From NCBI GenBank assembly GCA_964502615.1, contig CAZCXF010000002.1, forward strand, positions 24,236-88,235: DNA of 64,000 nucleotides, in the 5' to 3' direction. This document shows, one piece after another, positions 1 through 64,000 of this stretch. Positions within the stretch are counted from its first letter, which is position 1. Each line of letters begins with the position of its first letter. The notes under the pieces were generated by a model. It saw only the letters and a list, made by a program, of their open reading frames with translations, was not told the origin of the DNA and did not search any database. The translations under genes were made by a program, and so were the position numbers. Source of the DNA: an uncultured Candidatus Saccharibacteria bacterium (GTDB lineage Bacteria > Patescibacteriota > Minisyncoccia > Phycocordibacterales > UBA9973).

Positions 1-1328
1 ATCTTGAAGTTATTAAAGAAAAAAATAAAGATATAAATGCTTATCTTGAAGTGTATTCGGATGTTTTGGACCAAGCTAAAATTGCAGAAGATATGTTTAA
101 AAATGGAACTGCGACACTTATGACAGGTATTCCAATAGCACTAAAAGACAACATTCTTTTTGATGGTCACATAGCATCAGCCTCTTCAAAAATATTAGAA
201 AATTATAAAGCTACTTACGACGCTGATATTATAAAGCAACTAAAGTCCGTAGGTACAGTTTTCCTTGGAAGGGTAAACATGGATGAGTTTGCTATGGGAT
301 CTTCTACTGAGACTAGTGCATATGGCAACACTAAAAACCCAGTAAATCCTCTATATGTCCCTGGTGGTAGTTCTGGAGGTGTTGTGGCTTCTGTTGCTAT
401 GGATGGAGCCCTAGTTGCGTTAGGTAGTGATACAGGGGGTTCTATTCGCCAGCCAGCATCTTTTACAGGTCTAGTGGGCTTAAAACCGACATATGGCAAT
501 GTATCTCGAAGCGGAATTATCGCTATGGCAAGTTCTTTAGATCAAGTTGGCCCTATTGGTAAAACTGTACGTGATGTCGAAATTTTATATGAAGCCATAA
601 GTGCTTATGATAAAAATGATAGCACTTCTATTCCTGCAGAAAAAAGAGTAATCACTAAATCTTTTAAAAAGGTATTAGGAGTACCTAAATCATTTTTAGC
701 TGGAGACGGTATTAATAGTGAAGTTTTGAAAAATTTTGAGGAATCTTGTGAAAAATTAAAAAAAGCTGGGTACGAGATTGTGGATGTTTCATTGCCCCTG
801 ATTAAATATTCACTAGCTGTTTATTATATTATTCAACCAGCAGAAGTTTCTAGTAACCTTGCACGCTACGATGGAATACGTTACGGTTTGTCTGTAGAAT
901 CAGATAAACTTTATGACGTATATACAAAAACCAGGGGAGTTGGTTTTGGTAAAGAAGTTCGCAGACGTTTGCTATTAGGAACTTATATACTTTCACATGG
1001 GTATTATGATGCCTATTATAACAAGGCAGTAAAAGTCCGAGACGCTATTTCTTCTGAGCTTAGAAATATTTTTAAAGATGTTGACGCTATTATTACTCCA
1101 ACCTCTCCATTTCCTCCTTTTAAGTTTGGAGAAAAATCTAAAGACCCAGTTTCAATGTATTTGTCTGACTTATTTACTGTTCCCGCAAATATAGCAGGTA
1201 TTCCTGCAATATCGCTTCCTTCAGGTAACACAAAAGATGGTTTGCCACTAGGTTTTCATATAATGGCACCAGAGTTACGTGAAGATATACTTTTTTCTAT
1301 TGGGAAAGACTTTGAAAAATTAGTATAA
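1..1328 (+). CDS. gatA: Glutamyl-tRNA(Gln) amidotransferase subunit A (amidase family), 5'-truncated by window edge
   Basis: The reading frame is open from nt 3 through the listed ORF (51..1328). The amidase signature GGSSGG and the GatA-like motifs (ALKDNI, GSDTGGSIRQPA) are present. Confidence 0.8.
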   Translation, partial: LEVIKEKNKDINAYLEVYSDVLDQAKIAEDMFKNGTATLMTGIPIALKDNILFDGHIASASSKILENYKATYDADIIKQLKSVGTVFLGRVNMDEFAMGSSTETSAYGNTKNPVNPLYVPGGSSGGVVASVAMDGALVALGSDTGGSIRQPASFTGLVGLKPTYGNVSRSGIIAMASSLDQVGPIGKTVRDVEILYEAISAYDKNDSTSIPAEKRVITKSFKKVLGVPKSFLAGDGINSEVLKNFEESCEKLKKAGYEIVDVSLPLIKYSLAVYYIIQPAEVSSNLARYDGIRYGLSVESDKLYDVYTKTRGVGFGKEVRRRLLLGTYILSHGYYDAYYNKAVKVRDAISSELRNIFKDVDAIITPTSPFPPFKFGEKSKDPVSMYLSDLFTVPANIAGIPAISLPSGNTKDGLPLGFHIMAPELREDILFSIGKDFEKLV

Positions 1329-1335
1329 TAAAGTC

Positions 1336-2001
1336 ATGGCTGATAAAAAAGGAAAACCGAGCGGAGGATCAAGCGACATGGGTCTTTGGATTATTGTCGG
1401 TATAATGGTTATTGCAATTACAGTCTTTGGTATCACTCAACCTATTTTTAATACCGACTCAGCTGTTAGCGGTGTTTTTGACTTTTTTAAACCCATCTTT
1501 GATTTTATAGTAAATACTCATACATGGACTGTTTTAGGAGTAATATCTTCTTCTATTTCTATATTTTTTATTGGGATAATTATTTTTTCTCTTGTGCGTA
1601 TGCGTGAAATCCAAATTCACGAGAAACATGAACTTGAACACGAAATTCGTGAAGCTCTTATTCGAGATCAAGAAGCAATAAAAAATGATAATCCAAGGTG
1701 GCACTATATACTTACTTTAATTGAAAGTCCCAATGAATCCGATTGGCGTGTCGCTATAATCGAAGCCGATACTATGCTTGATGAAGTTCTTGAAAAGAAA
1801 GGCATGGTAGGTGCAACCTTGAGTGAAAAATTGGAACAAGCACGTTCAAATGGTTATGCATTTATCCAAGGTGCATGGGATGCTCACATTATTCGCAATC
1901 AAATAGCTCATCAAGGTTTAGATTTTCCATTAACACAAATAGAAGGACGCAGAGTTATAAGAATGTACCAAAGTTTCTTTGAAGAGCTTGGAGTCATATA
2001 G
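1336..2001 (+). CDS. Membrane-anchored hypothetical protein with a C-terminal HEPN-like motif (R-x4-H in RNQIAHQG)
   Basis: Two N-terminal hydrophobic helices are followed by a soluble alpha-rich C-terminal domain. The R-x4-H motif (IIRNQIAH) is typical of the HEPN superfamily. No closer family was recognised. Confidence 0.5.
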   Translation: MADKKGKPSGGSSDMGLWIIVGIMVIAITVFGITQPIFNTDSAVSGVFDFFKPIFDFIVNTHTWTVLGVISSSISIFFIGIIIFSLVRMREIQIHEKHELEHEIREALIRDQEAIKNDNPRWHYILTLIESPNESDWRVAIIEADTMLDEVLEKKGMVGATLSEKLEQARSNGYAFIQGAWDAHIIRNQIAHQGLDFPLTQIEGRRVIRMYQSFFEELGVI

Positions 2002-2033
2002 AAAAATCCCCACAAGTGGGGATTTTTCTATTG

Positions 2034-2107
2034 CGCGAGTGAAGGGACTCGAACCCTCGACCTTCCGCGTGACAGGCGGACGCTCTAACCAGCTGAGCTA
2101 CACCCGC
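2034..2107 (-). tRNA. tRNA-Asp (anticodon GTC)
   Basis: The reverse complement folds as a cloverleaf: acceptor GCGGGTG/CACTCGC, D-arm GCTC...GAGC, anticodon loop CTGTCAC, T-loop TTCGAGT. Confidence 0.85.
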
Positions 2108-2150
2108 AAGTGGGGCACTTATACTAACTTTGTCACATTACTACTAAAAT

Positions 2151-2199
2151 CGCCAGGCGGACGCTCGCTTTATTCCAACTTGAGCTGAGCTACACCCGC
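2151..2199 (-). pseudogene. tRNA-Asp 5'-half pseudogene (positions 1-~34, with an insertion in the D-loop)
   Basis: The reverse complement is GCGGGTGTAGCTCAGC...GAGCGTCCGCCTG. It is identical to the 5' part of the adjacent tRNA-Asp up to the anticodon loop, then diverges. There is no 3' half or T-arm. Confidence 0.6.
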
Positions 2200-2223
2200 A
2201 AATATTTATCGGATTATCCGATG

Positions 2224-2296
2224 TGTCGGCGACAGGGAACGATCCTGTGACCTTGGGCTTATGAGTCCCACGCTCTACCAACTGAGCTACGCCGAC
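2224..2296 (-). tRNA. tRNA-Met/Ile2 (anticodon CAT), elongator-like
   Basis: Reverse complement: GTCGGCG-TA-GCTCAGTTGGTAGAGC...CTCATAA...TTCGATT...CGCCGAC-A. The 1-72 positions are paired, so it is not an initiator. Confidence 0.8.
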
Positions 2297-2441
2297 AAAA
2301 AGCAAACTGCTTTGCTTTTTGTCGATGGCGATACCACCGAGCAAAGCATGAGGACGATGTAAGGCAAAGCCGAACAGTCCTTCGTATCCTATTATTCGGC
2401 TTAAGTGGACATATCAGTTTGGCATGTCACTTGCCGAAGTG

Positions 2442-2513
2442 TTGCGGGGCCTAGAATCGAACTAGGGTCTTAAGGTTATGAGCCTTACGAGATACCATTT
2501 CTCTACCCCGCTA
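2442..2513 (-). tRNA. tRNA-Met (anticodon CAT), possibly the initiator (1-72 mismatch)
   Basis: Reverse complement: AGCGGGG-TA-GAGAAATGGTATCTC...GGCTCATAACC...CCTAGTTCGATTCTAGG-CCCCGCA-A. Position 1 does not pair with 72, which is an initiator hallmark. The anticodon stem lacks the three G-C pairs usually seen in initiators, so the assignment is tentative. Confidence 0.65.
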
Positions 2514-2632
2514 TATAAAAACGCTCTAAACGAGCATATCTGCTATTGTACTTAAAATTAAGAATTTTGCAATGATTACTTTACATTAGGCATTAATAGT
2601 AGTAACTTATTAAATAAGTAAACCCCAAATAT

Positions 2633-2893
2633 ATGCATATTAAAATGGATATTGAGGCATTTAAAATAGCCCAAGAACAAAAAGGTATTTGCCCAACAGA
2701 GGTTTTTAACAACAAATCCCAAAGCCTAGGAATCAAAGTCATAGAGTTTTTAGATGATAATTATTGTTATTTCGGTTTCCACTACTATAAAATGTATTTA
2801 CAGGATGACCCAAACACCATTAATATGAATCAAAAAATCATTTTTCTTGATGTAAAAAGTTCCTATGGTGGCTCAGCTCTTTTTGGTGATTGA
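2633..2893 (+). CDS. Hypothetical small protein (uncertain)
   Basis: The ORF lies in the gap between two tRNA clusters. There are no recognisable motifs and its AT-rich composition equals the background. Confidence 0.2.
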   Translation: MHIKMDIEAFKIAQEQKGICPTEVFNNKSQSLGIKVIEFLDDNYCYFGFHYYKMYLQDDPNTINMNQKIIFLDVKSSYGGSALFGD

Positions 2894-2969
2894 TAAGACT
2901 CCAATACTAACCCATTGGCGTCTTTTTTTATTGAAAAAGGCTATAAATTATAGTAACATCACACATATT

Positions 2970-3042
2970 GCCGTTATAGCTCAGGTAGTAGAGCATTTCC
3001 ATGGTAAGGAAAAGGTCGACAGTGCAAGTCTGTCTAACGGCT
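2970..3042 (+). tRNA. tRNA-Thr (anticodon GGT)
   Basis: GCCGTTA-TA-GCTCAGGTAGTAGAGC-A-TTTCC-ATGGTAA-GGAAA...GACAG-TGCAAGT-CTGTC-TAACGGC-T. The cloverleaf is complete. Confidence 0.85.
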
Positions 3043-3048
3043 CAATTT

Positions 3049-3121
3049 GCCATCCTAGCTCAGTTGGTAGAGCAATCCCTTCGTAAGGGATAGGTCCCGA
3101 GTTCGATTCTCGGGGATGGCT
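3049..3121 (+). tRNA. tRNA-Thr (anticodon CGT)
   Basis: GCCATCC-TA-GCTCAGTTGGTAGAGC-A-ATCCC-TTCGTAA-GGGAT...CCGAG-TTCGATT-CTCGG-GGATGGC-T. Confidence 0.85.
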
Positions 3122-3143
3122 CAAAGTTTGTTATAATAGTCTG

Positions 3144-4031
3144 ATGACTGTTGATACTGAATCTATAAAAAAAGAAATAGAAGCTCTTGAAAAAGATATA
3201 GCAAGCAACGATTTTTGGAATGACAAAGCAAAAGCTCAAGCCTCTATAAAACGTTTGAATGAACTAAAAGATGAACTTCTAGGTAGTGAAAAATATGATA
3301 AAGGCAATGCTGTTTTATCTATACTCTCTGGTGCGGGTGGGGATGATGCTGAAGATTTTTCTGCAATGCTTCTTCGTATGTATCTTAAATATATTGAAAG
3401 TCGTGGATGGCAGACCGTACTTATCCATGAAAATAAAAATGATGTCGGGGGATATAGGAATATTTCCATTGAAGTTATTGGAAAGGATGTATATGGAACA
3501 TTAAAAAATGAATCAGGAGTACATAGGTTGGTCAGAATATCACCATTCAATGCAAAATCTTTGCGTCACACTTCCTTCTCTTTGGTTGAAGTTATTCCTA
3601 GTTTGAAAATAAATGATAATGCGATTGTTATTCCGCCAGAAGATTTAAAAATTGAGTTTTCTAAATCTGGTGGCCCTGGAGGACAAAATGTAAACAAAAG
3701 AGAAACGGCGGTTCGAATTGTACATATACCCACAAATATATCTGTTCATGTAGCAACTGAGAGATCGCAAGAACAAAACAAAGAAAGAGCATTAGAAATG
3801 CTTAAAGGTAAACTTTTTAAGAGGAGGCAAGAAGATGAAGCTCGCACAAAAGCCGGATTGTCTATTTCAAAAACTACTGAAATTGAATGGGGTAACCAGA
3901 TTCGCAATTACGTTATTCACCCATATAAATTAATCAAAGATTTACGTACCGGGGTTGAAACTTCAAACGTGGATGCTGTTCTGGAAGGGGGAGACCTGAA
4001 TCAATTTATTGAAGCAGAGGCGCATTTATGA
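3144..4031 (+). CDS. prfB: Peptide chain release factor 2 (short form, no programmed +1 frameshift)
   Basis: The RF2-specific SPF tripeptide is present (RISPFNAKSLRHTSF), as is the GGQ motif (GGPGGQNVNK). The ORF starts 23 nt after tRNA-Thr, leaving no room for the upstream frameshift leader peptide. Confidence 0.85.
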   Translation: MTVDTESIKKEIEALEKDIASNDFWNDKAKAQASIKRLNELKDELLGSEKYDKGNAVLSILSGAGGDDAEDFSAMLLRMYLKYIESRGWQTVLIHENKNDVGGYRNISIEVIGKDVYGTLKNESGVHRLVRISPFNAKSLRHTSFSLVEVIPSLKINDNAIVIPPEDLKIEFSKSGGPGGQNVNKRETAVRIVHIPTNISVHVATERSQEQNKERALEMLKGKLFKRRQEDEARTKAGLSISKTTEIEWGNQIRNYVIHPYKLIKDLRTGVETSNVDAVLEGGDLNQFIEAEAHL

Positions 4032-4047
4032 TATCCTTAGTAATATA

Positions 4048-4725
4048 ATGATTTATTTCAATAATGTTTCAAAAAAATATTCTGACAACATATCTCTTGA
4101 AGATGTGACTATTTCTATTGGACCAGGTGAGTTTGTCTCTGTAGTGGGTCACTCTGGAGCAGGTAAGACTACCTTGACCAAATTAATCCTCGCAGAAGAA
4201 ACTCCTACAAACGGTACAATATTTTTTGAATCTACAGATATACATAAATTGTCAAACAAAGAACTGACTAACTTTAGACGCAAAGTGGGGGTTGTTTTTC
4301 AAGATTTTAGATTGCTTTCCAATAAAACAGCTTACGAAAATATTGCTTTTGCGATGGAAGCAACAGGTAAAAATGATAAAGAAATTGCCCAAGATGTACC
4401 CCATGTACTTGAATTAGTAGATTTGTCTCATAGAGCTTCACATTTCCCACACCAACTCTCAGGCGGGGAGAAACAGCGTCTAGCTATTGCCCGGGCTATC
4501 ATCACCCAGCCTGAACTTATTATTGCAGACGAGCCAACTGGCAATTTGGACCCAGTAAATACTAATGAAGTAATAAATATCCTTAAAAAAATCAATGATT
4601 TAGGTACTACAGTCATACTAACTACCCATAACCGAAGTGTTATAGACCAAATTAAGAAACGAGTTATTACCCTTGAAAATGGCAAGGTTGTCAGAGATGA
4701 TAAAGACGGTAAGTATATGATATAA
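4048..4725 (+). CDS. ftsE: Cell division ATP-binding protein FtsE (ABC ATPase)
   Basis: Walker A (GHSGAGKTT), ABC signature (LSGGEKQR) and Walker B (IIADEP) are present. An FtsX homologue lies immediately downstream. The start was chosen at the in-frame ATG just after the prfB stop ([11 protein letters not shown]); the listed ORF start at 4009 overlaps prfB. Confidence 0.8.
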
Positions 4726-4732
4726 TGCCCGT

Positions 4733-5656
4733 ATGTTTGTAACTCACACTAAAAGGATAATACGTTCTGGTTATCGCAACTTTATTCGTAGTGGTTTTAC
4801 TTCGCTCGCTTCTATTTTAATGATGGTAATAACACTGTTTGTTATTACTAGTCTTATTTTTGTTCAAACAGCCCTTCAATCTTCACTTAATGATATAAAA
4901 GAAAAAGTTGATGTTACTGTTTACTTTGTTCCTGGCGCAGATGAGACTGCAATTCTAAACGTAAAGTCATCACTTTCTAAATTACCAGAAGTTCGCGATG
5001 TATCTTACACTTCCCAAGAAGAAGCACTAACACAATTTAAAGATAAACATGCAAATGACTATCTTACTTTACAAGCACTAGATGAATTAAATTCTAATCC
5101 ACTTGGAGCAACTCTAAATATAAAAGCAAAAGATCCTTCTCAGTATGAAAGCATTTCCAAATATTTTGAAAGTGATAATGCTATTTCAAAAGGGGCATTA
5201 AATATTATTGATAAAGTAGATTATCACCAAAACAAAGTAGTAATTGATCGCCTCAATTCAATTATTGCTGGAGCAAGCAGACTTGGTTTTGCAGTCTCTT
5301 TAATCTTAATTATTATTTCAATAATTATAACCTTCAGTACTATCAGATTGATCATATATATGTCTCGTGAGGAGATTGGTGTTATGAAACTCGTTGGTGC
5401 AGGATCTAAATACATTCGGGGACCTTTTATGGTTTCTGGAATGTTGGTTGGAATTACCGCTAGTTTAATTACGATAATAATGTTCATACCTATATCTATC
5501 TGGCTTGGTAATCAAGTAACTGATTTTGTAGGTATAAATATGTTTACTTACTTCAAATCAAATTTCTTGCAGTTGTTTATAATAATGCTCGGCGCTGGAA
5601 TAATTCTCGGCAGTATTTCTAGCTTCTTTGCTATTGCTCGCTATCTCAAAAAGTAA
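4733..5656 (+). CDS. ftsX: Cell division permease FtsX
   Basis: Topology of 1 TM + periplasmic domain + 3 TM, located downstream of ftsE. Confidence 0.75.
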
Positions 5657-5659
5657 AAT

Positions 5660-7348
5660 ATGAAGAAGCCGAAAGAAAAAGAAAAGATATATAAAAAAAT
5701 TGAATCATGTAAGTATATTTTCGTCATCGGTGGAGTAATATCTGGGGTGGGTAAGGGTGTCGCAGCTTCATCTATTGCTCGAATATTGAAAGATCGAGAT
5801 CAAAGTGTTACTGCTATAAAAATTGATCCATATATAAATATTGATGCTGGGACCATGAATCCAACTGAACATGGGGAAGTTTTTGTCCTTGATGATGGAG
5901 ATGAATGCGATCAAGACATGGGAAATTATGAGAGATTCTTAGATATTGACCTGACTCGAGTAAATTATATGACTACAGGTAGAGTCTACCAGACAGTAAT
6001 TGAGAAGGAGAGAAATCTTGAGTATGGTGGTAAATGTGTTGAAGTAGTACCTCATATACCACTTGAAGTAATACGTCGTATTGAAGTTGCTCGAGATAAT
6101 GCTAAAGCAAACGTAGTCGTGATTGAAATTGGTGGAACAGTAGGAGAGTACCAAAATATGCTTTTCCTTGAAGCCGCTCGTATGATGAAAATCAAACACC
6201 CGCAAGATGTATTTTTTGTGATGGTTTCTTATCTTCCAATTCCTTCAAAAGTCGGTGAAATGAAAACAAAGCCAACCCAGTATGCTGTTCGAACTCTAAA
6301 TGCATCAGGAATACAACCAGATGTAATAATTGCTCGTAGTCAGCTTCCGCTTGATGACAAAAGAAAAGAAAAGTTGTCCATGTTTTGTAATATTACTCCA
6401 GAGAGGGTTATCTCTGCTCCAGACGTAGAAAGTATTTATGATATTCCAATTAACTTTGAGAAAGAAGGATTAGGAGATATGATTTGTGATGTTGTAAATA
6501 TGTCATGTGCTCCATCAGAGAATGCTGGATCAAAAAAATGGAGAGCTTTTGCTAAATCAACGCACAATTTCAAAGGAGAAGTAAAGATTGCTGTGATTGG
6601 AAAATATTTTGCCACTGGGGATTTTACACTATCAGATTCTTATTTGTCAGTTATTGAAGCAATTAAATATTCAGCTTATGCAAGTGGCCGAAAACCAGTT
6701 TTAACTTGGGTGTCGGCGGTGGATTATGAAAAGGATCCAAAGAAACTAAAGGAACTTTCAAAATATGATGGAGTCTTAGTTCCAGGTGGGTTTGGTTCTC
6801 GTGGAGTTGAAGGACTAATTATGGCTATAAACTACGCTCGCACACATAAAATCCCGTATTTTGGATTGTGCTACGGAATGCAACTTATGGTTATAGAATA
6901 TGCTCGTAATATTTTAGGACTCAAAGATGCCAATACAAAAGAAGTAAATCCAAATGCAAAAGATATAGTAATTGACGTAATGGAAGATCAAAAAGAAAAA
7001 ATTGCCAAGAAAAAATTAGGAGGCAGTATGCGATTAGGTGCATATGTTGCAAAGCTCGCAAAGGGAAGTATTGCAATGGAATCTTACAAGAGTAATTCAA
7101 TATCTGAACGCCATAGACATCGTTACGAGGTAAATAATGCTTATAGGGAAAGATTAGAAAAAGCTGGCATGGTGTTTTCCGGTGTTTCACCAGACGGTCT
7201 TTTGTGTGAAATAGCTGAATTGCCTAAGGCTAAACACCCATTCTTTTTAGGAACACAATTCCATCCAGAATTCAAAGCTCACCCTCTTAATCCACATCCG
7301 CTATTCTCTGCTTTTATAAAAGTATGTATGAATAATAAGAAAAAATAA
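5660..7348 (+). CDS. pyrG: CTP synthase
   Basis: The N-terminal synthetase domain (IFVIGGVISGVGKG) and the C-terminal class-I glutamine amidotransferase with catalytic Cys (GLCYGMQ) and His (HRHRYE) are present. Length is 562 aa. Confidence 0.9.
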   Translation: MKKPKEKEKIYKKIESCKYIFVIGGVISGVGKGVAASSIARILKDRDQSVTAIKIDPYINIDAGTMNPTEHGEVFVLDDGDECDQDMGNYERFLDIDLTRVNYMTTGRVYQTVIEKERNLEYGGKCVEVVPHIPLEVIRRIEVARDNAKANVVVIEIGGTVGEYQNMLFLEAARMMKIKHPQDVFFVMVSYLPIPSKVGEMKTKPTQYAVRTLNASGIQPDVIIARSQLPLDDKRKEKLSMFCNITPERVISAPDVESIYDIPINFEKEGLGDMICDVVNMSCAPSENAGSKKWRAFAKSTHNFKGEVKIAVIGKYFATGDFTLSDSYLSVIEAIKYSAYASGRKPVLTWVSAVDYEKDPKKLKELSKYDGVLVPGGFGSRGVEGLIMAINYARTHKIPYFGLCYGMQLMVIEYARNILGLKDANTKEVNPNAKDIVIDVMEDQKEKIAKKKLGGSMRLGAYVAKLAKGSIAMESYKSNSISERHRHRYEVNNAYRERLEKAGMVFSGVSPDGLLCEIAELPKAKHPFFLGTQFHPEFKAHPLNPHPLFSAFIKVCMNNKKK

Positions 7349-7377
7349 ACTCCGAATTTATCGGAGTTTATTTTTTC
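7347..7377. terminator. Bidirectional rho-independent terminator between pyrG (+) and the LOG gene (-)
   Basis: Hairpin AAACTCCGA-attta-TCGGAGTTT flanked by A- and T-runs. Confidence 0.7.
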
Positions 7378-7380
7378 TTA

Positions 7381-8115
7381 TTATTTTAGTGCATCCTGTC
7401 CATCGCGGAGTCTACTCTCAGAGATTATTTTAAGAACTTCATCTTCACTATCTGTAATAGTGTACAACTCAGTATCTTCTAGATTTATCACTCCGTATTT
7501 TTCAGCCAACTGTTCTTTTATAAGAGTATCAAGTGGTGTCCAAAATTCAACTCCTAGAAGTATTACAGGGATCTTTCCGATTTTTCCAGTTTGTTGAAGT
7601 GTTAGCATTTCAAAAAGTTCGTTTAGAGTTCCAAATCCTCCACTACAAAACACGCAGACTTCTGTTGTATAAGATAGTGATACCTGTCTTGCAAAGAAAA
7701 AGTAAAAAGGTATTTCGTCTGTTACGTATTTGTTAGTCATCTGCTCATGGGGAAGTCGGATTGTAAGACCAACTGACTTTCCCCCAGCTTCATACGCTCC
7801 ACGGTTAGCAGCTTCCATTATGCCTCCTCCTCCACCTGATATAACTATATAGCCAAGTTCTTTAGATATACGGTATGCTAGAGACTGAGCTTGCTTATAT
7901 GAAGGATGAGTCTCTTCTAGCCTTGCAGAGCCGTAGAATGTCACAGAAGGGGTAAATTCGCTTATCATATCGATTCCTTGGCGAAATTCCTCCTGAATCA
8001 TACATAACTTTGTTTCTTCGTCATTGTCGCCGTATAGAGTGACACAACCCTCTTTAATGTCATCAACTGTTAATTTTTTAGGTCTGTAGGTTACCTTTTG
8101 CTGTTTTGGATCCAT
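7381..8115 (-). CDS. LOG family protein (cytokinin riboside 5'-monophosphate phosphoribohydrolase / TIGR00730)
   Basis: The GGGGGIMEAANRGA and PGGFGTLNELFE motifs are diagnostic of the LOG/YvdD family. Confidence 0.8.
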   Translation of the reverse strand: MDPKQQKVTYRPKKLTVDDIKEGCVTLYGDNDEETKLCMIQEEFRQGIDMISEFTPSVTFYGSARLEETHPSYKQAQSLAYRISKELGYIVISGGGGGIMEAANRGAYEAGGKSVGLTIRLPHEQMTNKYVTDEIPFYFFFARQVSLSYTTEVCVFCSGGFGTLNELFEMLTLQQTGKIGKIPVILLGVEFWTPLDTLIKEQLAEKYGVINLEDTELYTITDSEDEVLKIISESRLRDGQDALK

Positions 8116-8169
8116 TTTTTAATTAATTAAAAATAATAAAAGTCTAAGCTATTTTACCTTATTTTTTTG

Positions 8170-8240
8170 CTGCCGACCAGGGACTCGAACCCCAATACCA
8201 TCCTCCAGAGGGATGTGTCCTACCATTAGACGAGTCGGCA
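8170..8240 (-). tRNA. tRNA-Gln (anticodon CTG)
   Basis: Reverse complement: TGCCGAC-TC-GTCT-AATGGTA-GGAC-A-CATCC-CTCTGGA-GGATG...TGGGG-TTCGAGT-CCCTG-GTCGGCA-G. The U1-A72 pair is typical of bacterial tRNA-Gln. Confidence 0.8.
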
Positions 8241-8338
8241 ATGTTGTAACCTCGATATATTAACATAAAAACAATAAAAATGAATCACAAATAAAAAAGT
8301 GCCAGGTGGTTAGTCTGGCAAGTTCATTTGGGTTGGTT

Positions 8339-8638
8339 TTATATCCCTTCTCCTGCTTTCATCTTTTTCAACTCAGGATCTTGAATATGTAGCTTATTTG
8401 CTTGTTTGTCTCCTAGGAGAGTTTTCAAAAAGCTATAGCCCTTGTGTCCTTTTCTGAGATCCTCGGGGATTACCTTTTCTGCAATCTTATGAAAGTTTTC
8501 ATCTCCTTTCATTGGGGCAACCATTTGTTCAATTTCTCTTTTTAATTCATCGAGAGTTTCTACTTTCTCATAAATTATTCTTAATGCTTCTTCCATAGTA
8601 CAATGTTTTAATTGCAAGTATATTACTCTTATGTTCAC
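8339..8638 (-). CDS. Hypothetical protein (start probably at internal Met, MEEALRII...)
   Basis: ORF only; charged alpha-helical composition. Confidence 0.35.
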   Translation of the reverse strand: MNIRVIYLQLKHCTMEEALRIIYEKVETLDELKREIEQMVAPMKGDENFHKIAEKVIPEDLRKGHKGYSFLKTLLGDKQANKLHIQDPELKKMKAGEGI

Positions 8639-8653
8639 CAGATGTCAAAATTA

Positions 8654-8680
8654 AAAAACACCCTAGTTAGGGTGTTTTTT
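8654..8680. terminator. Rho-independent terminator (hairpin ACACCCTA-gtta-GGGTGT with flanking A/T runs)
   Basis: Perfect inverted repeat with poly-T on the minus strand, immediately downstream of the 8691..8990 gene. Confidence 0.7.
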
Positions 8681-8690
8681 AATTTAAAGA

Positions 8691-8990
8691 TTATTGAGTT
8701 TTTGTTGGAGCAGGGGGTTGAGTCTTGATATCTTTAATGTATCCTCCCATCATGCCGTAGCCATAATTTGCATCTTTGTCCCATCTCATCATTTTACCTC
8801 CATAACCATATGAACTACGGATTTCTCCTTTAAGTTCTCCGATTTCCATACCTAGAGAAAAGGCCATTATTAATAGGACTATTATTAATATTTTAACCAT
8901 CATATGCTTTTTATAACCATGCATATCTCCACACATGCCACAACCATGTGCATTGCATGGACAAGTTCCACCTTTCATTTCTTCTGACAT
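8691..8990 (-). CDS. Small Cys/His/Met/Gly/Tyr-rich membrane-anchored protein, putative metal-binding
   Basis: CPCNAHGCGMCGDMHGYKKHMM N-terminal cluster, a single TM helix, then YGYGG/MMGGY repeats. Confidence 0.45.
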   Translation of the reverse strand: MSEEMKGGTCPCNAHGCGMCGDMHGYKKHMMVKILIIVLLIMAFSLGMEIGELKGEIRSSYGYGGKMMRWDKDANYGYGMMGGYIKDIKTQPPAPTKTQ

Positions 8991-9068
8991 AATTTTATAT
9001 AAATTTATTATAAATAAAATAACCGACTAATCATATTATACGCTATTTTATAATAAATAGTGTAAGTT

Positions 9069-9596
9069 TTAACTTAGGATTATTTTACCAAAAAACCACC
9101 CAATTGCTCCTAGATAAGTAGCTCTTATAAATATTCCTATCATTGTTGATATAAAGTAGTTTTTAAAAGATAAACGTAAAATTCCAGCACAAGCAGTAAC
9201 AACAGTATTTGGAAATATTGGTAAAAATCTTAGTATTGTTATTGCTCGCACTGTGTTTTTATTATTAGCTATTTTTTCACGAGCCTCCTCTATTTTCTTG
9301 CTCGAGACAAAAAAATATTTGCCGTAAGTTTTTAGACCAATAATTCCTCCATAGTAAGCAATATAATAAATCCAAAGCGAGCCAATAGTTACACCAAGAG
9401 CAGAGGGAAGTGCAACTACTAAAAGTAACTTTATTACACCACCTATAGTAAATGCTTGTCCGCCTAAAATAATTGCACCTGCTCCAATATGAACAAGTAC
9501 AGATGGTATAAAAACAACCACCTCTTCTATTATGAAAGCAAGAAACACCCCTAATGCTCCAAAAATTATTATTACATTATTTAAATTTTCAATCAT
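9069..9596 (-). CDS. DedA / SNARE-associated (TVP38/TMEM64) family membrane protein
   Basis: Polytopic membrane protein with a DedA-type core (FLPIFPNTVVTACAGILRLSFKNYF). Confidence 0.65.
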   Translation of the reverse strand: MIENLNNVIIIFGALGVFLAFIIEEVVVFIPSVLVHIGAGAIILGGQAFTIGGVIKLLLVVALPSALGVTIGSLWIYYIAYYGGIIGLKTYGKYFFVSSKKIEEAREKIANNKNTVRAITILRFLPIFPNTVVTACAGILRLSFKNYFISTMIGIFIRATYLGAIGWFFGKIILS

Positions 9597-9598
9597 TT

Positions 9599-10102
9599 TT
9601 AGTAAGGATATTGTCTAAGTTTTAATTTATATGCAACAAAGCATGCAAGTGGATGGAAAATATATGTAAATACCAGCCCTGCTAAAGCAAGCGCCCAAGA
9701 TATATATCCAAAGCATAATAGTACTAATCCAGTTGTTATCATGTAATCCCCATGATCAACTATTGGCATAAATTTACCATCTTCGATTCCGAACCTACGT
9801 TTTATAAAACTACCAATAGTGTGACCAAGATATACCAATAGGGGAATGATCGCTAGATAAAAATCATTAAAAATAATATAGACAGTAATTGAAGCAATTA
9901 TTGCTATCAATAGTCCAAAAACGGTTGTAGATTCTCCTATCAATCTATTCCCTGAAAGTATAATATTTGCATCTATCGGTCTATCCATCGATACATATGT
10001 AGGCCTATACCTCTTTAATACATAGAGTAAATTAAAAAGTATATTTGTTCCCCAGGCTATACCAACATAGAGAATAAAATTATAGATTGTTAAATTGATC
10101 AT
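9599..10102 (-). CDS. Small polytopic membrane protein, CdsA/CarS (DUF46)-like cytidylyltransferase-type, putative
   Basis: KRRFGIEDGKFMPIVDHGDY resembles the K-x-x-G-x-K-D-x-G C-terminal signature of CTP-transferase (CdsA/CarS) membrane proteins. The match is weak. Confidence 0.35.
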   Translation of the reverse strand: MINLTIYNFILYVGIAWGTNILFNLLYVLKRYRPTYVSMDRPIDANIILSGNRLIGESTTVFGLLIAIIASITVYIIFNDFYLAIIPLLVYLGHTIGSFIKRRFGIEDGKFMPIVDHGDYMITTGLVLLCFGYISWALALAGLVFTYIFHPLACFVAYKLKLRQYPY

Positions 10103-11405
10103 AAAATATTGGGTTTACCATCACATATGTATTTATCCCAGATTTTCTTATCATACCATCTATTACAGATAGTGGCTCAGGTAAACATGGATTCATATAT
10201 ATATGAAAGTTAGTTTTCCAATATTTTCCATATATAATCGATTCCTCACTTTTAAGAGTAATGAATTCTTTTTGCCCAATTACCTTATTTCTTATGGGCA
10301 TATTTGTAAGTACGTCCATAGATACTTCTTCTGGATAAGATTTTTCCATACAAGTTATACCAGGTACTGTAACAGGTAGATAACTCTCGTTCTTATCTAT
10401 ACTTTTTATTATATTATGAATCGAGGTATCCTTTTCTAGATTCTTTTTTATAACTTCGTTTTTGTCTTTATCATATATATAAAAATTCTGGCCAGGTTCT
10501 ATAATATTTTCTCCATAATTGTATATATCTAAATCGCGAACTCCAGCTTGCCACCATGATCCTAAAAATATAAATATAATAGGGATTAAAAATTGAAGTC
10601 TTACCTTTTCTTTAGTTAAGTAAAGAATTATTTCATACAAGAGAATTATTGATGCGAGCTCTGCTAGTAGTAGAGCTAAACTCGGATCAATATCAGCCAT
10701 AAATATATTAGTTACCAAAAATAACAATGAAAAAAAAGTTATTATGTAGTAATAATTTAGATTGAATTTATTTTTCTCTCTCATTGAAAAAGCCCAGACA
10801 AAGAAAGCCCCTATATAAAAGCCATAATTCAACAACCCTCCATCAATAGATGTTTTTATTATTGAAAATGATAATATCGCATATCCTATTATCAAAAAAA
10901 ATTTTTGAGTTGCATTCCTATCTTTTATCTTTGAATAGAATGATGAAGCAAAGTACCATATAACTTGCAAAAGCACTATTAAAAGTAGTATTGAACCTAT
11001 ATAAAATAAAATATTTGGAATAACTCCTATGTATGCACCTCCTGCATCAACTTTTGCAAGATCAGTGAATCCTATTTTTGAAAGTATTATTCCCACAGCA
11101 CCTTTTGCAACGTGAGTATGTGATAGGGTAGAGCTCGATATCTCTCCATTGTTTCCAGTTATTATAAAATCAGTTATTTTTACTCCAAGAATTTTAGTAT
11201 AGATTACATGTAAAAATAATCCATATAAGTATAAACTTCCTAAACTTATACCAAACCACTTCCACTTAAAACTTTTTAGTGGTTTTTTATTTTCTATGAT
11301 TTTATATATTAAAAAAAGAGTTATTAAATAAGTAACAAACAAAAAAACCTTAGTGTCGCTTCTACCACCAGCAAAGATATTAACGAAAGAGTGTATTAAG
11401 GGCAT
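10080..11405 (-). CDS. Large polytopic membrane protein (about 8 TM + C-terminal ~160-aa soluble domain), hypothetical
   Basis: Hydrophobicity pattern only; the gene sits immediately downstream of two pilin genes. Confidence 0.5.
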   Translation of the reverse strand: MPLIHSFVNIFAGGRSDTKVFLFVTYLITLFLIYKIIENKKPLKSFKWKWFGISLGSLYLYGLFLHVIYTKILGVKITDFIITGNNGEISSSTLSHTHVAKGAVGIILSKIGFTDLAKVDAGGAYIGVIPNILFYIGSILLLIVLLQVIWYFASSFYSKIKDRNATQKFFLIIGYAILSFSIIKTSIDGGLLNYGFYIGAFFVWAFSMREKNKFNLNYYYIITFFSLLFLVTNIFMADIDPSLALLLAELASIILLYEIILYLTKEKVRLQFLIPIIFIFLGSWWQAGVRDLDIYNYGENIIEPGQNFYIYDKDKNEVIKKNLEKDTSIHNIIKSIDKNESYLPVTVPGITCMEKSYPEEVSMDVLTNMPIRNKVIGQKEFITLKSEESIIYGKYWKTNFHIYMNPCLPEPLSVIDGMIRKSGINTYVMVNPIFYDQFNNL

Positions 11406-11407
11406 GC

Positions 11408-11965
11408 TTAGAATGATCCAGGACCGTACCCAAAAGACTTAGGGTTACCATTCTCTAGATTTTCAGCATAGACTCTATATGTGCTAGCTGTTACAGTACC
11501 TGGTCCTAATTGGTCATTTATATAAGACAATGCCCCAGGAGCTTGATAAACATAATCAAAATATCCTCTATACTTGTAATTTCCACTTGGATCATAACAA
11601 TTAGCTCCACAAGGATCTTTCGGTACTGTTTTCATATAAGGATTTAGAGCTGTTGTAAGAGTTGACCATGGTTTACCGTTACCACCATCAAATTCATTTG
11701 TAAAACATGTATTATCATATGCATCTGGATTATCGCAGTTTCCTGACTCGCCTAAATCAGGAGCATGGTTATTCCCCGCTATATAAAGCTCAATAGCTGT
11801 TCTTATTTCTTGAATATTTCTTATTCGCTTTGCATCTCTACCTTTAGCTCGAGCAGAACTTAGTGATGCTATTATGATCGTAGATAATACAGCTATTATT
11901 ACAATAGCTATTAGTAACTCAATAAGAGTAAATCCTCCCTTTATATTCTTTTTAGTCTTCTTCAT
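11408..11965 (-). CDS. Type IV pilin / pseudopilin-like protein with prepilin-type N-terminal methylation domain
   Basis: N-terminus KGGFTLIELLIAIVIIAVL (prepilin peptidase site G|FTLIE). It is a paralogue of 12026..12592 with near-identical blocks (SSARAKGRDAKR, PWSTLTTALNPYMKTVPKDPCG). Confidence 0.8.
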   Translation of the reverse strand: MKKTKKNIKGGFTLIELLIAIVIIAVLSTIIIASLSSARAKGRDAKRIRNIQEIRTAIELYIAGNNHAPDLGESGNCDNPDAYDNTCFTNEFDGGNGKPWSTLTTALNPYMKTVPKDPCGANCYDPSGNYKYRGYFDYVYQAPGALSYINDQLGPGTVTASTYRVYAENLENGNPKSFGYGPGSF

Positions 11966-12025
11966 AGAGAGAATTATAACAATTATGGTCTATGTTTGCC
12001 AACTAAAATTTTAGGTTAGATTTAG

Positions 12026-12592
12026 TTAAAATGACCCAGGACCGTATCCAAAGAACTTAGGGTTACCCTTTTCAAGATTTGTTGCAAATATCCTGTAAGT
12101 ATTAACGGTTACGGTTCCTGGTCCTATTTGGTCGTTTAAATAAGATAATGTTCCAGGCGCATGATATACGTATTCGAAATATCCTCTGTCGTTATAGTTT
12201 CCAGATGGATCGTAACATCCTACTCCACAAGGATCTTTCGGTACTGTTTTCATATAAGGATTTAGAGCTGTTGTAAGTGTTGACCATGGTTTACCTGTAC
12301 CTCCTCCATCCCATTCATTTGCAAAACAAGAAGGATCATATGCTTCTGGGTTTCCACAATTTGATGGATCACCTAAATCTGGTGCATGACCATTTCCTGC
12401 TATATATAACTCAATTGCAGTTCTAATCTCTTCAATATTTCTAACTCTCTTAGCGTCTCTGCCTTTAGCACGTGCAGAACTAAGAGCCGACAGTATTATT
12501 GCTGATAGTATTGCTATTATTGCAATTGCTATTAATAATTCAATAAGAGTAAATCCACCAACAAGATTCTTCTTTCTTAGCTTCTTTTTCAT
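12026..12592 (-). CDS. Type IV pilin / pseudopilin-like protein (tandem paralogue)
   Basis: N-terminus VGGFTLIELLIAIAIIAIL. Roughly 75-80% identical to 11408..11965. Confidence 0.8.
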   Translation of the reverse strand: MKKKLRKKNLVGGFTLIELLIAIAIIAILSAIILSALSSARAKGRDAKRVRNIEEIRTAIELYIAGNGHAPDLGDPSNCGNPEAYDPSCFANEWDGGGTGKPWSTLTTALNPYMKTVPKDPCGVGCYDPSGNYNDRGYFEYVYHAPGTLSYLNDQIGPGTVTVNTYRIFATNLEKGNPKFFGYGPGSF

Positions 12593-12645
12593 ACAGATAA
12601 TTATACCAACTATGGTTTATATTACCAATCTGTTAAAATGTCTTT

Positions 12646-12978
12646 ATGTTAATGAAAATTTTCTTTATAGGTAGGGCAATAAGAGAAGCCAAAAATAACC
12701 CATCAGGATTTGCTAGTTCAAATACCAAAGAGGCTTTATGGGGAATATTTTTAATTCCCATAATTATACTTGCACTAGGACTTATTTTTTTGTTTATTCT
12801 TTCCTTTACACATTTACTTGGTGGCCCGTATCTTTTCTTTAAAATTATATTTTTTATTGGCTTATTTTTTTCTTCAATATTTTTTGTGATAGTGTATAAG
12901 CTCATAAGTAAGATAGGGAATACGACCAAAAAAGTTGTTTCTAAAACAATAGAAAATGTAAGTAATAAAATACAATAA
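12646..12978 (+). CDS. Small hydrophobic membrane protein (uncertain; overlaps an equally long antisense ORF)
   Basis: Three predicted TM helices. The competing minus-strand ORF 12633..12995 would run through the terminator at 12984-13010. Confidence 0.25.
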   Translation: MLMKIFFIGRAIREAKNNPSGFASSNTKEALWGIFLIPIIILALGLIFLFILSFTHLLGGPYLFFKIIFFIGLFFSSIFFVIVYKLISKIGNTTKKVVSKTIENVSNKIQ

Positions 12979-12983
12979 AAAAT

Positions 12984-13010
12984 AGCGTACCCCATCCGGC
13001 GGTACGCTAT
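12984..13010 (-). terminator. GC-rich rho-independent terminator for the 13042..13911 gene
   Basis: TAGCGTACC-ccatccggc-GGTACGCTA, followed on the minus strand by ATTTTTTATT. Confidence 0.7.
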
Positions 13011-13041
13011 AACTGTATATATAACAGTCTATGAAAAGCTC

Positions 13042-13911
13042 TTAATCTCCACGGTTTGCAAAGGTGTATCCGACTGAAATACCCAGGAAGATGTTTTCGG
13101 TGCGTCCATTACGCTTGCCGATTAATCCTGAAGGAGTATTGTCGGAGTACTTGCTGCTTATCCTCGGCACTACACACTTTGCTTGTACGAAGAAGTTTTT
13201 AAATTTTGCAGAGACCAGACCGTAAATTTCCAACCGGGTATCTGTGATTCGGGTGTTGTAGTAGTGTCGGCCAGATATTTGCGGCTCACTGGTGTTGTAT
13301 ATCAGAGCTTTAAACCCAGCACCAACCCCGATTACATCTCCGAAAAACTTCTTGAACTCCAGCTGGGGAATAAAAACATTTTCAGACCATGCGCTGTCAT
13401 TATCACGGGGCAGGAAAGTGTATGTCAGGCTCAGTTCTGCATCGATACCAGACTCATCTCCTTCCAGGTTTCCCATGATTCTTGCTCCCCATAATACATC
13501 GTTGTCATTCTTTTTTCTCAGGCTGTCGGGCAACGGTTTGGGTGTGATCATTGCTGTCGGTCCGCCGCCTAAGTTCAGGTAGTAATGGCCGTCACGGAAG
13601 TTTCCTCTGTCATAGGTGAAAGTCTTGTGCAAGCCACCACCAACGGTAATGCTTGTCATTTTACGCAGGCCAGGATAAGATCCCTTTTTCAAAGGTTGTT
13701 CCCGGGAAAATCCGCAGATGAACCCGCCGTAGTAATCACGGAAGTCGATTTCTGCAGTTTTTCCTACATTGGTGGAATCCTTTTTTTCAAGGTTTACACC
13801 AACAGAAATTTTGCCGTAATACGGCGGGATTTCTTTCTCCGCTTTTTGTTTTTTCTGTGCGAATGCGCTGATAGATACCAGCGCAAGAATCGCGATCATG
13901 ATTTTTTTCAT
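13042..13911 (-). CDS. Exported outer-membrane beta-barrel-like protein with a Bacteroidetes-type signal peptide; gene has anomalously high GC (~45-50%)
   Basis: Signal peptide MKKIMIAILALVSISAFAQ. Alternating amphipathic beta-strand pattern with Gly/Tyr-rich turns and a C-terminal ...GYTFANRGD. Local GC is much higher than the flanks. Confidence 0.6.
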   Translation of the reverse strand: MKKIMIAILALVSISAFAQKKQKAEKEIPPYYGKISVGVNLEKKDSTNVGKTAEIDFRDYYGGFICGFSREQPLKKGSYPGLRKMTSITVGGGLHKTFTYDRGNFRDGHYYLNLGGGPTAMITPKPLPDSLRKKNDNDVLWGARIMGNLEGDESGIDAELSLTYTFLPRDNDSAWSENVFIPQLEFKKFFGDVIGVGAGFKALIYNTSEPQISGRHYYNTRITDTRLEIYGLVSAKFKNFFVQAKCVVPRISSKYSDNTPSGLIGKRNGRTENIFLGISVGYTFANRGD

Positions 13912-14099
13912 AAACTGTTTTTAATTGATTGTTTTTAAATGTAAATATTTAATTGAGTGTATTTCGTTTTTCCAACGATTTCTCGCGGGGAAGACGAAAG
14001 ACACTCGACAAATCAATGTTTTTTAAGGTGCTTTGATTGACCTCTTATTAACATATTGGAACGAAAAAGTCAAGGGGTTAGGTATATGGTAATCCATAC

Positions 14100-14126
14100 A
14101 AAAAAGCCCTTTTGAGGGCTGTTTTT
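14100..14126 (-). terminator. Rho-independent terminator downstream of the 14134..15690 gene
   Basis: AAAAAAGCCCTTTTGAGGGCTGTTTTTG hairpin. Confidence 0.7.
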
Positions 14127-14133
14127 GTAGAAT

Positions 14134-15690
14134 TTATTTGTTCTTTGTTATGTCGTTACCTGGGTAAGTGACAGTGTTTGGAGTGTTTGAGTAGTCTTTA
14201 CCTATCTGTTGTATATTTTTATTTTCAACATTTGCAAAGTTTCCTACATTTATTTCAGCTAATCTCTTTAGTCTTGCTTCTCCGTTTGCTATGTCTAGCT
14301 CTGTTTCAGTTATACTTTTCTTTAATTTTGTTAGATAACTCCTGTTATTATTACCTGCTTGGAGTTCTATTTGTTGGTCTTTTAGAATTTTATTTAGAAC
14401 TTTTATTTGTCTTGCTTGATTATCAATTTCTTGTTGTTGGTTTATTTCTTGGAATTTCTGTTCATAAGCCAATTTTATTTGGTCTATTGTGAGCTTATAA
14501 ATATGACCGCTTATCATTATTGTGAATTTCAAATCAAAATTTTTTTTCTTTGATAAACTATCTAGTGTTTCTAATTTTTCTTTTGATACACCTTGAAGTT
14601 CTTCATCAGTTATTATGTATGCTACTCCTTTTTCAGGACTTATATCTGCTTTTTCTAATGCTTGTATCGTCGCATCTATGGCAAGCTCTCTATCTTCGTT
14701 TATAAATTTCATTTCTCTTATAGTATTCGCTGCATCTTCTAGGTTTTTTGATACAAATGCAGTATCAGCTTTATTCGTATAACCTATAACAGAAGTTTCT
14801 AGATCCTCCTTTGTGTTATCAAGAAGATTTTTAATTAATTCCTTCTTATGAGATTCCATAGAAGGGCTTTTATCGACAAGAAGCATTACCTTTTTATAAC
14901 CATCAAAGTCGAACGGTTTACCACCTGTTTCTATTTTAATTATTGGAGGCACTTCTTCTTTAGTATTTTTATCAAACAATACAACCAAATCTAAGTTTAC
15001 AAAGCGCATAGTTTTATAAACTTCATGTAGTTTGTCTTTATTTTTCTGTAATTCATCCCATTCGTTATCTGTAAATGGTTTATTGGTTTCTGGGTTTAAT
15101 ACTTTGTGGTAATCAATAACTCCATTTTCTGGAATATTAAATTTTAGATTACTAAAGGTTTTTATTACGTCACTTATTTGTTTTGGAGTTAGGTCTGTTT
15201 TAGAAAAGTCAAATTTTGATAATATTTCCTTTATTACTCGCTGGGTTTCTTCAGCACGAGCACGAGCAAGGCCTAAGTTTCCATTTTCGTAAGAATTTGT
15301 GTTTCTAGGATCACAACTTACATTAAGTTCAGGAGTAGAATTTATAAATTTATCTACATTTTTTGAGTTTAAGTTATTTATGTAAGTTGATACAAGTTTT
15401 GATATTTCACCACCATTTTCTGCAGAAATTTCAGCTTTATCAGTTTCAAAATAATTTGCAATTTTTATTTCCACCTTTTCACTACTCTTGTTTATTAAAG
15501 CTTCCATTTTTTTAATATCATTTGCTCTAAGTGAGTCTGTAGGGTCACCCTTTTCTTTTGCATTTGCTGCAAGACCCATAGTAACCAAAGCGGCACCTAA
15601 TATTGCTTTCTTAAGCCCAGTGTTACTAGCTGTCTCTTCTTTTTTGTCCTCCTTTTTATTTTTAGGAGGGAAGTTAAAATTTAATTTCAT
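14134..15690 (-). CDS. Secreted/anchored vWA-domain protein with C-terminal coiled coil
   Basis: N-terminal signal/TM (AILGAALVTMGLAANA). MIDAS-like D-x-S-x-S motif (VMLLVDKSPSM). Long charged heptad-like C-terminal region. Confidence 0.5.
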   Translation of the reverse strand: MKLNFNFPPKNKKEDKKEETASNTGLKKAILGAALVTMGLAANAKEKGDPTDSLRANDIKKMEALINKSSEKVEIKIANYFETDKAEISAENGGEISKLVSTYINNLNSKNVDKFINSTPELNVSCDPRNTNSYENGNLGLARARAEETQRVIKEILSKFDFSKTDLTPKQISDVIKTFSNLKFNIPENGVIDYHKVLNPETNKPFTDNEWDELQKNKDKLHEVYKTMRFVNLDLVVLFDKNTKEEVPPIIKIETGGKPFDFDGYKKVMLLVDKSPSMESHKKELIKNLLDNTKEDLETSVIGYTNKADTAFVSKNLEDAANTIREMKFINEDRELAIDATIQALEKADISPEKGVAYIITDEELQGVSKEKLETLDSLSKKKNFDLKFTIMISGHIYKLTIDQIKLAYEQKFQEINQQQEIDNQARQIKVLNKILKDQQIELQAGNNNRSYLTKLKKSITETELDIANGEARLKRLAEINVGNFANVENKNIQQIGKDYSNTPNTVTYPGNDITKNK

Positions 15691-15750
15691 ACTAGTATTC
15701 TAGCAAAAATACTCCCTTTTAGGAAACTATCAGTATGCTATACTCACTTT

Positions 15751-16377
15751 ATGAAAAAGGATGAAAAAAAACACCTGAAAAGGGAGAAAAATATACTTTA
15801 TACTGGTTTTGGAGATAAGGGGACTACAACCCTTTTTAATTGTAAACAAGAAAGAGTATCTAAAAGTGCAAATGTTATAGAAGCCCTTGGATCTGTAGAT
15901 GAACTAAATGCTTATATTGGGTTAGTAAAGGTTTATACTAGCGGTGGTGAATTTAAAATAAAAACTAAGTCAAAAACTATTTCTTATAGTGATACTCTTG
16001 ATCATATACAACAAGTTTTATTTATAATCCAGGCTGAACTCGCAGGTTCAGACATGACTGTTCCTCAAAATGAAGTGACTAAAATTGAAAACTTAATAAA
16101 TGATATAGGCGATCTACTTCCTCCAATAACTTCATTTACTATTTCAGGAGGAACAGTTGCAAGTGCAAGTCTTGATGTATCCAGAACTCTTGCTCGTCGT
16201 GCAGAACGTCGAATAGTCTCTGTGTTAGATGAAGGTATAAGGAAAGTCGGGCCAAATACAATATCTTACATGAATCGTTTGTCTAGTATATTATTTGCTC
16301 TTTCAAGATATGCGAACCATTTAGCGTCTGTAGAAGAAGAGCACCCAACTTATCTAAAAAATAAAAAAAGTAAATGA
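15751..16377 (+). CDS. PduO-type ATP:cob(I)alamin adenosyltransferase family protein
   Basis: ILYTGFGDKGTTTLFNC...RVSKSANVIEALGSVDELNAYIGL matches the PduO/MMAB N-terminal signature. Confidence 0.6.
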   Translation: MKKDEKKHLKREKNILYTGFGDKGTTTLFNCKQERVSKSANVIEALGSVDELNAYIGLVKVYTSGGEFKIKTKSKTISYSDTLDHIQQVLFIIQAELAGSDMTVPQNEVTKIENLINDIGDLLPPITSFTISGGTVASASLDVSRTLARRAERRIVSVLDEGIRKVGPNTISYMNRLSSILFALSRYANHLASVEEEHPTYLKNKKSK

Positions 16378-17288
16378 AAAATATAAACGGACCAGCACTG
16401 ATAATAATCGCGGCAGTATTGTGGGCCCTAGATGGGGTTATTCGCAGAAACTTATATAGTTTGCCACCCATTACTATAATTTTCTTTGAACATTTGGTTG
16501 GTTTAATCATACTCCTTCCATTTGTTTGGAAAGATTTATTTTTGGAGAAAATTACTAGAAAAGATTTTAGTCTTATTTTATTTATATCAATATTAAGTGG
16601 TTTACTAGGAACACTTTGGTTTACAACAGCATTACTTAAAGTACACTTTATTTCTTTTTCAGTAGTATTTTTATTACAAAAACTTCAACCTATATTTGCA
16701 ATAAGTACTGCTTCAATTTTTCTAAAGGAAAAATTAGATAAAAGATATATTAAGTGGGCGATACTTGCATTGATATCTGCATATTTTGTTACTTTTCCAG
16801 ATGGAAAAGTAAACTTACAGACTGGGGAGGGGACAGTAATTGCTGCCTTATATGCTTTAGGTGCTGCTTTTGCTTGGGGTTCGTCTACTACATTTTCTAA
16901 AATCATTCTAAATAAAATTACTTTTAAAGTAAGTACTTTCTATAGATTTTTATTTACGGCTGTCTCAGCCCTTATAGTTATTTTAGTTATGAATTATAGC
17001 CAGTCTTTATTTGCTCCTACAATAAACCAGTTTGGACTCTTTGCTTTAATTGCAATCTCTACCGGAATGGTCGCACTTCTGATATATTACAGAGGTCTTT
17101 CAAAGACACCTGTACATATATCGACAATACTCGAGTTAACTTTTCCATTTATAGCAATATTCATAGACATGACTCTTTATCATACAACCCTATCATTTTC
17201 TCAATGGATTGCAGTTTTTGTACTAGTATTCTCTATTTATAAAATAGCGAGCTTACAATCTAATGCTTTATCAAACCAAACAAATTAA
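16374..17288 (+). CDS. EamA/DMT-family transporter
   Basis: Ten predicted TM helices in two 5-TM repeats. Confidence 0.55.
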   Translation: MKNINGPALIIIAAVLWALDGVIRRNLYSLPPITIIFFEHLVGLIILLPFVWKDLFLEKITRKDFSLILFISILSGLLGTLWFTTALLKVHFISFSVVFLLQKLQPIFAISTASIFLKEKLDKRYIKWAILALISAYFVTFPDGKVNLQTGEGTVIAALYALGAAFAWGSSTTFSKIILNKITFKVSTFYRFLFTAVSALIVILVMNYSQSLFAPTINQFGLFALIAISTGMVALLIYYRGLSKTPVHISTILELTFPFIAIFIDMTLYHTTLSFSQWIAVFVLVFSIYKIASLQSNALSNQTN

Positions 17289-17634
17289 AGGAGTTGGAAG
17301 GGGAAGAAAGATTGGTTTCCCTACAATTAATCTCATCATTCCAGAAGAATTTCATTTCGATGATGGTGTTTACGCTACCTGGGTAGTGGTTGAAGATCAG
17401 ACTTTCAAAGGAGCTCTTCACTACGGTCCTATACCAACTTTTAATTTAAAAGATAAATCGCTCGAGGTTCACTTGATCGATGTTACTGATGGCAATATTC
17501 CGGTTACATATGGTAAAGATATAGAAATAGATATTGTAGAAAAGATTAGAGATGTTAAAAATTTTGAAAATGCTCTTGAACTTGCAACGCAAATAAGTGA
17601 TGATGTTCAGAAAATTAAATCAATTTTAAAATAA
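17263..17634 (+). CDS. Riboflavin kinase domain protein (RibF C-terminal type)
   Basis: GVGRGRKIGFPTINL motif (GRG...PTAN flavokinase signature). Confidence 0.7.
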   Translation: MLYQTKQIKGVGRGRKIGFPTINLIIPEEFHFDDGVYATWVVVEDQTFKGALHYGPIPTFNLKDKSLEVHLIDVTDGNIPVTYGKDIEIDIVEKIRDVKNFENALELATQISDDVQKIKSILK

Positions 17635-17672
17635 CTAGCAGATTGGAGATAAATAAGTTAGTATAGAAACCT

Positions 17673-19145
17673 ATGGCTCATGGCGAAGTAGTAATAAGAT
17701 TTGAAAAAGTTTCATTTGAATATGGTCATAATAAACCGATACTAGATACGGTTGATTTTTCTATTAGAAGAGGAATGAAAGTTACTATCATGGGCCAAAA
17801 CGGTGCAGGGAAGAGTACGCTATTTTCTCTTATCACAGGAGCATTGCAACCCGAGAATGGAAACATACATCTAGCTCAAAGAACTACTATAGCTCTTTCT
17901 CGGCAAGTAATTCCTAGAGATGAACTTGATCTTACCGTACGTGCTTTTTTTGAAAAGTGTTTTAAACATAAAGTTTATGATATTGATCCAAAAATTGATG
18001 ATGTACTTGAGGTTGTTAACTTAAAGGGGCACGAAAAAGTTCACGATCGAGTAGTAAGGTCTTTTTCTGGAGGTCAACAAGCACGATTGCTTCTTGCAAG
18101 TGCTTTAATTCAAGAGCCAGATGTTTTACTTTTAGATGAACCGACAAACAATCTAGACAAAGCGGGAATTGCTCACCTCACAGATTTTCTTATCAAATAC
18201 AAAAAGACAGTTATTGTTATCTCACACGATGCACACTTTTTGAATGCGTTTACGGATGCAGTGCTCTATTTAGATGTTTATACTAGAAAGATTGAGCAAT
18301 ATGTTGGAAACTATACTGATGTTCGAGATCAAATAACTGTTCGTATGGAACGCGAGAATAGAAAAAATGCTCTTCTTTCAAAAGAGATTCAGGCAAAGAA
18401 AGATCAAGCCAATGCATTTGCTATGAAAGGAGGGAATCTTCGTGCTGTTGCCAAGCGCATGCGCGATTTAGCAGAAGAACTTGAAGAAGAAAAAGTAGAC
18501 GTAAGAAAAGAAGATAAAACAATCAGACCATTTAAAATACCTTTCCAAGGTGATTTGATAGGGGATATTTTAACACTTTCATCTGTTTCTATTCTTAAGA
18601 AAGGCAAGCCCTCAAAAAGAAAAGTAAGTCTATCTCTTCGTAAAAATAAACACTTATTGCTTTCAGGTCCAAATGGTATTGGAAAGAGTACTCTGCTCGA
18701 ATCGCTTGCAAATGGTGTTGCAGAGGGTTCAGTTATAGCAAAAGGAGTAAGAGTTGGATATTATCGTCAGGATTTTTCAACCTTAAATTTTGACCACACT
18801 GTTTTAGAATCACTTTCTGAAATTAGTCGTAATGTTACAGGGCGTGTTGATGAAGAGCATATTAGAGCTGTCGCAGCATCTTTTCTAATAACAGGAGATA
18901 TGGGTCATACTCGTATTGGTAGTCTATCCGAAGGACAAAAAGGTTTAGTTGCATTTGCGAGCTTAGTTTTATTGAAGCCTGGGTTATTAATTCTTGATGA
19001 ACCAACTAACCACATAAACTTTCGTCACTTACCAATTATTGCAAAAGCACTAGACGAGTATGAAGGTGCAATGATACTTGTTTCTCACGTACCAGAATTT
19101 GTCAGTCAAATTCGGATTGACGATATTTTAGATCTAGAAAAATAG
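17673..19145 (+). CDS. ABC-F family ATPase (two tandem ABC cassettes, no TM domain)
   Basis: Two Walker A motifs (GQNGAGKST, GPNGIGKST), two signature motifs (FSGGQQAR, LSEGQKG), and an inter-domain charged linker. Confidence 0.8.
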   Translation: MAHGEVVIRFEKVSFEYGHNKPILDTVDFSIRRGMKVTIMGQNGAGKSTLFSLITGALQPENGNIHLAQRTTIALSRQVIPRDELDLTVRAFFEKCFKHKVYDIDPKIDDVLEVVNLKGHEKVHDRVVRSFSGGQQARLLLASALIQEPDVLLLDEPTNNLDKAGIAHLTDFLIKYKKTVIVISHDAHFLNAFTDAVLYLDVYTRKIEQYVGNYTDVRDQITVRMERENRKNALLSKEIQAKKDQANAFAMKGGNLRAVAKRMRDLAEELEEEKVDVRKEDKTIRPFKIPFQGDLIGDILTLSSVSILKKGKPSKRKVSLSLRKNKHLLLSGPNGIGKSTLLESLANGVAEGSVIAKGVRVGYYRQDFSTLNFDHTVLESLSEISRNVTGRVDEEHIRAVAASFLITGDMGHTRIGSLSEGQKGLVAFASLVLLKPGLLILDEPTNHINFRHLPIIAKALDEYEGAMILVSHVPEFVSQIRIDDILDLEK

Positions 19146-19148
19146 AAA

Positions 19149-19700
19149 TTAATTAATTAATTTTACGTAAATATCATCAGTGTCAACTGCATTACATGCT
19201 CCTCCTAAGGTTGCGTTGTCAGTTGGATAATCTTGAACAGTATTCCTACCATAAGACACAACAACAGGGTAGCTTGCATCAATTGAGTTTTCGCAGATAT
19301 GATAGTCAGGGTCGAACACATAAGAAGTTCCCCATTGGTCTGTTGCAGATTCAGCATATGGTCCCTTCCATCTTGATATATCACCAGCGTTCCAACTGCA
19401 TGTTCCTGATGAGAAAATACTAGGTGCAGATATTATTCCAGAATTAGGGCTGGTTAGATTAACTTCAGGATTAGATGTCTGGTCTATAGGACAACCGTTT
19501 GGCCATTTTGAGGTATCATTTTCAAGCATTGTGATTGCGTTCCTTAAACTTTTTATTTCAAGAAGAGCTTTTACATTCTCAGCTTTTAGTTTAGCGTTAT
19601 TTAAAGAAATCATAATAACACTAGTAAGTATACCTATAATTGCAATAACAACTAGGAGTTCTAAAACAGTAAATCCACTATTTTTAGTTTTTGATATCAC
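19149..19700 (-). CDS. Type IV pilin-like protein (prepilin N-terminal domain)
   Basis: N-terminus NSGFTVLELLVVIAIIGILTSV. Confidence 0.75.
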   Translation of the reverse strand: MISKTKNSGFTVLELLVVIAIIGILTSVIMISLNNAKLKAENVKALLEIKSLRNAITMLENDTSKWPNGCPIDQTSNPEVNLTSPNSGIISAPSIFSSGTCSWNAGDISRWKGPYAESATDQWGTSYVFDPDYHICENSIDASYPVVVSYGRNTVQDYPTDNATLGGACNAVDTDDIYVKLIN

Positions 19701-19732
19701 CTATATATTTTAACTAAGTTTTTATAATAAAT

Positions 19733-21379
19733 CTACCTATTGCACTCTGGGTCAACTTTTACTTCGACAAATTTAAATAATTCGTTACAAAGGTTTTTTA
19801 TTGTCTTTCTATTTCTATATACATGCCCTTCTCCCTTGTAAGAAATAAGTTTTACATCTTTATTGTTTGATTTTAATTTATTGTATAGATCTGTTGCTTG
19901 CCAATAGGGAATTGTTCTATCTGCTACTCCTGCAATGATTTCTATTTTTTGGTTTCCAATATTATTTATTTTATTATATATAGAAGCTTGATCGTAAAGT
20001 GCGCGATTGTTTACATCTGGAAGCCCATTGAATTCAGTATTAAATATTGAATTTTGCATTTTAACAACGAGACTTTCCCAGTCAGTAACTCCATTTATAG
20101 AAACTACTCCATCAAATACATCTGGACGTTCGACTAAAGACTTCAAAGATAAATAGCCACCGTAGCTATTTCCCATTAAATAAACCTTACTAACTTTATA
20201 TTTATTTTTTATATAATCAATTGAGTTTAATACATCCAAAACATCACCCTTTCCAACGGACTCTTTAATAGATTCAGAATAAATCCTTCCAAAACCGATA
20301 CTGCCTCTATAATCCAATTTTAGTACTAGAAAATTATTCTTTGGGAAGAGTTTCAATATTGAATCATAAACTCCGTAACTATGGTATGGATGGTAGTTTA
20401 TACTTGTCTGTCTAACAGGTCCGCCGTGGAGCCATATAATTAGAGGATAAGATTTATCTTTTCTAATTTGTTTCGGTGGCATTAGTACACCACTCATGTT
20501 TCCTATAGTAACGACTTCCTCATTGCTGGTAGATTTTTTGGTGTTTATGTTAGGTATCCTAAAATTAGAAACCCTTTTACTTTTTGGATTATATATTTTA
20601 GGTCCATATCCAATATTCTGTAATCCATTAAAAACAATTACTGAACCAACTTTTCTCAATCTATCTACATAAGATACATCGTTTTCTATTACTTTATCTT
20701 CTCCTGTTTTTAGATTGAGTTGGTAGAGCGACCACTGATAAGGATTGTTTTTACTGTTGCCAATATAATATATGGTCTGTGAATCATAAAAAATGAAATC
20801 ATTTATAGTAAAAGCTGATGTAGAAATTTTTGAGCTGTTAATTTTGCTATTTACTAAGTTATTAGTTTCTACTTTATATAAAGACATATATCCGTCATTA
20901 TCATCCAAGTAAACTAATAGTTTATTGTCAGGAGAGAATTCATAAATTTTATTTAAATCCACTACCAAATCCCAATATGATCTAGTTTCATCAAGTCTAT
21001 AGTCTTTATTTTGTTTTATATCTTTTATTACAAAACTGCTAATATTATTACCTTTTTCTGGTGAAAGATAATAAGCTAGAAAATCTTCTGCTGGTGAGAG
21101 TGTTAAGTGCTCGGCTTTTTTCTCTAATAACTCTTTTTTTAGATCACTTTTTATAATTGAAATTTTCTCTCCACCCAAAGTGAATTTTTTAGTTTTTTCA
21201 CAAGCTAGTGTTGTGACACTACATATAAAATTAGTTTTATTCCCAATACCAGAGTATTGTATTAATACGTTATTTTTATTAGTAGAAATTGTAGTACCAT
21301 ATTCCACACTTAAAGCTTCGGCTCTTAATGAGCAGAATAGATATAAAAGTATTATCAGAGTGTACTTGGGTCTCAACAT
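19733..21379 (-). CDS. S9 family serine peptidase (prolyl oligopeptidase / dipeptidyl peptidase-like), secreted
   Basis: Signal peptide, N-terminal beta-propeller-like region, and a C-terminal alpha/beta hydrolase with GNSYGGY (GxSxGG) and downstream D/H. Confidence 0.75.
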   Translation of the reverse strand: MLRPKYTLIILLYLFCSLRAEALSVEYGTTISTNKNNVLIQYSGIGNKTNFICSVTTLACEKTKKFTLGGEKISIIKSDLKKELLEKKAEHLTLSPAEDFLAYYLSPEKGNNISSFVIKDIKQNKDYRLDETRSYWDLVVDLNKIYEFSPDNKLLVYLDDNDGYMSLYKVETNNLVNSKINSSKISTSAFTINDFIFYDSQTIYYIGNSKNNPYQWSLYQLNLKTGEDKVIENDVSYVDRLRKVGSVIVFNGLQNIGYGPKIYNPKSKRVSNFRIPNINTKKSTSNEEVVTIGNMSGVLMPPKQIRKDKSYPLIIWLHGGPVRQTSINYHPYHSYGVYDSILKLFPKNNFLVLKLDYRGSIGFGRIYSESIKESVGKGDVLDVLNSIDYIKNKYKVSKVYLMGNSYGGYLSLKSLVERPDVFDGVVSINGVTDWESLVVKMQNSIFNTEFNGLPDVNNRALYDQASIYNKINNIGNQKIEIIAGVADRTIPYWQATDLYNKLKSNNKDVKLISYKGEGHVYRNRKTIKNLCNELFKFVEVKVDPECNR

Positions 21380-21401
21380 ATCTATATAGTATAGTAGAAG
21401 G

Positions 21402-22028
21402 GTGGATACGCAAAATAAGCACCAAAAAGAACTTGTTATAGTTCAAATACTATACCTTTATATAATACCGACACTCCTACTGTTTTATCGTGTTATTCCT
21501 GGAGAATTTAGAGTCACAATGCTCTTTCTAATTTCGTTACTTATGTATGGTATCATCAAGCGTTCTGGCTGGACTTATTCTGATATGGGTTTGAAGAAAG
21601 GTTTTTTAAAAGATTTCTTACCCTACCTTATTTTTACTGTTATTGGGGTAATAACTTTAGTTGTTATATCAGAAGTAGTACCACAGATAGAAAACAGACA
21701 GGTATACGAATGGTGGGAAGACGTAAGATTTTTAGTATTGTTTGTTCCGATTAGCGTATTGCAAGAAATAGTTTTTAGAGGAATATTGATGCATATGTTA
21801 AGGAAAGCATTTAATAATGTACCCTTCGTTATTTTCTTAAATGCATCTCTGTTTGCTCTTATACATATTATATACATCAATACTGATATTGTTTTACCAC
21901 TTACGTTTATTGGAGGAATAGGATTCGCTGTCATGTATTATAAATATCCGAATCTTGTTATGATTTCTATTTCTCATACAATACTTAATTTTACAGCTAT
22001 GATACTTGGATTCTTTGTTGTTAGATAA
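21402..22028 (+). CDS. CPBP family intramembrane metalloprotease (CAAX protease-like)
   Basis: EExxxR (QEIVFRG), FxxxH (FALIH) and HxxxN (HTILN) motifs in TM helices. Confidence 0.75.
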   Translation: MDTQNKHQKELVIVQILYLYIIPTLLLFYRVIPGEFRVTMLFLISLLMYGIIKRSGWTYSDMGLKKGFLKDFLPYLIFTVIGVITLVVISEVVPQIENRQVYEWWEDVRFLVLFVPISVLQEIVFRGILMHMLRKAFNNVPFVIFLNASLFALIHIIYINTDIVLPLTFIGGIGFAVMYYKYPNLVMISISHTILNFTAMILGFFVVR

Positions 22029-22086
22029 ATATTGACAATTAGTTTTATTTTTTTAATATTTATTATATAAGCTAATATAAATATAT

Positions 22087-23388
22087 ATGCAAAACTCAAA
22101 TTTAAATAAAGAAAAAATCAATAAAATGCTCAAAGACCCAGTCGTTCGAACGGTTATTGTAAGTTTTCTAACAATCGTTGTAACACTTGGATTAATAGCT
22201 TTAGCTGCTTGGTACTATAGAGATCAGATTTTTAAAGTTTTAGCTAAAAATTATTCGGCACAGCTTTCTCCTAAAGCGGATAATTTAGTATTTAATCCAC
22301 AATCTAAAGAAGAATCAAAAGTAGAAACAGTTGTTAATCCCGAAGATACAGTTGTTAGTTCAGTTAAAAAAGCAAAGCCAGCCGTAGTTTCTATTATTGT
22401 AAGTAAAGATGTTCCTAAATATGATGTCACATACGATCAGAGTAGTGATCCGTTTGGTGGGCTTTTCCCAGGATTTTTCCAGACACCAATCTACAAACAA
22501 AACGGAACTGAAAGAAAACAAATCGGTAGCGGTTCAGGATTCCTTATTTCTTCAGATGGAATGATCGTAACAAATAAGCACGTGGTGGCTGATACGGATG
22601 CGATATATGAAGTTCAATTAAATAATGGTAAAAAATACACTGCAAGAGTTCTTGCACGTGACGGAGTTCTTGATGTTGCTCTAGTTAAAATAAGTGCAAA
22701 TGATTTACCATATCTTAATCTTGCTGACTCAGATACTTTAGATGTAGGGGAAACGGTTATTGCAATAGGAAATGCTCTTGGAGAATTCAAAAATACGGTT
22801 TCAGTTGGAGTTGTTTCAGGACTTTCTCGTTCAGTTGTAGCTGGGAATGGTATGGGTATGTCTGAGAGACTTGATAAAGTTATTCAGACAGATGCTGCAA
22901 TTAATCCGGGAAATTCTGGAGGGCCACTTCTAAATATTCACGGAGAAGTTATAGGTATAAATGTCGCTGTTGTTCAAGGTTCTTCAAATGTTGGATTTGC
23001 GCTACCAATAAATAGCGTAAAAGGTGCTATTAACTCTGTAAAAACAACTGGAAAAATTGTAAGACCTTATGTTGGAGTAAGATATATTCCTGTAACCGCT
23101 GATTTGAAAGCAAAAAATAAACTTACTGTTGATTACGGAGTTTTGGTGCAAAGAGGAGTAAATCAATCTGACATAGCAGTCATTCCTGGGTCACCAGCTG
23201 ACAAAGCTGGGATTGTTGAGAATGATATTATTCTTGAAATAGGGGGAGTAAAAATTGATGAAGATCAGAGTTTCTCTAATCTAATTAGAGATAAAAAAGT
23301 AGGGGATTATGTAACATTTAAAGTTTTATCTAAAGGTATAGAAAAAATGGTAACCCTTCGTCTAGAAGCTGCACCAGATAACTTGTAA
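22087..23388 (+). CDS. HtrA/DegP-family serine protease with C-terminal PDZ domain
   Basis: N-terminal TM anchor. Catalytic His, Asp and Ser (GNSGGPL). PDZ-like C-terminus. Confidence 0.85.
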   Translation: MQNSNLNKEKINKMLKDPVVRTVIVSFLTIVVTLGLIALAAWYYRDQIFKVLAKNYSAQLSPKADNLVFNPQSKEESKVETVVNPEDTVVSSVKKAKPAVVSIIVSKDVPKYDVTYDQSSDPFGGLFPGFFQTPIYKQNGTERKQIGSGSGFLISSDGMIVTNKHVVADTDAIYEVQLNNGKKYTARVLARDGVLDVALVKISANDLPYLNLADSDTLDVGETVIAIGNALGEFKNTVSVGVVSGLSRSVVAGNGMGMSERLDKVIQTDAAINPGNSGGPLLNIHGEVIGINVAVVQGSSNVGFALPINSVKGAINSVKTTGKIVRPYVGVRYIPVTADLKAKNKLTVDYGVLVQRGVNQSDIAVIPGSPADKAGIVENDIILEIGGVKIDEDQSFSNLIRDKKVGDYVTFKVLSKGIEKMVTLRLEAAPDNL

Positions 23389-23426
23389 TAGTTGTCTTTA
23401 ACATTCTTTGGGAGTATATTTAACCT

Positions 23427-23909
23427 ATGAAGAAATCAGCAAAAAAAGCTACTCCTCGTAAAGCAACATCCTGGGATGAGACATTTATGCGCATGGCCCA
23501 TGTTATATCTGATAGATCTAAAGATCCTTCTACTCAAGTAGGTTCAGTAATTGTAGACAAAGACAATGTAGTGGTCGGTTTAGGATATAATGGTTTTCCT
23601 AGAGGAATCAAAAACACCGATTTACCTTGGGATAAAGATGGAAGTCTAGAAAACACAAAATACGCTTACATTTGTCACGCAGAAGAGAATGCAATTTATA
23701 ATGCAAACAATTCTACCAAAAATTGTGTTTTATACTCTACATTATTTCCTTGCAACGAATGCGCTAAGACTATAATACAAAACGGGATAAAAGAAGTTGT
23801 TTATGAAGATGATAAATATAAAAATACTCCCGGACATGTGGCTTCCATAAGAATGTTTAAATTAGCCAAAGTTAGTTTTAGAAAATATAAAAGTAATATG
23901 AAAAAATAA
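23427..23909 (+). CDS. Deoxycytidylate (dCMP) deaminase
   Basis: Zinc-binding HAEENAI ... PCNECAK motifs of the CMP/dCMP deaminase family. Confidence 0.8.
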   Translation: MKKSAKKATPRKATSWDETFMRMAHVISDRSKDPSTQVGSVIVDKDNVVVGLGYNGFPRGIKNTDLPWDKDGSLENTKYAYICHAEENAIYNANNSTKNCVLYSTLFPCNECAKTIIQNGIKEVVYEDDKYKNTPGHVASIRMFKLAKVSFRKYKSNMKK

Positions 23910-23910
23910 T

Positions 23911-24240
23911 ATGGTAGATTTAAAAGAATTACAAAAGGAAGTAATGCGAAACAAATTAGAAAAAGGTTTTAACACTACTGATGTTGCGCTTGAATTTTGT
24001 CGTGCACACGAAGAATTATCTGAAGCCTTTTCAAAATACAATAAGAACCAAGACGGTGTAGCTGAAGAATTCGCTGATGTCGCTGTTTTTTTACTTGGTA
24101 TGTGTGAAATACTAGGATATGACCTTGAAAAAGAACTTGTACGCAAAATCGAAATAAATAAAAATAGAAAATATAAAAAAATAAAATCTCCAGATGGAAA
24201 AGATATTTTTATTAGAGAAAAATCCGATCTAGATCCATAA
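23911..24240 (+). CDS. MazG-like nucleotide pyrophosphohydrolase (small all-alpha NTP-PPase)
   Basis: EFCRAHEELSEAF ... EEFADVAVFLLGMCEILGYDLE matches the MazG-type EExxE/D motifs. Confidence 0.7.
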   Translation: MVDLKELQKEVMRNKLEKGFNTTDVALEFCRAHEELSEAFSKYNKNQDGVAEEFADVAVFLLGMCEILGYDLEKELVRKIEINKNRKYKKIKSPDGKDIFIREKSDLDP

Positions 24241-24241
24241 A

Positions 24242-24268
24242 AAATCCGCTTAACACTAAGCGGATTTT
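24242..24268. terminator. Bidirectional terminator between the MazG-like gene (+) and folA (-)
   Basis: AAAAAATCCGCTTAACACTAAGCGGATTTTTT. Confidence 0.7.
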
Positions 24269-24768
24269 TTATATTCTACAAATGAATAAGGAACTGAGTT
24301 ATCTAAGTAATCCTCTCTTCTAGTTTCTTCCCATATATTTTTGTCTATATTAGGGAATAGAGTGTCACCATCAAAGTCTTGGTGGATTTCAGTTATATAG
24401 AGTTTATTTGCTTTTTCTATTGCTTGTTTATATATCTCTCCACCACCAATAACAAAAACCTCTACTTCTTCTTGGTTTTCTTCAAATTCACGTCCTTGTT
24501 CAAGAGATGCTAGGCGCAGTGCTTCTTCGAGTGAGTTCACTACCTCTATTCCTTCTACAGAATAAGTTGCATCACGAGTTATAACAATATTTCTTCTATT
24601 TGGTAATGGCTTACCAATACTTTCATATGTTTTTCTGCCCATTATTACAGTATGTCCACGAGTAGTATCTCGAAAATGTTTCATATCTTCGGGTAAATCC
24701 CAAAGCAAAGTATTACCTCCGCCTATAACATCATTTTTCGCAACTGCCGCAATTAGAGATAGAATCAT
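24256..24768 (-). CDS. folA: Dihydrofolate reductase
   Basis: MILSLIAAVAKNDVIGGGNTLLWDLPEDMKHF ... VIMGRKTYESIG is the canonical DHFR N-terminus. Confidence 0.85.
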   Translation of the reverse strand: MILSLIAAVAKNDVIGGGNTLLWDLPEDMKHFRDTTRGHTVIMGRKTYESIGKPLPNRRNIVITRDATYSVEGIEVVNSLEEALRLASLEQGREFEENQEEVEVFVIGGGEIYKQAIEKANKLYITEIHQDFDGDTLFPNIDKNIWEETRREDYLDNSVPYSFVEYKKSA

Positions 24769-24771
24769 ATA

Positions 24772-25713
24772 TTAAACAGCAATAGGTGCTTTAATAGCAT
24801 CGTGAGGATTATAATCTACTAATTCAAAATCTTCAATTGTAAAGTCTTCAATGTTCTTTATGTTGGGATTTATTTTTAGAGTTGGCATTGGTCTGATATC
24901 ATTTTTTCTTGAAAGTTGTAAATCAGCTTGCTCTAGGTGATTTACATACAAATGGGTATCTCCACCAGTCCAGACAAATTCACCAACTTCAAGTCCTGTA
25001 ACTTGAGCGATGATCATAGTAAGAAGTGAGTAGGAGGCAATATTAAACGGAACTCCCAAAAATGTATCACAACTTCTTTGGTAAAGTTGGCAAGAAAGTT
25101 TACCGTTTGCGACGTAGAATTGAAACAGACAATGACATGGTGGTAAACCAGCTTTTGCCATCTCATCTATATCGGCAACATTCCACGCCGATACTATAAG
25201 CCTACGAGAATCTGGAGAATTTTTTATCTGATCGATTACATTTTTTAGTTGATCAATATGACCACCGTTTGGGGTTGGCCAGTTACGCCATTGATATCCA
25301 TAAATTGGTCCAAGGTTGCCGTATTCTTTTGCAAAACTTTCTTCTGATTTTATTCTTTCAACAAACTCTTTTATGCCTTTGTTCCATTCTTCGCTTCCAG
25401 TTTTTGGTACATTAATATTATTTTTTATTAGATAAGCCTTATAAGGCCATTCATCCCATATATGGACATTGTTATCTGCTAAGTATTTTAAATTTGTATC
25501 ACCACGGAGAAACCAAATGAGTTCATGAATGATGGCTTTGATAGGTAATTTTTTAGTAGTTAGAAGAGGAAAACCTTTAGATAAATCAAAACGCATTTGA
25601 TGTCCAAGAAGTGATAGGGTACCTGTGCCTGTACGGTCTGTTTTTTTAACTCCCTCACGCTTTATGCGCTCTACTAGATCAAGGTATATTAGGTCTACAT
25701 GCTCTTCTTTCAT
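24772..25713 (-). CDS. thyA: Thymidylate synthase (ThyA type)
   Basis: Active-site [12 protein letters not shown] motif plus other conserved ThyA blocks. Confidence 0.9.
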
Positions 25714-25844
25714 AGTTTTATTATACAGTTTTTGCTTTCTTGTTCAACGTGCTAAAATAAGGTCATTAAATAGCTTTAAAATATATGATCTAACGCCCTA
25801 AAACTTCTAATTTACTAACTAATGCGCAAAGCGCTATTTAAACC

Positions 25845-27023
25845 ATGAAAGACAAACAAGTAGAAAAACTTATAAAAGCAGAAGAAAAAAGACAAAAAAG
25901 TGTTATCAATCTCATAGCCTCCGAGAACTATGTTTCAGATGATGTACTAAAAGCGTTGGGCTCAAAACTTACAAATAAATATGCTGAAGGTTATCCGGGC
26001 AGGCGATATTATGGTGGAAACGAAGTTATAGATAAAGTTGAGCAACTTTGTATTGATCGCGCGCTAAAACTATTTAAACTTAAAAAAGAAAATTGGCATG
26101 TAAATGCACAGCTTCTCTCTGGTAGCCCTGCAAACTTTGCACTTTACTCTGCGCTCGTACCTCTAGGTGGTAAGATTATGGGCATGAAGCTTACTTCTGG
26201 CGGCCATCTTACTCATGGTCACCCACTTTCGATGACTGGAAAACTTTGGAAGCCACTGCAATTTGAACTCGATGCAAAAACAGAAATGATAGATTACAAA
26301 GCACTTGAATCTCTTGCTCAAGTTGAGCGCCCAGATATTATTGTCGCAGGATTCACAGCGTATCCACGAACTGTTGATTTTAAAAAGTTTCGTTCGATTG
26401 CGGATAAATGCGGAGCGTTACTTCATGTAGATATGTCACACTTCGCAGGACTTGTGGCAGGCGGAGTATACCCATCTCCATTTCCATACGCTGACTCTGT
26501 TATGACTACAACTCATAAATCTCTTCGTGGTCCAAGGCAAGCTCTTCTTTTTGTAAAAAAAGATGCAAGAGAATTTGATAAAAAGTTAGACAAAATGGTA
26601 ATCCCAGGACTATTTGGTGGTCCCCATGAGAACAATATCGCAGCTGTTGCTATAGCGCTCAAAGAAGCAGATACACCGGCATTTAAAAAGTATGCAAAGC
26701 AAGTCGTAAAGAATGCTCAAACTCTAGCAAATGAACTTCAAAAACTTGGTTGGCATATTATTTCTGGAGGTACAGATTCCCATCTTATCCTTATGGATAC
26801 TTGGATGAATGGAAAAGGAGTGTCTGGTAGTGATGCTAGTAAACGCCTCGAAAAAGCTGGAATCATAGTGAATATGAATACAATCCCAGGAGACCCTCGC
26901 TCTGTCATGGATCCATCAGGAATTCGTCTTGGAACTTGTGCAGAGACAACAATAGGCAAAAAAGAAAAAGACATGAAAAAAATTGCTCACAAGATAGATA
27001 AAATTCTAAAAGGAAAGAAATAA
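25845..27023 (+). CDS. glyA: Serine hydroxymethyltransferase
   Basis: PLP-lysine motif TTTHKSLRGPR and SHMT-wide similarity. Confidence 0.9.
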   Translation: MKDKQVEKLIKAEEKRQKSVINLIASENYVSDDVLKALGSKLTNKYAEGYPGRRYYGGNEVIDKVEQLCIDRALKLFKLKKENWHVNAQLLSGSPANFALYSALVPLGGKIMGMKLTSGGHLTHGHPLSMTGKLWKPLQFELDAKTEMIDYKALESLAQVERPDIIVAGFTAYPRTVDFKKFRSIADKCGALLHVDMSHFAGLVAGGVYPSPFPYADSVMTTTHKSLRGPRQALLFVKKDAREFDKKLDKMVIPGLFGGPHENNIAAVAIALKEADTPAFKKYAKQVVKNAQTLANELQKLGWHIISGGTDSHLILMDTWMNGKGVSGSDASKRLEKAGIIVNMNTIPGDPRSVMDPSGIRLGTCAETTIGKKEKDMKKIAHKIDKILKGKK

Positions 27024-27024
27024 T

Positions 27025-27705
27025 ATGAATTTAAAAGATAAAGTAGTGGTAATAACTGGCGGGACAAAAGGTCTTGGAAAAGCTATGTCTGATATTTGCG
27101 CAGAGCGCGGTGCAAATGTTGTTATCAGTTCTCATACACATACACCCGAATCTAATAATGAAAAAATAACAGGAGTCCAATCAGATGTACGGAAAGAAGA
27201 AGACATAAAAAAACTTAAAGATTTTGCGTTAGAAAAATTTGGGAAGATTGACGTATGGATAAATAACGCTGGAGTTTGGTATCCTCATATGTCTATTGAA
27301 GAATCTGATATGGATCGTGTTCACGATGTATTTGAAATAAATGTATTTGGAGTTATGTATGGTTCACGTGCCGCTATGACAGAAATGCGAAAACAAGGAA
27401 ATGGAATTATTATGAATATAATTTCTTCAGCTGCTCTTGGTGGACGTCCTACACTTTCTGGATATTCAGCAAGTAAATTTGCAGAAGATGGTTTTACCAA
27501 AGCCCTTCGTATGGAGCTTGATGGAAGTGGTGTAAAAGTTGTTGCAGTTTATCCTGGAGGTATGAGAACAAATCTTTTTGATGAAGCAAAACCGGCTGAT
27601 TTTAATGACTATATGGACCCAAATGATGTAGCAGAAAAAATAATTGCAAATATTGAATTAGAAAATCCAGAAGAGGATCAGATATTAAAAAGACCAAAAC
27701 AATAG
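27025..27705 (+). CDS. SDR-family short-chain dehydrogenase/reductase
   Basis: TGGTKGLGKA Rossmann motif, NNAG, and a catalytic YxxxK equivalent (YSASK). Confidence 0.75.
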   Translation: MNLKDKVVVITGGTKGLGKAMSDICAERGANVVISSHTHTPESNNEKITGVQSDVRKEEDIKKLKDFALEKFGKIDVWINNAGVWYPHMSIEESDMDRVHDVFEINVFGVMYGSRAAMTEMRKQGNGIIMNIISSAALGGRPTLSGYSASKFAEDGFTKALRMELDGSGVKVVAVYPGGMRTNLFDEAKPADFNDYMDPNDVAEKIIANIELENPEEDQILKRPKQ

Positions 27706-27706
27706 T

Positions 27707-28105
27707 ATGAATCTTCAAGTTGGTGTAAAAATTTTACTTAAGAATAAAGAAGGAAAATATCTTCTTGTTAGGCGTTCGGTAGAAAAATATCCTGAAGTTG
27801 GAGCAAAATGGGATATAGTTGGCGGGCGCATTGATCCCGGCAGTTCGCTTATGGATAATTTAAAAAGGGAAGTAAAGGAAGAAACCGGTCTTGGAATAAA
27901 TGGAAAACCAAAATTGATTGAAGCTCAAGATATCCTTCGTATAGAAGATAAACACGTAGTACGCCTTACATATATAGGTGAAGCAGATGGAGAGGTAATA
28001 TTAAGCGACGAGCACGATCAATATGGCTGGTTCTCAGTAGATGAAATGGATAAACTAGAACCGATGGATATATACTTTAAAGAAGTTATTAGTTTAATAA
28101 AATAA
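27707..28105 (+). CDS. NUDIX hydrolase
   Basis: Nudix box GGRIDPGSSLMDNLKREVKEETGL. Confidence 0.75.
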   Translation: MNLQVGVKILLKNKEGKYLLVRRSVEKYPEVGAKWDIVGGRIDPGSSLMDNLKREVKEETGLGINGKPKLIEAQDILRIEDKHVVRLTYIGEADGEVILSDEHDQYGWFSVDEMDKLEPMDIYFKEVISLIK

Positions 28106-28106
28106 T

Positions 28107-28835
28107 ATGGATCAAAAAAAATTTGAACAATCATTATCTAATTTACAACAATCTGAAGGAGAAATAAAATATCTCAAGCATTTAGAAGAGCCTATCATAA
28201 AAGACTATGATCAATTGGCTACATCCTTAAAAGATGCCTTAAATCAGTTTCCTAGTTCTATGATGATAAATCTATATACAGATGAACAATTAGTAGAAAA
28301 AACTAAAGAAACACCAAGGTTGCATCTTGATGAATATTTAAAAACCCAGAATAAAGTTATTGATAGTGAATTTTACAAAGATCAGAATGTTATTGATACC
28401 GTGAATCAGTATAATGCTTTTATTGATGAGATAAAAAAATGCTCTTCCAAGAAAAATTTTAGCGACTTATATGAAAAAGTTCAAAAATTTTCACAAGATA
28501 TTAGACAGAGATTATTTACGTATATAAGAAACAAAGAACAGTTTAGAAAAGTTTTCTATGAGATGAAAGATCAATTCGAAGGCATAAAACAAGACGTTAT
28601 TAATGAATTACCCTTCGATCAAATAAAAGGAAATAATAAAAATAGAAAATATAAAACCTTCAAGGAATTGTTAGAATCAAATAAAAAAATTCTCTCTGAA
28701 GATTTGATGAAACAAGACTCTTATAAATTATTAGTCACAGATTTCGATGATATAGTAATAAGATTAAAGTCTCTGAAAACCGAAGAAGAACTACATCAGA
28801 TAATAGAAGAGATTAATGAATTTCTAAATATTTAA
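28107..28835 (+). CDS. Hypothetical charged/coiled-coil protein
   Basis: No recognisable motifs. Embedded between Nudix genes with 1-4 nt spacing, so likely co-transcribed. Confidence 0.45.
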   Translation: MDQKKFEQSLSNLQQSEGEIKYLKHLEEPIIKDYDQLATSLKDALNQFPSSMMINLYTDEQLVEKTKETPRLHLDEYLKTQNKVIDSEFYKDQNVIDTVNQYNAFIDEIKKCSSKKNFSDLYEKVQKFSQDIRQRLFTYIRNKEQFRKVFYEMKDQFEGIKQDVINELPFDQIKGNNKNRKYKTFKELLESNKKILSEDLMKQDSYKLLVTDFDDIVIRLKSLKTEEELHQIIEEINEFLNI

Positions 28836-28839
28836 TTAT

Positions 28840-38470: not shown

Positions 38471-39043
38471 ATGAAAAAAGTATTTTTGATACATGGTTAT
38501 GGGGGAGAACCAAATGGAGGATGGAGGCCTTGGTTGATGGGCAAACTTGCACGTGAAGAAGTATGGGCATGTGCTCTTGCAATGCCTATGATTGACGAAA
38601 AACCAATTAAAGATGAATGGGTCACTGAAATAACACGCTCAGTTGGTAAACCAGATGAAAATGTTTTTTTAGTTGGACATTCGCTTGGTGTCCCAGCTCT
38701 ATTAAATTATATAGAAAGCTTACCAATTGGATCTAGAATTGGAGGGGTTGTTTTAGTCTCAGGAATTATTCACCCAATTCCAGGGAAAGATAGATACATC
38801 CCTATAAATCACTTTTATGAAAAAGAGTTTAATTACGAACATACAAAAAAAATATGCAATAATTTTTTTGTAATTCATGGCGATAATGATACAGCTGTAC
38901 CTTTTGAACAAGCACAAGAACTTTCAAAAAATTTATCTTGCCAACTTATACCAATAAAAAATGGTGGACACCTAAACGGTTCTTCTGGTTGGTATGAACT
39001 ACCAGAAGCGTTAGAAGCTTTATTAAAAATGATAAAAGAATAA
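38471..39043 (+). CDS. Alpha/beta-hydrolase (RBBP9/YdeN-like serine hydrolase)
   Basis: Nucleophile elbow GHSLG, downstream HGDND and GGH; about 190 aa. Confidence 0.65.
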   Translation: MKKVFLIHGYGGEPNGGWRPWLMGKLAREEVWACALAMPMIDEKPIKDEWVTEITRSVGKPDENVFLVGHSLGVPALLNYIESLPIGSRIGGVVLVSGIIHPIPGKDRYIPINHFYEKEFNYEHTKKICNNFFVIHGDNDTAVPFEQAQELSKNLSCQLIPIKNGGHLNGSSGWYELPEALEALLKMIKE

Positions 39044-39627
39044 TGCATCACATTTATCACACACACGGTTTTATATTAGGCTCTCGTAATATAGGTGAGG
39101 CAAATAAAATGCTTACTATTTACACACGCGAAATGGGTTTGGTAAGGTGTGCAGTGCAAGGAATCAGACTCAACAAATCTAAACTCCGCTTTGCTCTGCA
39201 AGATTTTTCCTATGTAAAAGTTGATCTAGTTCGAGGTAGAGATCTTTGGCGTGTTACTTCTGCAAGTAATGTGAGTTCTTTTACTTACGCACGCTCTGAT
39301 AAGCAGTCACTTCTTTTGATCGCACGAATCAGTAAACTCATTGAGAGGCTTTGTGACGGGGAAGAGGCAAATGAAAAGATTTTCGATGATTTTATTCAAT
39401 CACTATATTTGATGGACGATGAAGAAATCCAACCTGAAAAAAGAGAGGCACTAGAGCTTCATTTAGTTTTGCGTATTATGAATACTTTGGGTTATGTGGG
39501 AGATTCAGAAGTGTTGAATGACTACCTAGAATTGCCATTTAATCAAGTAAAAATAGAAGACCTTCTGAAAGAGCGTAAATCCATAATTGCTCATATAAAT
39601 AAGGCTATGAACGAGAGCGGTCTTTAA
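39043..39627 (+). CDS. recO: DNA repair protein RecO (short form)
   Basis: N-terminal OB-fold region HGFILGSRNIGEANKMLTIYTREMGLVRCAVQGIRLNKSKL resembles the RecO N-terminus. Confidence 0.55.
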   Translation: MHHIYHTHGFILGSRNIGEANKMLTIYTREMGLVRCAVQGIRLNKSKLRFALQDFSYVKVDLVRGRDLWRVTSASNVSSFTYARSDKQSLLLIARISKLIERLCDGEEANEKIFDDFIQSLYLMDDEEIQPEKREALELHLVLRIMNTLGYVGDSEVLNDYLELPFNQVKIEDLLKERKSIIAHINKAMNESGL

Positions 39628-39632
39628 AATTA

Positions 39633-41561
39633 TTGTGGTATAATAAACCCAATATGGCAGAAAATGAATATAGAAGTCGAATAGAAGATATCAAGCGCAG
39701 GCTTTACGATCGCGAAGATAAAGTCACTAATCGCCCTCATGAGGGTACTCTACATCCAGTTCCTCATCCTGTTCCTGATAGTTGGCATACTGATGCGGGC
39801 AAAACTGAAGGTGTAAAGTCTATAACACACATGAAAAAACCTAAAACATCAATGTTTAAGAAATTTTTCTTTGTTGCGTTAGTTTTTTTCATTGGAGCGA
39901 TACTCTTTTCTCTCTATATGTTTATAAATGGAGGAGTATCAGTTTCAAATGAAAATATCGATATTAAAGTTTTAGGTAATGCTTTTACAAAAGGTGGAGA
40001 TGAATTACCACTTCAGATTGAAATTACCAATCGCAACAATGCAAATCTTGAACTTGCTAATCTAATAGTTGAATATCCACGTGGTGCAAGTGATAATCCA
40101 AATGATATGGTGAGACTTCCTCGTGAAAATATTGGAGTCATTAAAAAAGGCTCAAGTGTCACTATAAACAAAAAAGTCACCCTTTTCGGTGAAGAAAAAT
40201 CAATTCGTAATATTAAGGTAACTCTTGAATATCATCCTGAAGGCTCCAATGCAATTTTTGCAAAGGAAAAAGACTATCCAGTTTCTATAAGCTCTGCACC
40301 TCTCTCTCTTCTGATAGATGCACCAGATACAGCAACATCTGATCAGGTTGTATCGTTTAAGATTACTGCAACACTAAACACAAGCCTTCCAGAGGGGGCA
40401 ACAATGCTTCAAGTTACATACCCTAACAACTTTGCTTTTGAAAGTGCAGTGCCAAAACCATCTTTTGGTAATACGATTTGGAATCTTGATGGTCTAACGC
40501 AAACTAAACCTATATCTATAGAAATAAAAGGACGTCTCATTGGCCAAGATGGAGATGAACAAGTTTTCCACGTTTATGCAGGTACTACAAGTCCAAATGA
40601 CCAATCTGTTGTGAATGTCGTTTATAACTCACTTCTAAAGACAATTGCTATTACTAAACCATTCCTTGAGGCACGTATTCTTGTAGGAGGGCAAGATTTA
40701 CCTTCCTATACAGCTTCTGGTGGTGATCAAGTAGATGGTGAAATTGCTTGGTCAAACAATCTTCAAACTCGTATTACTGATGCTCAAATAATATTAGGGT
40801 TCTCTGGAAATGTTTTTGATAAGAGCGAAGTAAATCCACTTGAAGGTTTTTATGATTCAGCAAATAATCAAATAATTTGGGATAAAAATACTATTCCAGA
40901 GCTTGCTTCTGTCGAACCGGGAGCAAATGGGGTAGTAGGTTTTAATTTTAAACCCCTATCTTTGGTTGGTGCTCGTACGATTATAAAAGAACCGCAAGTT
41001 GTTCTACAGGTGAGTATTCGTGGCAAACAACCTTCTGAAGGTTCTACGCTTAGTAATGTAAATGACTTTACAAAAAAGATTGTAAAGCTAACTTCAGATT
41101 TACAGATTGCATCATCTGCAGCGTCTCTCTCAGGTCCTATACCACCTAAAGCTGAAAATGAAACTCGTTATAACGTTACTTGGACGCTTTCTAATTCATC
41201 TAATACTGTAAATCAAGCACAGGCTCGTTCGGCATTACCAATATATATAAAATGGGTTGGTGCAGTTGGTGATGGCAAAGAGAAAGTTTCGTACAATGAG
41301 ACAACTCATGAGGTGCTCTGGGATATAGGTACAGTGAGACCTAATACTGGTACAGATTCAAGCAGGGAAGTAACATTTACTTTGTCTCTTTCTCCTTCGA
41401 GTTCTCAAGTTGGAAGCGTGCCACAACTCATGAAAGATGTATATCTTTCTGGTACTGACGCGTTTACGAATACTACAGTTAAGAGTAAACGTGGACCGAT
41501 TACGACACTTCTTAGAGATGACCCAAACTTTAAACCTGGGCAAGAACGTGTTATACAATAG
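39633..41561 (+). CDS. Large membrane-anchored surface protein (N-terminal cytoplasmic His/Pro-rich segment, one TM, ~540-aa beta-rich ectodomain), hypothetical
   Basis: TM helix FFFVALVFFIGAILFSLYMFI. No recognisable catalytic motifs. Confidence 0.5.
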   Translation: MWYNKPNMAENEYRSRIEDIKRRLYDREDKVTNRPHEGTLHPVPHPVPDSWHTDAGKTEGVKSITHMKKPKTSMFKKFFFVALVFFIGAILFSLYMFINGGVSVSNENIDIKVLGNAFTKGGDELPLQIEITNRNNANLELANLIVEYPRGASDNPNDMVRLPRENIGVIKKGSSVTINKKVTLFGEEKSIRNIKVTLEYHPEGSNAIFAKEKDYPVSISSAPLSLLIDAPDTATSDQVVSFKITATLNTSLPEGATMLQVTYPNNFAFESAVPKPSFGNTIWNLDGLTQTKPISIEIKGRLIGQDGDEQVFHVYAGTTSPNDQSVVNVVYNSLLKTIAITKPFLEARILVGGQDLPSYTASGGDQVDGEIAWSNNLQTRITDAQIILGFSGNVFDKSEVNPLEGFYDSANNQIIWDKNTIPELASVEPGANGVVGFNFKPLSLVGARTIIKEPQVVLQVSIRGKQPSEGSTLSNVNDFTKKIVKLTSDLQIASSAASLSGPIPPKAENETRYNVTWTLSNSSNTVNQAQARSALPIYIKWVGAVGDGKEKVSYNETTHEVLWDIGTVRPNTGTDSSREVTFTLSLSPSSSQVGSVPQLMKDVYLSGTDAFTNTTVKSKRGPITTLLRDDPNFKPGQERVIQ

Positions 41562-41564
41562 TAT

Positions 41565-42863
41565 ATGGATAAACAAGAAAACAATTTAATGGAAAAGATT
41601 GCCTCACTTGCTAAGCGCAGGGGCTTTATATACCAAGGCTCTGAAATCTATGGTGGTCTTGGAGGTACTTGGGATTATGGCCCATTAGGGGTTGCTCTCA
41701 AGAACAATATTAAAGATGCATGGCGTAAGAAATTTGTTTCATCTCGTACAGATATGTATGAAGTAGATGCTGCAATTTTAATGAATTCAAAAGTTTGGGA
41801 AGCTAGTGGGCACGTAGCAGGATTCTCTGATCCACTTGTTGAATGTAGTAAGTGCCATCACCGTTTTCGTGCTGATCAGCTAGAAGATAAAAATAAATGC
41901 CCTGATTGTAATGGGCCTCTTGGAGAGTCTAGACAATTCAATATGATGTTTAAAACTCAAATTGGTGCTATGGAAGATTCATCAGCGACAGTATATCTTC
42001 GTCCGGAAACTGCTCAAGGAGTGTTTGTAAACTTTAAAAATGTTGTTGATTCATTCCACCCTAAACTTCCTTTTGGAATTGCACAAATAGGTAAAGCATT
42101 CCGAAACGAAATAACACCTCGGGATTTTATTTTCCGAGTACGTGAATTTGAACAGATGGAAATTGAATACTTTATTAGACCGGAAGATTGGGAAAAATAT
42201 TTTATCTATTTCAAAGATGTTGTTACAGAGTTTGTTGAAGATCTTGGGCTTGATATGAATCTAGTTCACGAGATAGAAATAGGGGATGGAGATCGAGCAC
42301 ATTACTCAAAGCGCACAATCGATTTTGAGTTTGAGTACCCATTTGGTCAAAAAGAATTATTTGGACTTGCTTACAGGGGAAGTTTTGATTTGGATAATCA
42401 CAAACTTGAATATATTGATGAAGAAATGAAAGAAAAAATAGTTCCACACGTTATTGAGCCATCTATGGGTGTTGACCGTATGCTACTTGCCCTACTTCTG
42501 TCAGCATACAAAGAAGATGAGCAAAATAATGAGACTCGTAGCTACTTAGCATTCAAGCCAAATGTTGCCCCAGTTATTTGTGCAGTTTCACCACTTTTGA
42601 AAAATAAACCAGAATTAATTGACCAAGCTCGTATTGTATATGGTATGCTCAAGGCAGAATTTGGTAGAGTAATGTGGGATGATAATGGCAATATTGGTAA
42701 GCGTTATAGGAGACAAGATGAAATAGGTACTCCATGGTGTATAGTTATAGATTTTGATACTTTGACTGATGATTGCGTTACGATTCGGGATCGAGACACA
42801 GGTGCACAGGAAAGAATCAAAAAAAGTGAAATTATTGATTATATAAAAGAAAAGTTAAGTTAA
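41565..42863 (+). CDS. glyQS: Glycyl-tRNA synthetase (alpha2 dimeric type)
   Basis: Class II motifs and a C-terminal anticodon-binding domain. A Zn-ribbon-like CxxC...CxxC insertion (ECSKCHH...CPDCNG) is present. Confidence 0.85.
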   Translation: MDKQENNLMEKIASLAKRRGFIYQGSEIYGGLGGTWDYGPLGVALKNNIKDAWRKKFVSSRTDMYEVDAAILMNSKVWEASGHVAGFSDPLVECSKCHHRFRADQLEDKNKCPDCNGPLGESRQFNMMFKTQIGAMEDSSATVYLRPETAQGVFVNFKNVVDSFHPKLPFGIAQIGKAFRNEITPRDFIFRVREFEQMEIEYFIRPEDWEKYFIYFKDVVTEFVEDLGLDMNLVHEIEIGDGDRAHYSKRTIDFEFEYPFGQKELFGLAYRGSFDLDNHKLEYIDEEMKEKIVPHVIEPSMGVDRMLLALLLSAYKEDEQNNETRSYLAFKPNVAPVICAVSPLLKNKPELIDQARIVYGMLKAEFGRVMWDDNGNIGKRYRRQDEIGTPWCIVIDFDTLTDDCVTIRDRDTGAQERIKKSEIIDYIKEKLS

Positions 42864-42864
42864 T

Positions 42865-44136
42865 ATGCAAAAACCAAATAAGAAGATATTTAAAAATGGC
42901 CTAAGGGTTGTAACTATTCCAATGAAAGATAACCCTACTGTCACAGTTCTTGTGCTGGTTGGTACAGGGAGTGATTATGAGGAAAAGAGTATAAACGGCA
43001 TATCGCATTTTTTAGAGCATATGTGTTTTAAGGGAACCACTAAGCGGCCAACTGCTCAGTCGATATCTCATGAACTTGATTCATTGGGTGCTCAATACAA
43101 TGCTTTTACTGATCACGAAATGACTGGCTACTACGCAAAAAGTGATTCTAAAAATTTTAAAAAGATTTTTGATATAGTTTCTGATATTTATTTAAACTCA
43201 ACTTTTCCAGAATCTGAAATTGAAAAAGAAAAAGGGGTCATTGTAGAAGAAATAAATATGTATGAAGATATGCCAAATAGACATGTCCAGGATCTATTTA
43301 GTGAAGTACTATACGGCGACCAGCCTTCAGGAAGAAATATTGCAGGTACGAAAGAAAATGTTAAAAAGATGACTCGTAATGATTTTGTGAAATACAAAAA
43401 ATCTCATTATGTTGCAGAGAGTACTGTTATAGTTGTAGCTGGGAGCGTAAACAAAGAAGATGTACATAAAGAAGTTGCCAAACATTTTGGCGATATACAT
43501 ACAGGTAAAAAAATTGGAAAGAAGAAAACAAAAGATTCACAAACGAAACCAAATACAATTATAAAATACAAAGATACAGATCAGACTCACTTTGTTCTTG
43601 GAGTTAGATCTTTCTCTGTTTTCGATAAAAGAAATGCTGCGCTATCAGTTTTATCTGGTGTTCTTGGAGCAGGAATGAGTTCCAGGCTTTTTATAAAGCT
43701 TCGCGAAGAGATGGGAGTTGCATATTACGTAAGATCTTTTAATGACCCGTCGCTTGACCATGGTAATTTTCAAATATCTGCAGGAGTGAACAATTCTCGT
43801 ACAGTTGAAGTTTTACAGGCAATACTAAAAGAGTGTGCAAGACTTACTAAAGAAGAGGTAAGTGAAAGAGAATTATCAAAAGTTAAATCAATGCTAATAG
43901 GTAATATGAAACTATCGCTCGAAGCTACAGATGATATTGCTAGTTTTTATGGTTCACAAGAGCTTCTAAAAAAGGAATTAAAAACTTTGGATGAAAAAAT
44001 AAAGGCAATCAATAAAGTTACTTCAAAAGATATCATAAAAATTGCACAATACATATTTAAAACCTCAAAATTAAACCTAGCTATAATTGGCCCATTTAAA
44101 GATAAAGCTCAATTTACTAAGATCTTAAAATTCTAG
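42865..44136 (+). CDS. M16-family zinc peptidase (insulinase-like)
   Basis: Inverted zinc motif HFLEHM (HxxEH) and a downstream E. Confidence 0.8.
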   Translation: MQKPNKKIFKNGLRVVTIPMKDNPTVTVLVLVGTGSDYEEKSINGISHFLEHMCFKGTTKRPTAQSISHELDSLGAQYNAFTDHEMTGYYAKSDSKNFKKIFDIVSDIYLNSTFPESEIEKEKGVIVEEINMYEDMPNRHVQDLFSEVLYGDQPSGRNIAGTKENVKKMTRNDFVKYKKSHYVAESTVIVVAGSVNKEDVHKEVAKHFGDIHTGKKIGKKKTKDSQTKPNTIIKYKDTDQTHFVLGVRSFSVFDKRNAALSVLSGVLGAGMSSRLFIKLREEMGVAYYVRSFNDPSLDHGNFQISAGVNNSRTVEVLQAILKECARLTKEEVSERELSKVKSMLIGNMKLSLEATDDIASFYGSQELLKKELKTLDEKIKAINKVTSKDIIKIAQYIFKTSKLNLAIIGPFKDKAQFTKILKF

Positions 44137-44168
44137 TAACCAGAAGAGCCCTGTGTTATTATAGGTAT

Positions 44169-45233
44169 ATGTCAGATAGCCCTCAAAAAACTACTATAGA
44201 TATTTCAACAAGTACCCTAGTTAGAGTAGCTCTTTTAGGAGTGCTTATTTTCGCTCTAGTAAAATTAATAGATGTTGTCCTTATAATACTAACTTCTATT
44301 GTTATTGCTTCGTTTATTGGAGCTGCATCTCACAAACTTAAACGCTATGCAGGCAATAGAACTTTTGCTGTATTCCTTATTTATATTTTAACAATTGGAA
44401 TATTTGTTGGCCTTGCTTATGTATTTGTGCCTGTATTTATCCAAGAAATGTCACTCCTAGTTACATCACTTGGCCACTATGTTCCTAATAATAGTATATT
44501 GAATACTTTCCAGACTGATACAATATCCGGAGCAAAGAGTGTTGTAAGCACTATTTCTCACAACGGGTCTCTAGCTGAGATTATAAAAAATACGCAAAAC
44601 TTAGTATCTAGTCTATCTGGTGGATTTTTTGATATATTTGGCCAAGCATTCGGTGGTATGTTAAACCTTGGTTTGATATTAATTATATCTTTCTATTTCT
44701 CTATTCAAGAAAAAGGTATTGAAGGTTTTCTTAGAATCGTTACTCCTGATAGTAAGGAAGAATATGTTATTGATCTTTGGAGACGTACTGAGAGAAAAAT
44801 TGGATTATGGATTCAAGGTCAGATGTTGCTTGGTTTGATAATCGGAGTATTGGCGTATCTTGGTCTTACAATATTGGGAGTAAAATATTCATTTATACTT
44901 GCAATTGCTACTGCATTTTCTGAACTTATACCATTTGGACTTTTCTTGGTTGTTATTCCAGCCATGGTTTTTGCTTATCTAAATGGCAGTATTACTGTTG
45001 CATTCCTAACACTATTCTTGTATTTCATACTTCATCAATTTGAAAATTACCTTATATATCCTCTTATAGTAAAAAAAGTCATAGGAATCTCACCACTCGT
45101 AGTAATACTAGCAATATTGATAGGGGGGACACTTGCAGGATTCTGGGGTGTTATACTTGCGATACCATGTGCTGTTTGTTTACTTGAATTTCTAAATGAT
45201 CTAGAAAAGAAAAAAGTAGCTCGCAATCTATAA
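44169..45233 (+). CDS. AI-2E family transporter (UPF0118/PerM)
   Basis: 8-TM topology with a characteristic central hydrophilic loop. Confidence 0.6.
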   Translation: MSDSPQKTTIDISTSTLVRVALLGVLIFALVKLIDVVLIILTSIVIASFIGAASHKLKRYAGNRTFAVFLIYILTIGIFVGLAYVFVPVFIQEMSLLVTSLGHYVPNNSILNTFQTDTISGAKSVVSTISHNGSLAEIIKNTQNLVSSLSGGFFDIFGQAFGGMLNLGLILIISFYFSIQEKGIEGFLRIVTPDSKEEYVIDLWRRTERKIGLWIQGQMLLGLIIGVLAYLGLTILGVKYSFILAIATAFSELIPFGLFLVVIPAMVFAYLNGSITVAFLTLFLYFILHQFENYLIYPLIVKKVIGISPLVVILAILIGGTLAGFWGVILAIPCAVCLLEFLNDLEKKKVARNL

Positions 45234-45237
45234 ATTT

Positions 45238-46680
45238 ATGAGTAAGAATTTTTACATAACGACTACACTACCATACGTAAATGCACCTCTTCATATGGGT
45301 CACGCCTTGGAGTTTGTACGTGCTGATACTATTGCACGGTATAAGAAACTCATAGGATTTGATGTGTTTTTTAATACCGGGACTGACGAGCACGGTATAA
45401 AAATTTACGAAAAAGCTAAAGAAAAAGGTCTTGATGTAGAAACATTTGTTGATCAAGGATTTGAAACTTTTAAAGAGAGCTTAAAAATATTTGGAGTGAG
45501 TAGTGATATTCATTTTATTCGTACTACAGATAAAAATCACGAAAAATCTGCGCAAGAATTCTGGAAACGTGTAAAAGATAACGGTTATATTTATAAAAAA
45601 ATATATCAAGCTAAATATTGTGTTGGTTGTGAGAGTGAAAAAACAGATTCAGAATTAAACGAAAAAGGGGAATGTCCAGATCACCCGGGTATTCCACTTG
45701 AGATAATTGAAGAGGAGAACTATTTTTTCAAGTATAGTGAATTTGGAGATAAGTTATTGAAATTTTACGAAGAAAACCCAAGTTTTGTAGTGCCGGATTT
45801 TCGTTTTAATGAAATAAAAAACTTTGTAAAAAATGGCCTTCAAGATTTTTCTATTTCGCGTCTTAAAACAAAAATGCCATGGGGTATAGAAGTACCAGAT
45901 GACCCTCTACACGTTATGTATGTTTGGTTTGATGCTCTTACAAACTACATAAATACTTTAGGTTGGCCAGATGAAAGTGGAGATTTTAAAAAGTATTGGG
46001 TAGAAGGCACTCCAACCCAATATTGCGGTAAGGACAATACTCGCTTCCAGTCTGCTATGTGGCAGGCGATGCTTATGGCCGCTAATGTTCCAAATTCACA
46101 CCAAATAATAGTGAACGGCTTTATTACAGCTGATGGTGGACTTAAAATGTCTAAAACCCTTGGTAATGTTGTTGATCCAAAAGATATTGCAAATGAGTAT
46201 GGTATTGATGCATTACGGTATTTCTTACTCCGAGAAGTTTCTTCTTTTGAAGATAGCCCTTTTACTGCTGAACGTTTTAAAGAAGCATATAATTCAGGAC
46301 TTGCGAATGGGATTGGCAACTTATCTAGTCGAATACTTACATTGTCTGAAAAATATTTAGAAAAATGTCCAGAAATACCAGATAACTCTATTCCGCAGGA
46401 GTTTTTTGATATTCTAGAAACTTTCGATATAAAAAAAGCAACCGATTATGTTTGGAATAAAATAGAAACTCTTGATAAATTTATTCAAGAAACAGAACCG
46501 TTTAAAGTTATTAAGGTGGATGTTGAAAAAGGTAAAGAACTAATAACAAAAATGGTTTTAGATTTATATACAATCGCTCGCATGCTAAACCCAATAATGC
46601 CAGAAACAAACGAGAAGCTTAAAAAACTTATAAAAGAAAATAAAAAACCTGAAGCTCCATTATTTGCAAGAAAAGATTAA
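45238..46680 (+). CDS. metG: Methionyl-tRNA synthetase (short form, lacks C-terminal tRNA-binding appendix)
   Basis: HIGH-type motif (HMGHALE), a Cys-containing knuckle (CVGCES...CPDH) and KMSKS-type motif (KMSKTLGN). Confidence 0.85.
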   Translation: MSKNFYITTTLPYVNAPLHMGHALEFVRADTIARYKKLIGFDVFFNTGTDEHGIKIYEKAKEKGLDVETFVDQGFETFKESLKIFGVSSDIHFIRTTDKNHEKSAQEFWKRVKDNGYIYKKIYQAKYCVGCESEKTDSELNEKGECPDHPGIPLEIIEEENYFFKYSEFGDKLLKFYEENPSFVVPDFRFNEIKNFVKNGLQDFSISRLKTKMPWGIEVPDDPLHVMYVWFDALTNYINTLGWPDESGDFKKYWVEGTPTQYCGKDNTRFQSAMWQAMLMAANVPNSHQIIVNGFITADGGLKMSKTLGNVVDPKDIANEYGIDALRYFLLREVSSFEDSPFTAERFKEAYNSGLANGIGNLSSRILTLSEKYLEKCPEIPDNSIPQEFFDILETFDIKKATDYVWNKIETLDKFIQETEPFKVIKVDVEKGKELITKMVLDLYTIARMLNPIMPETNEKLKKLIKENKKPEAPLFARKD

Positions 46681-47524
46681 GATGAATCCTAAATACATAG
46701 ACATCCACTCCCATGTTAACTTCAAAGCATTCGATGAAGATCGAGAGCAAGTTTTAAAACGTGCGTTAGATAACAATACTTGGGTTATAAATGTAGGGAC
46801 CCAGATAGATACATCAAAAAAAGCTGTTGAACTTGCGCATAAGTATCCTGAAGGTGTGTATGCGATCATTGGGCTTCATCCTATCCATACTGGAGCATCA
46901 TTTCACGACGAGAAAGAGCTAGGAGAAGGTGGAGCAGAATTTACTTCACGTGGTGAAGTTTTTGATAAAGAGAAGTATTTAGAATTACTTCGAGATCCAA
47001 AAGTTGTTGGAGTAGGCGAGTGTGGGCTCGATTATTTTAGATGCGATACAGAGTCAATTGAAAAACAAAAAAAAGCTTTTATTGAGCAAATTGAAATAGC
47101 AAATGAAGTTGGAAAACCTTTAATGCTTCATATTCGTAATAATCCTGAGAATAAAGAATTAAATGCATATTCTGATGCATTAGAAATTCTAAAGCAACAT
47201 GCAAAAGTAAAAGGGGATGTACATTTTTTTGCAGGAAGTTTAGAGGATGCAAAAGGCTTTGTGGATTTTGGCTTTACTCTCTCTTTTACTGGAGTAATTA
47301 CGTTTGCGAAAAATTATGACGAGGTTATCAGGAATACTCCTCTTGATATGATAATGTCTGAAACCGACGCTCCGTATGTATCTCCTGTGCCATATAGAGG
47401 TAAAAGAAATGAACCAATCTATGTGAGTGAGGTTGTAAAACGCATTTCAGAGATCAAAAACATACCTCTTGATACTGTCTCAGAAGCACTCATCGCTAAC
47501 GCAAAGCGAGTTTGGAAAATATAG
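46664..47524 (+). CDS. tatD: TatD-family metal-dependent deoxyribonuclease
   Basis: N-terminal DIHSH motif, GECGLDY and TDAPY motifs. Confidence 0.8.
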   Translation: MQEKIKMNPKYIDIHSHVNFKAFDEDREQVLKRALDNNTWVINVGTQIDTSKKAVELAHKYPEGVYAIIGLHPIHTGASFHDEKELGEGGAEFTSRGEVFDKEKYLELLRDPKVVGVGECGLDYFRCDTESIEKQKKAFIEQIEIANEVGKPLMLHIRNNPENKELNAYSDALEILKQHAKVKGDVHFFAGSLEDAKGFVDFGFTLSFTGVITFAKNYDEVIRNTPLDMIMSETDAPYVSPVPYRGKRNEPIYVSEVVKRISEIKNIPLDTVSEALIANAKRVWKI

Positions 47525-47589
47525 TTAGTTTATCAACATTTTTCGGTAAAAAACGATACAATTGTATCGTTTTTTAGGTTATAATATGG

Positions 47590-50500
47590 TTGTATATTGG
47601 GCTTTTTGCATCCAGTTATTTCATGATAAACAAGAAATTTAAAAAAATTATTTCAAGCATTTACTCAAAGATTATATTATCTATTTTCCTTGTTATTTTT
47701 GTGTCTCCACATACTGTTTTAGCTGCAAACCCACTTTCTAATTTTGGTCACTCTCTTTGGGATGTATACAACAATTATATTGTCCAACCTCTAAGTAAAG
47801 GCGTTTCACTTTTCTTTATCGAATATCCAGTAAAAAGCGATCCTGTTTTTATTGTTCGTACCTCACCTCAACCAAAAAAGAATAATTCTGAGACAGAAAA
47901 AGTAAATTACATAAGCGGTGCAAATTCTGTTACATATATTACAAACAATTATCCAACGACTACTATTTACCAGAATACTTCAAGTGGTGGAGGAGGTGGT
48001 GGAAATGTTGATACATCGCTTTTTGTTGAAAAAAGTTTATACAATGGACAAATTTTAACCATTTTTGATCGAATAGGAAAAAGTATAAGTAATTTAGCGA
48101 CCACACTGAAGGAAAGTATTACCACAAGTACACTAAATATAACTGGTAATGCAACAATCGGAGGAAATCTGACCATTACTGGCAACATTATTGGAAACGT
48201 AGTTGGAACTATCAATCCATCTTTTACCCTAGGTTCTGTTCCATTTCAAGGAGCAACTGGACTTTCGCAAGATAACTCAAATTTCTTTTGGGACGTTACA
48301 AATCATAGGCTTGGAATTGGAACGAATACTCCAACAACTGCGCTTGATGTGGTAGGCAGTGGTAATATAAATGCTATAAACGGGCTCATTCAGTTAGGAG
48401 ATTTTACTGAAATGAGTGGTGCAACATGGTTTAAGATAGATGATGGTAGCACAACGATAAGAGCAAAAGCGGCAAGCGGAATTATATTTAATAATAATTT
48501 GTCAATTGGAAAAAATGCTGCTCCATCAGTAGCTTTAGATGTAGTAGGAGATATTTCGTCATTAACATCAAGTGGTACAGCGGGTATTAATACTCAAACA
48601 GATATTACTGATATAGGAGATTGGCAAAGCAATGGTAATGGAACCAAAGTTTCGGTTAATAATTCATCAAATAGGATTTCATTATCTTCAGCAGATGTAA
48701 GGGTAAGTAGCTTATCTGGCACAGGAACCCGTGCTGTTGTTGCGGATGCAAGCGGAATTCTTTCTACGTCAGGTTCTATACCCACAAGCCTCACACAAGG
48801 TTCAGTTGTCTTCGCTGGAAGTGGAGGTGTACTCTCACAAGATAACGCGAATGTTTATTTTGATGATACAGCAAATGAATTTCGTATAGGTTCAAATACG
48901 GATTTAGGTACATACTCTCTACAAGTTACGGGTGGTATTCGTGTGGACGGAACTGCAGCTAATGAAGTTCAATTTACTGGGAATAATTCTTTTAATCCTG
49001 GTTTTGTATTTAATGGATCAAGTAGTAATACTCATATGTACACTTTTGATTCTCAGAACCTTTCTACTAGTACTGGTGGGCAAACTGTATTTACAAATTC
49101 ATTTTTACAATTGAGTGGCACTTCATATATACAGCCATACCAACAAAATCTTAGAGTGATCAGAACTTATCCTGGAACTGGCACAGCTAATACTTTAGAG
49201 GTAGATAATACAACAGAAAATGCTGTACCAGGTACATACCGAATAGCATTATTTAAACTTTCAGGGGTGGATAAAGCTTTTATAGATCAAACAGGAGGTG
49301 CTTGGTTTAATGGCAACGTAGGTGTGGGTACGAGTGGTCCAAACTATAAATTAGAAGTTATTGGTACATTTCGTACTTCAGGCAACGCATTGTTTGGTAC
49401 AAACACATCTTCTGGAACAACAACGCCCGAAAATATCTCTCTTGGTGGTACGTACGGAAGTAACACTGCGGGAAATGTAGGAAATTTAAAAATTGATTTA
49501 TATAACGATGGGACTTCCAACAGATCTGGATTTGGTATTTCAGCAAACAAATTGGAATATCAAACACCAACAAGTACAGTACATGCTTTTTATGTCGGAG
49601 GTAATTTAATTCAAAGTATTGACGATAATTCAGTGCTCATAAAATCAGGATTATTTTCAACATCTACTTATGCTCAGAGAATCGGTAACTTGTTAACTCA
49701 AAATTATCAATCTAACAATACAACTATTGTTGATAATGCTTACTATAATGGTACCTCTTGGACTAGACTTGCAACTGGTTATGCATCCGGAATACAAATG
49801 TACAACGGTCATTTGATGATGGTTGCAGGTGCAACTGGTACTGGAACCTTTACCCCAACATATCCATTTAAAGCAAATTCTGCAGGTACAGTTGGTATCG
49901 GGGGAGATGGTGGAAACGTTGCGAATACGTTTACGGGCAACACATTGGTTGCCACTTCATCTGGAGTTGGAATTACTACAACTGTTTCAACTGGAACTGG
50001 TTCAACTGCTGGAGTACAAATACTTGCAAATAGTTTAACTACAGGTAATGGACTTGAAGTCAGTAGTTCGTCTGTAACTACAGGTAATCTTGTTTCGTTA
50101 TCTTCAACTTCAACATCTGCTGCAAGTAACACGCAAACAGTTTTAAATGTTTCGACAAGTGGTGCTAATCCTATAAACCAAACAACCTACGGTGGATATT
50201 TTAGTAATACTCACACAGGAACCAATTCTGTAAATACCGCTATTTATGCAACTGCTTCAGGTGGTTCTAGTAACTATGCGGCAAATTTTGGAGCAGCTCT
50301 TCTAATGAGTGCTACCACACCTTGTATTTCTTTCCAGCTAGGAACTTGTGCAAGTAGTGATAACTTTATCAATAGAAATGGAACAGTTGTAACAGTGCAA
50401 GGTTCAGGAGGGACAACACTTTCAGTCGGTGGAACTGCATATTTAGATGCTGTGACAAGTAAAGTCAGAATGTTTTCAGCAGGATCTGGTGAGGTTCAGA

Positions 50501-51924
50501 TAGATACAAACGTAGATGCAGGTGCGTATGCCCTTCAAGTAGTGGGTAATGAATATTTTGCCATGTCATCAAATACTGCTCTTGGTTTCAATGCAAACGA
50601 TGGCACCAATAACTATTTAGTTATAAATACCCAAACTGGTACTAGTGCAATATCACGATTCACTTTATCTGGAACAGCACCTACTATTGCATCGGCTGCT
50701 GGAACTCAATTTATTAATAATACCGAAACTCCTGGTACCTATAATGTCACAGGTACAACAAACATTACTGGTACTGGTACTTCTTCAAATATAGGCTCAC
50801 TTTATAATCAGTTGACTATAAATGGCAATAATACCTTAACTGTTTCTGAATCTTCGAATTTACTGATTAATGGTGCAGTAAAAGCATCCTCATCTTCTGG
50901 AACTTTAACTATTACCAACTCGTATGGATTAAATATTTTAGCTGGCTCTGCTCTTAATGGAACAAATGGTGTTGTTACAAACGGATATGGTCTTTCTGTA
51001 AACGCCCCAACAGGTGCAACAAACAATTACTCAGCCGTATTTAGCGGAGGTAATGTTGGAATTAAAAATACAGCTCCAGGTTTTGCGCTACATGTCGGCT
51101 CTTCTGCTATTACCGATGCCACAACTCTTATTCGTCTTGAAGACGCGAACTCAACTTGTGATTTCAATGCAAACGCAGGTGGTCCAACTTGTGGATCTGA
51201 TATAACGCTTAAGAAAGATATAACTTCTCTAGATACCGTTGACCTTCTCACAAAGATCGCAGCTCTAAATCCAGTCTCATATAGATGGCTTACTCAAGGG
51301 GAGATGGATCCACTACAATATGGATTTATCGCTCAAGAAGTTGAAGCGCAATTCCCGGATTTGGTTAGTGAACATAAATGGATTGATGGCTCAAATAAAA
51401 AATTCTTAAACATGAGCGGTCTCGTACCTTACGCAATAGGCGCGATAAAAGAACTAAATATAAAAATCCAAGGTTTTTCATCACTCGATACATCTAATAC
51501 TAACTCGGTTGGTTATCTTATGAAAAATTTCTTGGCTGATATAAGTAACAGTGTAGTTGATCTTTATGCAAAAGTTATTCACTCAGATAAATCAGTTACA
51601 AAGCAATTGTGTGTTGCAGATGATAGCGGGGCTGAAACTTGTATCACTAAAGCCCAATTGGATAACCTATTACAGAATCAAATAACTAATGGCGGTAATG
51701 GTGGGGGAGGTAATCCACCTATAAATCCACCAACAGATATTTGTCCAAACATCGACGGAGATCAAAGTGCTTTGCCTGAGGGAATGCATCTAGACGAGAG
51801 TTATAACTGCGTAGCTGATAACAATACTACTCCACCGACGAATGATAATACAGGAAATACAAACAATGGAACCCCTCCAAGCGATAGCGCAACTCCTCCA
51901 CCAGGCGATCAACCACAACCTTAA
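47590..51924 (+). CDS. Giant (1444 aa) secreted Gly/Thr/Ser/Asn-rich fibre-like protein with a C-terminal peptidase-S74 intramolecular chaperone (tailspike/endosialidase-type autoprocessing) domain and a Pro/Thr-rich tail
   Basis: Signal peptide (ILSIFLVIFVSPHTVLA|ANP). About 1100 aa of low-complexity beta-rich repeats (LGIGTNTP, NVGIKNTAPG-type motifs). Near the C-terminus, GSDITLKKDITSLDTVDLLTKIAALNPVSYRWL...YGFIAQEVEAQFPDLV...LVPYAIGAIKELNIKIQ matches the S-D-x-x-L-K...SYxxK...GFIAQEV...LV...AIKEL consensus of the chaperone-of-endosialidase domain. Confidence 0.7.
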   Translation: MYIGLFASSYFMINKKFKKIISSIYSKIILSIFLVIFVSPHTVLAANPLSNFGHSLWDVYNNYIVQPLSKGVSLFFIEYPVKSDPVFIVRTSPQPKKNNSETEKVNYISGANSVTYITNNYPTTTIYQNTSSGGGGGGNVDTSLFVEKSLYNGQILTIFDRIGKSISNLATTLKESITTSTLNITGNATIGGNLTITGNIIGNVVGTINPSFTLGSVPFQGATGLSQDNSNFFWDVTNHRLGIGTNTPTTALDVVGSGNINAINGLIQLGDFTEMSGATWFKIDDGSTTIRAKAASGIIFNNNLSIGKNAAPSVALDVVGDISSLTSSGTAGINTQTDITDIGDWQSNGNGTKVSVNNSSNRISLSSADVRVSSLSGTGTRAVVADASGILSTSGSIPTSLTQGSVVFAGSGGVLSQDNANVYFDDTANEFRIGSNTDLGTYSLQVTGGIRVDGTAANEVQFTGNNSFNPGFVFNGSSSNTHMYTFDSQNLSTSTGGQTVFTNSFLQLSGTSYIQPYQQNLRVIRTYPGTGTANTLEVDNTTENAVPGTYRIALFKLSGVDKAFIDQTGGAWFNGNVGVGTSGPNYKLEVIGTFRTSGNALFGTNTSSGTTTPENISLGGTYGSNTAGNVGNLKIDLYNDGTSNRSGFGISANKLEYQTPTSTVHAFYVGGNLIQSIDDNSVLIKSGLFSTSTYAQRIGNLLTQNYQSNNTTIVDNAYYNGTSWTRLATGYASGIQMYNGHLMMVAGATGTGTFTPTYPFKANSAGTVGIGGDGGNVANTFTGNTLVATSSGVGITTTVSTGTGSTAGVQILANSLTTGNGLEVSSSSVTTGNLVSLSSTSTSAASNTQTVLNVSTSGANPINQTTYGGYFSNTHTGTNSVNTAIYATASGGSSNYAANFGAALLMSATTPCISFQLGTCASSDNFINRNGTVVTVQGSGGTTLSVGGTAYLDAVTSKVRMFSAGSGEVQIDTNVDAGAYALQVVGNEYFAMSSNTALGFNANDGTNNYLVINTQTGTSAISRFTLSGTAPTIASAAGTQFINNTETPGTYNVTGTTNITGTGTSSNIGSLYNQLTINGNNTLTVSESSNLLINGAVKASSSSGTLTITNSYGLNILAGSALNGTNGVVTNGYGLSVNAPTGATNNYSAVFSGGNVGIKNTAPGFALHVGSSAITDATTLIRLEDANSTCDFNANAGGPTCGSDITLKKDITSLDTVDLLTKIAALNPVSYRWLTQGEMDPLQYGFIAQEVEAQFPDLVSEHKWIDGSNKKFLNMSGLVPYAIGAIKELNIKIQGFSSLDTSNTNSVGYLMKNFLADISNSVVDLYAKVIHSDKSVTKQLCVADDSGAETCITKAQLDNLLQNQITNGGNGGGGNPPINPPTDICPNIDGDQSALPEGMHLDESYNCVADNNTTPPTNDNTGNTNNGTPPSDSATPPPGDQPQP

Positions 51925-51929
51925 GGTTT

Positions 51930-51958
51930 TTGACAAAAAGCCTTATATTTGTTAGTAT
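51930..51958 (+). promoter_or_regulatory. Sigma70-like promoter for the rpsF operon (TTGACA-17-TAGTAT)
   Basis: TTGACA at 51930-51935, a 17-nt spacer, and TAGTAT at 51953-51958. Confidence 0.5.
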
Positions 51959-52061
51959 ATTCGAACGTTCCATTTGTCCCGACCCTGAAGTCGGTACACA
52001 CAGGTCCATAATGGAACAGTATTATAAATTAGAATTATTGCGTATTTAAGCGCTTTTACAA

Positions 52062-52559
52062 ATGCCAAAAGTAAAAAAAGAGGTAAAGGAAGTAGAGAGT
52101 AAAGAAGAAGTTAAAATGGGTGTCTATGAGGTTGGATACATAATGGTTCCAACAATTGCAGAAGAAGGTCTTGGGGCTGAAGTTACAGCTTTCAAAGATA
52201 CTCTCCTAGAGCATGGGGTAACATTTATTTCTGATGAATACCCTAAGATGATTGAACTTGCATATGAGATGTCTCGTTCTATCGCTAACAAAAAACAAAA
52301 GTTTTCTTATGGTTATTTTGGTTGGGTTAAGTTTGAATGTACAGGAGCTCAGGCAAAAGTTATTAAAGATCTTCTTGATAAGAACGAGAAGCTAGTTAGA
52401 TATCTTTTGATCAAAACTGTACGCGAGAATACAATGTCTCCAAAACGTACATTTAGTAAGCCTGAAGGTATGAAAAGAAAGTTTACTCCAAAAGAGGAAG
52501 TTTCTACTCCGATAAACGAAGAAGTTATCGACAAAGAAATTGATGCACTTGTAGTATAA
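52062..52559 (+). CDS. rpsF: 30S ribosomal protein S6 (with a charged C-terminal extension); alternative start at 52116 (MGVYEVGYIM)
   Basis: S6 core YEVGYIMVP...EEGLGAEVTAF, followed by ssb and rpsR in the conserved order. Confidence 0.8.
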   Translation: MPKVKKEVKEVESKEEVKMGVYEVGYIMVPTIAEEGLGAEVTAFKDTLLEHGVTFISDEYPKMIELAYEMSRSIANKKQKFSYGYFGWVKFECTGAQAKVIKDLLDKNEKLVRYLLIKTVRENTMSPKRTFSKPEGMKRKFTPKEEVSTPINEEVIDKEIDALVV

Positions 52560-52593
52560 TAAGGTCATTAATAGTCTAACTATTTAAACAAAT

Positions 52594-53040
52594 ATGTATC
52601 TAAACAAAGCGTTAATAATAGGGAATCTAACTCGTGATCCAGAGCTTAAAGCAATCCCTTCAGGAATAAAGGTTTGTAGTTTCTCTGTAGCCACTAATCG
52701 CGTTTGGAAAGACAAAAATGGCGCTAAACAAGAAGCTGCTGATTACCACAATATTGTAGTATTTGGTCGCCAAGCTGAAACTGTTGCTCAATATATGAAG
52801 AAAGGTTCACAGGTTATGATTGAAGGCCGTATGCAAACAAGAAGCTGGGATGACGCAGGAACTGGCACTAAAAAATACCGCACTGAAGTTATTGCAGACC
52901 GGGTTCAATTTGGAAGTAACACTGGTGGTGGAAGTGGAACAAAAACATCTACTTCTAGTGCACCTAAAGAAGAAGATGATTCGTTAGATACGATTGAATA
53001 TCCAGAAGAGCAAATAAATGCAGAAGATATTCCTTTTTAG
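52594..53040 (+). CDS. ssb: Single-stranded DNA-binding protein
   Basis: OB-fold N-terminus (LNKALIIGNLTRDPEL), Gly-rich linker, and the acidic C-terminal tip ...EDIPF. Confidence 0.9.
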   Translation: MYLNKALIIGNLTRDPELKAIPSGIKVCSFSVATNRVWKDKNGAKQEAADYHNIVVFGRQAETVAQYMKKGSQVMIEGRMQTRSWDDAGTGTKKYRTEVIADRVQFGSNTGGGSGTKTSTSSAPKEEDDSLDTIEYPEEQINAEDIPF

Positions 53041-53069
53041 AAATTAGTAAAATTAAGAATTAATAAATC

Positions 53070-53270
53070 ATGAAACAAGATTATTTCTCATCAAACAATA
53101 TAAAACACATAGATTATAAAGACGTTGAATTACTAAAACGATTTCTAGCACCATCTGCTCGTATGATGTCACGCAATCGTACAGATGTTATAGCAAAGAA
53201 TCAACGCAAGCTATCTCTTGCTGTAAAAAGAGCTCGCTTCATGGGACTACTTCCTTACATAGCAAAATAA
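53070..53270 (+). CDS. rpsR: 30S ribosomal protein S18
   Basis: IDYKDVELLKRF...KRARFMGLLPY S18 signature. Confidence 0.85.
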   Translation: MKQDYFSSNNIKHIDYKDVELLKRFLAPSARMMSRNRTDVIAKNQRKLSLAVKRARFMGLLPYIAK

Positions 53271-53273
53271 TGA

Positions 53274-53299
53274 AAAACCCCCTATAATAGGGGGTTTTT
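53274..53299 (+). terminator. Rho-independent terminator after rpsR
   Basis: AAAAACCCCCTATAATAGGGGGTTTTTC. Confidence 0.75.
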
Positions 53300-53449
53300 C
53301 ATAGGTTGACTTTTGTCCTAAAATGTGATATAGTTTAAACGAATAGTCTTTGAAATAAAGGGTTTTTTGAGTATAGAACTTTAATCTCAAGATATTAATA
53401 CTAGAGTTTAAAATTCTCTACTCAAATTTTAAAACTTAAACCCTCAGCA

Positions 53450-54607
53450 ATGAAAAAGAATTTTTTCTCCCTGGTTGCTACCTTTGTAGCTGTAACAATT
53501 TTTTCCTTAACAAGTTGCAAAAAATGCCCCTTGGAAGGAGATGGTAGTGGCAACAACAAGACCCAAAAAGTTATCATCAGTCCGTCTCCGAATACTCCGG
53601 TGGCAGGATATGTAACTGTGAACAATACCGCCAACACAAATGGAATAGTGCTTTTAAGATTCAACGAAAAAGTAACTTCCAAAGACGGTGTAAACAAAAA
53701 AATACCAATCCACATTTCCTCACAGGGTGCAACTGTCTCAAAGATTGTGAATATTGTAAAGTTGTACCGCGGCCCGAATCTTATTGATGCGATAGATGGT
53801 TCTCTGGGATACGCAATCGCAACTGATGGCAGTATTACCAATAACCCGGTTCCAACAACTGGTTCAAACGAGACTGGCTACATCTTCAACAACATATCTT
53901 CGCCATCTGGAAACATTTTGGCGGACTCAACAGTTGAGTTTACAATTGTTGTGGATGTTAAATCAGCAAACGGCAATTATCCGGATTTAAGCAGCCTAAA
54001 GGTTTCAATTGCAAATCCTGACGTATTATTACCAGCAAACCTATCCATATTGAATAATAATGGAGATCAAATACCCGCTGGTCCTAATTACCGCTCTGGT
54101 GAAGCAATCGGTTTCAGCCAAACTTTACAGTTGAATTGTTTACAAGTAATCATGGGAACTTCAACTTACACCAACACTGTTGATGTAAGTGGAAATATAA
54201 CATCTGTTACGTACACCATACCTATTACTGTAACTACTTGTAATACGATTTATATTGGTCAATCTGCTCAATATAATTCTGTAACAACCGGGACAAATTC
54301 CTTTTCATTTGCATTCAATAATTCAGCAGCGCCAACAGTAGATGATTTGTCCTGTGGTGAAAATCACACACTCTCATCATCTGATGCTGTTATTCAGGGC
54401 TCAGCCTTCCGCCTTGATGCTGGTACAACAAAGCATTTTCAATTAACTGTTGTTTTAAGCACTCCATCCGTGTTGAACAGTCAATACAGAGTGCATTTAA
54501 AGCAATTAAAGACATTTACAGATGGTCTTTTGACAACAGGCGCAGTATCTGTGAATCTTATTCCAGCTTCAAGTTTCCAGACCGAATACCGGCTGATCAA
54601 TAATTAA
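53450..54607 (+). CDS. Exported lipoprotein (lipobox LTSC), beta-rich, hypothetical; gene has elevated GC (~42-45%)
   Basis: MKKNFFSLVATFVAVTIFSLTSCKK gives a signal peptidase II site. A Thr/Asn/Ser-rich beta domain follows. GC is higher than in the adjacent rpsR and rsuA-like genes. Confidence 0.55.
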   Translation: MKKNFFSLVATFVAVTIFSLTSCKKCPLEGDGSGNNKTQKVIISPSPNTPVAGYVTVNNTANTNGIVLLRFNEKVTSKDGVNKKIPIHISSQGATVSKIVNIVKLYRGPNLIDAIDGSLGYAIATDGSITNNPVPTTGSNETGYIFNNISSPSGNILADSTVEFTIVVDVKSANGNYPDLSSLKVSIANPDVLLPANLSILNNNGDQIPAGPNYRSGEAIGFSQTLQLNCLQVIMGTSTYTNTVDVSGNITSVTYTIPITVTTCNTIYIGQSAQYNSVTTGTNSFSFAFNNSAAPTVDDLSCGENHTLSSSDAVIQGSAFRLDAGTTKHFQLTVVLSTPSVLNSQYRVHLKQLKTFTDGLLTTGAVSVNLIPASSFQTEYRLINN

Positions 54608-54623
54608 TTTCCTCTACAACGGG

Positions 54624-54654
54624 GAAGCCATCCTGCATTGCAGGATGGCTTTTT
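54624..54654. terminator. GC-rich bidirectional terminator between the lipoprotein gene and the pseudouridine synthase gene
   Basis: AAGCCATCCTGCA-ttg-CAGGATGGCTTTTTT. Confidence 0.7.
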
Positions 54655-55361
54655 TATTTAAGGCTAAGAGATTTTAATAATTGATCGAGTTCTTTTCCTT
54701 TTATTTCTTCAAATTCTCCAAATGGGATTTTACCAAGTTCAATATTCATAATACGGATTCGTCGAAGGTCTATAACTTTGTGATGTAGAGCTTCACACAT
54801 ACGACGAATTTGGCGTTTCTTACCCTCGGTTAAAATTATATGGAAAGTATCTTTATTTTTTCTCCAGACTTTACATTTTTTACTCAAGAATCCATCGAAT
54901 TTTACACCATTTGCCATGAGTTCTAAAAATTTATCAGAAAATGCTGGCTCCACTCGGACTACATATTCTTTCTCATGGACATACTTAGGGGAGAGAAGTC
55001 TGTCTGTAACACGGCCATCATTGGTCATTATAATAAGTCCGTGGGAATCTTTATCAAGTCTGCCAACAGGGAATACTTTTACTGGGAATTTTGTAACTTT
55101 TAATATGTCTTTACTTTTTGGGTCAGGGTTTGTTGATATGCCCATAGCTTTGTTGTAAGCATAATATACATATTCATTTTGTTTCCTTTTACTATCTACA
55201 ATAACTTTATCACCTTTCTCTACTTTATCACCCAAAACCGCCTTGCGATTATTTATAGTTACTAATCCTTTTTTAATAAGCTCGTCTGCTCCAGTACGAG
55301 TTGCATAGTTATGCATTGCGAGATATTTATTTATTCTGATTGGGTATTTCTGTTGGTCCAT
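54654..55361 (-). CDS. RsuA/RluB-family pseudouridine synthase (S4 domain + catalytic domain)
   Basis: N-terminal S4 RNA-binding motif and catalytic GRLDKDSHGLIIMTNDG. Confidence 0.8.
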   Translation of the reverse strand: MDQQKYPIRINKYLAMHNYATRTGADELIKKGLVTINNRKAVLGDKVEKGDKVIVDSKRKQNEYVYYAYNKAMGISTNPDPKSKDILKVTKFPVKVFPVGRLDKDSHGLIIMTNDGRVTDRLLSPKYVHEKEYVVRVEPAFSDKFLELMANGVKFDGFLSKKCKVWRKNKDTFHIILTEGKKRQIRRMCEALHHKVIDLRRIRIMNIELGKIPFGEFEEIKGKELDQLLKSLSLK

Positions 55362-56511
55362 GAGAATGTTTTAGCTTCGTTACATAGTAGATTCCAATTA
55401 AAACAAATAAACTAAGTATTAGGAATAAAGATTTAAATGGTAAGAATGCAAATATTAAACTACCAAGAAGTGGCGCTATAACATAAGAAAGGGGTGTCAT
55501 ATCTCTAAATATTCCTAGTAAATATGCTTCCTCTTCTTTAACGTGAGTGAAAAAGTATATTTCCGAAGTTGTTTCAACTATACTTGCTCCAACTCTAGTC
55601 AAAAATAGAACCAAAGCCCAAACAGCAATATTTAAGGTGCTTATTTTTGTAATATAAAATGTAGATACCGCCATAATAATTAGTCCAATGAACAATAAAT
55701 TTCTTTTTTTGATATGATATTTATCAATTAGAATTCCTACAGGTAATCCAAATATCACAAATGGTGCCAGCATAAATGTAAATATAATACCGATCTGATC
55801 CCAATTAAATCCAAGATGTTGGTTTAAGTATATTGGTGTGTAAACAACCATCCAAGAAAAGAAAAATTGTAGAATAAAGTTGATTAACACAATAGCAAGC
55901 ATATGAGGGTTGGTTTTTAAATACGCATATGCTTTCATAAAAGGTGTTTTTACATAAGTCCTATCTTTAAATTTTTTAACTGAGAAAAGTAGAACCAATG
56001 TTGCAAGTAGTGTAGTTATTAGTGCAATTATGTATATCAAAACATAACCACCTTTTGTAACTAAAAGCCCAGTTATAAGAGGGGATATCATCCAAGCTGC
56101 ACTCGTTATTGTTAGATAGAGCCCTCTCGTTTTACCTATGGTTTTTGGATCACCAAAATGTTCAATAAATATATCAATACAAAAAAATACCAATACATTT
56201 GTGGTTATAAATGATACGAAAGATGATCCTATGACAAGAGAGTTGGTAGATGTTATTAAGCCTACCAAAGACAACATATTTATTACTAAAAGCCATATGA
56301 CTAGTTTCCTGTTACCAAGGTTCTTTAAGATCCCTGCACTATATGCAAGTAGTATAAGTGTTATAAGGGATCCAATAGTATATAGAAGACCGACATATTT
56401 CTCGCTTATAAACTTAGTCAAAAATGTAGAATTAACATATGCAGATAAAGATATGTGTAGGGTAAACAGGAATGATAAAACGTACATTCTGTTGATCTTT
56501 GTTAATTTCAT
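55327..56511 (-). CDS. MFS transporter
   Basis: Twelve predicted TM helices. Confidence 0.55.
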   Translation of the reverse strand: MKLTKINRMYVLSFLFTLHISLSAYVNSTFLTKFISEKYVGLLYTIGSLITLILLAYSAGILKNLGNRKLVIWLLVINMLSLVGLITSTNSLVIGSSFVSFITTNVLVFFCIDIFIEHFGDPKTIGKTRGLYLTITSAAWMISPLITGLLVTKGGYVLIYIIALITTLLATLVLLFSVKKFKDRTYVKTPFMKAYAYLKTNPHMLAIVLINFILQFFFSWMVVYTPIYLNQHLGFNWDQIGIIFTFMLAPFVIFGLPVGILIDKYHIKKRNLLFIGLIIMAVSTFYITKISTLNIAVWALVLFLTRVGASIVETTSEIYFFTHVKEEEAYLLGIFRDMTPLSYVIAPLLGSLIFAFLPFKSLFLILSLFVLIGIYYVTKLKHSHGPTEIPNQNK

Positions 56512-56517
56512 ATATAT

Positions 56518-58488
56518 TTAGACACTTAATAATACTGGTATAACCAGAGGTCTCTTAGCTGTTTTTTGATACAAGAATTTTGAAATATTATCTCCTAGAT
56601 TAGTTTTTATGATGTCAAAATTAATTGGATGCATGCCTCTTGCTCCATCTTCAATAGTTTTTTTAATTATTAGTCTTACTTGATGAAGGAGCTCTTGATT
56701 TTCTTTTAGATAGATAAATCCACGAGATATTATATCTGGAGATTTTCTAAGTTTTCCGGTTGTAGAATCTATGGTTGCGATAAGAACAAACATACCATCT
56801 TGAGCAAGCATTTGCCTGTCTCTTATAACTACATCCTGTTCATCTCCAACTGAAAATCCATCCACCATCATAGGTCCTGAAGGGGCTTTTTCTTTGCGGA
56901 CAGTAATCTTTTCACCGTTATCAACTATTTCTATAATTGACCCGTTGTCTGGAACAACAATGTTTTCTTCAGGCATTCCCAGCGACATCGCAAGTTCTTT
57001 ATGTCTTACTAGCATTGAATGCCATCCGTGGATAGGTATAAAGAATTTTGGGTGAGTTTTTTTATGAAGCCATTTTATATCTTCTTGGTTGCCGTGACCA
57101 GTAGCGTGAATTGTCTCTTCAGATGTTCGGTAACTTATTATACGTACTCCGTGACGGGCTAGATTGTCTTTGAGGTGTTGAACTGATATTTCGTTACCAG
57201 GAACAATAGATGCAGAAAGAATAATAGTATCACCTTTTCTAATTGTGAATTTTTTGTGAGTTTTATTAGCTGCACGATTTAATGATGCAAATTCTTCACC
57301 TTGAGCTCCTGTCATTAAGACTATTACTTTATTTGGGGGATAGTTGTCTACTTCTTCTACAGGGATAACAGTTCCTTTTTTAGGTTTAAACAGTCCTGCT
57401 TGTTCACAGACTTCCATATTGGTCTTTAGCGATCTTCCATCGAGGACTATTTTTTTACCCAATCCTTCAGCAATTTCAACTATTTTAACTAAGCGAGTTA
57501 TATGTGAAGCGAAAGCAGCAATGATTATTCTTCCAGAGCATTGTTTAATAAGTTTATCCAATCCTTCATGCACTCTAACTTCAGGAACTGCATAGCCTTC
57601 ATTTTCAATATTTGTAGAATCAGTAAGAAGACATAAAACTTTTTCTTTATCAAAAAAAGCGTATTCTTTTTCTTCAGCGTCGGTTACTTTTCCATCTATT
57701 TGATCTAGTTTATAGTCTCCAGGAGTAACTATTGATCCATAAGGAGTTTCTACTATTATTCCCATTGAATCTGGAACAGTGTGAGTAACTCCAAAAAATC
57801 GTATTCTTATTTCACCTGCATAAATTACAGAATCTTTTTCTACTATTTGTGTATTGAGAGGAGGTAAATGAGGGAATTCTTCTTGACGCTTTTTCATCAA
57901 TAGAATTGATAGATTTCTAGAATATAGGGGAGGATTTCCTATTCTACTCATAACAAGAGGTATACCACCAATATGGTCTAGGTGGCCGTGAGTCACGATC
58001 ATAGCTCTAATTTTATCTTTTCTTTCTTCAAGGTAAGTAGTATTTGGTATTATGTAATCGATTCCTGGAGTATCTTCAGTTTTAAATTGCATTCCAGCAT
58101 CTATAACTATAATATCGTTGCCAATTTCGATAGCTGTCATGTTTTTTCCTATTTCTTCAACTCCTCCGAGTGGAATTATTCGAACTACTCCTTCTGCTGG
58201 TGGGGGAATTAGGTGAGTTTTTCTTCTAGGAGCAACTTGAGTTGTGTTTTCAGGTTGAGCTTGAGGTTTAGGGCGTCTACCGCCTTTATTACTACCATAT
58301 TGGTAACTACCTCTACTGCCTCGATTAGAGGTAGAGTTCGTTTTCTGTTGGCCATGATGGGGGCTACTTTTTGTATTTGTTTGAGTACTTTGAGTTACTG
58401 TATTTGGTTTGTGCATTGTACGCACAGAACTTTGTTTGCTGTGGAAACGGTTATTTCTAGGTTTTCCACTTGAGTGTGTTTGATTCAT
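56518..58488 (-). CDS. rnj: Ribonuclease J (beta-CASP metallo-beta-lactamase RNase) with ~100-aa basic low-complexity N-terminal extension
   Basis: HGHLDHIGG metal-binding motif, beta-CASP and C-terminal domain. The N-terminal 100 aa are rich in K/R/S/T/Q/N/G. Confidence 0.85.
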   Translation of the reverse strand: MNQTHSSGKPRNNRFHSKQSSVRTMHKPNTVTQSTQTNTKSSPHHGQQKTNSTSNRGSRGSYQYGSNKGGRRPKPQAQPENTTQVAPRRKTHLIPPPAEGVVRIIPLGGVEEIGKNMTAIEIGNDIIVIDAGMQFKTEDTPGIDYIIPNTTYLEERKDKIRAMIVTHGHLDHIGGIPLVMSRIGNPPLYSRNLSILLMKKRQEEFPHLPPLNTQIVEKDSVIYAGEIRIRFFGVTHTVPDSMGIIVETPYGSIVTPGDYKLDQIDGKVTDAEEKEYAFFDKEKVLCLLTDSTNIENEGYAVPEVRVHEGLDKLIKQCSGRIIIAAFASHITRLVKIVEIAEGLGKKIVLDGRSLKTNMEVCEQAGLFKPKKGTVIPVEEVDNYPPNKVIVLMTGAQGEEFASLNRAANKTHKKFTIRKGDTIILSASIVPGNEISVQHLKDNLARHGVRIISYRTSEETIHATGHGNQEDIKWLHKKTHPKFFIPIHGWHSMLVRHKELAMSLGMPEENIVVPDNGSIIEIVDNGEKITVRKEKAPSGPMMVDGFSVGDEQDVVIRDRQMLAQDGMFVLIATIDSTTGKLRKSPDIISRGFIYLKENQELLHQVRLIIKKTIEDGARGMHPINFDIIKTNLGDNISKFLYQKTAKRPLVIPVLLSV

Positions 58489-58494
58489 ATATTA

Positions 58495-60318
58495 TTATTC
58501 TGTATTTGTAGTATAGGATTTTGCGAAAATTTTCCAGACATGATCTGTGTCAGCATACCACTTATAAATTGATAAAAAACGATCCGACGGATTTGTTAAT
58601 GTGCCCAAGTTTATATTGTTTAATTTTAAAGATGTTGCATATAGGTACTTAGGAGAATATATAAGGAGAGCTGGCGTGTCCGCATTAAATTCTTTTATGA
58701 AGTCTTGATATTTATTTAGTCTAGTATCTGTATTTAATGTTTTCTGTGCAGATTCAAGTAAATCATCTACATTTTTATTGCTATACATAGCTATGTTAAG
58801 ACCCGGATCATTTTTCTGACTAGAATGCCAGAAAGAGAATAGATCTGATTCATGATTTACTATTTGACCGAAAAACAATGCTTCATAATCTCGAGATCTT
58901 ATGATGTTGTTTAATGGTCCTGTTTCATACACTTTTATTTCAATACTTGCACCCAATTTCTCCAATTGTTCTTTTATTATGTTTGCTACATTTTTTAATT
59001 CAGGAGTATCTCCAGTTGTTATAGAAAATGCTAGTTTTGTTACAGGACCATTGTTTACTAATACTTTTTCTGTAACAGTTTTTTTACCAACTTTTTTAGT
59101 TTTTGTTATAGTAGTTGATCCACCTTTTACTCTTATACCATCTAGTCCTTGTTTCCAACCAGCTTTTTCCAATATATCTCTTGCTTCGTCTATTGAAGAG
59201 GTTAGATATTCTTTGACTGATTCATCTTTTTTTATTGTTTCAGGAATTGGATCATGAATTGGATCTGCGTAACCACTTAGCACTTTATTTATAATCTCTT
59301 GTCTGTTTAGAGCTTTATCAAAAGCTTTAATTACATCTTTATCTTGTAGAATTTTATTATTGTTGTTATTAAAGAATAATCCAAATATCCTAGGAAGATT
59401 TGCAGTGTTTATATTGTAACCATAAGATTGTATTTTGTTTGCATTTTCTGGAGATACACCACTTGCTTGGTTTATAGTATTTGATAATAGGGAATCAATA
59501 AGGTCTTTTTCATTTGCGTACGAGACGATACTTACATATTTTATGTGGGGTTTGCCTAATATGAAATCATTAAATTTCTCTAAATCGTATTGTTCTGGTA
59601 CACCATCTTTGTTCTTAGAAACAGAACTAATTTTGTAAGGTCCAGAACCTATAGCTTTTATATTATTTAATGTTGATAAACTAAATTCGGCTGGAGTTAC
59701 ATTTTTCCATATGTGCATAGGTAATATTCCAATTGTTGTGTTGTCTAAGAATGATATATAAGGTTGTTTAAGAATAAAAACAATAGTCCTATCGTCTTTC
59801 TTGCTTACACTGACACCGTCCCAACCAATTCTTCTAGGACTCTTGATTAATGGATCCTTTATCTTTTCAATAGTAAATACTACGTCGTCAGCTGTTAGAT
59901 TTGTTCCATCTTGGAATTTAGCATTTTTCTTAATCGTAAAAGTATAAGTCATCCCATCTGGAGATACTGTATAAGACTCTGCTAAGTCGTTTACAAAGTC
60001 ACCAGTTGGTGTTTTCCTCATTAATCCACTATAAACTAATGAAGTAAGATCTTTATCTGCATCAGTCAAAGCAAGAACTGGGTTAAGTAATGTTGGCATA
60101 CCTATAATCCCTTCAGTTATCTTTCCGCCCTCTGCAGGAATATCAACCATAAATGAATTATTCACCTTATTTACCATTATTATCACAGTTATGATTGATA
60201 TAACCACAAATGTTGTAAAAGTTGATAGCTTTTTCTTAGAAAAAGAAGCTCTTGCTTCAAGCAACTCCTTCTTTTTTGGTATATGAAATTCTTTTAGAAA
60301 TGTTAGAAAATTATGCAT
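58495..60318 (-). CDS. ABC transporter substrate-binding protein, family 5 (peptide/nickel-type), membrane-anchored
   Basis: N-terminal TM anchor then an SBP_bac_5-like fold, 607 aa. Confidence 0.65.
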   Translation of the reverse strand: MHNFLTFLKEFHIPKKKELLEARASFSKKKLSTFTTFVVISIITVIIMVNKVNNSFMVDIPAEGGKITEGIIGMPTLLNPVLALTDADKDLTSLVYSGLMRKTPTGDFVNDLAESYTVSPDGMTYTFTIKKNAKFQDGTNLTADDVVFTIEKIKDPLIKSPRRIGWDGVSVSKKDDRTIVFILKQPYISFLDNTTIGILPMHIWKNVTPAEFSLSTLNNIKAIGSGPYKISSVSKNKDGVPEQYDLEKFNDFILGKPHIKYVSIVSYANEKDLIDSLLSNTINQASGVSPENANKIQSYGYNINTANLPRIFGLFFNNNNNKILQDKDVIKAFDKALNRQEIINKVLSGYADPIHDPIPETIKKDESVKEYLTSSIDEARDILEKAGWKQGLDGIRVKGGSTTITKTKKVGKKTVTEKVLVNNGPVTKLAFSITTGDTPELKNVANIIKEQLEKLGASIEIKVYETGPLNNIIRSRDYEALFFGQIVNHESDLFSFWHSSQKNDPGLNIAMYSNKNVDDLLESAQKTLNTDTRLNKYQDFIKEFNADTPALLIYSPKYLYATSLKLNNINLGTLTNPSDRFLSIYKWYADTDHVWKIFAKSYTTNTE

Positions 60319-60358
60319 ATTTGCACTCTGAAATTCAGTTTTTATTTTTTAGCTTAGT

Positions 60359-60592
60359 TTATTTAACGAGTATTGCAAGAAAAGCAGAAACAGCAAATAG
60401 AATACCAACTACAATAGTGGTAATAAATAGGAATTTTTCGAAGCCACGTCTAGTGTGGTATAAACCACCACCATCTCCTCCTCCAAGAGCTCCACCAAGT
60501 CCTGCGCTTGATTGTTGGAGTAGAATTGCGACAACCAAAATAATAGACAGTATGATCTGTATATATGGTAATACATTAGCAATAATCGTCAT
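60359..60592 (-). CDS. secG: Preprotein translocase subunit SecG
   Basis: Two TM helices flanking LLQQSSAGLGGALGGG, the SecG Gly-rich loop. Confidence 0.75.
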   Translation of the reverse strand: MTIIANVLPYIQIILSIILVVAILLQQSSAGLGGALGGGDGGGLYHTRRGFEKFLFITTIVVGILFAVSAFLAILVK

Positions 60593-60708
60593 GGATTCAT
60601 ACTACTATATTTTTACCTATATTGCAAATATTAAGCTTTATCATAGACAATATATTACAGTTTGTTACAATTTAAAAAGTCATTATTAATCCTAAGAATT
60701 ATTTTTTT

Positions 60709-62058
60709 ATGAGTAAATTTTATAGATATGTTTTTAGTAGTGTTTTTGTATTTACTTTGGCTTTATCATACGGATTAGTCCAAGCTGGTGGTCCAACAAC
60801 TAATCCACCTCCTACTGCATATGCTGGTCCTGATCAAACAATAACATTACCAACTTCTAGTGTTACTTTGAGTGGTAGCGGAACTGCGGGGGTAGTAAGT
60901 TATACATGGGATGTCGTATCTGGATCTGGAAATATTGTTTCGAGAGGTTCTCAAACAACTCAGGTTACAAATCTTACAGCTGGAACTTCAATTTTCAGAC
61001 TTACTGTAACTGATAGTTTTGGTCAGATTGGTACTGACGATGTAAGTATAATTGTTAACTCTGGTGGAATGGGAGGTACTGGTGGTGCTACTGCATATGC
61101 TGGTCCTGATCAAACACTACCTGCACTTACTACTAGAACAACTGTTTCTGGTAGTTCAACAGGCATTTCTGGTTTTGTTATATATTATTCTTGGACTAAA
61201 CTCTCAGGTTCTGGAACAATAGTTTCCCCAACACAAGCTACAACTGATATTACAAACCTTGACGTCGGTTCTTCTACTTTTCGATTTACTGCTACTAATA
61301 ATACTGGAGAGACTGCGTTTGATGATGTAGATATTGTAGTTCTACCAGCTGGTCCACAACCTACAAATATGCCTCCTACTGCATATGCTGGTCCTGATCA
61401 AATACTTACATCTCCAGCATCATCAACAACATTATCTGGAAGTGGGGTGGATAGTGATGGTACTATTGCTTCTTATAATTGGACTAAAATTTCTGGATCA
61501 GGTTTTATAAGCCCAGGTACTGGTTCTAGTAATGGTTCAGTTGTAGCTATAACTGGTTTAACTGTTGGGACATCAGTATTTCGATTAACTGTTACTGATA
61601 ATCTTGGAGCAACTGGATATGATGATTTAAATGTTGTTGTTAATCCAGCAGGTACAGGTGGGGGAGGAACTGGAGGAGGAGGTACGGGCGGTACAGGTGG
61701 AGGTAGTGGTTCTGGAGGTACTGGAAGTGGAAGTGGTGGCGCAGGTGGGGGAGGAATGATTTGTCCATTTGGAACTATTGGTACACCTGCTACTTGTGTA
61801 TTAATAAATATTCCTCAAAATGGTGTTAGAAGAAATAGCGGTCTTGCAGCCATTAAAGATTTCCAAAGATTTTTAAATTGGACTCTAGGTAATAAAATTG
61901 TTCCTCTTGCAATAGATGGTAGATGGGGTGCTAAAACAACAGCAGTTATCAAACTATATCAAAGACTGAATGGTTTGAAAGTTGATGGATCATTTGGAAA
62001 GTTTAGCGCTGGTAAAGCTATAACAATACTAAAGAACGCTAATTTATACAGACAATAA
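60709..62058 (+). CDS. Secreted protein with three PKD-like repeats (A-Y-A-G-P-D-Q-T), a Gly-rich linker and a C-terminal peptidoglycan-binding (PG_binding_1-like) domain
   Basis: Signal peptide, then a repeated PTAYAGPDQT..LSGSG...F.D..DI.V module three times. GGTGGGGTGG linker. C-terminal DGRWGAKTTAVIKLYQRLNGLKVDGSFG. Confidence 0.65.
   Translation: MSKFYRYVFSSVFVFTLALSYGLVQAGGPTTNPPPTAYAGPDQTITLPTSSVTLSGSGTAGVVSYTWDVVSGSGNIVSRGSQTTQVTNLTAGTSIFRLTVTDSFGQIGTDDVSIIVNSGGMGGTGGATAYAGPDQTLPALTTRTTVSGSSTGISGFVIYYSWTKLSGSGTIVSPTQATTDITNLDVGSSTFRFTATNNTGETAFDDVDIVVLPAGPQPTNMPPTAYAGPDQILTSPASSTTLSGSGVDSDGTIASYNWTKISGSGFISPGTGSSNGSVVAITGLTVGTSVFRLTVTDNLGATGYDDLNVVVNPAGTGGGGTGGGGTGGTGGGSGSGGTGSGSGGAGGGGMICPFGTIGTPATCVLINIPQNGVRRNSGLAAIKDFQRFLNWTLGNKIVPLAIDGRWGAKTTAVIKLYQRLNGLKVDGSFGKFSAGKAITILKNANLYRQ
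60800..61640 (+). repeat. Three tandem ~283-bp intragenic repeats (PKD-like modules)
   Basis: CCTACTGCATATGCTGGTCCTGATCAAA recurs at about 60814, 61095 and 61378. Confidence 0.7.
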
Positions 62059-62084
62059 TATCTAAAGATGGAATCAAAAAACTG

Positions 62085-62105
62085 ACCTATAAGGTCAGTT
62101 TTTTG
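62085..62105 (+). terminator. Rho-independent terminator after the PKD/PG-binding protein gene
   Basis: AAAAAACTGACCTATAAGGTCAGTTTTTT. Confidence 0.7.
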
Positions 62106-62594
62106 ATCTATTTGGTGCCCGAGAGCGGTGGCTGTCAGAAAGTACCTCTCTTTACAAAGAAGAAAAAAATTGTACAGAAGACGAGGAACAGTTCTCACAA
62201 GAGACAATAGACGCAGTAACGATGTTGGGAAATATCTTATGGAATATCAACAACAGACTAATTTCTGAGGCCTATTTTATTAGTAAAAAGAAGATTATTG
62301 ATCCACAAGGAATTGAAGTTTATCCTAATGATAGAAGGCCTAAAAAGAAGGAAAGGAATAATAAGAAGGCTGAGTTGGTAATGTGCCCACTAAGGCCTGA
62401 TCAGTGAGTTTTTAGTCTGATATTATGAGCTATATAGTGTGGTATAATAGGCCTATTACGCTTTAGTGTAATGGTAGTATGTTCCTCTCTCAAAGGACTT
62501 TAATTGTAGAGTTTTTTAAAAGGGAGAATATAGGTTCGAATCTTATATCTTTAGCAAATGTGAGCAGAGCTCCTACTCCGAAGAGTATAAATTT

Positions 62595-63278
62595 ATGATT
62601 CATCTAAAACCTGAAGAACTAGAAAATTTATTCATAGAATTAATTGAAAACGCCACCCAACTTCTCAAAACATCAGTTAGTGTATCAGGTACAGATGAAA
62701 AACATATCGCCTTAGCTCTTGCAGAACTTGCGCTCGAAGAAATCGGAAAATCTTTCACTTGTCTTGCGTATTATGCCGTAGCAGATTCTGTTACAGATTG
62801 GACAGCTTTTTGGAAGGATTGGAAAGACCACAAAGTCAAAGCCCATAGAGCTTTCTTGTATGAATTTATTTCTACAGTACGAGTAGAATTAAAAGACAAG
62901 CCAGATTATTTTCCTTCAAAAAGAGTGACGATTCCGCTTGAAAAAGAAGTCAGTTTTTATGTGGATTTTGATAAAACAAAAAGAGAGATAATTATTCCTA
63001 AAGCAGTAATTGATAACACAGAGATATTCTCAAGGATTACTTCGTTATTTGGCGTACTTAATGCAGCTATGCTGATTAGAGATTTATTGAAAACTAAAAA
63101 AGAAGACTACAAAAAAGCTGTCTCTGAATATGCTTTTATGGTTATGACTACAGGCATTACACAAAAAGAAGCAGAAGAATTCCTAATGAATTCTGAAGAT
63201 GGAACTAAAGAGCATAATAATGCTTTTAATGATATATTAAAACTATTGAAAGCTCGAGTTGAAGATAAAGAAATTTAA
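62595..63278 (+). CDS. Hypothetical alpha-helical protein (possible HEPN/Abi-like; weak)
   Basis: ORF preceded by a 490-bp non-coding gap and followed by a terminator and two tRNAs. No firm motif match. Confidence 0.45.
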   Translation: MIHLKPEELENLFIELIENATQLLKTSVSVSGTDEKHIALALAELALEEIGKSFTCLAYYAVADSVTDWTAFWKDWKDHKVKAHRAFLYEFISTVRVELKDKPDYFPSKRVTIPLEKEVSFYVDFDKTKREIIIPKAVIDNTEIFSRITSLFGVLNAAMLIRDLLKTKKEDYKKAVSEYAFMVMTTGITQKEAEEFLMNSEDGTKEHNNAFNDILKLLKARVEDKEI

Positions 63279-63340
63279 CCTTAGATATGTCCTAGACCGC
63301 CGAGATGTTTTCATAAAAAGTTTAAGGAAGCTACAAGACT

Positions 63341-63369
63341 AAAAAATCACCATATAGCGGTGATTTTTT
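63341..63369. terminator. Bidirectional terminator (extended palindrome AGACTAAAAAATCAC...GTGATTTTTTAGTCT)
   Basis: Perfect inverted repeat with flanking A- and T-runs. Confidence 0.7.
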
Positions 63370-63417
63370 AGTCTCAATTACATCATATATTTCTATAAGC
63401 GTAAGGGAGGGTGCATG

Positions 63418-63499
63418 TGCCCAGGAGAGGACTTGAACCTCCAAGGATTGCTCCACTAGTTCCTAAGACTAGCGCGTATACCAATTCCGCCACCTGGGC
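63418..63499 (-). tRNA. tRNA-Leu (anticodon TAG), type II with long variable arm
   Basis: Reverse complement: GCCCAGG-TG-GCGGAATTGGTATACGCG-CTAGT-CTTAGGA-ACTAG-TGGAGCAATCCTTGGA-GGTTCAAGTCC...CCTGGGC-A. Confidence 0.8.
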
Positions 63500-63539
63500 A
63501 TGGTATTTACTCTAGCTTATTTTGAATATTTTTTCAATG

Positions 63540-63611
63540 AGGCCTAGGGCGGAATCGAACCGCCGTATAAAGATTTTGCAGATCTTTGCCTTACCACTTG
63601 GCGACTAGGCC
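63540..63611 (-). tRNA. tRNA-Cys (anticodon GCA)
   Basis: Reverse complement: GGCCTAG-TC-GCCAAGTGGTAAGGC-A-AAGAT-CTGCAAA-ATCTT...GGCGG-TTCGATT-CCGCC-CTAGGCC-T. Confidence 0.85.
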
Positions 63612-63622
63612 GTGAATCAATC

Positions 63623-63955
63623 CTAACCGTTTAACAATAATTCGTCAATTTTTTGCCTATTTTTTTCACCCTCATCTATCTCAACATTTAAAAATGGAAT
63701 CGGATTTATTTTTAAGTTTTTAGTTATGTGTTTTCTTAGATCTCCAAGATTTCTTTTTATGAAACCATAAGCCGCATTCTCTTTTTCACGAGGGAGTACG
63801 CTTATCATGATCGTAGCATTTTTATTATCAGGAGAAATTAAAACTCTAGTTACAGTAATGAGGGAAGTGTTAGAAGCTTCACGTTCTATATACGTTGCAG
63901 CTAATTCTTTTATGTGTCCAGCTATTTTTTCTCCTCTAAATTCTCTTTTATCCAT
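63623..63955 (-). CDS. rbfA: Ribosome-binding factor A
   Basis: RbfA-like KH-fold sequence (IKELAATYIEREASNTSLITVTRVLISPDNKNATIMISVL). Confidence 0.75.
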   Translation of the reverse strand: MDKREFRGEKIAGHIKELAATYIEREASNTSLITVTRVLISPDNKNATIMISVLPREKENAAYGFIKRNLGDLRKHITKNLKINPIPFLNVEIDEGEKNRQKIDELLLNG

Positions 63956-63958
63956 ATT

Positions 63959-64000
63959 ATTTTACAACCATAATGAAAGCTTCTAGTAAATCACCAGGCG
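63959..64000 (-). CDS. infB: 3' end of a gene continuing beyond the window, probably translation initiation factor IF-2 (infB) C-terminus
   Basis: The minus-strand frame reads ...PGDLLEAFIMVVK*, similar to the IF-2 C-terminal beta-barrel tail, and infB-rbfA is a conserved gene order. Only 14 codons are visible. Confidence 0.3.

What the first reader, a model, noticed from the sequence alone, without database searches (positions are those of the whole stretch)
9069..12592. Pilin locus with downstream membrane-enzyme-like genes (candidate pilin glycosylation / lipid-carrier module)
Two tandem pilin paralogues (12026..12592 and 11408..11965; ~75-80% identical, with conserved Cys pairs and PWSTLTTALNPYMKTVPKDPCG block) are followed on the same strand with 0-3 nt spacing by three genes. 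These are an 8-TM protein with a large extracytoplasmic C-terminal domain, a small membrane protein with a CdsA/CarS-like KRRFGIEDGK..VDHGD motif, and a DedA-family protein. DedA proteins are implicated in polyprenyl-phosphate recycling. Large polytopic proteins adjacent to pilin genes are, in other bacteria, O-oligosaccharyltransferases (PilO/TfpO/PglL type) that use lipid-linked sugars. The operon composition therefore suggests coordinated pilin modification or export, not just structural pilins.
Basis: inference. Interest (0 to 1): 0.5.

Follow-up and report, generated by a model that had tools for sequence, protein, structure and literature searches.

The report
Pilin-linked membrane enzyme pair, uncharacterised
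In an ultrasmall (Patescibacteria) bacterium, two pilus-subunit genes are followed by an undescribed outward-facing membrane protein that is almost always paired with a bacterial copy of an archaeal-type lipid-activating enzyme.

Summary
The five same-strand genes are real: two 78%-identical type IV pilins, a 441-aa 8-TM protein ("X441"), a 167-aa CarS-like protein and a DedA protein.

- X441 and CarS-like form a near-obligate pair: adjacent in 25 of 26 distinct loci with enough flank, with coding regions overlapping by 4-26 nt in 19 of them. The pairing holds down to 21% identity.
- A pilin sits directly upstream in 19 of 28 loci.
- Cluster pilins end in a conserved G-S-F/Y tail (21 of 25). 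Pilins elsewhere in the same loci do not (0 of 10).
- All family-invariant polar residues of X441 face outward.
- The flippase partner varies (DedA or GtrA). Two relatives are fused to an alkaline-phosphatase-superfamily domain.

Best reading (confidence about 0.4): a three-component extracytoplasmic modification system built from non-homologous parts, using a CTP-activated lipid donor. The chemistry is unknown and modification is unproven.

The parts
12600..12628 (-). Promoter-like site of pilin 1 (TTGGTA-17-TATAAT with an upstream TG). The -10 box ends 7 nt before the ATG, implying a leaderless mRNA.
   Evidence: The same arrangement occurs in orthologous loci L001, L002 and L027.
12026..12592 (-). 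Type IV pilin paralogue 1 (188 aa). Prepilin motif GFTLIE, four Cys, C-terminal tail FGYGPGSF.
11973..12002 (-). Promoter-like site of pilin 2 (TTGGCA-18-TATAAT with an upstream TG; 11 of 12 consensus positions). It ends 7 nt before the ATG. It is the likely start of the transcript that also covers the three downstream genes.
   Evidence: best-scoring site in 8200-13200, and no terminator-like site between 11965 and 9069 apart from two weak intragenic ones. Also.
11408..11965 (-). Type IV pilin paralogue 2 (185 aa). Same family, tail FGYGPGSF. Its stop codon lies 2 nt before the X441 start.
10080..11405 (-). X441, a 441-aa protein of an undescribed family. It has 8 TM helices (18-37, 48-73, 131-160, 165-188, 194-210, 218-236, 241-263, 270-287), N- and C-termini outside, an outer loop 74-130 with a beta-hairpin, and a C-terminal alpha/beta domain (about 300-435) with the invariant pair C352/C407. 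Family-wide invariant residues are G14, K101, D120, G122, D188-G-G; near-invariant are F11, H96, H98, F180. All lie on the outer face.
9599..10102 (-). CarS-like protein (167 aa) of the CTP-transferase superfamily with the CDP-archaeol-synthase fold. It keeps K101-R-R and D116-H-G-D119. Its start overlaps the X441 stop by 23 nt.
9069..9596 (-). DedA/VTT-family membrane protein (175 aa), a putative lipid flippase. It starts 2 nt after the CarS-like stop.
   Evidence: Present directly downstream in 8 of 26 distinct loci.

Best explanation
The locus is a pilin-accessory cassette of a new composition.

Shown:
- Two type IV pilin genes are followed, without terminators and with 2-nt gaps or a 23-nt overlap, by X441, a CarS-fold CTP-transferase homologue and a DedA protein.
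- X441 and the CarS-like gene form a near-obligate pair across Patescibacteria. They usually sit next to genes for small exported proteins, most often pilins of one family with a conserved G-S-F/Y carboxy-terminus.
- The conserved polar residues of X441 face the outside of the cell.

Inferred mechanism, a three-component extracytoplasmic modification system:
1. On the cytoplasmic face, the CarS-like enzyme uses CTP to activate a membrane lipid phosphate. The lipid could be polyprenyl phosphate or phosphatidate, and the product would be a CDP-lipid. Less likely, the enzyme acts as a CTP-dependent lipid kinase.
2. A flippase (DedA here, a GtrA-family protein in another clade, or one encoded elsewhere) moves the charged lipid outward or returns the spent carrier.
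3. X441 uses a probably metal-assisted site built from H96/H98/K101/D120/D188 at the outer membrane surface. It transfers a phospho-linked group from that lipid donor onto the co-encoded pilins, most plausibly at the Ser of the C-terminal G-S-F/Y tail.

X441 is not a member of the Wzy_C/PglL/TfpO or GT-C families. The transferred group is unknown.
For: Pairing:
- CarS-like is adjacent to X441 in 25 of 26 distinct loci with at least 500 nt of flank. Its start overlaps the X441 stop by 4-26 nt on the same strand in 19 of them.
- The pairing also holds when starting from the CarS-like side, in 4 of 4 bacterial cases (P0106, P0096, P0105, P0111). An archaeal CarS (P0116) instead sits with a CDP-alcohol phosphatidyltransferase and has no X441.

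Link to pilins:
- A pilin lies directly upstream in 19 of 28 loci with enough flank.
- Pilin genes are interleaved with the membrane genes in L010 and L012.
- The pair is embedded in a PilD/minor-pilin operon in L023.
- The triad is kept at 21% X441 identity.
- Cluster pilins end in S-[FYW] in 21 of 25 cases, against 0 of 10 for other pilins in the same loci. Hypergeometric p is about 5e-6 by my own arithmetic, and the sequences are not independent.

Enzyme-like features of X441:
- Invariant K101, D120, D188 and near-invariant H96, H98 persist down to 16% identity.
- They are on the outer face by AF2 helices plus the K/R distribution.
- An invariant Cys pair sits in the C-terminal domain.

CarS-like competence:
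- K-R-R and D..D are kept.

Three-component logic:
- DedA is present in 8 of 26 loci.
- GtrA is translationally coupled to CarS-like beside a distant X441.

Phospho-chemistry hint:
- Two X441 relatives are fused to an extracytoplasmic PF01663 alkaline-phosphatase-superfamily domain. One of them sits beside CarS-like in a locus with a Wzm/Wzt-like ABC transporter and GT2/GT4 genes.

Precedent for pilin-accessory cassettes: PMC11841053.
Against: - There is no direct evidence that these pilins are modified.
- No gene in the window supplies a head group or glycan.
- Nine of 28 loci have no pilin next to X441. They carry other small exported proteins instead.
- A flippase gene is absent from most loci.
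- The substrate and product of the CarS-like enzyme are unknown. To my knowledge, flipping of a CDP-lipid has no precedent.
- The conserved pilin tail could be structural rather than a modification site.
- X441 could be a non-catalytic assembly factor or a transporter. Conserved outward-facing residues do not prove catalysis.
- One fusion locus (L016) has no CarS-like gene within 14.6 kb.
Confidence: 0.4

Rival explanations
1. Lipid salvage or activation module. Patescibacteria cannot make lipids de novo. X441 would take up or process host-derived lipid at the outer face, DedA would flip it inward, and the CarS-like enzyme would convert the resulting phosphatidate or isoprenoid phosphate to a CDP-lipid for head-group synthesis. 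Proximity to pilins would reflect co-regulation of host-contact functions.
For: - CarS-fold enzyme with an intact catalytic motif.
- DedA proteins flip phospholipids as well as C55-P (PMC10193950; bioRxiv 10.1101/2022.02.03.479048).
- No head-group or glycan genes nearby.
- X441 occurs without pilins in 9 of 28 loci.
- Lipid auxotrophy of the group rests on my own knowledge and was not tested here.
Against: - The family is narrow: 443 clusters at 50% identity among 1.84 billion representatives. That is few for a need shared by all Patescibacteria.
- The specific, deep association with one pilin family and its C-terminal tail, including interleaved gene orders, is not expected for bulk lipid metabolism.
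- The fusions to an alkaline-phosphatase-superfamily domain and the glycopolymer-locus context are also unexpected.
Confidence: 0.2
2. Non-catalytic pilin accessory factor. X441 would act like TfpY/TfpZ of Pseudomonas, binding its cognate pilin (perhaps the G-S-F/Y tail) in the membrane and priming or stabilising assembly without covalent modification. CarS-like and DedA would adjust local lipid.
For: - Position directly downstream of the pilin gene, as in pilin-accessory cassettes. TfpX/Y/Z-type accessories do not modify pilins (PMC11841053).
- The C-terminal domain has only weak ferredoxin-like similarity and no enzyme-like match.
Against: - The tighter partner of X441 is the CarS-like enzyme, not the pilin (25 of 26 against 19 of 28 loci).
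- The invariant K/D/D/H/H constellation persists to 16% identity.
- X441 occurs in loci without pilins and in a glycopolymer locus fused to a phosphodiesterase-type domain.
Confidence: 0.15
3. Modification of a non-protein envelope component. The pair would decorate a wall glycopolymer, lipid or peptidoglycan on the outer face (comparable to LtaS/GacH/YfhO-type decoration). The pilin neighbourhood would be incidental or regulatory.
For: - Fusion relatives lie between a Wzm/Wzt-like ABC transporter and GT2/GT4 genes.
- Another relative lies near FtsW/RodA, Bac_transf and GtrA.
- L025 has a Wzy_C gene about 2.5 kb upstream of X441.
Against: - In the window and most loci there are no glycopolymer genes.
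- The recurrent immediate neighbours are exported proteins, and the pilin tail co-varies with the presence of X441.
Confidence: 0.15
4. X441 would be a PglL/TfpO-like O-oligosaccharyltransferase or GT-C glycosyltransferase that moves a lipid-linked sugar onto pilin.
For: - Gene position after the pilin, polytopic topology with outward-facing conserved residues, and a flippase-family neighbour.
- TfpO modifies a C-terminal Ser in P. aeruginosa 1244 (my own knowledge), which parallels the G-S-F/Y tail.
Against: - 8 TM helices and an N-out topology.
- No sugar-activating or glycosyltransferase genes in 64 kb.
- The constant partner is a CTP-transferase, not a polyprenyl-phosphate glycosyltransferase.
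Confidence: 0.07

Closest known systems
Pilin-accessory cassettes of Pseudomonas aeruginosa: TfpO/PilO (and Neisseria PglL) O-oligosaccharyltransferases
   Same: A polytopic membrane protein is encoded directly after the pilin gene (PMC11841053). Its active side faces the periplasm. TfpO targets a C-terminal Ser (my own knowledge), which parallels the conserved G-S-F/Y tail here.
   Different: X441 has no Wzy_C/PglL domain and no fold or profile similarity. It has 8 TM helices. Its constant partner is a CTP-transferase. No glycan genes are nearby.
TfpW (GT-C arabinosyltransferase, group IV pilins) and three-component extracytoplasmic glycosylation systems (GtrA/GtrB/GtrV; CsbB/GtcA/YfhO)
   Same: The logic is the same: a cytoplasmic enzyme charges a lipid carrier, a small flippase moves it, and an outward-facing polytopic transferase uses it. 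A GtrA-family gene is coupled to CarS-like beside a distant X441. DedA takes that position here.
   Different: The charging enzyme is CarS-fold and CTP-dependent, not a GT2 polyprenyl-phosphate glycosyltransferase. The transferase is not GT-C. The group transferred is therefore unlikely to be a simple sugar from an NDP-sugar.
Archaeal CDP-archaeol synthase CarS (PDB 5GUF; PF01864)
   Different: It scores below the NCBIfam equivalog cutoff (67 against 148 bits). The bacterial clade has D-H-G-D where archaeal sequences have D-Q-L/E-D/T. No archaeal lipid genes are nearby, and it is always paired with X441. A real archaeal CarS sits with a CDP-alcohol phosphatidyltransferase instead.
Phospho-form transferases of the alkaline-phosphatase superfamily (Neisseria PptA on pilin; EptA, LtaS, GacH)
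   Same: These enzymes carry out extracytoplasmic transfer of a phospho-head group from a membrane lipid onto Ser of pilin or onto envelope polymers (my own knowledge; PptA-type pilin modification is cited in PMC11623550, ref. 58). Two X441 relatives carry a C-terminal PF01663 domain.
   Different: The window's X441 has no such domain. Its own C-terminal domain has only weak ferredoxin-like similarity.
Archaeosortase ArtA with PssA/PssD (C-terminal lipid attachment in haloarchaea)
   Same: A polytopic membrane enzyme acts at a conserved protein C-terminus and is functionally linked to CDP-archaeol-dependent lipid enzymes (my own knowledge).
   Different: X441 has no Exosortase_EpsH hit and no conserved Cys in its membrane domain. 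The pilin tail has no transmembrane tripartite sorting signal.
TfpY/TfpZ/TfpX pilin accessory proteins
   Same: They are encoded after the pilin gene and are needed for optimal assembly without modifying the pilin (PMC11841053).
   Different: No sequence relationship was seen. X441 carries an enzyme-like invariant residue set and an obligate enzymatic partner.

Membership tests
Type IV pilin (class III signal peptide proteins) | N-terminal prepilin cleavage/methylation motif G|F-T-L-I-E with Glu at +5, followed by a hydrophobic helix | tested here: met
   PF07963 E 1.2e-7 and 7.7e-8. TIGR02532 at 28.6 and 30.5 bits against a cutoff of 16.3. GGFTLIELLIAI is read directly in the sequence.
Type IV pilin (class III signal peptide proteins) | Globular C-terminal domain with disulfide-bonded Cys | tested here: met
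   Four Cys align between the paralogues. They are largely conserved in 19 related pilins, including the PKDPCG..C motif.
Type IV pilin (class III signal peptide proteins) | Prepilin peptidase and assembly machinery in the genome | not testable with these tools
   None is present in the 64-kb window. Related loci show PilD (L023) and PilM (L047) near the cluster.
CDP-archaeol synthase CarS (PF01864 / NCBIfam PRK04032) | Family-level sequence match | tested here: met
   PF01864 at 51.9 bits against a cutoff of 22. 5guf_A E 6e-13.
CDP-archaeol synthase CarS (PF01864 / NCBIfam PRK04032) | Equivalog-level match (same function as archaeal CarS) | tested here: not met
   NF003114 at 67.1 bits against a cutoff of 148.
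CDP-archaeol synthase CarS (PF01864 / NCBIfam PRK04032) | Five-helix CarS fold | tested here: met
CDP-archaeol synthase CarS (PF01864 / NCBIfam PRK04032) | Conserved CTP/metal-binding residues (K-R-R and the Asp pair) | tested here: met
   K101, R102 and D116 are invariant. R103 and D119 are near-invariant across 27 sequences that include archaeal ones.
CDP-archaeol synthase CarS (PF01864 / NCBIfam PRK04032) | Context of archaeal ether-lipid synthesis (GGGPS/DGGGPS, CDP-alcohol phosphatidyltransferases) | tested here: not met
   None in the window or in the 32 loci. Present beside the archaeal homologue P0116.
CDP-archaeol synthase CarS (PF01864 / NCBIfam PRK04032) | CTP:DGGGP cytidylyltransferase activity | not testable with these tools
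   Needs an enzyme assay.
DedA / VTT-domain family; UptA-type C55-P flippase | VTT domain | tested here: met
   PF09335 at 58.2 bits against a cutoff of 33.9.
DedA / VTT-domain family; UptA-type C55-P flippase | UptA equivalog score | tested here: not met
   NF052604 at 42.7 bits against a cutoff of 250. NF052605 at 25.7 bits against 300.
O-antigen ligase / O-oligosaccharyltransferase (Wzy_C: WaaL, PglL, TfpO/PilO) | Wzy_C/PglL sequence domain | tested here: not met
   No Pfam or NCBIfam hit at E<=0.1. No such family appears among 28 members at E<=1. hhalign against a Wzy_C protein gives probability 0.5%.
O-antigen ligase / O-oligosaccharyltransferase (Wzy_C: WaaL, PglL, TfpO/PilO) | WaaL/PglL-type fold | tested here: not met
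GT-C glycosyltransferases (PglB, ArnT, TfpW, YfhO) | GT-C membrane fold with a cytoplasmic N-terminus and a catalytic acidic residue in the first outer loop | tested here: not met
Alkaline-phosphatase-superfamily phospho-form transferases (PptA/EptA/LtaS) | Extracytoplasmic sulfatase/phosphodiesterase-type catalytic domain | tested here: not met
   Absent from the window's X441. Present only as a C-terminal fusion in P0219 and P0241 (PF01663, E 1.6e-21 and 1.3e-11).
Exosortase/archaeosortase | Exosortase_EpsH domain with the Cys-Arg-His triad | tested here: not met
   No PF09721 hit. No conserved Cys in the membrane domain.
TfpY/TfpZ-like pilin accessory proteins | Sequence or structural similarity to TfpY/TfpZ | not tested
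No Pfam family of that name was hit.

The most novel reading that the evidence does not exclude
A bacterial CarS homologue makes a CDP-activated membrane lipid (CDP-polyprenol or CDP-diacylglycerol). The lipid is flipped to the outer leaflet and used by X441, an enzyme with no relative among solved folds, to phospho-lipidate or otherwise phospho-modify the C-terminal Ser of type IV pilins and other small surface proteins of Patescibacteria. That would be a new class of extracytoplasmic protein modification. It would also be the first function for CarS-type enzymes outside archaeal lipid synthesis.
Probability: 0.15. Interest if true: 0.85.

Novelty: new variant of a known kind. Interest (0 to 1): 0.6.

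Why it matters
Type IV pili are central to how ultrasmall episymbiotic Patescibacteria find and attach to hosts. Whether and how their pilins are modified is an open question that the field itself has raised (PMC11623550).

This locus gives a concrete, testable candidate:
- a conserved gene pair,
- a defined pilin family with a signature C-terminal tail,
- five candidate catalytic residues.

It also assigns a context to two sets of "hypothetical" or probably mis-annotated genes. X441 has no Pfam family. The genes labelled "CDP-archaeol synthase" in bacteria lack archaeal lipid pathways around them.

If the CTP-activated lipid donor idea holds, the repertoire of lipid-linked donors used outside the cytoplasm would grow beyond polyprenyl-(P)P-sugars and phospholipid head groups.

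Tried and rejected
- **AFDB fold libraries:** they were not on the machine. Fold novelty is therefore shown only against the PDB.
- **Metagenome scan with alignment A3:** the broad alignment had no stretch conserved enough, so A1 was used instead.
- **Pilin structure prediction from A2:** The exposure of the tail was not modelled.
- **Ren et al. 2017 CarS structure paper:** not held. Residue roles were taken from the review PMC9385802 and from alignments.
- **Literature searches:** PF01864, CarS with Patescibacteria, and pilin glycosylation in Patescibacteria turned up no description of this module.
- **Third homology search, with A3:** it added almost nothing because of the candidate cap.
- **Archaeal origin suggested by the "Nanoarchaeia" label of P0215:** rejected, because the contig carries PolA, Mur ligase, RuvA, S20 and PilM.
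- **TgpA_N and DUF4131 hits:** seen in 1 and 3 of 28 members respectively, and judged sporadic.
- **PLD-type HKD or PAP2 motifs in X441:** considered by eye and not found.
- **A shared C-terminal motif in the non-pilin neighbours:** considered. These proteins often end in an aromatic residue, but the pattern is too loose to claim.

Full report
**Observation**

The minus strand of 9069-12592 carries five ORFs exactly as described. The organism is a low-GC member of the Patescibacteria. The nearest relatives of these genes come from Paceibacteria, Nomurabacteria and "Patescibacteria group" MAGs.

- **Pilins.** Both pass PF07963 and TIGR02532.
- **Promoters.** The two best promoter-like sites in 8200-13200 lie directly before each pilin ATG. 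Each has an upstream TG and ends 7 nt from the ATG, so both mRNAs look leaderless. The same layout recurs in orthologous loci.
- **Spacing.** No terminator-like site separates pilin 2 from the downstream genes. The junctions are 2 nt, a 23-nt overlap, and 2 nt. Pilin 2, X441, CarS-like and DedA are therefore probably one transcript (inferred).

**The three downstream proteins**

- **The 175-aa protein.** It is a DedA/VTT protein, far below the UptA equivalog cutoff.
- **The 441-aa protein (X441).** It has no Pfam or NCBIfam hit. Its AF2 model (pLDDT 87.3, pTM 0.84) shows eight TM helices, a long loop with a beta-hairpin between TM2 and TM3, and a C-terminal alpha/beta domain. K/R-rich short loops alternate with K/R-free ones, which places both termini and the long loop outside.

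**Test of the glycosyltransferase idea**

- Foldseek gave nothing at E<=1e-3. Its only domain-level resemblance was weak and ferredoxin-like, for the C-terminal domain.
- A family profile found no PDB sequence at E<=10.
- Scanning 28 diverse members against Pfam at E<=1 gave no recurrent family.
- hhalign against a Wzy_C protein gave probability 0.5%.
- The rest of the window is housekeeping, with no glycosyltransferase, sugar-nucleotide or pilus-motor genes.

**What the comparative data show**

X441 belongs to a family of 443 clusters at 50% identity. Nearly all members are full-length proteins of 410-510 aa. I collected 32 distinct members with flanking DNA and tabulated them.

- **Pairing with CarS-like.** A CarS-like gene is adjacent in 25 of 26 loci with enough flank. 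In 19 of them it overlaps the X441 stop by 4-26 nt on the same strand. In two loci it is convergent, and one of those also overlaps by 4 nt. The only exception is a fusion locus.
- **Pairing seen from the CarS-like side.** Starting from four bacterial CarS-like proteins, each sits beside an X441 family member. An archaeal CarS instead sits next to a CDP-alcohol phosphatidyltransferase and an archaeosortase.
- **Pilins.** A pilin lies directly upstream in 19 of 28 loci. Pilin genes are interleaved with the membrane genes in L010 and L012. In L023 the pair lies inside an operon with PilD, five pilin-like genes and PilX-like proteins. At 21% X441 identity the order pilin-X441-CarS-like is still kept.
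- **The pilin tail.** The linked pilins form one family. They end in F-G-[FY]-G-x-G-S-[FY], or at least S-[FYW], in 21 of 25 cluster copies. None of 10 other pilins in the same loci does so, including the window's third pilin at 19149-19700.
- **Loci without pilins.** X441 there is flanked by other small N-anchored or secreted proteins.
- **Flippase partners.** DedA follows in 8 of 26 loci. In one distant locus a GtrA-family gene is coupled to CarS-like instead.
- **Fusions.** Two relatives are fused to an extracytoplasmic PF01663 domain. One of them lies next to CarS-like, a Wzm/Wzt-like ABC transporter and GT2/GT4 genes. Both share an unannotated neighbour of about 820 aa.

**Conserved residues**

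Down to 16% identity the invariant columns are G14, K101, D120, G122, D188-G-G, C352 and C407. F11, H96, H98 and F180 are nearly invariant. The charged and His residues sit in the N-terminal segment, the TM2-TM3 loop and the TM4-TM5 turn, all on the outer face. The Cys pair lies in the outer domain. This looks like an active site at the outer membrane surface, possibly metal-dependent (inferred).

**Interpretation**

The pieces fit the logic of three-component extracytoplasmic modification systems, and of pilin-accessory cassettes (PMC11841053). A cytoplasm-facing enzyme charges a membrane lipid, a small flippase moves it, and an outward-facing polytopic protein acts on exported substrates. 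Here the parts are non-homologous to the known ones, and the charging step uses CTP.

I therefore favour a CTP-activated lipid donor and a phospho-linked modification of the pilins, with the penultimate Ser of the tail as the likeliest site. Every step after "the genes are linked and the residues face outward" is inference.

The rivals cannot be excluded:
- **Lipid salvage** fits the lifestyle of the group, but not the narrow distribution or the pilin-tail covariation.
- **A non-catalytic assembly factor** fits the gene position, but not the obligate enzymatic partner or the invariant polar set.
- **Decoration of a wall polymer** fits a few distant loci, but not this one.

**Novelty**

The held literature contains no description of this pairing. 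A recent study of Saccharibacteria pili lists pilin glycosylation as predicted but unconfirmed (PMC11623550). The finding is a new variant of the pilin-accessory and three-component theme. It is built around an undescribed protein family and a bacterial CarS homologue whose public annotation as "CDP-archaeol synthase" is probably wrong in function.

Noticed in passing
window 11973-12002 and 12600-12628 (-); also L001, L002, L010, L013, L027: Both pilin genes, and most orthologues, have a TATAAT box ending 6-8 nt before the ATG and no Shine-Dalgarno sequence. In the window's two genes and the closest relatives (L001, L002, L027) the box has the extended TGnTATAAT form. This implies leaderless pilin mRNAs.
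   Followed up: partly
window 19149-19700 (-): A third type IV pilin with a different C-terminus (..DIYVKLIN). It is conserved in L001 and L002, lies next to an S9 peptidase gene (19733-21379), and lacks the G-S-F/Y tail of the X441-linked pilins.
   Followed up: partly
L006, L008, L015, L025, L032, L037, L039: In the clade where X441/CarS-like has no adjacent pilin, three kinds of neighbour recur: an N-anchored protein of about 140 aa (..SLGLYHLG.YEV.SRD.., ending ..DIxxxY), a Cys-rich protein of 230-290 aa, and a Fib_succ_major-like lipoprotein of 340-430 aa. In L050, two 201-aa N-anchored paralogues ending ..GKRAY precede X441.
   Followed up: partly
L016 7038-9680 and 11337-13808; L020 5637-8285 and 8291-10750: The two X441::Phosphodiest fusion proteins each have a homologous membrane-protein neighbour of about 820 aa (26% identity, E 6e-42) with no Pfam hit. 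It may be a further partner.
   Followed up: partly
window 34245-37823 (+): The isoleucyl-tRNA synthetase (1192 aa) carries an inserted histidine-phosphatase (His_Phos_1) domain at residues 539-703.
   Followed up: no
window 47590-51924 (+): A 1444-aa protein whose only Pfam hit is the Peptidase_S74 intramolecular chaperone domain, as in tail-spike or endosialidase-like fibres.
   Followed up: no
window 27707-29728 (+): Three NUDIX hydrolase genes lie in a run (27707-28105, 28840-29304, 29306-29728), interrupted by one unannotated 242-aa ORF.
   Followed up: no
window 12633-12995 (-) / 12646-12978 (+): Two long ORFs overlap antisense just upstream of pilin 1. Only the + strand ORF (110 aa, 2-3 TM) is intact in L002, so it is probably the real gene, divergent from pilin 1.
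   Followed up: partly
window 8691-8990 (-): A 99-aa small membrane protein rich in Cys, His, Met and Gly (..GGTCPCNAHGCGMCGDMHG..) lies 78 nt downstream of dedA behind its own TATAAT-like box. It is conserved in L001 and L002 and has no family hit.
   Followed up: no
window 13042-13911 (-): A 289-aa protein with a signal peptide sits in a local GC bump (0.44 against 0.31-0.36). It is only 45% identical to its L002 counterpart, while neighbouring genes are 85-90% identical. It has no family hit.
   Followed up: no
window 62595-63278 (+): A HEPN AbiV-family protein (abortive-infection type).
   Followed up: no
L047/L048 (protein P0215): The public record labels this X441 relative as "Candidatus Nanoarchaeia archaeon". 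Its contig carries PolA, a Mur ligase, RuvA, ribosomal protein S20 and PilM, so it is bacterial.
   Followed up: yes

What the first reader, a model, noticed from the sequence alone, without database searches (positions are those of the whole stretch)
12980..14130. Single-gene high-GC islet encoding a Bacteroidetes-style outer-membrane beta-barrel-like protein
The gene 13042..13911 (-) and its terminator have roughly 45-50% GC against ~30-33% for the flanking genes. The protein has a textbook Bacteroidetes/Flavobacteria signal peptide (MKKIMIAILALVSISAFAQ). Alternating amphipathic strands with Gly/aromatic turns end in an aromatic-rich C-terminus, as in OmpA-like beta-barrels. An outer-membrane barrel is unexpected in the genomic context, which otherwise suggests a Gram-positive-like or CPR-type envelope (RNase J, type IV pilins). 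It looks like a recent horizontal acquisition, possibly from a Bacteroidetes host or neighbour. The alternative is an assembly chimera.
Basis: partly seen in the sequence, partly recalled or inferred. Interest (0 to 1): 0.6.

Follow-up and report, generated by a model that had tools for sequence, protein, structure and literature searches.

The report
Barrel-protein gene with odd GC content
A GC-rich single gene in an AT-rich Paceibacterota (CPR) genome encodes a predicted 12-stranded outer-membrane-type beta-barrel, in a phylum described as lacking an outer membrane; it is an old, strain-variable resident of this lineage, not a recent Bacteroidetes import or an assembly error.

Summary
The gene at 13042..13911(-) has GC 45.6% and GC3 0.50, against GC3 0.23±0.05 for the window's ORFs, and it has the second most deviant tetranucleotide signature.

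It is not a chimera: identical junctions occur in at least 12 assemblies. It is not a recent Bacteroidetes transfer either. An exhaustive phmmer search of 1.84 billion representatives found about 10 real clusters. Every member placed on a contig lies in low-GC Paceibacterota DNA, mostly at the same syntenic slot.

The gene is under purifying selection (dN/dS 0.06). It behaves as a hypervariable allele cassette: 39-45% aa identity between strains whose housekeeping proteins are about 90% identical. A conserved promoter and structured leader lie on one side, and a conserved gene on the other.

GC3 stays at 0.39-0.55 in all alleles, whatever the host genome's GC. Nine of ten alleles fold far better as mRNA than synonymous-shuffled versions do. 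I therefore favour selection on mRNA folding over recent foreign origin, at moderate confidence.

Where the barrel sits is unknown.

The parts
13042..13911 (-). CDS of a 289-aa exported protein ('FAM'). It has a signal peptide (aa 1-19, AFA|Q) and a predicted 12-stranded antiparallel beta-barrel. It is GC3-rich and is the hypervariable allele cassette.
12974..13008 (-). Intrinsic terminator of FAM: stem AGCGTACC/GGTACGCT, then a T-run on the minus strand. It lies between FAM and the convergent orf110 gene, so it probably serves both directions.
   Evidence: Sequence. A hairpin sits at the same place in L010, L016 and L021, with different stem sequences.
13912..14038 (-). Conserved 5' leader of about 130 nt (start site predicted, not mapped). 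It contains a long stem-loop at 13955..14006, and the AUG region is left unpaired.
   Evidence: 83-88% nt identity to L016 and L021, although the CDS that follows is only 39-45% aa identical. Fold -28.7 kcal/mol, z -3.96 against 200 shuffles. No Rfam match. Most other genes in the window are leaderless.
14045..14073 (-). Predicted sigma-70-type promoter: -35 TTGACT (14073..14068), a 17-nt spacer, then an extended -10 TGT-TAATAA (14050..14045).
   Evidence: The motif TTGACTTTT-N8-11-ATGTTAATAAG occurs upstream of FAM in the window-like loci and in L010, L016, L020 and L021, and nowhere else in the 113 fetched loci. Related versions are present in L023, L030 and L017-19. It does not follow the Bacteroidetes TTTG/TAnnTTTG pattern (own knowledge of that consensus).
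14105..14120 (-). Terminator hairpin of the upstream gene. It marks the upper edge of the unit.
14134..15690 (-). Upstream neighbour: a 518-aa secreted or anchored protein with a weak VWA-like hit. It is one of at least three unrelated 'partner' types found at this slot.
   Evidence: 80% aa identity to L021. Unrelated to the L010/L016/L023 type and to the L020 type, but all share an N-terminal xFNF..KK signal and a C-terminal ..NK/KK. VWA_2 E=0.006, below the gathering cut-off. Normal GC3 of 0.20.
12646..12978 (+). orf110, a conserved small membrane protein convergent with FAM. It forms the conserved lower flank of the cassette.
   Evidence: Homologues in L010, L016, L021, L029, L030 and L054. 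dN/dS 0.05-0.23. 85-88% nt identity to L016 and L021 resumes immediately after the FAM stop codon.

Best explanation
The islet is a real, expressed, selected gene of a small protein family restricted, as far as current databases show, to Candidatus Paceibacterota/Nomurabacteria.

The protein:
- It is exported by Sec (cleavable AFA|Q signal; inferred from sequence).
- It is predicted to fold into a monomeric 12-stranded transmembrane beta-barrel of the PcoB/KdgM/NanC size class (shown as a prediction). That would make it a small channel or anchor in a lipid layer outside the cytoplasmic membrane.

The locus:
- The gene sits in a fixed slot next to flavokinase-EamA-(Cob adenosyltransferase).
- It has its own strong sigma-70-type promoter, a conserved structured leader of about 130 nt, and a strong terminator.
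- The coding region is exchanged between strains as a highly divergent allele cassette, by recombination in the conserved leader and the downstream gene (shown by mosaic identity patterns).
- This pattern is typical of exposed envelope proteins under diversifying or balancing selection (inference).

The GC excess:
- High GC3 and odd codon usage are an old, family-wide property that does not depend on host genome GC.
- The most likely cause is selection for an unusually stable, highly base-paired mRNA (inferred).
- AT-rich hosts reach this stability through GC-rich synonymous codons. Other alleles reach it mainly through codon arrangement.

Location: where the barrel resides is not shown. My best guess is the interface with a diderm host or an outer layer of the epibiont's own envelope.
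For: Real and selected:
- dN/dS is 0.064 between the window and L010.
- Identical sequence was found in at least 12 assemblies.

Fold:
- AF2 pLDDT 79.7, pTM 0.76, with 12 strands. Even-numbered connections are 2-4 residues and odd-numbered ones are 5-12 residues.
- All Foldseek PDB hits are outer-membrane porins or barrels.
- Alternating hydrophobic/polar faces: family mean Kyte-Doolittle +0.83 against -0.93.

Lineage-restricted and syntenic:
- Exhaustive phmmer found 12 hits in 1.84e9 representatives. At least one is spurious (a repeat protein) and another is a 23-residue match in a 4382-aa protein.
- The contexts in L010, L016, L020, L021 and L023 share flavokinase-EamA-[partner]-FAM. L017-19 have a second conserved context.
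- Source names are Patescibacteria or Paceibacterota.

Cassette:
- FAM is 92/45/39% aa identical to L010/L016/L021, while ABC-F, HtrA and CobAT are 88-95% identical.
- Against L016 and L021, nt identity is 0.83-0.88 in the leader, about 0.5 in the CDS and 0.85-0.88 right after the stop codon.
- Partner type and FAM allele assort independently.

Persistent GC3:
- GC3 is 0.39-0.55 in 10 alleles, against genome GC3 of 0.21-0.38.
- The CTG/TAC/ACC excess recurs across alleles.

mRNA folding:
- In 9 of 10 alleles the native CDS folds better than synonymous-codon shuffles (z -2.3 to -7.2).
- The effect survives block-restricted shuffles.
- It is stronger on the sense strand than the antisense strand in 7 of 7 cases.
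- The dinucleotide null of the fold tool gives z -2.78 (window) and -7.85 (L017).
- 36 window control genes have mean z -0.35, sd 0.97.
- Other GC3-rich genes show no such excess.
- FAM alleles fold at -0.26 to -0.33 kcal/mol/nt, against -0.14 to -0.25 for window genes.
- dS of FAM (0.78) is lower than that of flanking genes (1.3-2.1).
Against: - The fold is a prediction from a 15-sequence alignment, and I could not inspect coordinates. Several loops have pLDDT of 50-70.
- For the window allele itself the folding excess is modest: z about -2.4 to -3.2. One control gene reaches -2.7, and EamA reaches -2.0 under the dinucleotide null.
- The alleles with the highest GC3 have the weakest arrangement effect. 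The link between GC3 and folding is therefore a correlation across alleles, not a demonstration.
- The strongly skewed codon choice (CTG 57% of Leu against 3% in the genome; CCG 46% against 8%) looks like a foreign signature. An old transfer from an unsampled donor is not excluded.
- Patescibacteria are reported to lack an outer membrane and its assembly machinery. A native home for such a barrel is therefore unexplained.
- Variation is spread over strands and loops alike, not concentrated in the loops as in classical surface-exposed OMPs.
Confidence: 0.55

Rival explanations
1. One reading: a recent horizontal acquisition from a Bacteroidetes host or neighbour, not yet ameliorated.
For: GC3 is 0.50 against 0.23 for the genome, and codon usage is atypical. 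The tetranucleotide signature is an outlier. The signal peptide is of the MKK...AFAQ type. GC3 outliers are rare in this lineage: 7 of 1115 ORFs in 80 related loci.
Against: No Bacteroidetes homologue appeared in an exhaustive phmmer search of 1.84e9 representatives. There is no hit to any OMP Pfam or NCBIfam model. All homologues with readable contigs lie in Paceibacterota contexts, mostly at the syntenic slot. dS to the sister-lineage allele is 0.78 with unchanged GC3. The promoter is a conserved sigma-70 type specific to this family. There are no flanking direct repeats, tRNA genes or mobility genes.
Confidence: 0.04
2. Assembly chimera: a fragment from another organism was mis-joined into a CPR contig.
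For: There are sharp compositional boundaries at both ends of the gene.
Against: The same junctions occur at 100% identity in independent assemblies from several projects and assemblers. Orthologues sit at the same slot in diverged relatives. The leader and downstream gene flanking the CDS are conserved across lineages.
Confidence: 0.01
3. Ancient transfer from an unknown diderm donor, followed by repeated import of alleles from an unsampled GC-richer reservoir. In this model the GC excess reflects foreign ancestry and incomplete amelioration, not selection on the mRNA.
For: The OMP-type fold is otherwise a diderm trait. The codon signature is idiosyncratic, with CTG, CCG and ACC up and CCA down. 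Cassette exchange between lineages is directly visible. FAM dS to L010 is lower than flank dS, as expected if this allele was shared after the genomes split. The family is patchy among relatives: it is absent next to EamA in L025, L027 and L031.
Against: No member of the supposed reservoir is found in very large databases, nor in phage, IMG/VR or plasmid collections. Allele GC3 (up to 0.55) exceeds the genomic GC3 of every carrier seen. This model does not explain the sense-strand-biased excess of mRNA structure at synonymous sites. By my rough calculation (inference), a neutral allele at dS 0.78 under this genome's AT bias would need an ancestral GC3 of about 0.65.
Confidence: 0.25
4. [not shown]
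For: The host phylum is described as monoderm. The hydrophobic faces are only moderately hydrophobic (mean Kyte-Doolittle +0.83) and include charged residues. The alignment is shallow at 15 sequences, and coordinates were not inspected. The C-terminal aromatic residue is followed by 0-6 extra residues.
Confidence: 0.12
5. GC-biased gene conversion at a recombination hot spot raises GC3.
For: The locus is clearly recombinogenic.
Against: The neighbouring partner gene, which is shuffled just as often, has GC3 of 0.18-0.23. The GC excess stops exactly at the CDS ends. Alleles differ by about 50% at nt level, so heteroduplex formation inside the CDS is implausible (inference).
Confidence: 0.03

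Closest known systems
PcoB/CopB copper outer-membrane channel (PDB 7pge)
   Different: Only 7% sequence identity. There is no match to any Pfam model, which would include CopB, and no profile hit to any PDB sequence. No copper-resistance genes are nearby. The host lineage is reported to be monoderm.
KdgM/NanC family of 12-stranded specific porins (PDB 4pr7, 8xua, 2wjr)
   Different: No KdgM Pfam hit and 7-10% identity. KdgM-family genes sit in sugar-acid utilisation loci of Proteobacteria. This gene sits in a hypervariable envelope locus of a CPR bacterium.
Autotransporter and intimin 12-stranded translocator domains (BrkA, Hbp, EspP, intimin)
   Different: The upstream gene has its own terminator and FAM has its own promoter. 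Partner type and barrel allele assort independently. The second clade (L017-19) has no such partner. No linker helix is predicted.
Bacteroidetes OMP_b-brl_2 / PorT-like barrels
   Same: Signal peptide of the MKK...A-x-A-Q type. A small beta-barrel with an aromatic residue near the C-terminus.
   Different: No hit at E<=10 for any of the 15 family members. No Bacteroidetes homologue was found.
Antigenically variable porin or OMP loci of diderm bacteria, such as Neisseria porB (own knowledge)
   Same: Highly divergent alleles sit between conserved flanks in otherwise closely related strains.
   Different: Divergence here is spread over the whole protein rather than focused on the loops. The organism is not known to have an outer membrane.

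Membership tests
Outer-membrane-type transmembrane beta-barrel (structural class) | N-terminal Sec signal peptide with a signal peptidase I site | tested here: met
   MKKIMIAILALVSISAFA|Q. The AF2 model has a helix at residues 2-20. M1 and Q19 are invariant or nearly so across the family. This was judged by inspection only; no dedicated predictor was run.
Outer-membrane-type transmembrane beta-barrel (structural class) | Even number of antiparallel strands closing a barrel, with short turns on one side and longer loops on the other | tested here: met
   [not shown]
Outer-membrane-type transmembrane beta-barrel (structural class) | Lipid-facing hydrophobic face alternating with a polar lumen face | tested here: inconclusive
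   A dyad pattern is present in all 12 strands: family mean Kyte-Doolittle +0.83 against -0.93. The hydrophobicity is moderate.
Outer-membrane-type transmembrane beta-barrel (structural class) | C-terminal beta-signal ending in an aromatic residue | tested here: inconclusive
   The last strand reads ...ISVGYTF, followed by ANRGD. Family members have [FWL] followed by 0-6 polar residues, and one ends exactly at F.
Outer-membrane-type transmembrane beta-barrel (structural class) | Host has an outer membrane and BAM/Omp85 assembly machinery | not testable with these tools
   Only a 64-kb window and 20-kb loci were held. The literature describes Patescibacteria as monoderm, without an outer membrane (PMC11665869, PMC12102498).
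KdgM/NanC porin family (Pfam KdgM) | Match to the family profile | tested here: not met
   hmmscan of the window protein and of all 15 family members against Pfam at E<=10 gave no OMP family.
PcoB/CopB family | Match to the family profile or to PcoB sequences | tested here: not met
   No Pfam hit. A family profile searched against all PDB sequences gave 0 hits at E<=10. The similarity is in fold only.
Bacteroidetes OMP_b-brl / OMP_b-brl_2 / PorT-like | Match to the family profile, or homologues in Bacteroidota | tested here: not met
   All homologues that could be placed are in Paceibacterota contigs.
Recently acquired genomic islet (horizontal transfer) | Atypical composition relative to the host genome | tested here: met
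   GC3 z is above 5 in the AT-rich carriers. Tetranucleotide rank is 2 of 218.
Recently acquired genomic islet (horizontal transfer) | Absent from the same slot in close relatives; closest homologues in the donor lineage | tested here: not met
   Present at the syntenic slot in L010, L016, L021, L020 and L023. No donor-lineage homologues were found.
Recently acquired genomic islet (horizontal transfer) | Mobility signatures: flanking direct repeats, tRNA target, integrase or transposase | tested here: not met
   Only chance-level repeats. The nearest tRNA genes are at about 8.2 kb and beyond. Neighbouring genes are pilins and membrane or secreted proteins.

The most novel reading that the evidence does not exclude
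A clade of Paceibacterota, a phylum held to be monoderm, makes a genuine, abundant OMP-type 12-stranded channel.

Either of two things would then be true:
- These ultrasmall cells possess an unrecognised outer lipid layer.
- The barrel is delivered into the outer membrane of a diderm host, as a nutrient conduit at the epibiont-host contact. The allele cassettes would then track host or phage specificity.

In addition, the GC islet would not be a transfer scar. It would be the footprint of selection for a hyper-structured mRNA, a way for an AT-rich, largely leaderless-translating genome to stabilise or pace particular envelope-protein messages.
Probability: 0.25. Interest if true: 0.85.

Novelty: new variant of a known kind. 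Interest (0 to 1): 0.62.

Why it matters
- If the prediction holds, this is a lineage-specific outer-membrane-type barrel in a phylum thought to have no outer membrane. That bears directly on two open questions: what the CPR/Patescibacteria envelope looks like, and how these epibionts tap their hosts.
- The protein is small, single-gene and easy to test, by expression, bilayer conductance or localisation.
- The locus shows a clean example of allele-cassette exchange in uncultured ultrasmall bacteria.
- The GC islet is a warning for genome scans. A sharp, persistent GC3 and codon-usage anomaly can be an old property tied to mRNA folding rather than evidence of recent horizontal transfer.
- The excess of sense-strand structure at synonymous sites, up to z about -7 to -9 in relatives and in an adjacent lipoprotein gene, is an unexplained phenomenon worth following.

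Tried and rejected
- The search for related loci with family alignments A1 and A3 failed, because no stretch was conserved enough. I used the neighbouring ABC-F gene instead.
- Two metagenome-contig scans with the conserved leader sequence found nothing, or only six chance matches in unrelated GC-rich contigs. That collection appears not to hold this lineage.
- The afdb50 fold library was unavailable.
- A third word-seeded profile search that added the most divergent member returned nothing new.
- No relatives were found in IMG/VR, GenBank phages or PLSDB plasmids. A phage or plasmid reservoir is therefore unsupported.
- P0010 and P0012 from the phmmer list are not family members. P0010 is a tandem-95 repeat protein, and P0012 matches over only 23 residues of a 4382-aa protein.
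- I tried to polarise synonymous changes using a third close allele (P0027). It is the window sequence itself, 100% identical at nt level, so the test could not be done.
- The idea that the folding excess comes from dense tight hairpins holds only for L023 FAM and the L018 lipoprotein, not for the window allele.
- The idea that GC3-rich genes in this lineage are generally exported proteins was rejected. Of 7 GC3 outliers among 1115 ORFs, 1 had a signal-like N-terminus.
- The idea that any GC-rich gene gives a negative folding z was rejected.
- A hairpin in the signal-peptide coding region shows some compensatory changes, but its consensus energy is negligible, so no claim is made.
- Rfam found nothing in the leader.
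- Partner and orf110 proteins gave no significant Pfam hits.
Full report

Yes. ORF 13042..13911(-) is intact and encodes 289 aa.

- GC in 300-nt windows is 0.46-0.49 inside the gene and 0.27-0.31 on either side.
- The 1-kb bin that contains it (0.437) is the highest of the whole 64-kb window.
- The excess is synonymous. GC1/GC2/GC3 are 0.47/0.40/0.50. The 60 ORFs of at least 100 aa have mean GC3 0.231, sd 0.050, and the next highest is 0.337.
- The tetranucleotide profile correlates at 0.52 with the window average, against 0.85±0.08 for other windows. That is rank 2 of 218, and the only more deviant stretch is a repetitive PKD/Gly-rich surface-protein gene.
- Codon choice is strongly skewed. 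CTG is 57% of Leu codons (genome 3%), ATC is 59% of Ile (11%), TAC is 80% of Tyr (29%), CCG is 46% of Pro (8%), and CCA is 0% (50%).

- The adjacent ABC-F protein is 84-90% identical to MAGs titled Candidatus Paceibacterota or Nomurabacteria.
- Type IV pilins, a CarS-like gene, RNase J and a PG-binding surface protein are present.

**2. Not a chimera.**

- Exactly the same protein with the same neighbours was found on contigs from six JGI metagenomes and three SRA runs. It was also found in three further SRA runs from other accession series.
- These loci are 100% identical to the window over 5-16 kb, spanning both islet boundaries.
- Orthologues occupy the same slot in diverged relatives.

**3. 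What the protein is.**

- No Pfam or NCBIfam model matches the window protein. No OMP model matches any of the 15 family members, even at E<=10.
- A family profile finds no PDB sequence.
- AlphaFold2 on a 15-sequence alignment gives mean pLDDT 79.7 and pTM 0.76. The model has an N-terminal helix (the signal peptide) followed by 12 long antiparallel strands.
- Connections alternate strictly. There are tight turns of 2-4 residues, then loops of 5-12 residues. Every strand shows an alternating hydrophobic/polar pattern across the family.
- Foldseek returns only outer-membrane porins or barrels.

The expected Bacteroidetes family membership is not.

Patescibacteria are described as monoderm and as lacking an outer membrane (PMC11665869 and PMC12102498). 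This is what makes the protein odd.

**4. Where its relatives are.**

- An exhaustive phmmer search of 1.84 billion cluster representatives found 12 proteins at E<=0.001.
- One is a tandem-repeat protein from a gammaproteobacterial MAG. Another matches over 23 residues of a 4382-aa protein. Neither is a member.
- Every real member whose contig I could read lies in low-GC DNA with Paceibacterota-type gene content. Where sources give names, they are Patescibacteria or Paceibacterota.
- Five lineages share the arrangement flavokinase-EamA-(Cob adenosyltransferase)-[variable secreted protein]-FAM: L010, L016, L021, L020 and L023. L030 has the EamA-partner-FAM-orf110 core in a rearranged neighbourhood.
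- A second clade (L017-19) has ferric reductase-cytochrome b5-FAM-lipoprotein.
- Among 80 GTDB species representatives fetched through the ABC-F neighbour, only two carry a FAM gene within 10 kb. Close relatives L025, L027 and L031 have EamA, and two of them have the partner gene, but none has FAM. The family is therefore narrow and patchy.
- Nothing was found in IMG/VR, GenBank phages or PLSDB plasmids.

**5. How the locus evolves.**

- Between the window and L010 the gene has dN 0.050, dS 0.78 and dN/dS 0.064. This is a protein under purifying selection.
- The window, L010, L016 and L021 are close relatives: ABC-F, HtrA and CobAT are 88-95% identical. Yet FAM is 92%, 45% and 39% identical respectively.
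- Sliding identity shows why. Against L016 and L021 the leader is 83-88% identical, the CDS drops to about 50%, and identity returns to 85-88% immediately after the stop codon, in the convergent gene orf110. Against L010 the CDS is 80-93% identical, and the break lies inside orf110.
- The upstream 'partner' gene comes in at least three unrelated types. These assort independently of the FAM allele: the window type matches L021, and the L010 type matches L016 and L023.

This is a cassette locus shuffled by recombination in conserved flanks. There are no flanking repeats, tRNA genes or mobility genes.

**6. Expression signals.**

- Most genes in the window are leaderless. A TGnTATAAT box lies 6-8 nt before the ATG, and SD-like motifs occur in only 4 of 57 genes.
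- FAM is different. It has a conserved TTGACT -35 and a TGT-TAATAA extended -10 (14073..14045). This motif was found only upstream of FAM genes among all 113 loci.
- After the promoter comes a conserved leader of about 130 nt. Its long stem-loop (13955..14006) folds at z -3.96, and the start codon is left unpaired.
- Rfam has no match for the leader.
- A hairpin terminator follows the gene. Its position is kept in relatives, with different stem sequences.
- These are resident-type signals, not Bacteroidetes-type (the comparison with the Bacteroidetes consensus rests on my own knowledge).

**7. Why is it GC-rich?**

- The anomaly is not specific to this genome. In ten alleles GC3 is 0.39-0.55, while the host genomes' GC3 ranges from 0.21 to 0.38. 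FAM is an extreme outlier in the AT-rich carriers (z 5-8) and unremarkable in the GC-richer ones.
- The CTG/TAC/ACC preference recurs across alleles.
- The window and L010 alleles differ at 48% of synonymous sites, and flanking genes are near saturation (pS 0.62-0.71). A neutral foreign gene should have decayed well towards GC3 0.23. Instead both alleles sit at 0.49-0.50.

I therefore tested for constraint at synonymous sites.

- Native CDSs fold better than versions with synonymous codons shuffled within the gene in 9 of 10 alleles. The z values are -2.9, -2.3, -2.5, -4.7, -2.3, -6.8, -0.9, -7.2, -4.9 and -6.8.
- The effect survives shuffling restricted to 40-codon blocks.
- It is larger on the sense strand than on the antisense strand in 7 of 7 cases, which points to RNA rather than DNA.
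- The fold tool's own dinucleotide null gives z -2.78 for the window allele and -7.85 for L017.
- Controls: 36 window genes have mean z -0.35, sd 0.97. Fourteen genes from L017 and L023 range from -2.3 to +1.8. Other GC3-rich genes (GC3 0.45-0.52) give z from -0.8 to +0.6.
- All FAM alleles converge on -0.26 to -0.33 kcal/mol/nt, against -0.14 to -0.25 for window genes.
- Alleles with the highest GC3 have the smallest arrangement effect, and the reverse also holds.
- The lipoprotein gene downstream of FAM in L017 and L018 shares both the raised GC3 (0.40-0.43) and an extreme folding excess (z -6.1 and -9.5).

My reading is an inference. The message is selected to be unusually stable or structured, and in AT-rich hosts this is achieved largely with GC-rich codons. 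That would also explain the sharp CDS-limited boundaries and the lowered dS.

Caveats:
- For the window allele alone the excess is modest. One control gene reaches z -2.7, and EamA reaches -2.0 under the dinucleotide null.
- Tight hairpins are significantly enriched only in two relatives.
- An unrelated cytoplasmic-looking gene in L027 is also GC3-raised and hyper-structured (z -9.7). The phenomenon is therefore not unique to barrels.
- An old transfer from an unsampled donor remains possible and is not exclusive of this reading.

**8. How it most likely works.**

Shown:
- The gene is real, intact and under purifying selection.
- The family is lineage-restricted.
- The CDS behaves as a cassette between conserved flanks.
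- GC3 is persistently high, and the mRNA has excess structure.

Predicted:
- A Sec-exported 12-stranded transmembrane barrel of the small-channel class.

Inferred:
- It is an abundant exposed envelope component under diversifying or balancing selection.
- It sits either in an outer layer of the epibiont or in the outer membrane of a diderm host.

I cannot distinguish the last two options with the tools available.

**9. Comparison and novelty.**

- In fold, the protein resembles PcoB and the KdgM/NanC porins. By sequence it is not a member of those families, or of any Pfam OMP family.
- It is a new, small family of a known structural kind in an unexpected phylum. It has two unusual attached features: allele cassettes, and a GC-rich, hyper-structured message.
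- I rate it a new variant of a known kind.
The barrel reading is supported. The chimera reading is rejected. The recent-Bacteroidetes-transfer reading is not supported.

Noticed in passing
window, genome-wide (e.g. 3130-3146, 11966-11985, 12593-12612, 15691-15750): Most genes appear leaderless. A TGnTATAAT extended -10 box lies 6-8 nt upstream of the ATG, and a Shine-Dalgarno-like motif is present in only 4 of 57 genes.
   Followed up: partly
window 53450-54607 (+): A 385-aa lipoprotein-like gene (MKKNFFSLVATFVAVTIFSLTSC...) with no Pfam hit. It has the second-highest GC3 in the window (0.337). It is also the only control gene with a clear excess of mRNA structure (z -2.7).
   Followed up: partly
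L017 7753-8295 (+), L018 4990-5589 (+): The lipoprotein gene directly downstream of the barrel gene in the second clade (lipobox LAGC in L018, ITASC in L017) shares the raised GC3 (0.40-0.43). It has an extreme folding excess (z -6.1 and -9.5). The L018 copy has 9 tight hairpins in 600 nt.
   Followed up: partly
L027 3899-5332 (-): In a relative that lacks the barrel gene, a 477-aa hydrophilic protein of unknown function lies about 1 kb beyond the partner gene. It is also GC3-raised (0.34-0.39 against a genome median of 0.18) and hyper-structured (z -9.7). It has its own ordinary promoter.
   Followed up: partly
window 34245-37823 (+): A 1192-aa class I aminoacyl-tRNA synthetase (tRNA-synt_1 plus Anticodon_1) carries a histidine-phosphatase (His_Phos_1) domain inserted at aa 539-703.
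   Followed up: no
window 47623-51924 (+) and 60709-62058 (+): The first is a 1433-aa protein with a C-terminal Peptidase_S74 (endosialidase chaperone) domain, which is tail-fibre-like. The second is a PKD-repeat protein with a PG_binding_1 domain, GC3 of only 0.11, and the most deviant tetranucleotide profile in the window.
   Followed up: no
window 11408-11965 (-) and 12026-12592 (-): Tandem type IV pilin paralogues, about 78% nt identical. Several independent assemblies break at 12248 inside this pair. The L010 lineage lacks the whole pilin / 441-aa / CarS-like / VTT block.
   Followed up: partly
window 14134-15690 (-) and counterparts in L010, L016, L020, L021, L023, L025, L027, L030: The gene next to EamA encodes secreted proteins of at least three unrelated types. 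All share an N-terminal xFNF..KK signal region and a C-terminal ..NK/KK. The window type has a weak VWA_2 hit. In L004 the N-terminal end and the upstream neighbourhood differ from the window, starting at 15602.
   Followed up: partly
window 12646-12978 (+): orf110 might look like a spurious antisense ORF, but it is a conserved small membrane protein. It has homologues in seven loci, dN/dS 0.05-0.23 and a weak holin-like hit at E 0.035.
   Followed up: partly
window 12248-23911 versus L001-L009 and L111-L113: This strain's sequence is 100% identical over 5-16 kb in metagenomes from several accession series (JGI 33000453xx, SRR237024xx, SRR31615969, SRR12404947, SRR12487046). This suggests one clonal population sampled repeatedly, or a widely distributed strain.
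   Followed up: no

What the first reader, a model, noticed from the sequence alone, without database searches (positions are those of the whole stretch)
47590..51924. 1444-aa surface fibre with phage-tailspike-type self-cleaving chaperone domain
The largest gene in the window encodes a signal-peptide protein of ~1100 aa Gly/Thr/Ser/Asn-rich beta-repeat sequence. It is followed by a clear peptidase-S74 intramolecular chaperone domain (GSDITLKKDI...NPVSYRWL...GFIAQEVEAQFPDLV...AIKELNIKIQ) and a Pro/Thr-rich tail. This domain normally mediates trimerisation and is auto-excised from phage tail fibres and endosialidases. Here there are no flanking phage genes (tatD upstream, rpsF downstream). The protein therefore looks like a cellular trimeric adhesin/fibre, plausibly for attachment to a host or partner cell.
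Basis: partly seen in the sequence, partly recalled or inferred. Interest (0 to 1): 0.55.

Follow-up and report, generated by a model that had tools for sequence, protein, structure and literature searches.

The report
Self-cleaving surface fibre of a Patescibacterium
The largest gene in this window encodes a secreted, probably three-stranded cell-surface fibre of an ultra-small (Patescibacteria) bacterium, built like a phage tail fibre with a self-removing folding cap; it lies among housekeeping genes and evolves by swapping modules, which makes it a good candidate for recognising host cells.

Summary
The gene (best start ATG 47623, stop 51924; 1433 aa rather than 1444) encodes a Sec signal peptide, about 1150 aa of Thr/Gly/Ser/Asn-rich shaft, a true Peptidase_S74 intramolecular-chaperone domain (Pfam 56.5 bits, Ser1192/Lys1197 dyad, fold match to MyRF ICA and the endoNF chaperone) and a Pro-rich tail. 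It is chromosomal, not phage. All 64 kb is housekeeping. Two related Minisyncoccia (Patescibacteria) genomes carry an orthologue in the same tatD|fibre|rpsF slot. Flanking proteins are 79-86% identical, whereas the fibre keeps only its two ends and exchanges internal blocks. The closest described analogue is the Bdellovibrio MAT (mosaic adhesive trimer) fibre family, whose capping-loop motif occurs four times here. New detail: the S74 core is followed by a conserved extension of about 90 aa. This extension was found in about 1600 protein clusters, almost all from Patescibacteria among named genomes, and was not detected in viral contigs. Trimer formation, self-cleavage and host adhesion are inferred, not shown. 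Verdict: a new member of a known kind, of moderate interest.

The parts
47548..47585 (+). Intergenic signals: a perfect 28-nt palindrome AAAAAACGATACAATTGTATCGTTTTTT (47548-47575, terminator-like, after tatD), followed by TATAAT (47580-47585)
   Evidence: Read directly from the sequence. The consensus scan gave a weaker promoter-like site at 47533-47562. Function not shown.
47623..51924 (+). Fibre gene, 1433 aa plus stop (the mechanical ORF begins at TTG 47590)
   Evidence: The ATG start is supported by the orthologue N-termini.
47623..47724 (+). Sec-type signal peptide, aa 1-34, predicted cleavage VLA|AN
   Evidence: Sequence features. It is the only hydrophobic 19-mer peak. There is no lipobox Cys.
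47725..48372 (+). Conserved N-terminal (cell-proximal) region, aa 35-250: a short post-signal segment, a Pro-rich linker, a Gly6 linker, a predicted helical neck and the first beta-rich unit
   Evidence: 45-49% identity to the orthologues P0001 and P0002. The first ~140 aa were found only in close relatives.
48310..48351 (+). Capping-loop motif copy 1 (LGIGTNTPTTALDV). Further copies lie at 48499-48540, 49318-49359 and 51055-51096.
   Evidence: Regex matches at aa 230, 293, 566 and 1145. The motif fits the MAT/S74 consensus V-G-G/N-pi-x-x-P-x-x-x-L (PMC10769870).
48646..49974 (+). Middle shaft block aa 342-784, shared with orthologue P0001 (52% overall, 80% over aa 559-784) but absent from orthologue P0002
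49975..51048 (+). Distal shaft/tip block aa 785-1142, essentially unique (only about 34% identity to one giant Patescibacteria fibre). It is the candidate ligand-binding region exposed after cap removal.
   Evidence: Coverage map and hit list. The binding role is an inference.
51157..51192 (+). Cys1179-x10-Cys1190 loop immediately before the cleavage site. It is one of four closely spaced Cys pairs (901/909, 1179/1190, 1330/1340, 1374/1396).
   Evidence: The pre-Ser Cys pair is conserved in most relatives.
51196..51366 (+). Peptidase_S74 core (aa 1192-1248). Catalytic Ser1192 is at 51196-51198 and Lys1197 at 51211-51213. The predicted scissile bond is Gly1191|Ser1192.
   Evidence: Pfam. S, D and K are invariant in 17 relatives. 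The profile aligns to 8jov, 6f45, 7dc3, 8hqz and 3gud. Fold matches.
51421..51681 (+). Post-S74 extension aa 1267-1353: the end of the long S74 helix, a second helix (..LMKNFLADISN..), then a Cys-bridged hairpin plus helix (LCV..G..TCITKAQLDNLL)
   Evidence: Alignment A3. The AF2 model gives helices 1264-1286 and 1296-1310, a hairpin 1328-1342 and a helix 1343-1351, with lower confidence than the core. Distribution.
51703..51921 (+). Low-complexity Pro/Asn/Gly/Thr/Asp-rich C-terminal tail aa 1361-1433, containing a small Cys module (CPNIDGDQSALPEGMHLDESYNC)
   Evidence: The same Cys module occurs in P0005 and, in related form, in P0004.

Best explanation
The gene encodes a chromosomally encoded, Sec-exported surface fibre of a Patescibacteria (class Minisyncoccia-like) cell. 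After export and removal of the 34-aa signal peptide, three chains are expected to fold into an intertwined, beta-rich fibre. Folding would be nucleated from the C-terminus by the S74 intramolecular chaperone domain. Once the trimer is formed, the Ser1192/Lys1197 dyad would cut the Gly1191|Ser1192 bond. That releases a 242-aa C-terminal fragment (S74 core, lineage-specific extension and Pro-rich tail) and exposes the distal tip of a mature chain of about 1157 aa. The conserved N-terminal ~215 aa would hold the fibre at the cell surface, and the fast-changing distal two thirds would bind a ligand on a host or partner cell. The fibre works like a phage receptor-binding protein, or a Bdellovibrio MAT fibre, mounted on a cell. 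Shown here: gene structure, signal peptide features, S74 membership by sequence and fold, an intact dyad, non-phage conserved synteny, mosaic evolution, and multi-copy occurrence of the family across Patescibacteria. Inferred: trimerisation, self-cleavage, orientation on the cell, and adhesion to a host.
For: S74 domain: Pfam gives 56.5 bits against a cut-off of 22. Ser1192, Asp1193 and Lys1197 are invariant across 17 relatives. The profile hits solved S74 chaperones (8jov 3e-15, 6f45 2e-13, MyRF 7dc3 1e-10, T5 pb1 8hqz 2e-6, GA-1 3gud 2e-5), with SDxxxK aligned. The AF2 model has core pLDDT above 90. It matches 7dc3 (E 2e-5, TM 0.61 on the target) and 3gw6, and 281 viral tail-fibre models.

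Secretion: the signal peptide is the only hydrophobic segment, and there are four local Cys pairs.

Cellular origin: the ORFs scanned with Pfam across the 64 kb are housekeeping, transport or pilin genes, or have no Pfam match; none is a phage structural gene. Orthologues occupy the same tatD|fibre|rpsF-ssb-rpsR slot in an 840-kb Minisyncoccia contig and in a second contig. Phage collections match only the S74 part, at 31-39% identity.

Diversifying, modular evolution: flanking proteins are 79-86% identical, but the fibre shares only its N-terminus (45-49%) and C-terminus (36-66%) with the orthologues. Internal blocks are shared in incongruent pairs.

Family behaviour: the related genome has at least three S74 fibres, next to rpoBC-dnaG and next to truB.

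Precedent: Bdellovibrio MAT fibres have a signal peptide, about 1000 aa, the same loop motif and an S74 end. Bd3182 self-cleaves at S782, and the family shows surface location and tip swapping (PMC10769870). There is a weak direct profile match to the Bd3182 tip, 8ojn (E 0.003).
Against: There is no experimental or omics evidence for expression, processing, trimer formation or localisation. No trimer model could be computed. The single-chain model of the middle block was unusable (pLDDT 35). No recognised ligand-binding or enzymatic domain was found in the shaft. The N-terminal region is unlike a defined anchoring domain and occurs only in close relatives, so the attachment mechanism is unknown. 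The host of this organism is unknown. Hypervariability could equally reflect escape from phages or predators that use the fibre as a receptor.
Confidence: 0.65

Rival explanations
1. It is a phage tail fibre: part of a prophage, a prophage remnant or a tailocin-like element.
For: The S74 domain is typical of phage tail fibres and tailspikes. 281 viral structure models match the C-terminal model, and NCBI names relatives 'tail fiber domain-containing protein'.
Against: No phage gene lies within about 47 kb upstream or 12 kb downstream. The same housekeeping slot is occupied in two related genomes. Of 50,697 phage genomes, only one distinct phage (Achromobacter phage Motura) matches, and only over aa 1168-1281 at 33%. 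There is no close relative in IMG/VR. The post-S74 extension was not found in viral contigs. The protein has a Sec signal peptide, which virion fibres assembled in the cytoplasm do not need.
Confidence: 0.03
2. It is a surface fibre, but not primarily an adhesin. One option is a tailspike-like enzyme that degrades a host capsule or cell-wall polymer. Another is a protective or spacing coat whose variability reflects escape from phages and predators that use it as a receptor.
For: Many S74-capped phage proteins are depolymerases, for example endosialidase (general knowledge; 3gw6 match). Mosaic, fast evolution is also expected for a phage receptor under escape selection.
Against: No glycosidase, lyase or other catalytic family was detected in the shaft. 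The closest cellular precedent, the MAT fibres, bind prey glycans (PMC10769870). Neither point is decisive.
Confidence: 0.2
3. The S74 domain is not auto-excised here. The unusually long C-terminal region (242 aa against about 100-160 in phage versions) stays attached as a permanent cap or functional distal module.
For: The region after the Ser is long and carries conserved extra modules, with a median of 223 aa in the family. Such conservation hints at a function beyond transient folding help.
Against: The Ser-Asp-x3-Lys motif is intact here. It is kept in 115 of 132 family representatives, which is hard to explain without catalysis. Bd3182, with the same motif, self-cleaves.
Confidence: 0.1

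Closest known systems
Bdellovibrio bacteriovorus MAT (mosaic adhesive trimer) fibres, S74 subgroup, e.g. Bd3182 (Caulton et al. 2024, PMC10769870)
   Same: Both are cellular (non-phage) proteins of about 1000 aa or more with an N-terminal signal peptide. Both have a beta-rich shaft carrying the V-G-G/N-pi-x-x-P-x-x-x-L capping-loop motif (four copies here), a C-terminal S74 domain with SDxxxK, several copies per genome, and evolution by module or tip swapping. Both occur in organisms that live on other cells. There is a weak direct profile match to the Bd3182 tip structure 8ojn (E 0.003).
   Different: The phylum and envelope differ (Patescibacteria rather than a diderm predator). The N-terminal region is short, linker-rich and lineage-restricted, rather than the conserved ~130-aa beta-rich MAT domain; this could not be compared directly. 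The S74 core is followed by a conserved extension of about 90 aa and a Pro-rich tail, which that paper does not describe. No Patescibacteria appear in the passages of its supplementary table of MAT-like proteins returned by term searches.
Phage tail fibres and tailspikes with a C-terminal intramolecular chaperone (endosialidase endoNF 3GW6, T5 L-shaped fibre pb1 8HQZ/4UW8, GA-1 neck appendage 3GUD, T4-like gp37 6F45)
   Same: They share the same S74 domain by sequence profile and fold, the same Ser/Lys dyad position, and placement at the C-terminus of a long beta-rich fibre.
   Different: This protein is exported by a signal peptide, is encoded among housekeeping genes and has no virion attachment domain. 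The shaft has no detectable phage relative. The released C-terminal part is about 242 aa, against roughly 100-160 aa in the shorter phage-like versions (96-112 aa after the Ser in P0040, P0042 and P0043).
MyRF (myelin regulatory factor) ICA domain, 7DC3
   Same: It is the best structural match of the C-terminal model (E 2e-5, rmsd 3.5 A over 114 columns). It is also a cellular use of S74 and also carries the upstream loop motif.
   Different: In MyRF the cleavage frees a transcription factor from a membrane anchor. Here there is no C-terminal membrane segment and no DNA-binding domain.

Membership tests
Peptidase S74 / intramolecular chaperone auto-processing domain (Pfam PF13884) | Sequence match to the family model above the curated threshold | tested here: met
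   56.5 bits against a gathering score of 22, E 3.5e-15, profile positions 1-57 of 58.
Peptidase S74 / intramolecular chaperone auto-processing domain (Pfam PF13884) | Catalytic Ser-Lys dyad in the S-D-x-x-x-K arrangement, aligned with characterised members | tested here: met
   Ser1192, Asp1193 and Lys1197 are invariant in 17 relatives. They align with the SDxxxK of 8jov and 6f45 and the equivalent positions of MyRF and T5 pb1.
Peptidase S74 / intramolecular chaperone auto-processing domain (Pfam PF13884) | Characteristic fold (small beta unit plus a long C-terminal helix) | tested here: met
   In the AF2 model, blocks covering model residues 51-130 have pLDDT 86-95. Foldseek matches 7dc3 at E 2e-5 and 3gw6 at probability 0.96-1.0. 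281 viral models match at E<=1e-3.
Peptidase S74 / intramolecular chaperone auto-processing domain (Pfam PF13884) | Autoproteolytic release after trimer formation | not testable with these tools
   This needs expression of wild type and S1192A, or proteomics. No multimer prediction was available.
MAT (mosaic adhesive trimer) fibres of Bdellovibrio and other bacteria | Signal peptide followed by a long beta-rich fibre with capping loops V-G-G/N-pi-x-x-P-x-x-x-L | tested here: met
   The signal peptide is aa 1-34. Four loop motifs lie at aa 230, 293, 566 and 1145. The motif definition is from PMC10769870.
MAT (mosaic adhesive trimer) fibres of Bdellovibrio and other bacteria | Conserved ~130-aa beta-rich N-terminal domain directly after the signal peptide | tested here: inconclusive
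   No MAT N-domain sequence or structure was available for comparison; PDB holds only the tips. Here aa 35-175 is short segments plus linkers and was found only in close relatives, so it is probably not the same domain.
MAT (mosaic adhesive trimer) fibres of Bdellovibrio and other bacteria | Multi-copy family with exchangeable modules or tips | tested here: met
   There are at least 3 copies in the syntenic Minisyncoccia genome. Blocks are shared incongruently among three orthologues. Only one copy lies in this 64-kb window.
MAT (mosaic adhesive trimer) fibres of Bdellovibrio and other bacteria | Surface display and binding of prey or host surface ligands | not testable with these tools
   This requires microscopy or binding assays.
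Prophage-encoded tail fibre | Location within a block of phage structural, lysis or integration genes | tested here: not met
   The neighbours are aminoacyl-tRNA synthetases, M16 peptidase, an AI-2E transporter, TatD, S6, SSB, S18 and RNase J. The synteny is conserved in two related genomes.

The most novel reading that the evidence does not exclude
S74-capped, cassette-shuffled fibres with a Patescibacteria-specific post-S74 module could be the general host-range determinants of these ultra-small episymbionts. They form a family of about 1600 clusters at 50% identity, with several copies per sub-megabase genome, often placed beside core genes. On this reading they are cell-mounted equivalents of phage receptor-binding proteins. 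The conserved extension released with the cap would then have a function of its own, for example export or quality control, or retention at the envelope.
Probability: 0.3. Interest if true: 0.7.

Novelty: new member of a known kind. Interest (0 to 1): 0.4.

Why it matters
How Patescibacteria (CPR bacteria) find and hold on to specific host cells is largely unknown. Published work points to type IV pili and unspecified large adhesins (PMC10633639, PMC11623550 and PMC13059738). A phage-like, self-processing fibre that is conserved in position but shuffled in its distal parts is a concrete, testable candidate for a host-specificity determinant. The S74 Ser-to-Ala test is simple. The family signature defined here (S74 core plus extension) could be used to catalogue such fibres across the phylum and to compare fibre variants with host associations. 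In kind, however, S74-capped cellular fibres are already known from Bdellovibrio, and relatives are already labelled 'tail fiber domain-containing protein' in public annotations.

Tried and rejected
1. Direct phmmer of the whole protein against PDB sequences gave no hit at E<=1. Only the profile of C-terminal domains worked.
2. PHROGs gave only a weak hit to an unknown-function family over the S74 region. NCBIfam gave nothing.
3. The broad C-terminal alignments A1 and A2 were too diverse for locus scans. The narrower A3 worked.
4. A structure prediction of the middle block (aa 563-783, 3-sequence alignment) gave pLDDT 35, which is unusable, so no fold search was run on it.
5. A homologue search with the middle block returned nothing at E<=1e-3. 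An iterative HMM search among the proteins already fetched recovered only P0001.
6. The N-terminal search found only short fragments and the widespread 'GS.PFQG..GL..DN.NFFWD...RLGIGT' unit. It gave no basis for a model of the anchoring region.
7. The AFDB fold library was unavailable.
8. The prophage idea was rejected on context and synteny.
9. The idea of a true tandem-repeat protein was rejected.
10. A search for a second S74 or fibre paralogue in the window found none.
11. A C-terminal membrane anchor or sortase signal was looked for. There is no hydrophobic segment, and no LPXTG was seen on reading the tail.
12. Literature searches linking S74, endosialidase or tail fibre to Patescibacteria found nothing relevant.


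Full report
**1. What is in the sequence**

The ORF 47590..51924 on the + strand is real and is the longest in the window. The mechanical ORF starts at a TTG. Eleven codons later there is an ATG (47623) that opens MINKKFKKIISSIYSKIILSIFLVIFVSPHTVLA|ANP. This is a lysine-rich n-region, a hydrophobic core and a small-residue cleavage motif.

Both syntenic orthologues start at the equivalent Met, so I take 47623 as the start (1433 aa). This is the only hydrophobic stretch in the protein.

Eight cysteines form four closely spaced pairs: 901/909, 1179/1190, 1330/1340 and 1374/1396. That fits an exported protein.

Residues 251-1140 are 50% Thr, Gly, Ser and Asn. There is no true repeat. Tandem Repeats Finder and a protein self-comparison find nothing substantial. 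Only a short motif, [LV]G[IV]G..xP...L.V, recurs, at aa 230, 293, 566 and 1145.

**2. The S74 domain**

- Pfam Peptidase_S74 matches aa 1192-1248 at 56.5 bits (cut-off 22, E 3.5e-15).
- In an alignment of 17 C-terminal regions from relatives, Ser1192, Asp1193, Lys1197 and the G-x-I-A-Q motif are invariant.
- A profile of that alignment hits solved S74 chaperones with the SDxxxK motif in register: a tail fibre (8jov, 3e-15), T4-like gp37 (6f45, 2e-13), MyRF ICA (7dc3, 1e-10), T5 pb1 (8hqz, 2e-6) and the GA-1 neck appendage (3gud, 2e-5).
- An AlphaFold2 model of aa 1142-1358 has mean pLDDT 73, with the S74 core above 90.
- Foldseek places the model with MyRF ICA (E 2e-5, rmsd 3.5 A over 114 columns) and the endoNF intramolecular chaperone 3gw6. 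It also matches 281 predicted viral tail-fibre structures.

Membership in S74 is therefore met by sequence, catalytic motif and fold. Autoproteolysis itself cannot be tested here. In Bd3182 the mature fibre ends at A781 and the catalytic Ser is 782 (PMC10769870). By analogy, the cut should fall between Gly1191 and Ser1192. That would leave a mature chain of about 1157 aa (aa 35-1191) and release 242 aa.

**3. It is a cellular gene, not a phage gene**

The window is a typical small-genome bacterial chromosome at about 35% GC. It carries eight tRNAs, aminoacyl-tRNA synthetases, RecO, an M16 peptidase, an AI-2E transporter, TatD, S6-SSB-S18, RNase J, thymidylate and folate enzymes, and pilin-like genes. 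No phage structural, lysis or integration gene appeared in the ORFs scanned.

The two best homologues lie in the same slot...M16 - AI-2E - MetRS - TatD | fibre | S6 - SSB - S18... One is on an 840-kb contig of a 'Minisyncoccia bacterium' MAG and the other on a second metagenomic contig. Minisyncoccia is a class of Minisyncoccota, that is, Patescibacteria/CPR.

The flanking proteins are 79-86% identical to those of the window; AI-2E is 64-66% and M16 is 74-76%. The organisms are therefore close relatives.

A much more distant genome (flanks 33-56% identical) keeps a fibre gene inside the same cluster, but between AI-2E and MetRS (L102).

Phage collections give almost nothing:
- tblastn against 50,697 phage genomes finds one distinct phage, and only aa 1168-1281 at 33%.
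- IMG/VR has no close relative of the whole protein.
- With a family alignment, IMG/VR matches are almost entirely confined to the S74 core, at 31-46% identity.

**4. Mosaic, fast evolution**

Against the two orthologues the fibre keeps its N-terminal ~250 aa (45-49% identity) and its C-terminal ~220 aa (66% to one, 36% to the other). The interior is exchanged in blocks:
- Window aa 342-784 matches P0001 (52% overall, 80% over aa 559-784) but not P0002.
- P0001 and P0002 share their first ~540 aa at 69%. The stretch beyond the N-terminal ~250-300 aa of that region has no counterpart in the window.
- Window aa 785-1142 has essentially no close relative.

A coverage map over 112 related proteins shows the minimum at aa 600-1075. 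A gene this variable between genomes whose neighbouring genes are about 80-85% identical points to recombination and diversifying selection on the distal shaft. That is the pattern expected of a receptor-binding protein, though also of a phage receptor under escape selection.

**5. The wider family**

A conserved module follows the S74 core (aa 1267-1353). It comprises the end of the long helix, a second helix (..SLGSLIKxFLADxxN..LYA..) and a Cys-bridged hairpin plus helix (LCV..G..CITKxQLxxLL).

A scan of 185,579 species-representative genomes with this module returned 80 loci. Almost all that carry a taxon name are Patescibacteria: Minisyncoccia, Paceibacterota, and Saccharibacteria-, Nomura-, Adler-, Yonath-, Shapiro-, Magasanik-, Uhr- and Gracilibacteria-labelled MAGs. 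Several records are titled only 'bacterium'. Three loci come from the syntenic 840-kb genome.

The six alpha- or gammaproteobacterial hits are small proteins of 189-357 aa that match only the last ~30-40 residues.

In 47 of the 80 loci an S74 core lies immediately upstream.

An exhaustive profile search of 1.84 billion cluster representatives found 1607 proteins at E<=1e-3 and 446 at E<=1e-10. Among the best 144 new representatives listed:
- 111 of 116 with enough upstream sequence have the S74 core.
- 115 of 132 keep S[DSN]xxxK.
- The median distance from the Ser to the C-terminus is 223 aa.
- 72 of 88 full-length-looking proteins have a signal-peptide-like N-terminus by a crude rule.

The module was not found in viral contigs, although those scans are pattern-prefiltered.

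The other two fibres of the related genome lie next to rpoB-rpoC-dnaG (more than 3420 aa) and between a beta-CASP RNase and truB (972 aa). Again there are no phage genes.

**6. Closest known system**

The profile search also touched two Bdellovibrio structures, 8ojn and 8ond. These belong to the MAT (mosaic adhesive trimer) fibres (PMC10769870). The main features of that family are:
- There are 21 proteins in strain HD100, 13 of them ending in S74 with SDxxxK.
- Each has a signal peptide, a conserved N-terminal domain and a length of about 1000 aa.
- They carry capping loops with the consensus V-G-G/N-pi-x-x-P-x-x-x-L.
- Bd3182 self-cleaves at S782.
- They are displayed on the surface, bind glycans, and evolve by swapping tips.

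The window protein shares the signal peptide, the loop motif, the S74 end and the modular, multi-copy behaviour. It differs in phylum, in its N-terminal region and in the extended C-terminus. The passages of that paper's supplementary table of MAT-like proteins returned by my term searches list other predators and Omnitrophica, and 'Patescibacteria' and 'Parcubacteria' gave no hits in the supplement.

I found no paper connecting S74 or tail-fibre-like proteins to Patescibacteria. NCBI already names relatives 'tail fiber domain-containing protein'.

**7. Mechanism and confidence**

The most likely sequence of events is as follows:
1. Sec export and signal-peptide removal.
2. C-terminus-nucleated trimer folding, assisted by the S74 domain.
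3. Ser1192/Lys1197-catalysed release of the 242-aa cap.
4. A long fibre held at the cell by its conserved N-terminal part, presenting a variable distal part to a host or partner cell.

If the fibre is as extended as the Bd3182 model (about 550 A for a 922-aa precursor), simple scaling suggests several tens of nanometres. That is only an inference.

I am confident that this is a secreted, chromosomal, S74-capped fibre of a known general kind (about 0.85). I am much less sure that its role is host adhesion (about 0.5). Rivals are a depolymerase-like or protective fibre, a permanently capped fibre, and, nearly excluded, a prophage fibre.

**8. Verdict**

The gene is a new member, in Patescibacteria, of the known class of S74-capped cellular fibres, with a lineage-specific C-terminal extension worth noting. 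It is of moderate interest, chiefly as a testable candidate for host recognition in an obscure phylum.

Noticed in passing
window 34245-37823 (+): The isoleucyl-tRNA synthetase-like gene (1192 aa) carries a histidine-phosphatase domain (His_Phos_1, E 1.5e-35) at aa 539-703. It lies between the two halves of the class I catalytic core. This is an unusual insertion or fusion.
   Followed up: no
window 10080-15690 (-) and 19149-19700 (-): Three pilin-like genes with the N-terminal methylation motif lie at 11408-11965, 12026-12592 and 19149-19700. Next to them are several unannotated genes with secreted or membrane-protein features. Together they look like a probable type IV pilus/pseudopilin cluster, the other known host-interaction apparatus of Patescibacteria.
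   Followed up: partly
window 53450-54607 (+); L001 15415-18324: Directly after rpsR there is a 385-aa lipoprotein-like gene (signal ending LTSC) with no Pfam match. In the syntenic related genome the same slot holds a 969-aa protein. This looks like a second variable surface-protein slot, flanking the S6-SSB-S18 operon.
   Followed up: no
L102 6761-10342: A distant Patescibacteria genome keeps the M16 - AI-2E - MetRS - TatD - S6 - SSB - S18 cluster. It carries a 1187-aa fibre with a partial S74 core and the extension, located between AI-2E and MetRS instead of between TatD and S6.
   Followed up: partly
L119 746-1156 = window 47929-48339: A 1674-bp contig from JGI metagenome 3300045397 is 100% identical to 411 bp of the fibre's N-terminal region. 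Identity stops at window position 48339, within the first capping-loop motif, and the contig's flanks are unrelated. This is either an assembly chimera at a shared module or a real module junction. It also points to a sample that contains this organism or this module.
   Followed up: partly
window 51703-51921; P0003, P0004, P0005 tails: The tails after the S74 extension carry small Cys-bounded modules, for example CPNIDGDQSALPEGMHLDESYNC, nearly identical in P0005. Other fibres carry C..Q.L....C repeats embedded in Pro-rich linkers. Their role is unknown.
   Followed up: no
L075, L088, L094, L095, L098, L106: Small (189-357 aa) proteins of Alpha- and Gammaproteobacteria MAGs, most with signal-peptide-like N-termini, match only the last ~30-40 residues of the extension (the LCV..C.T..QL..LL hairpin-helix). 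This mini-module therefore also exists outside fibres and outside Patescibacteria.
   Followed up: no
window 60709-62058 (+) and 62595-63278 (+): A protein with three PKD domains and a peptidoglycan-binding domain lies at 60709-62058, and a HEPN_AbiV (abortive-infection-type) gene at 62595-63278.
   Followed up: no
window 39633-41561 (+): A 642-aa protein with no Pfam match is conserved in position in the related genome, where it is 636 aa and also without a Pfam match. It lies between recO and a class II aminoacyl-tRNA synthetase.
   Followed up: no
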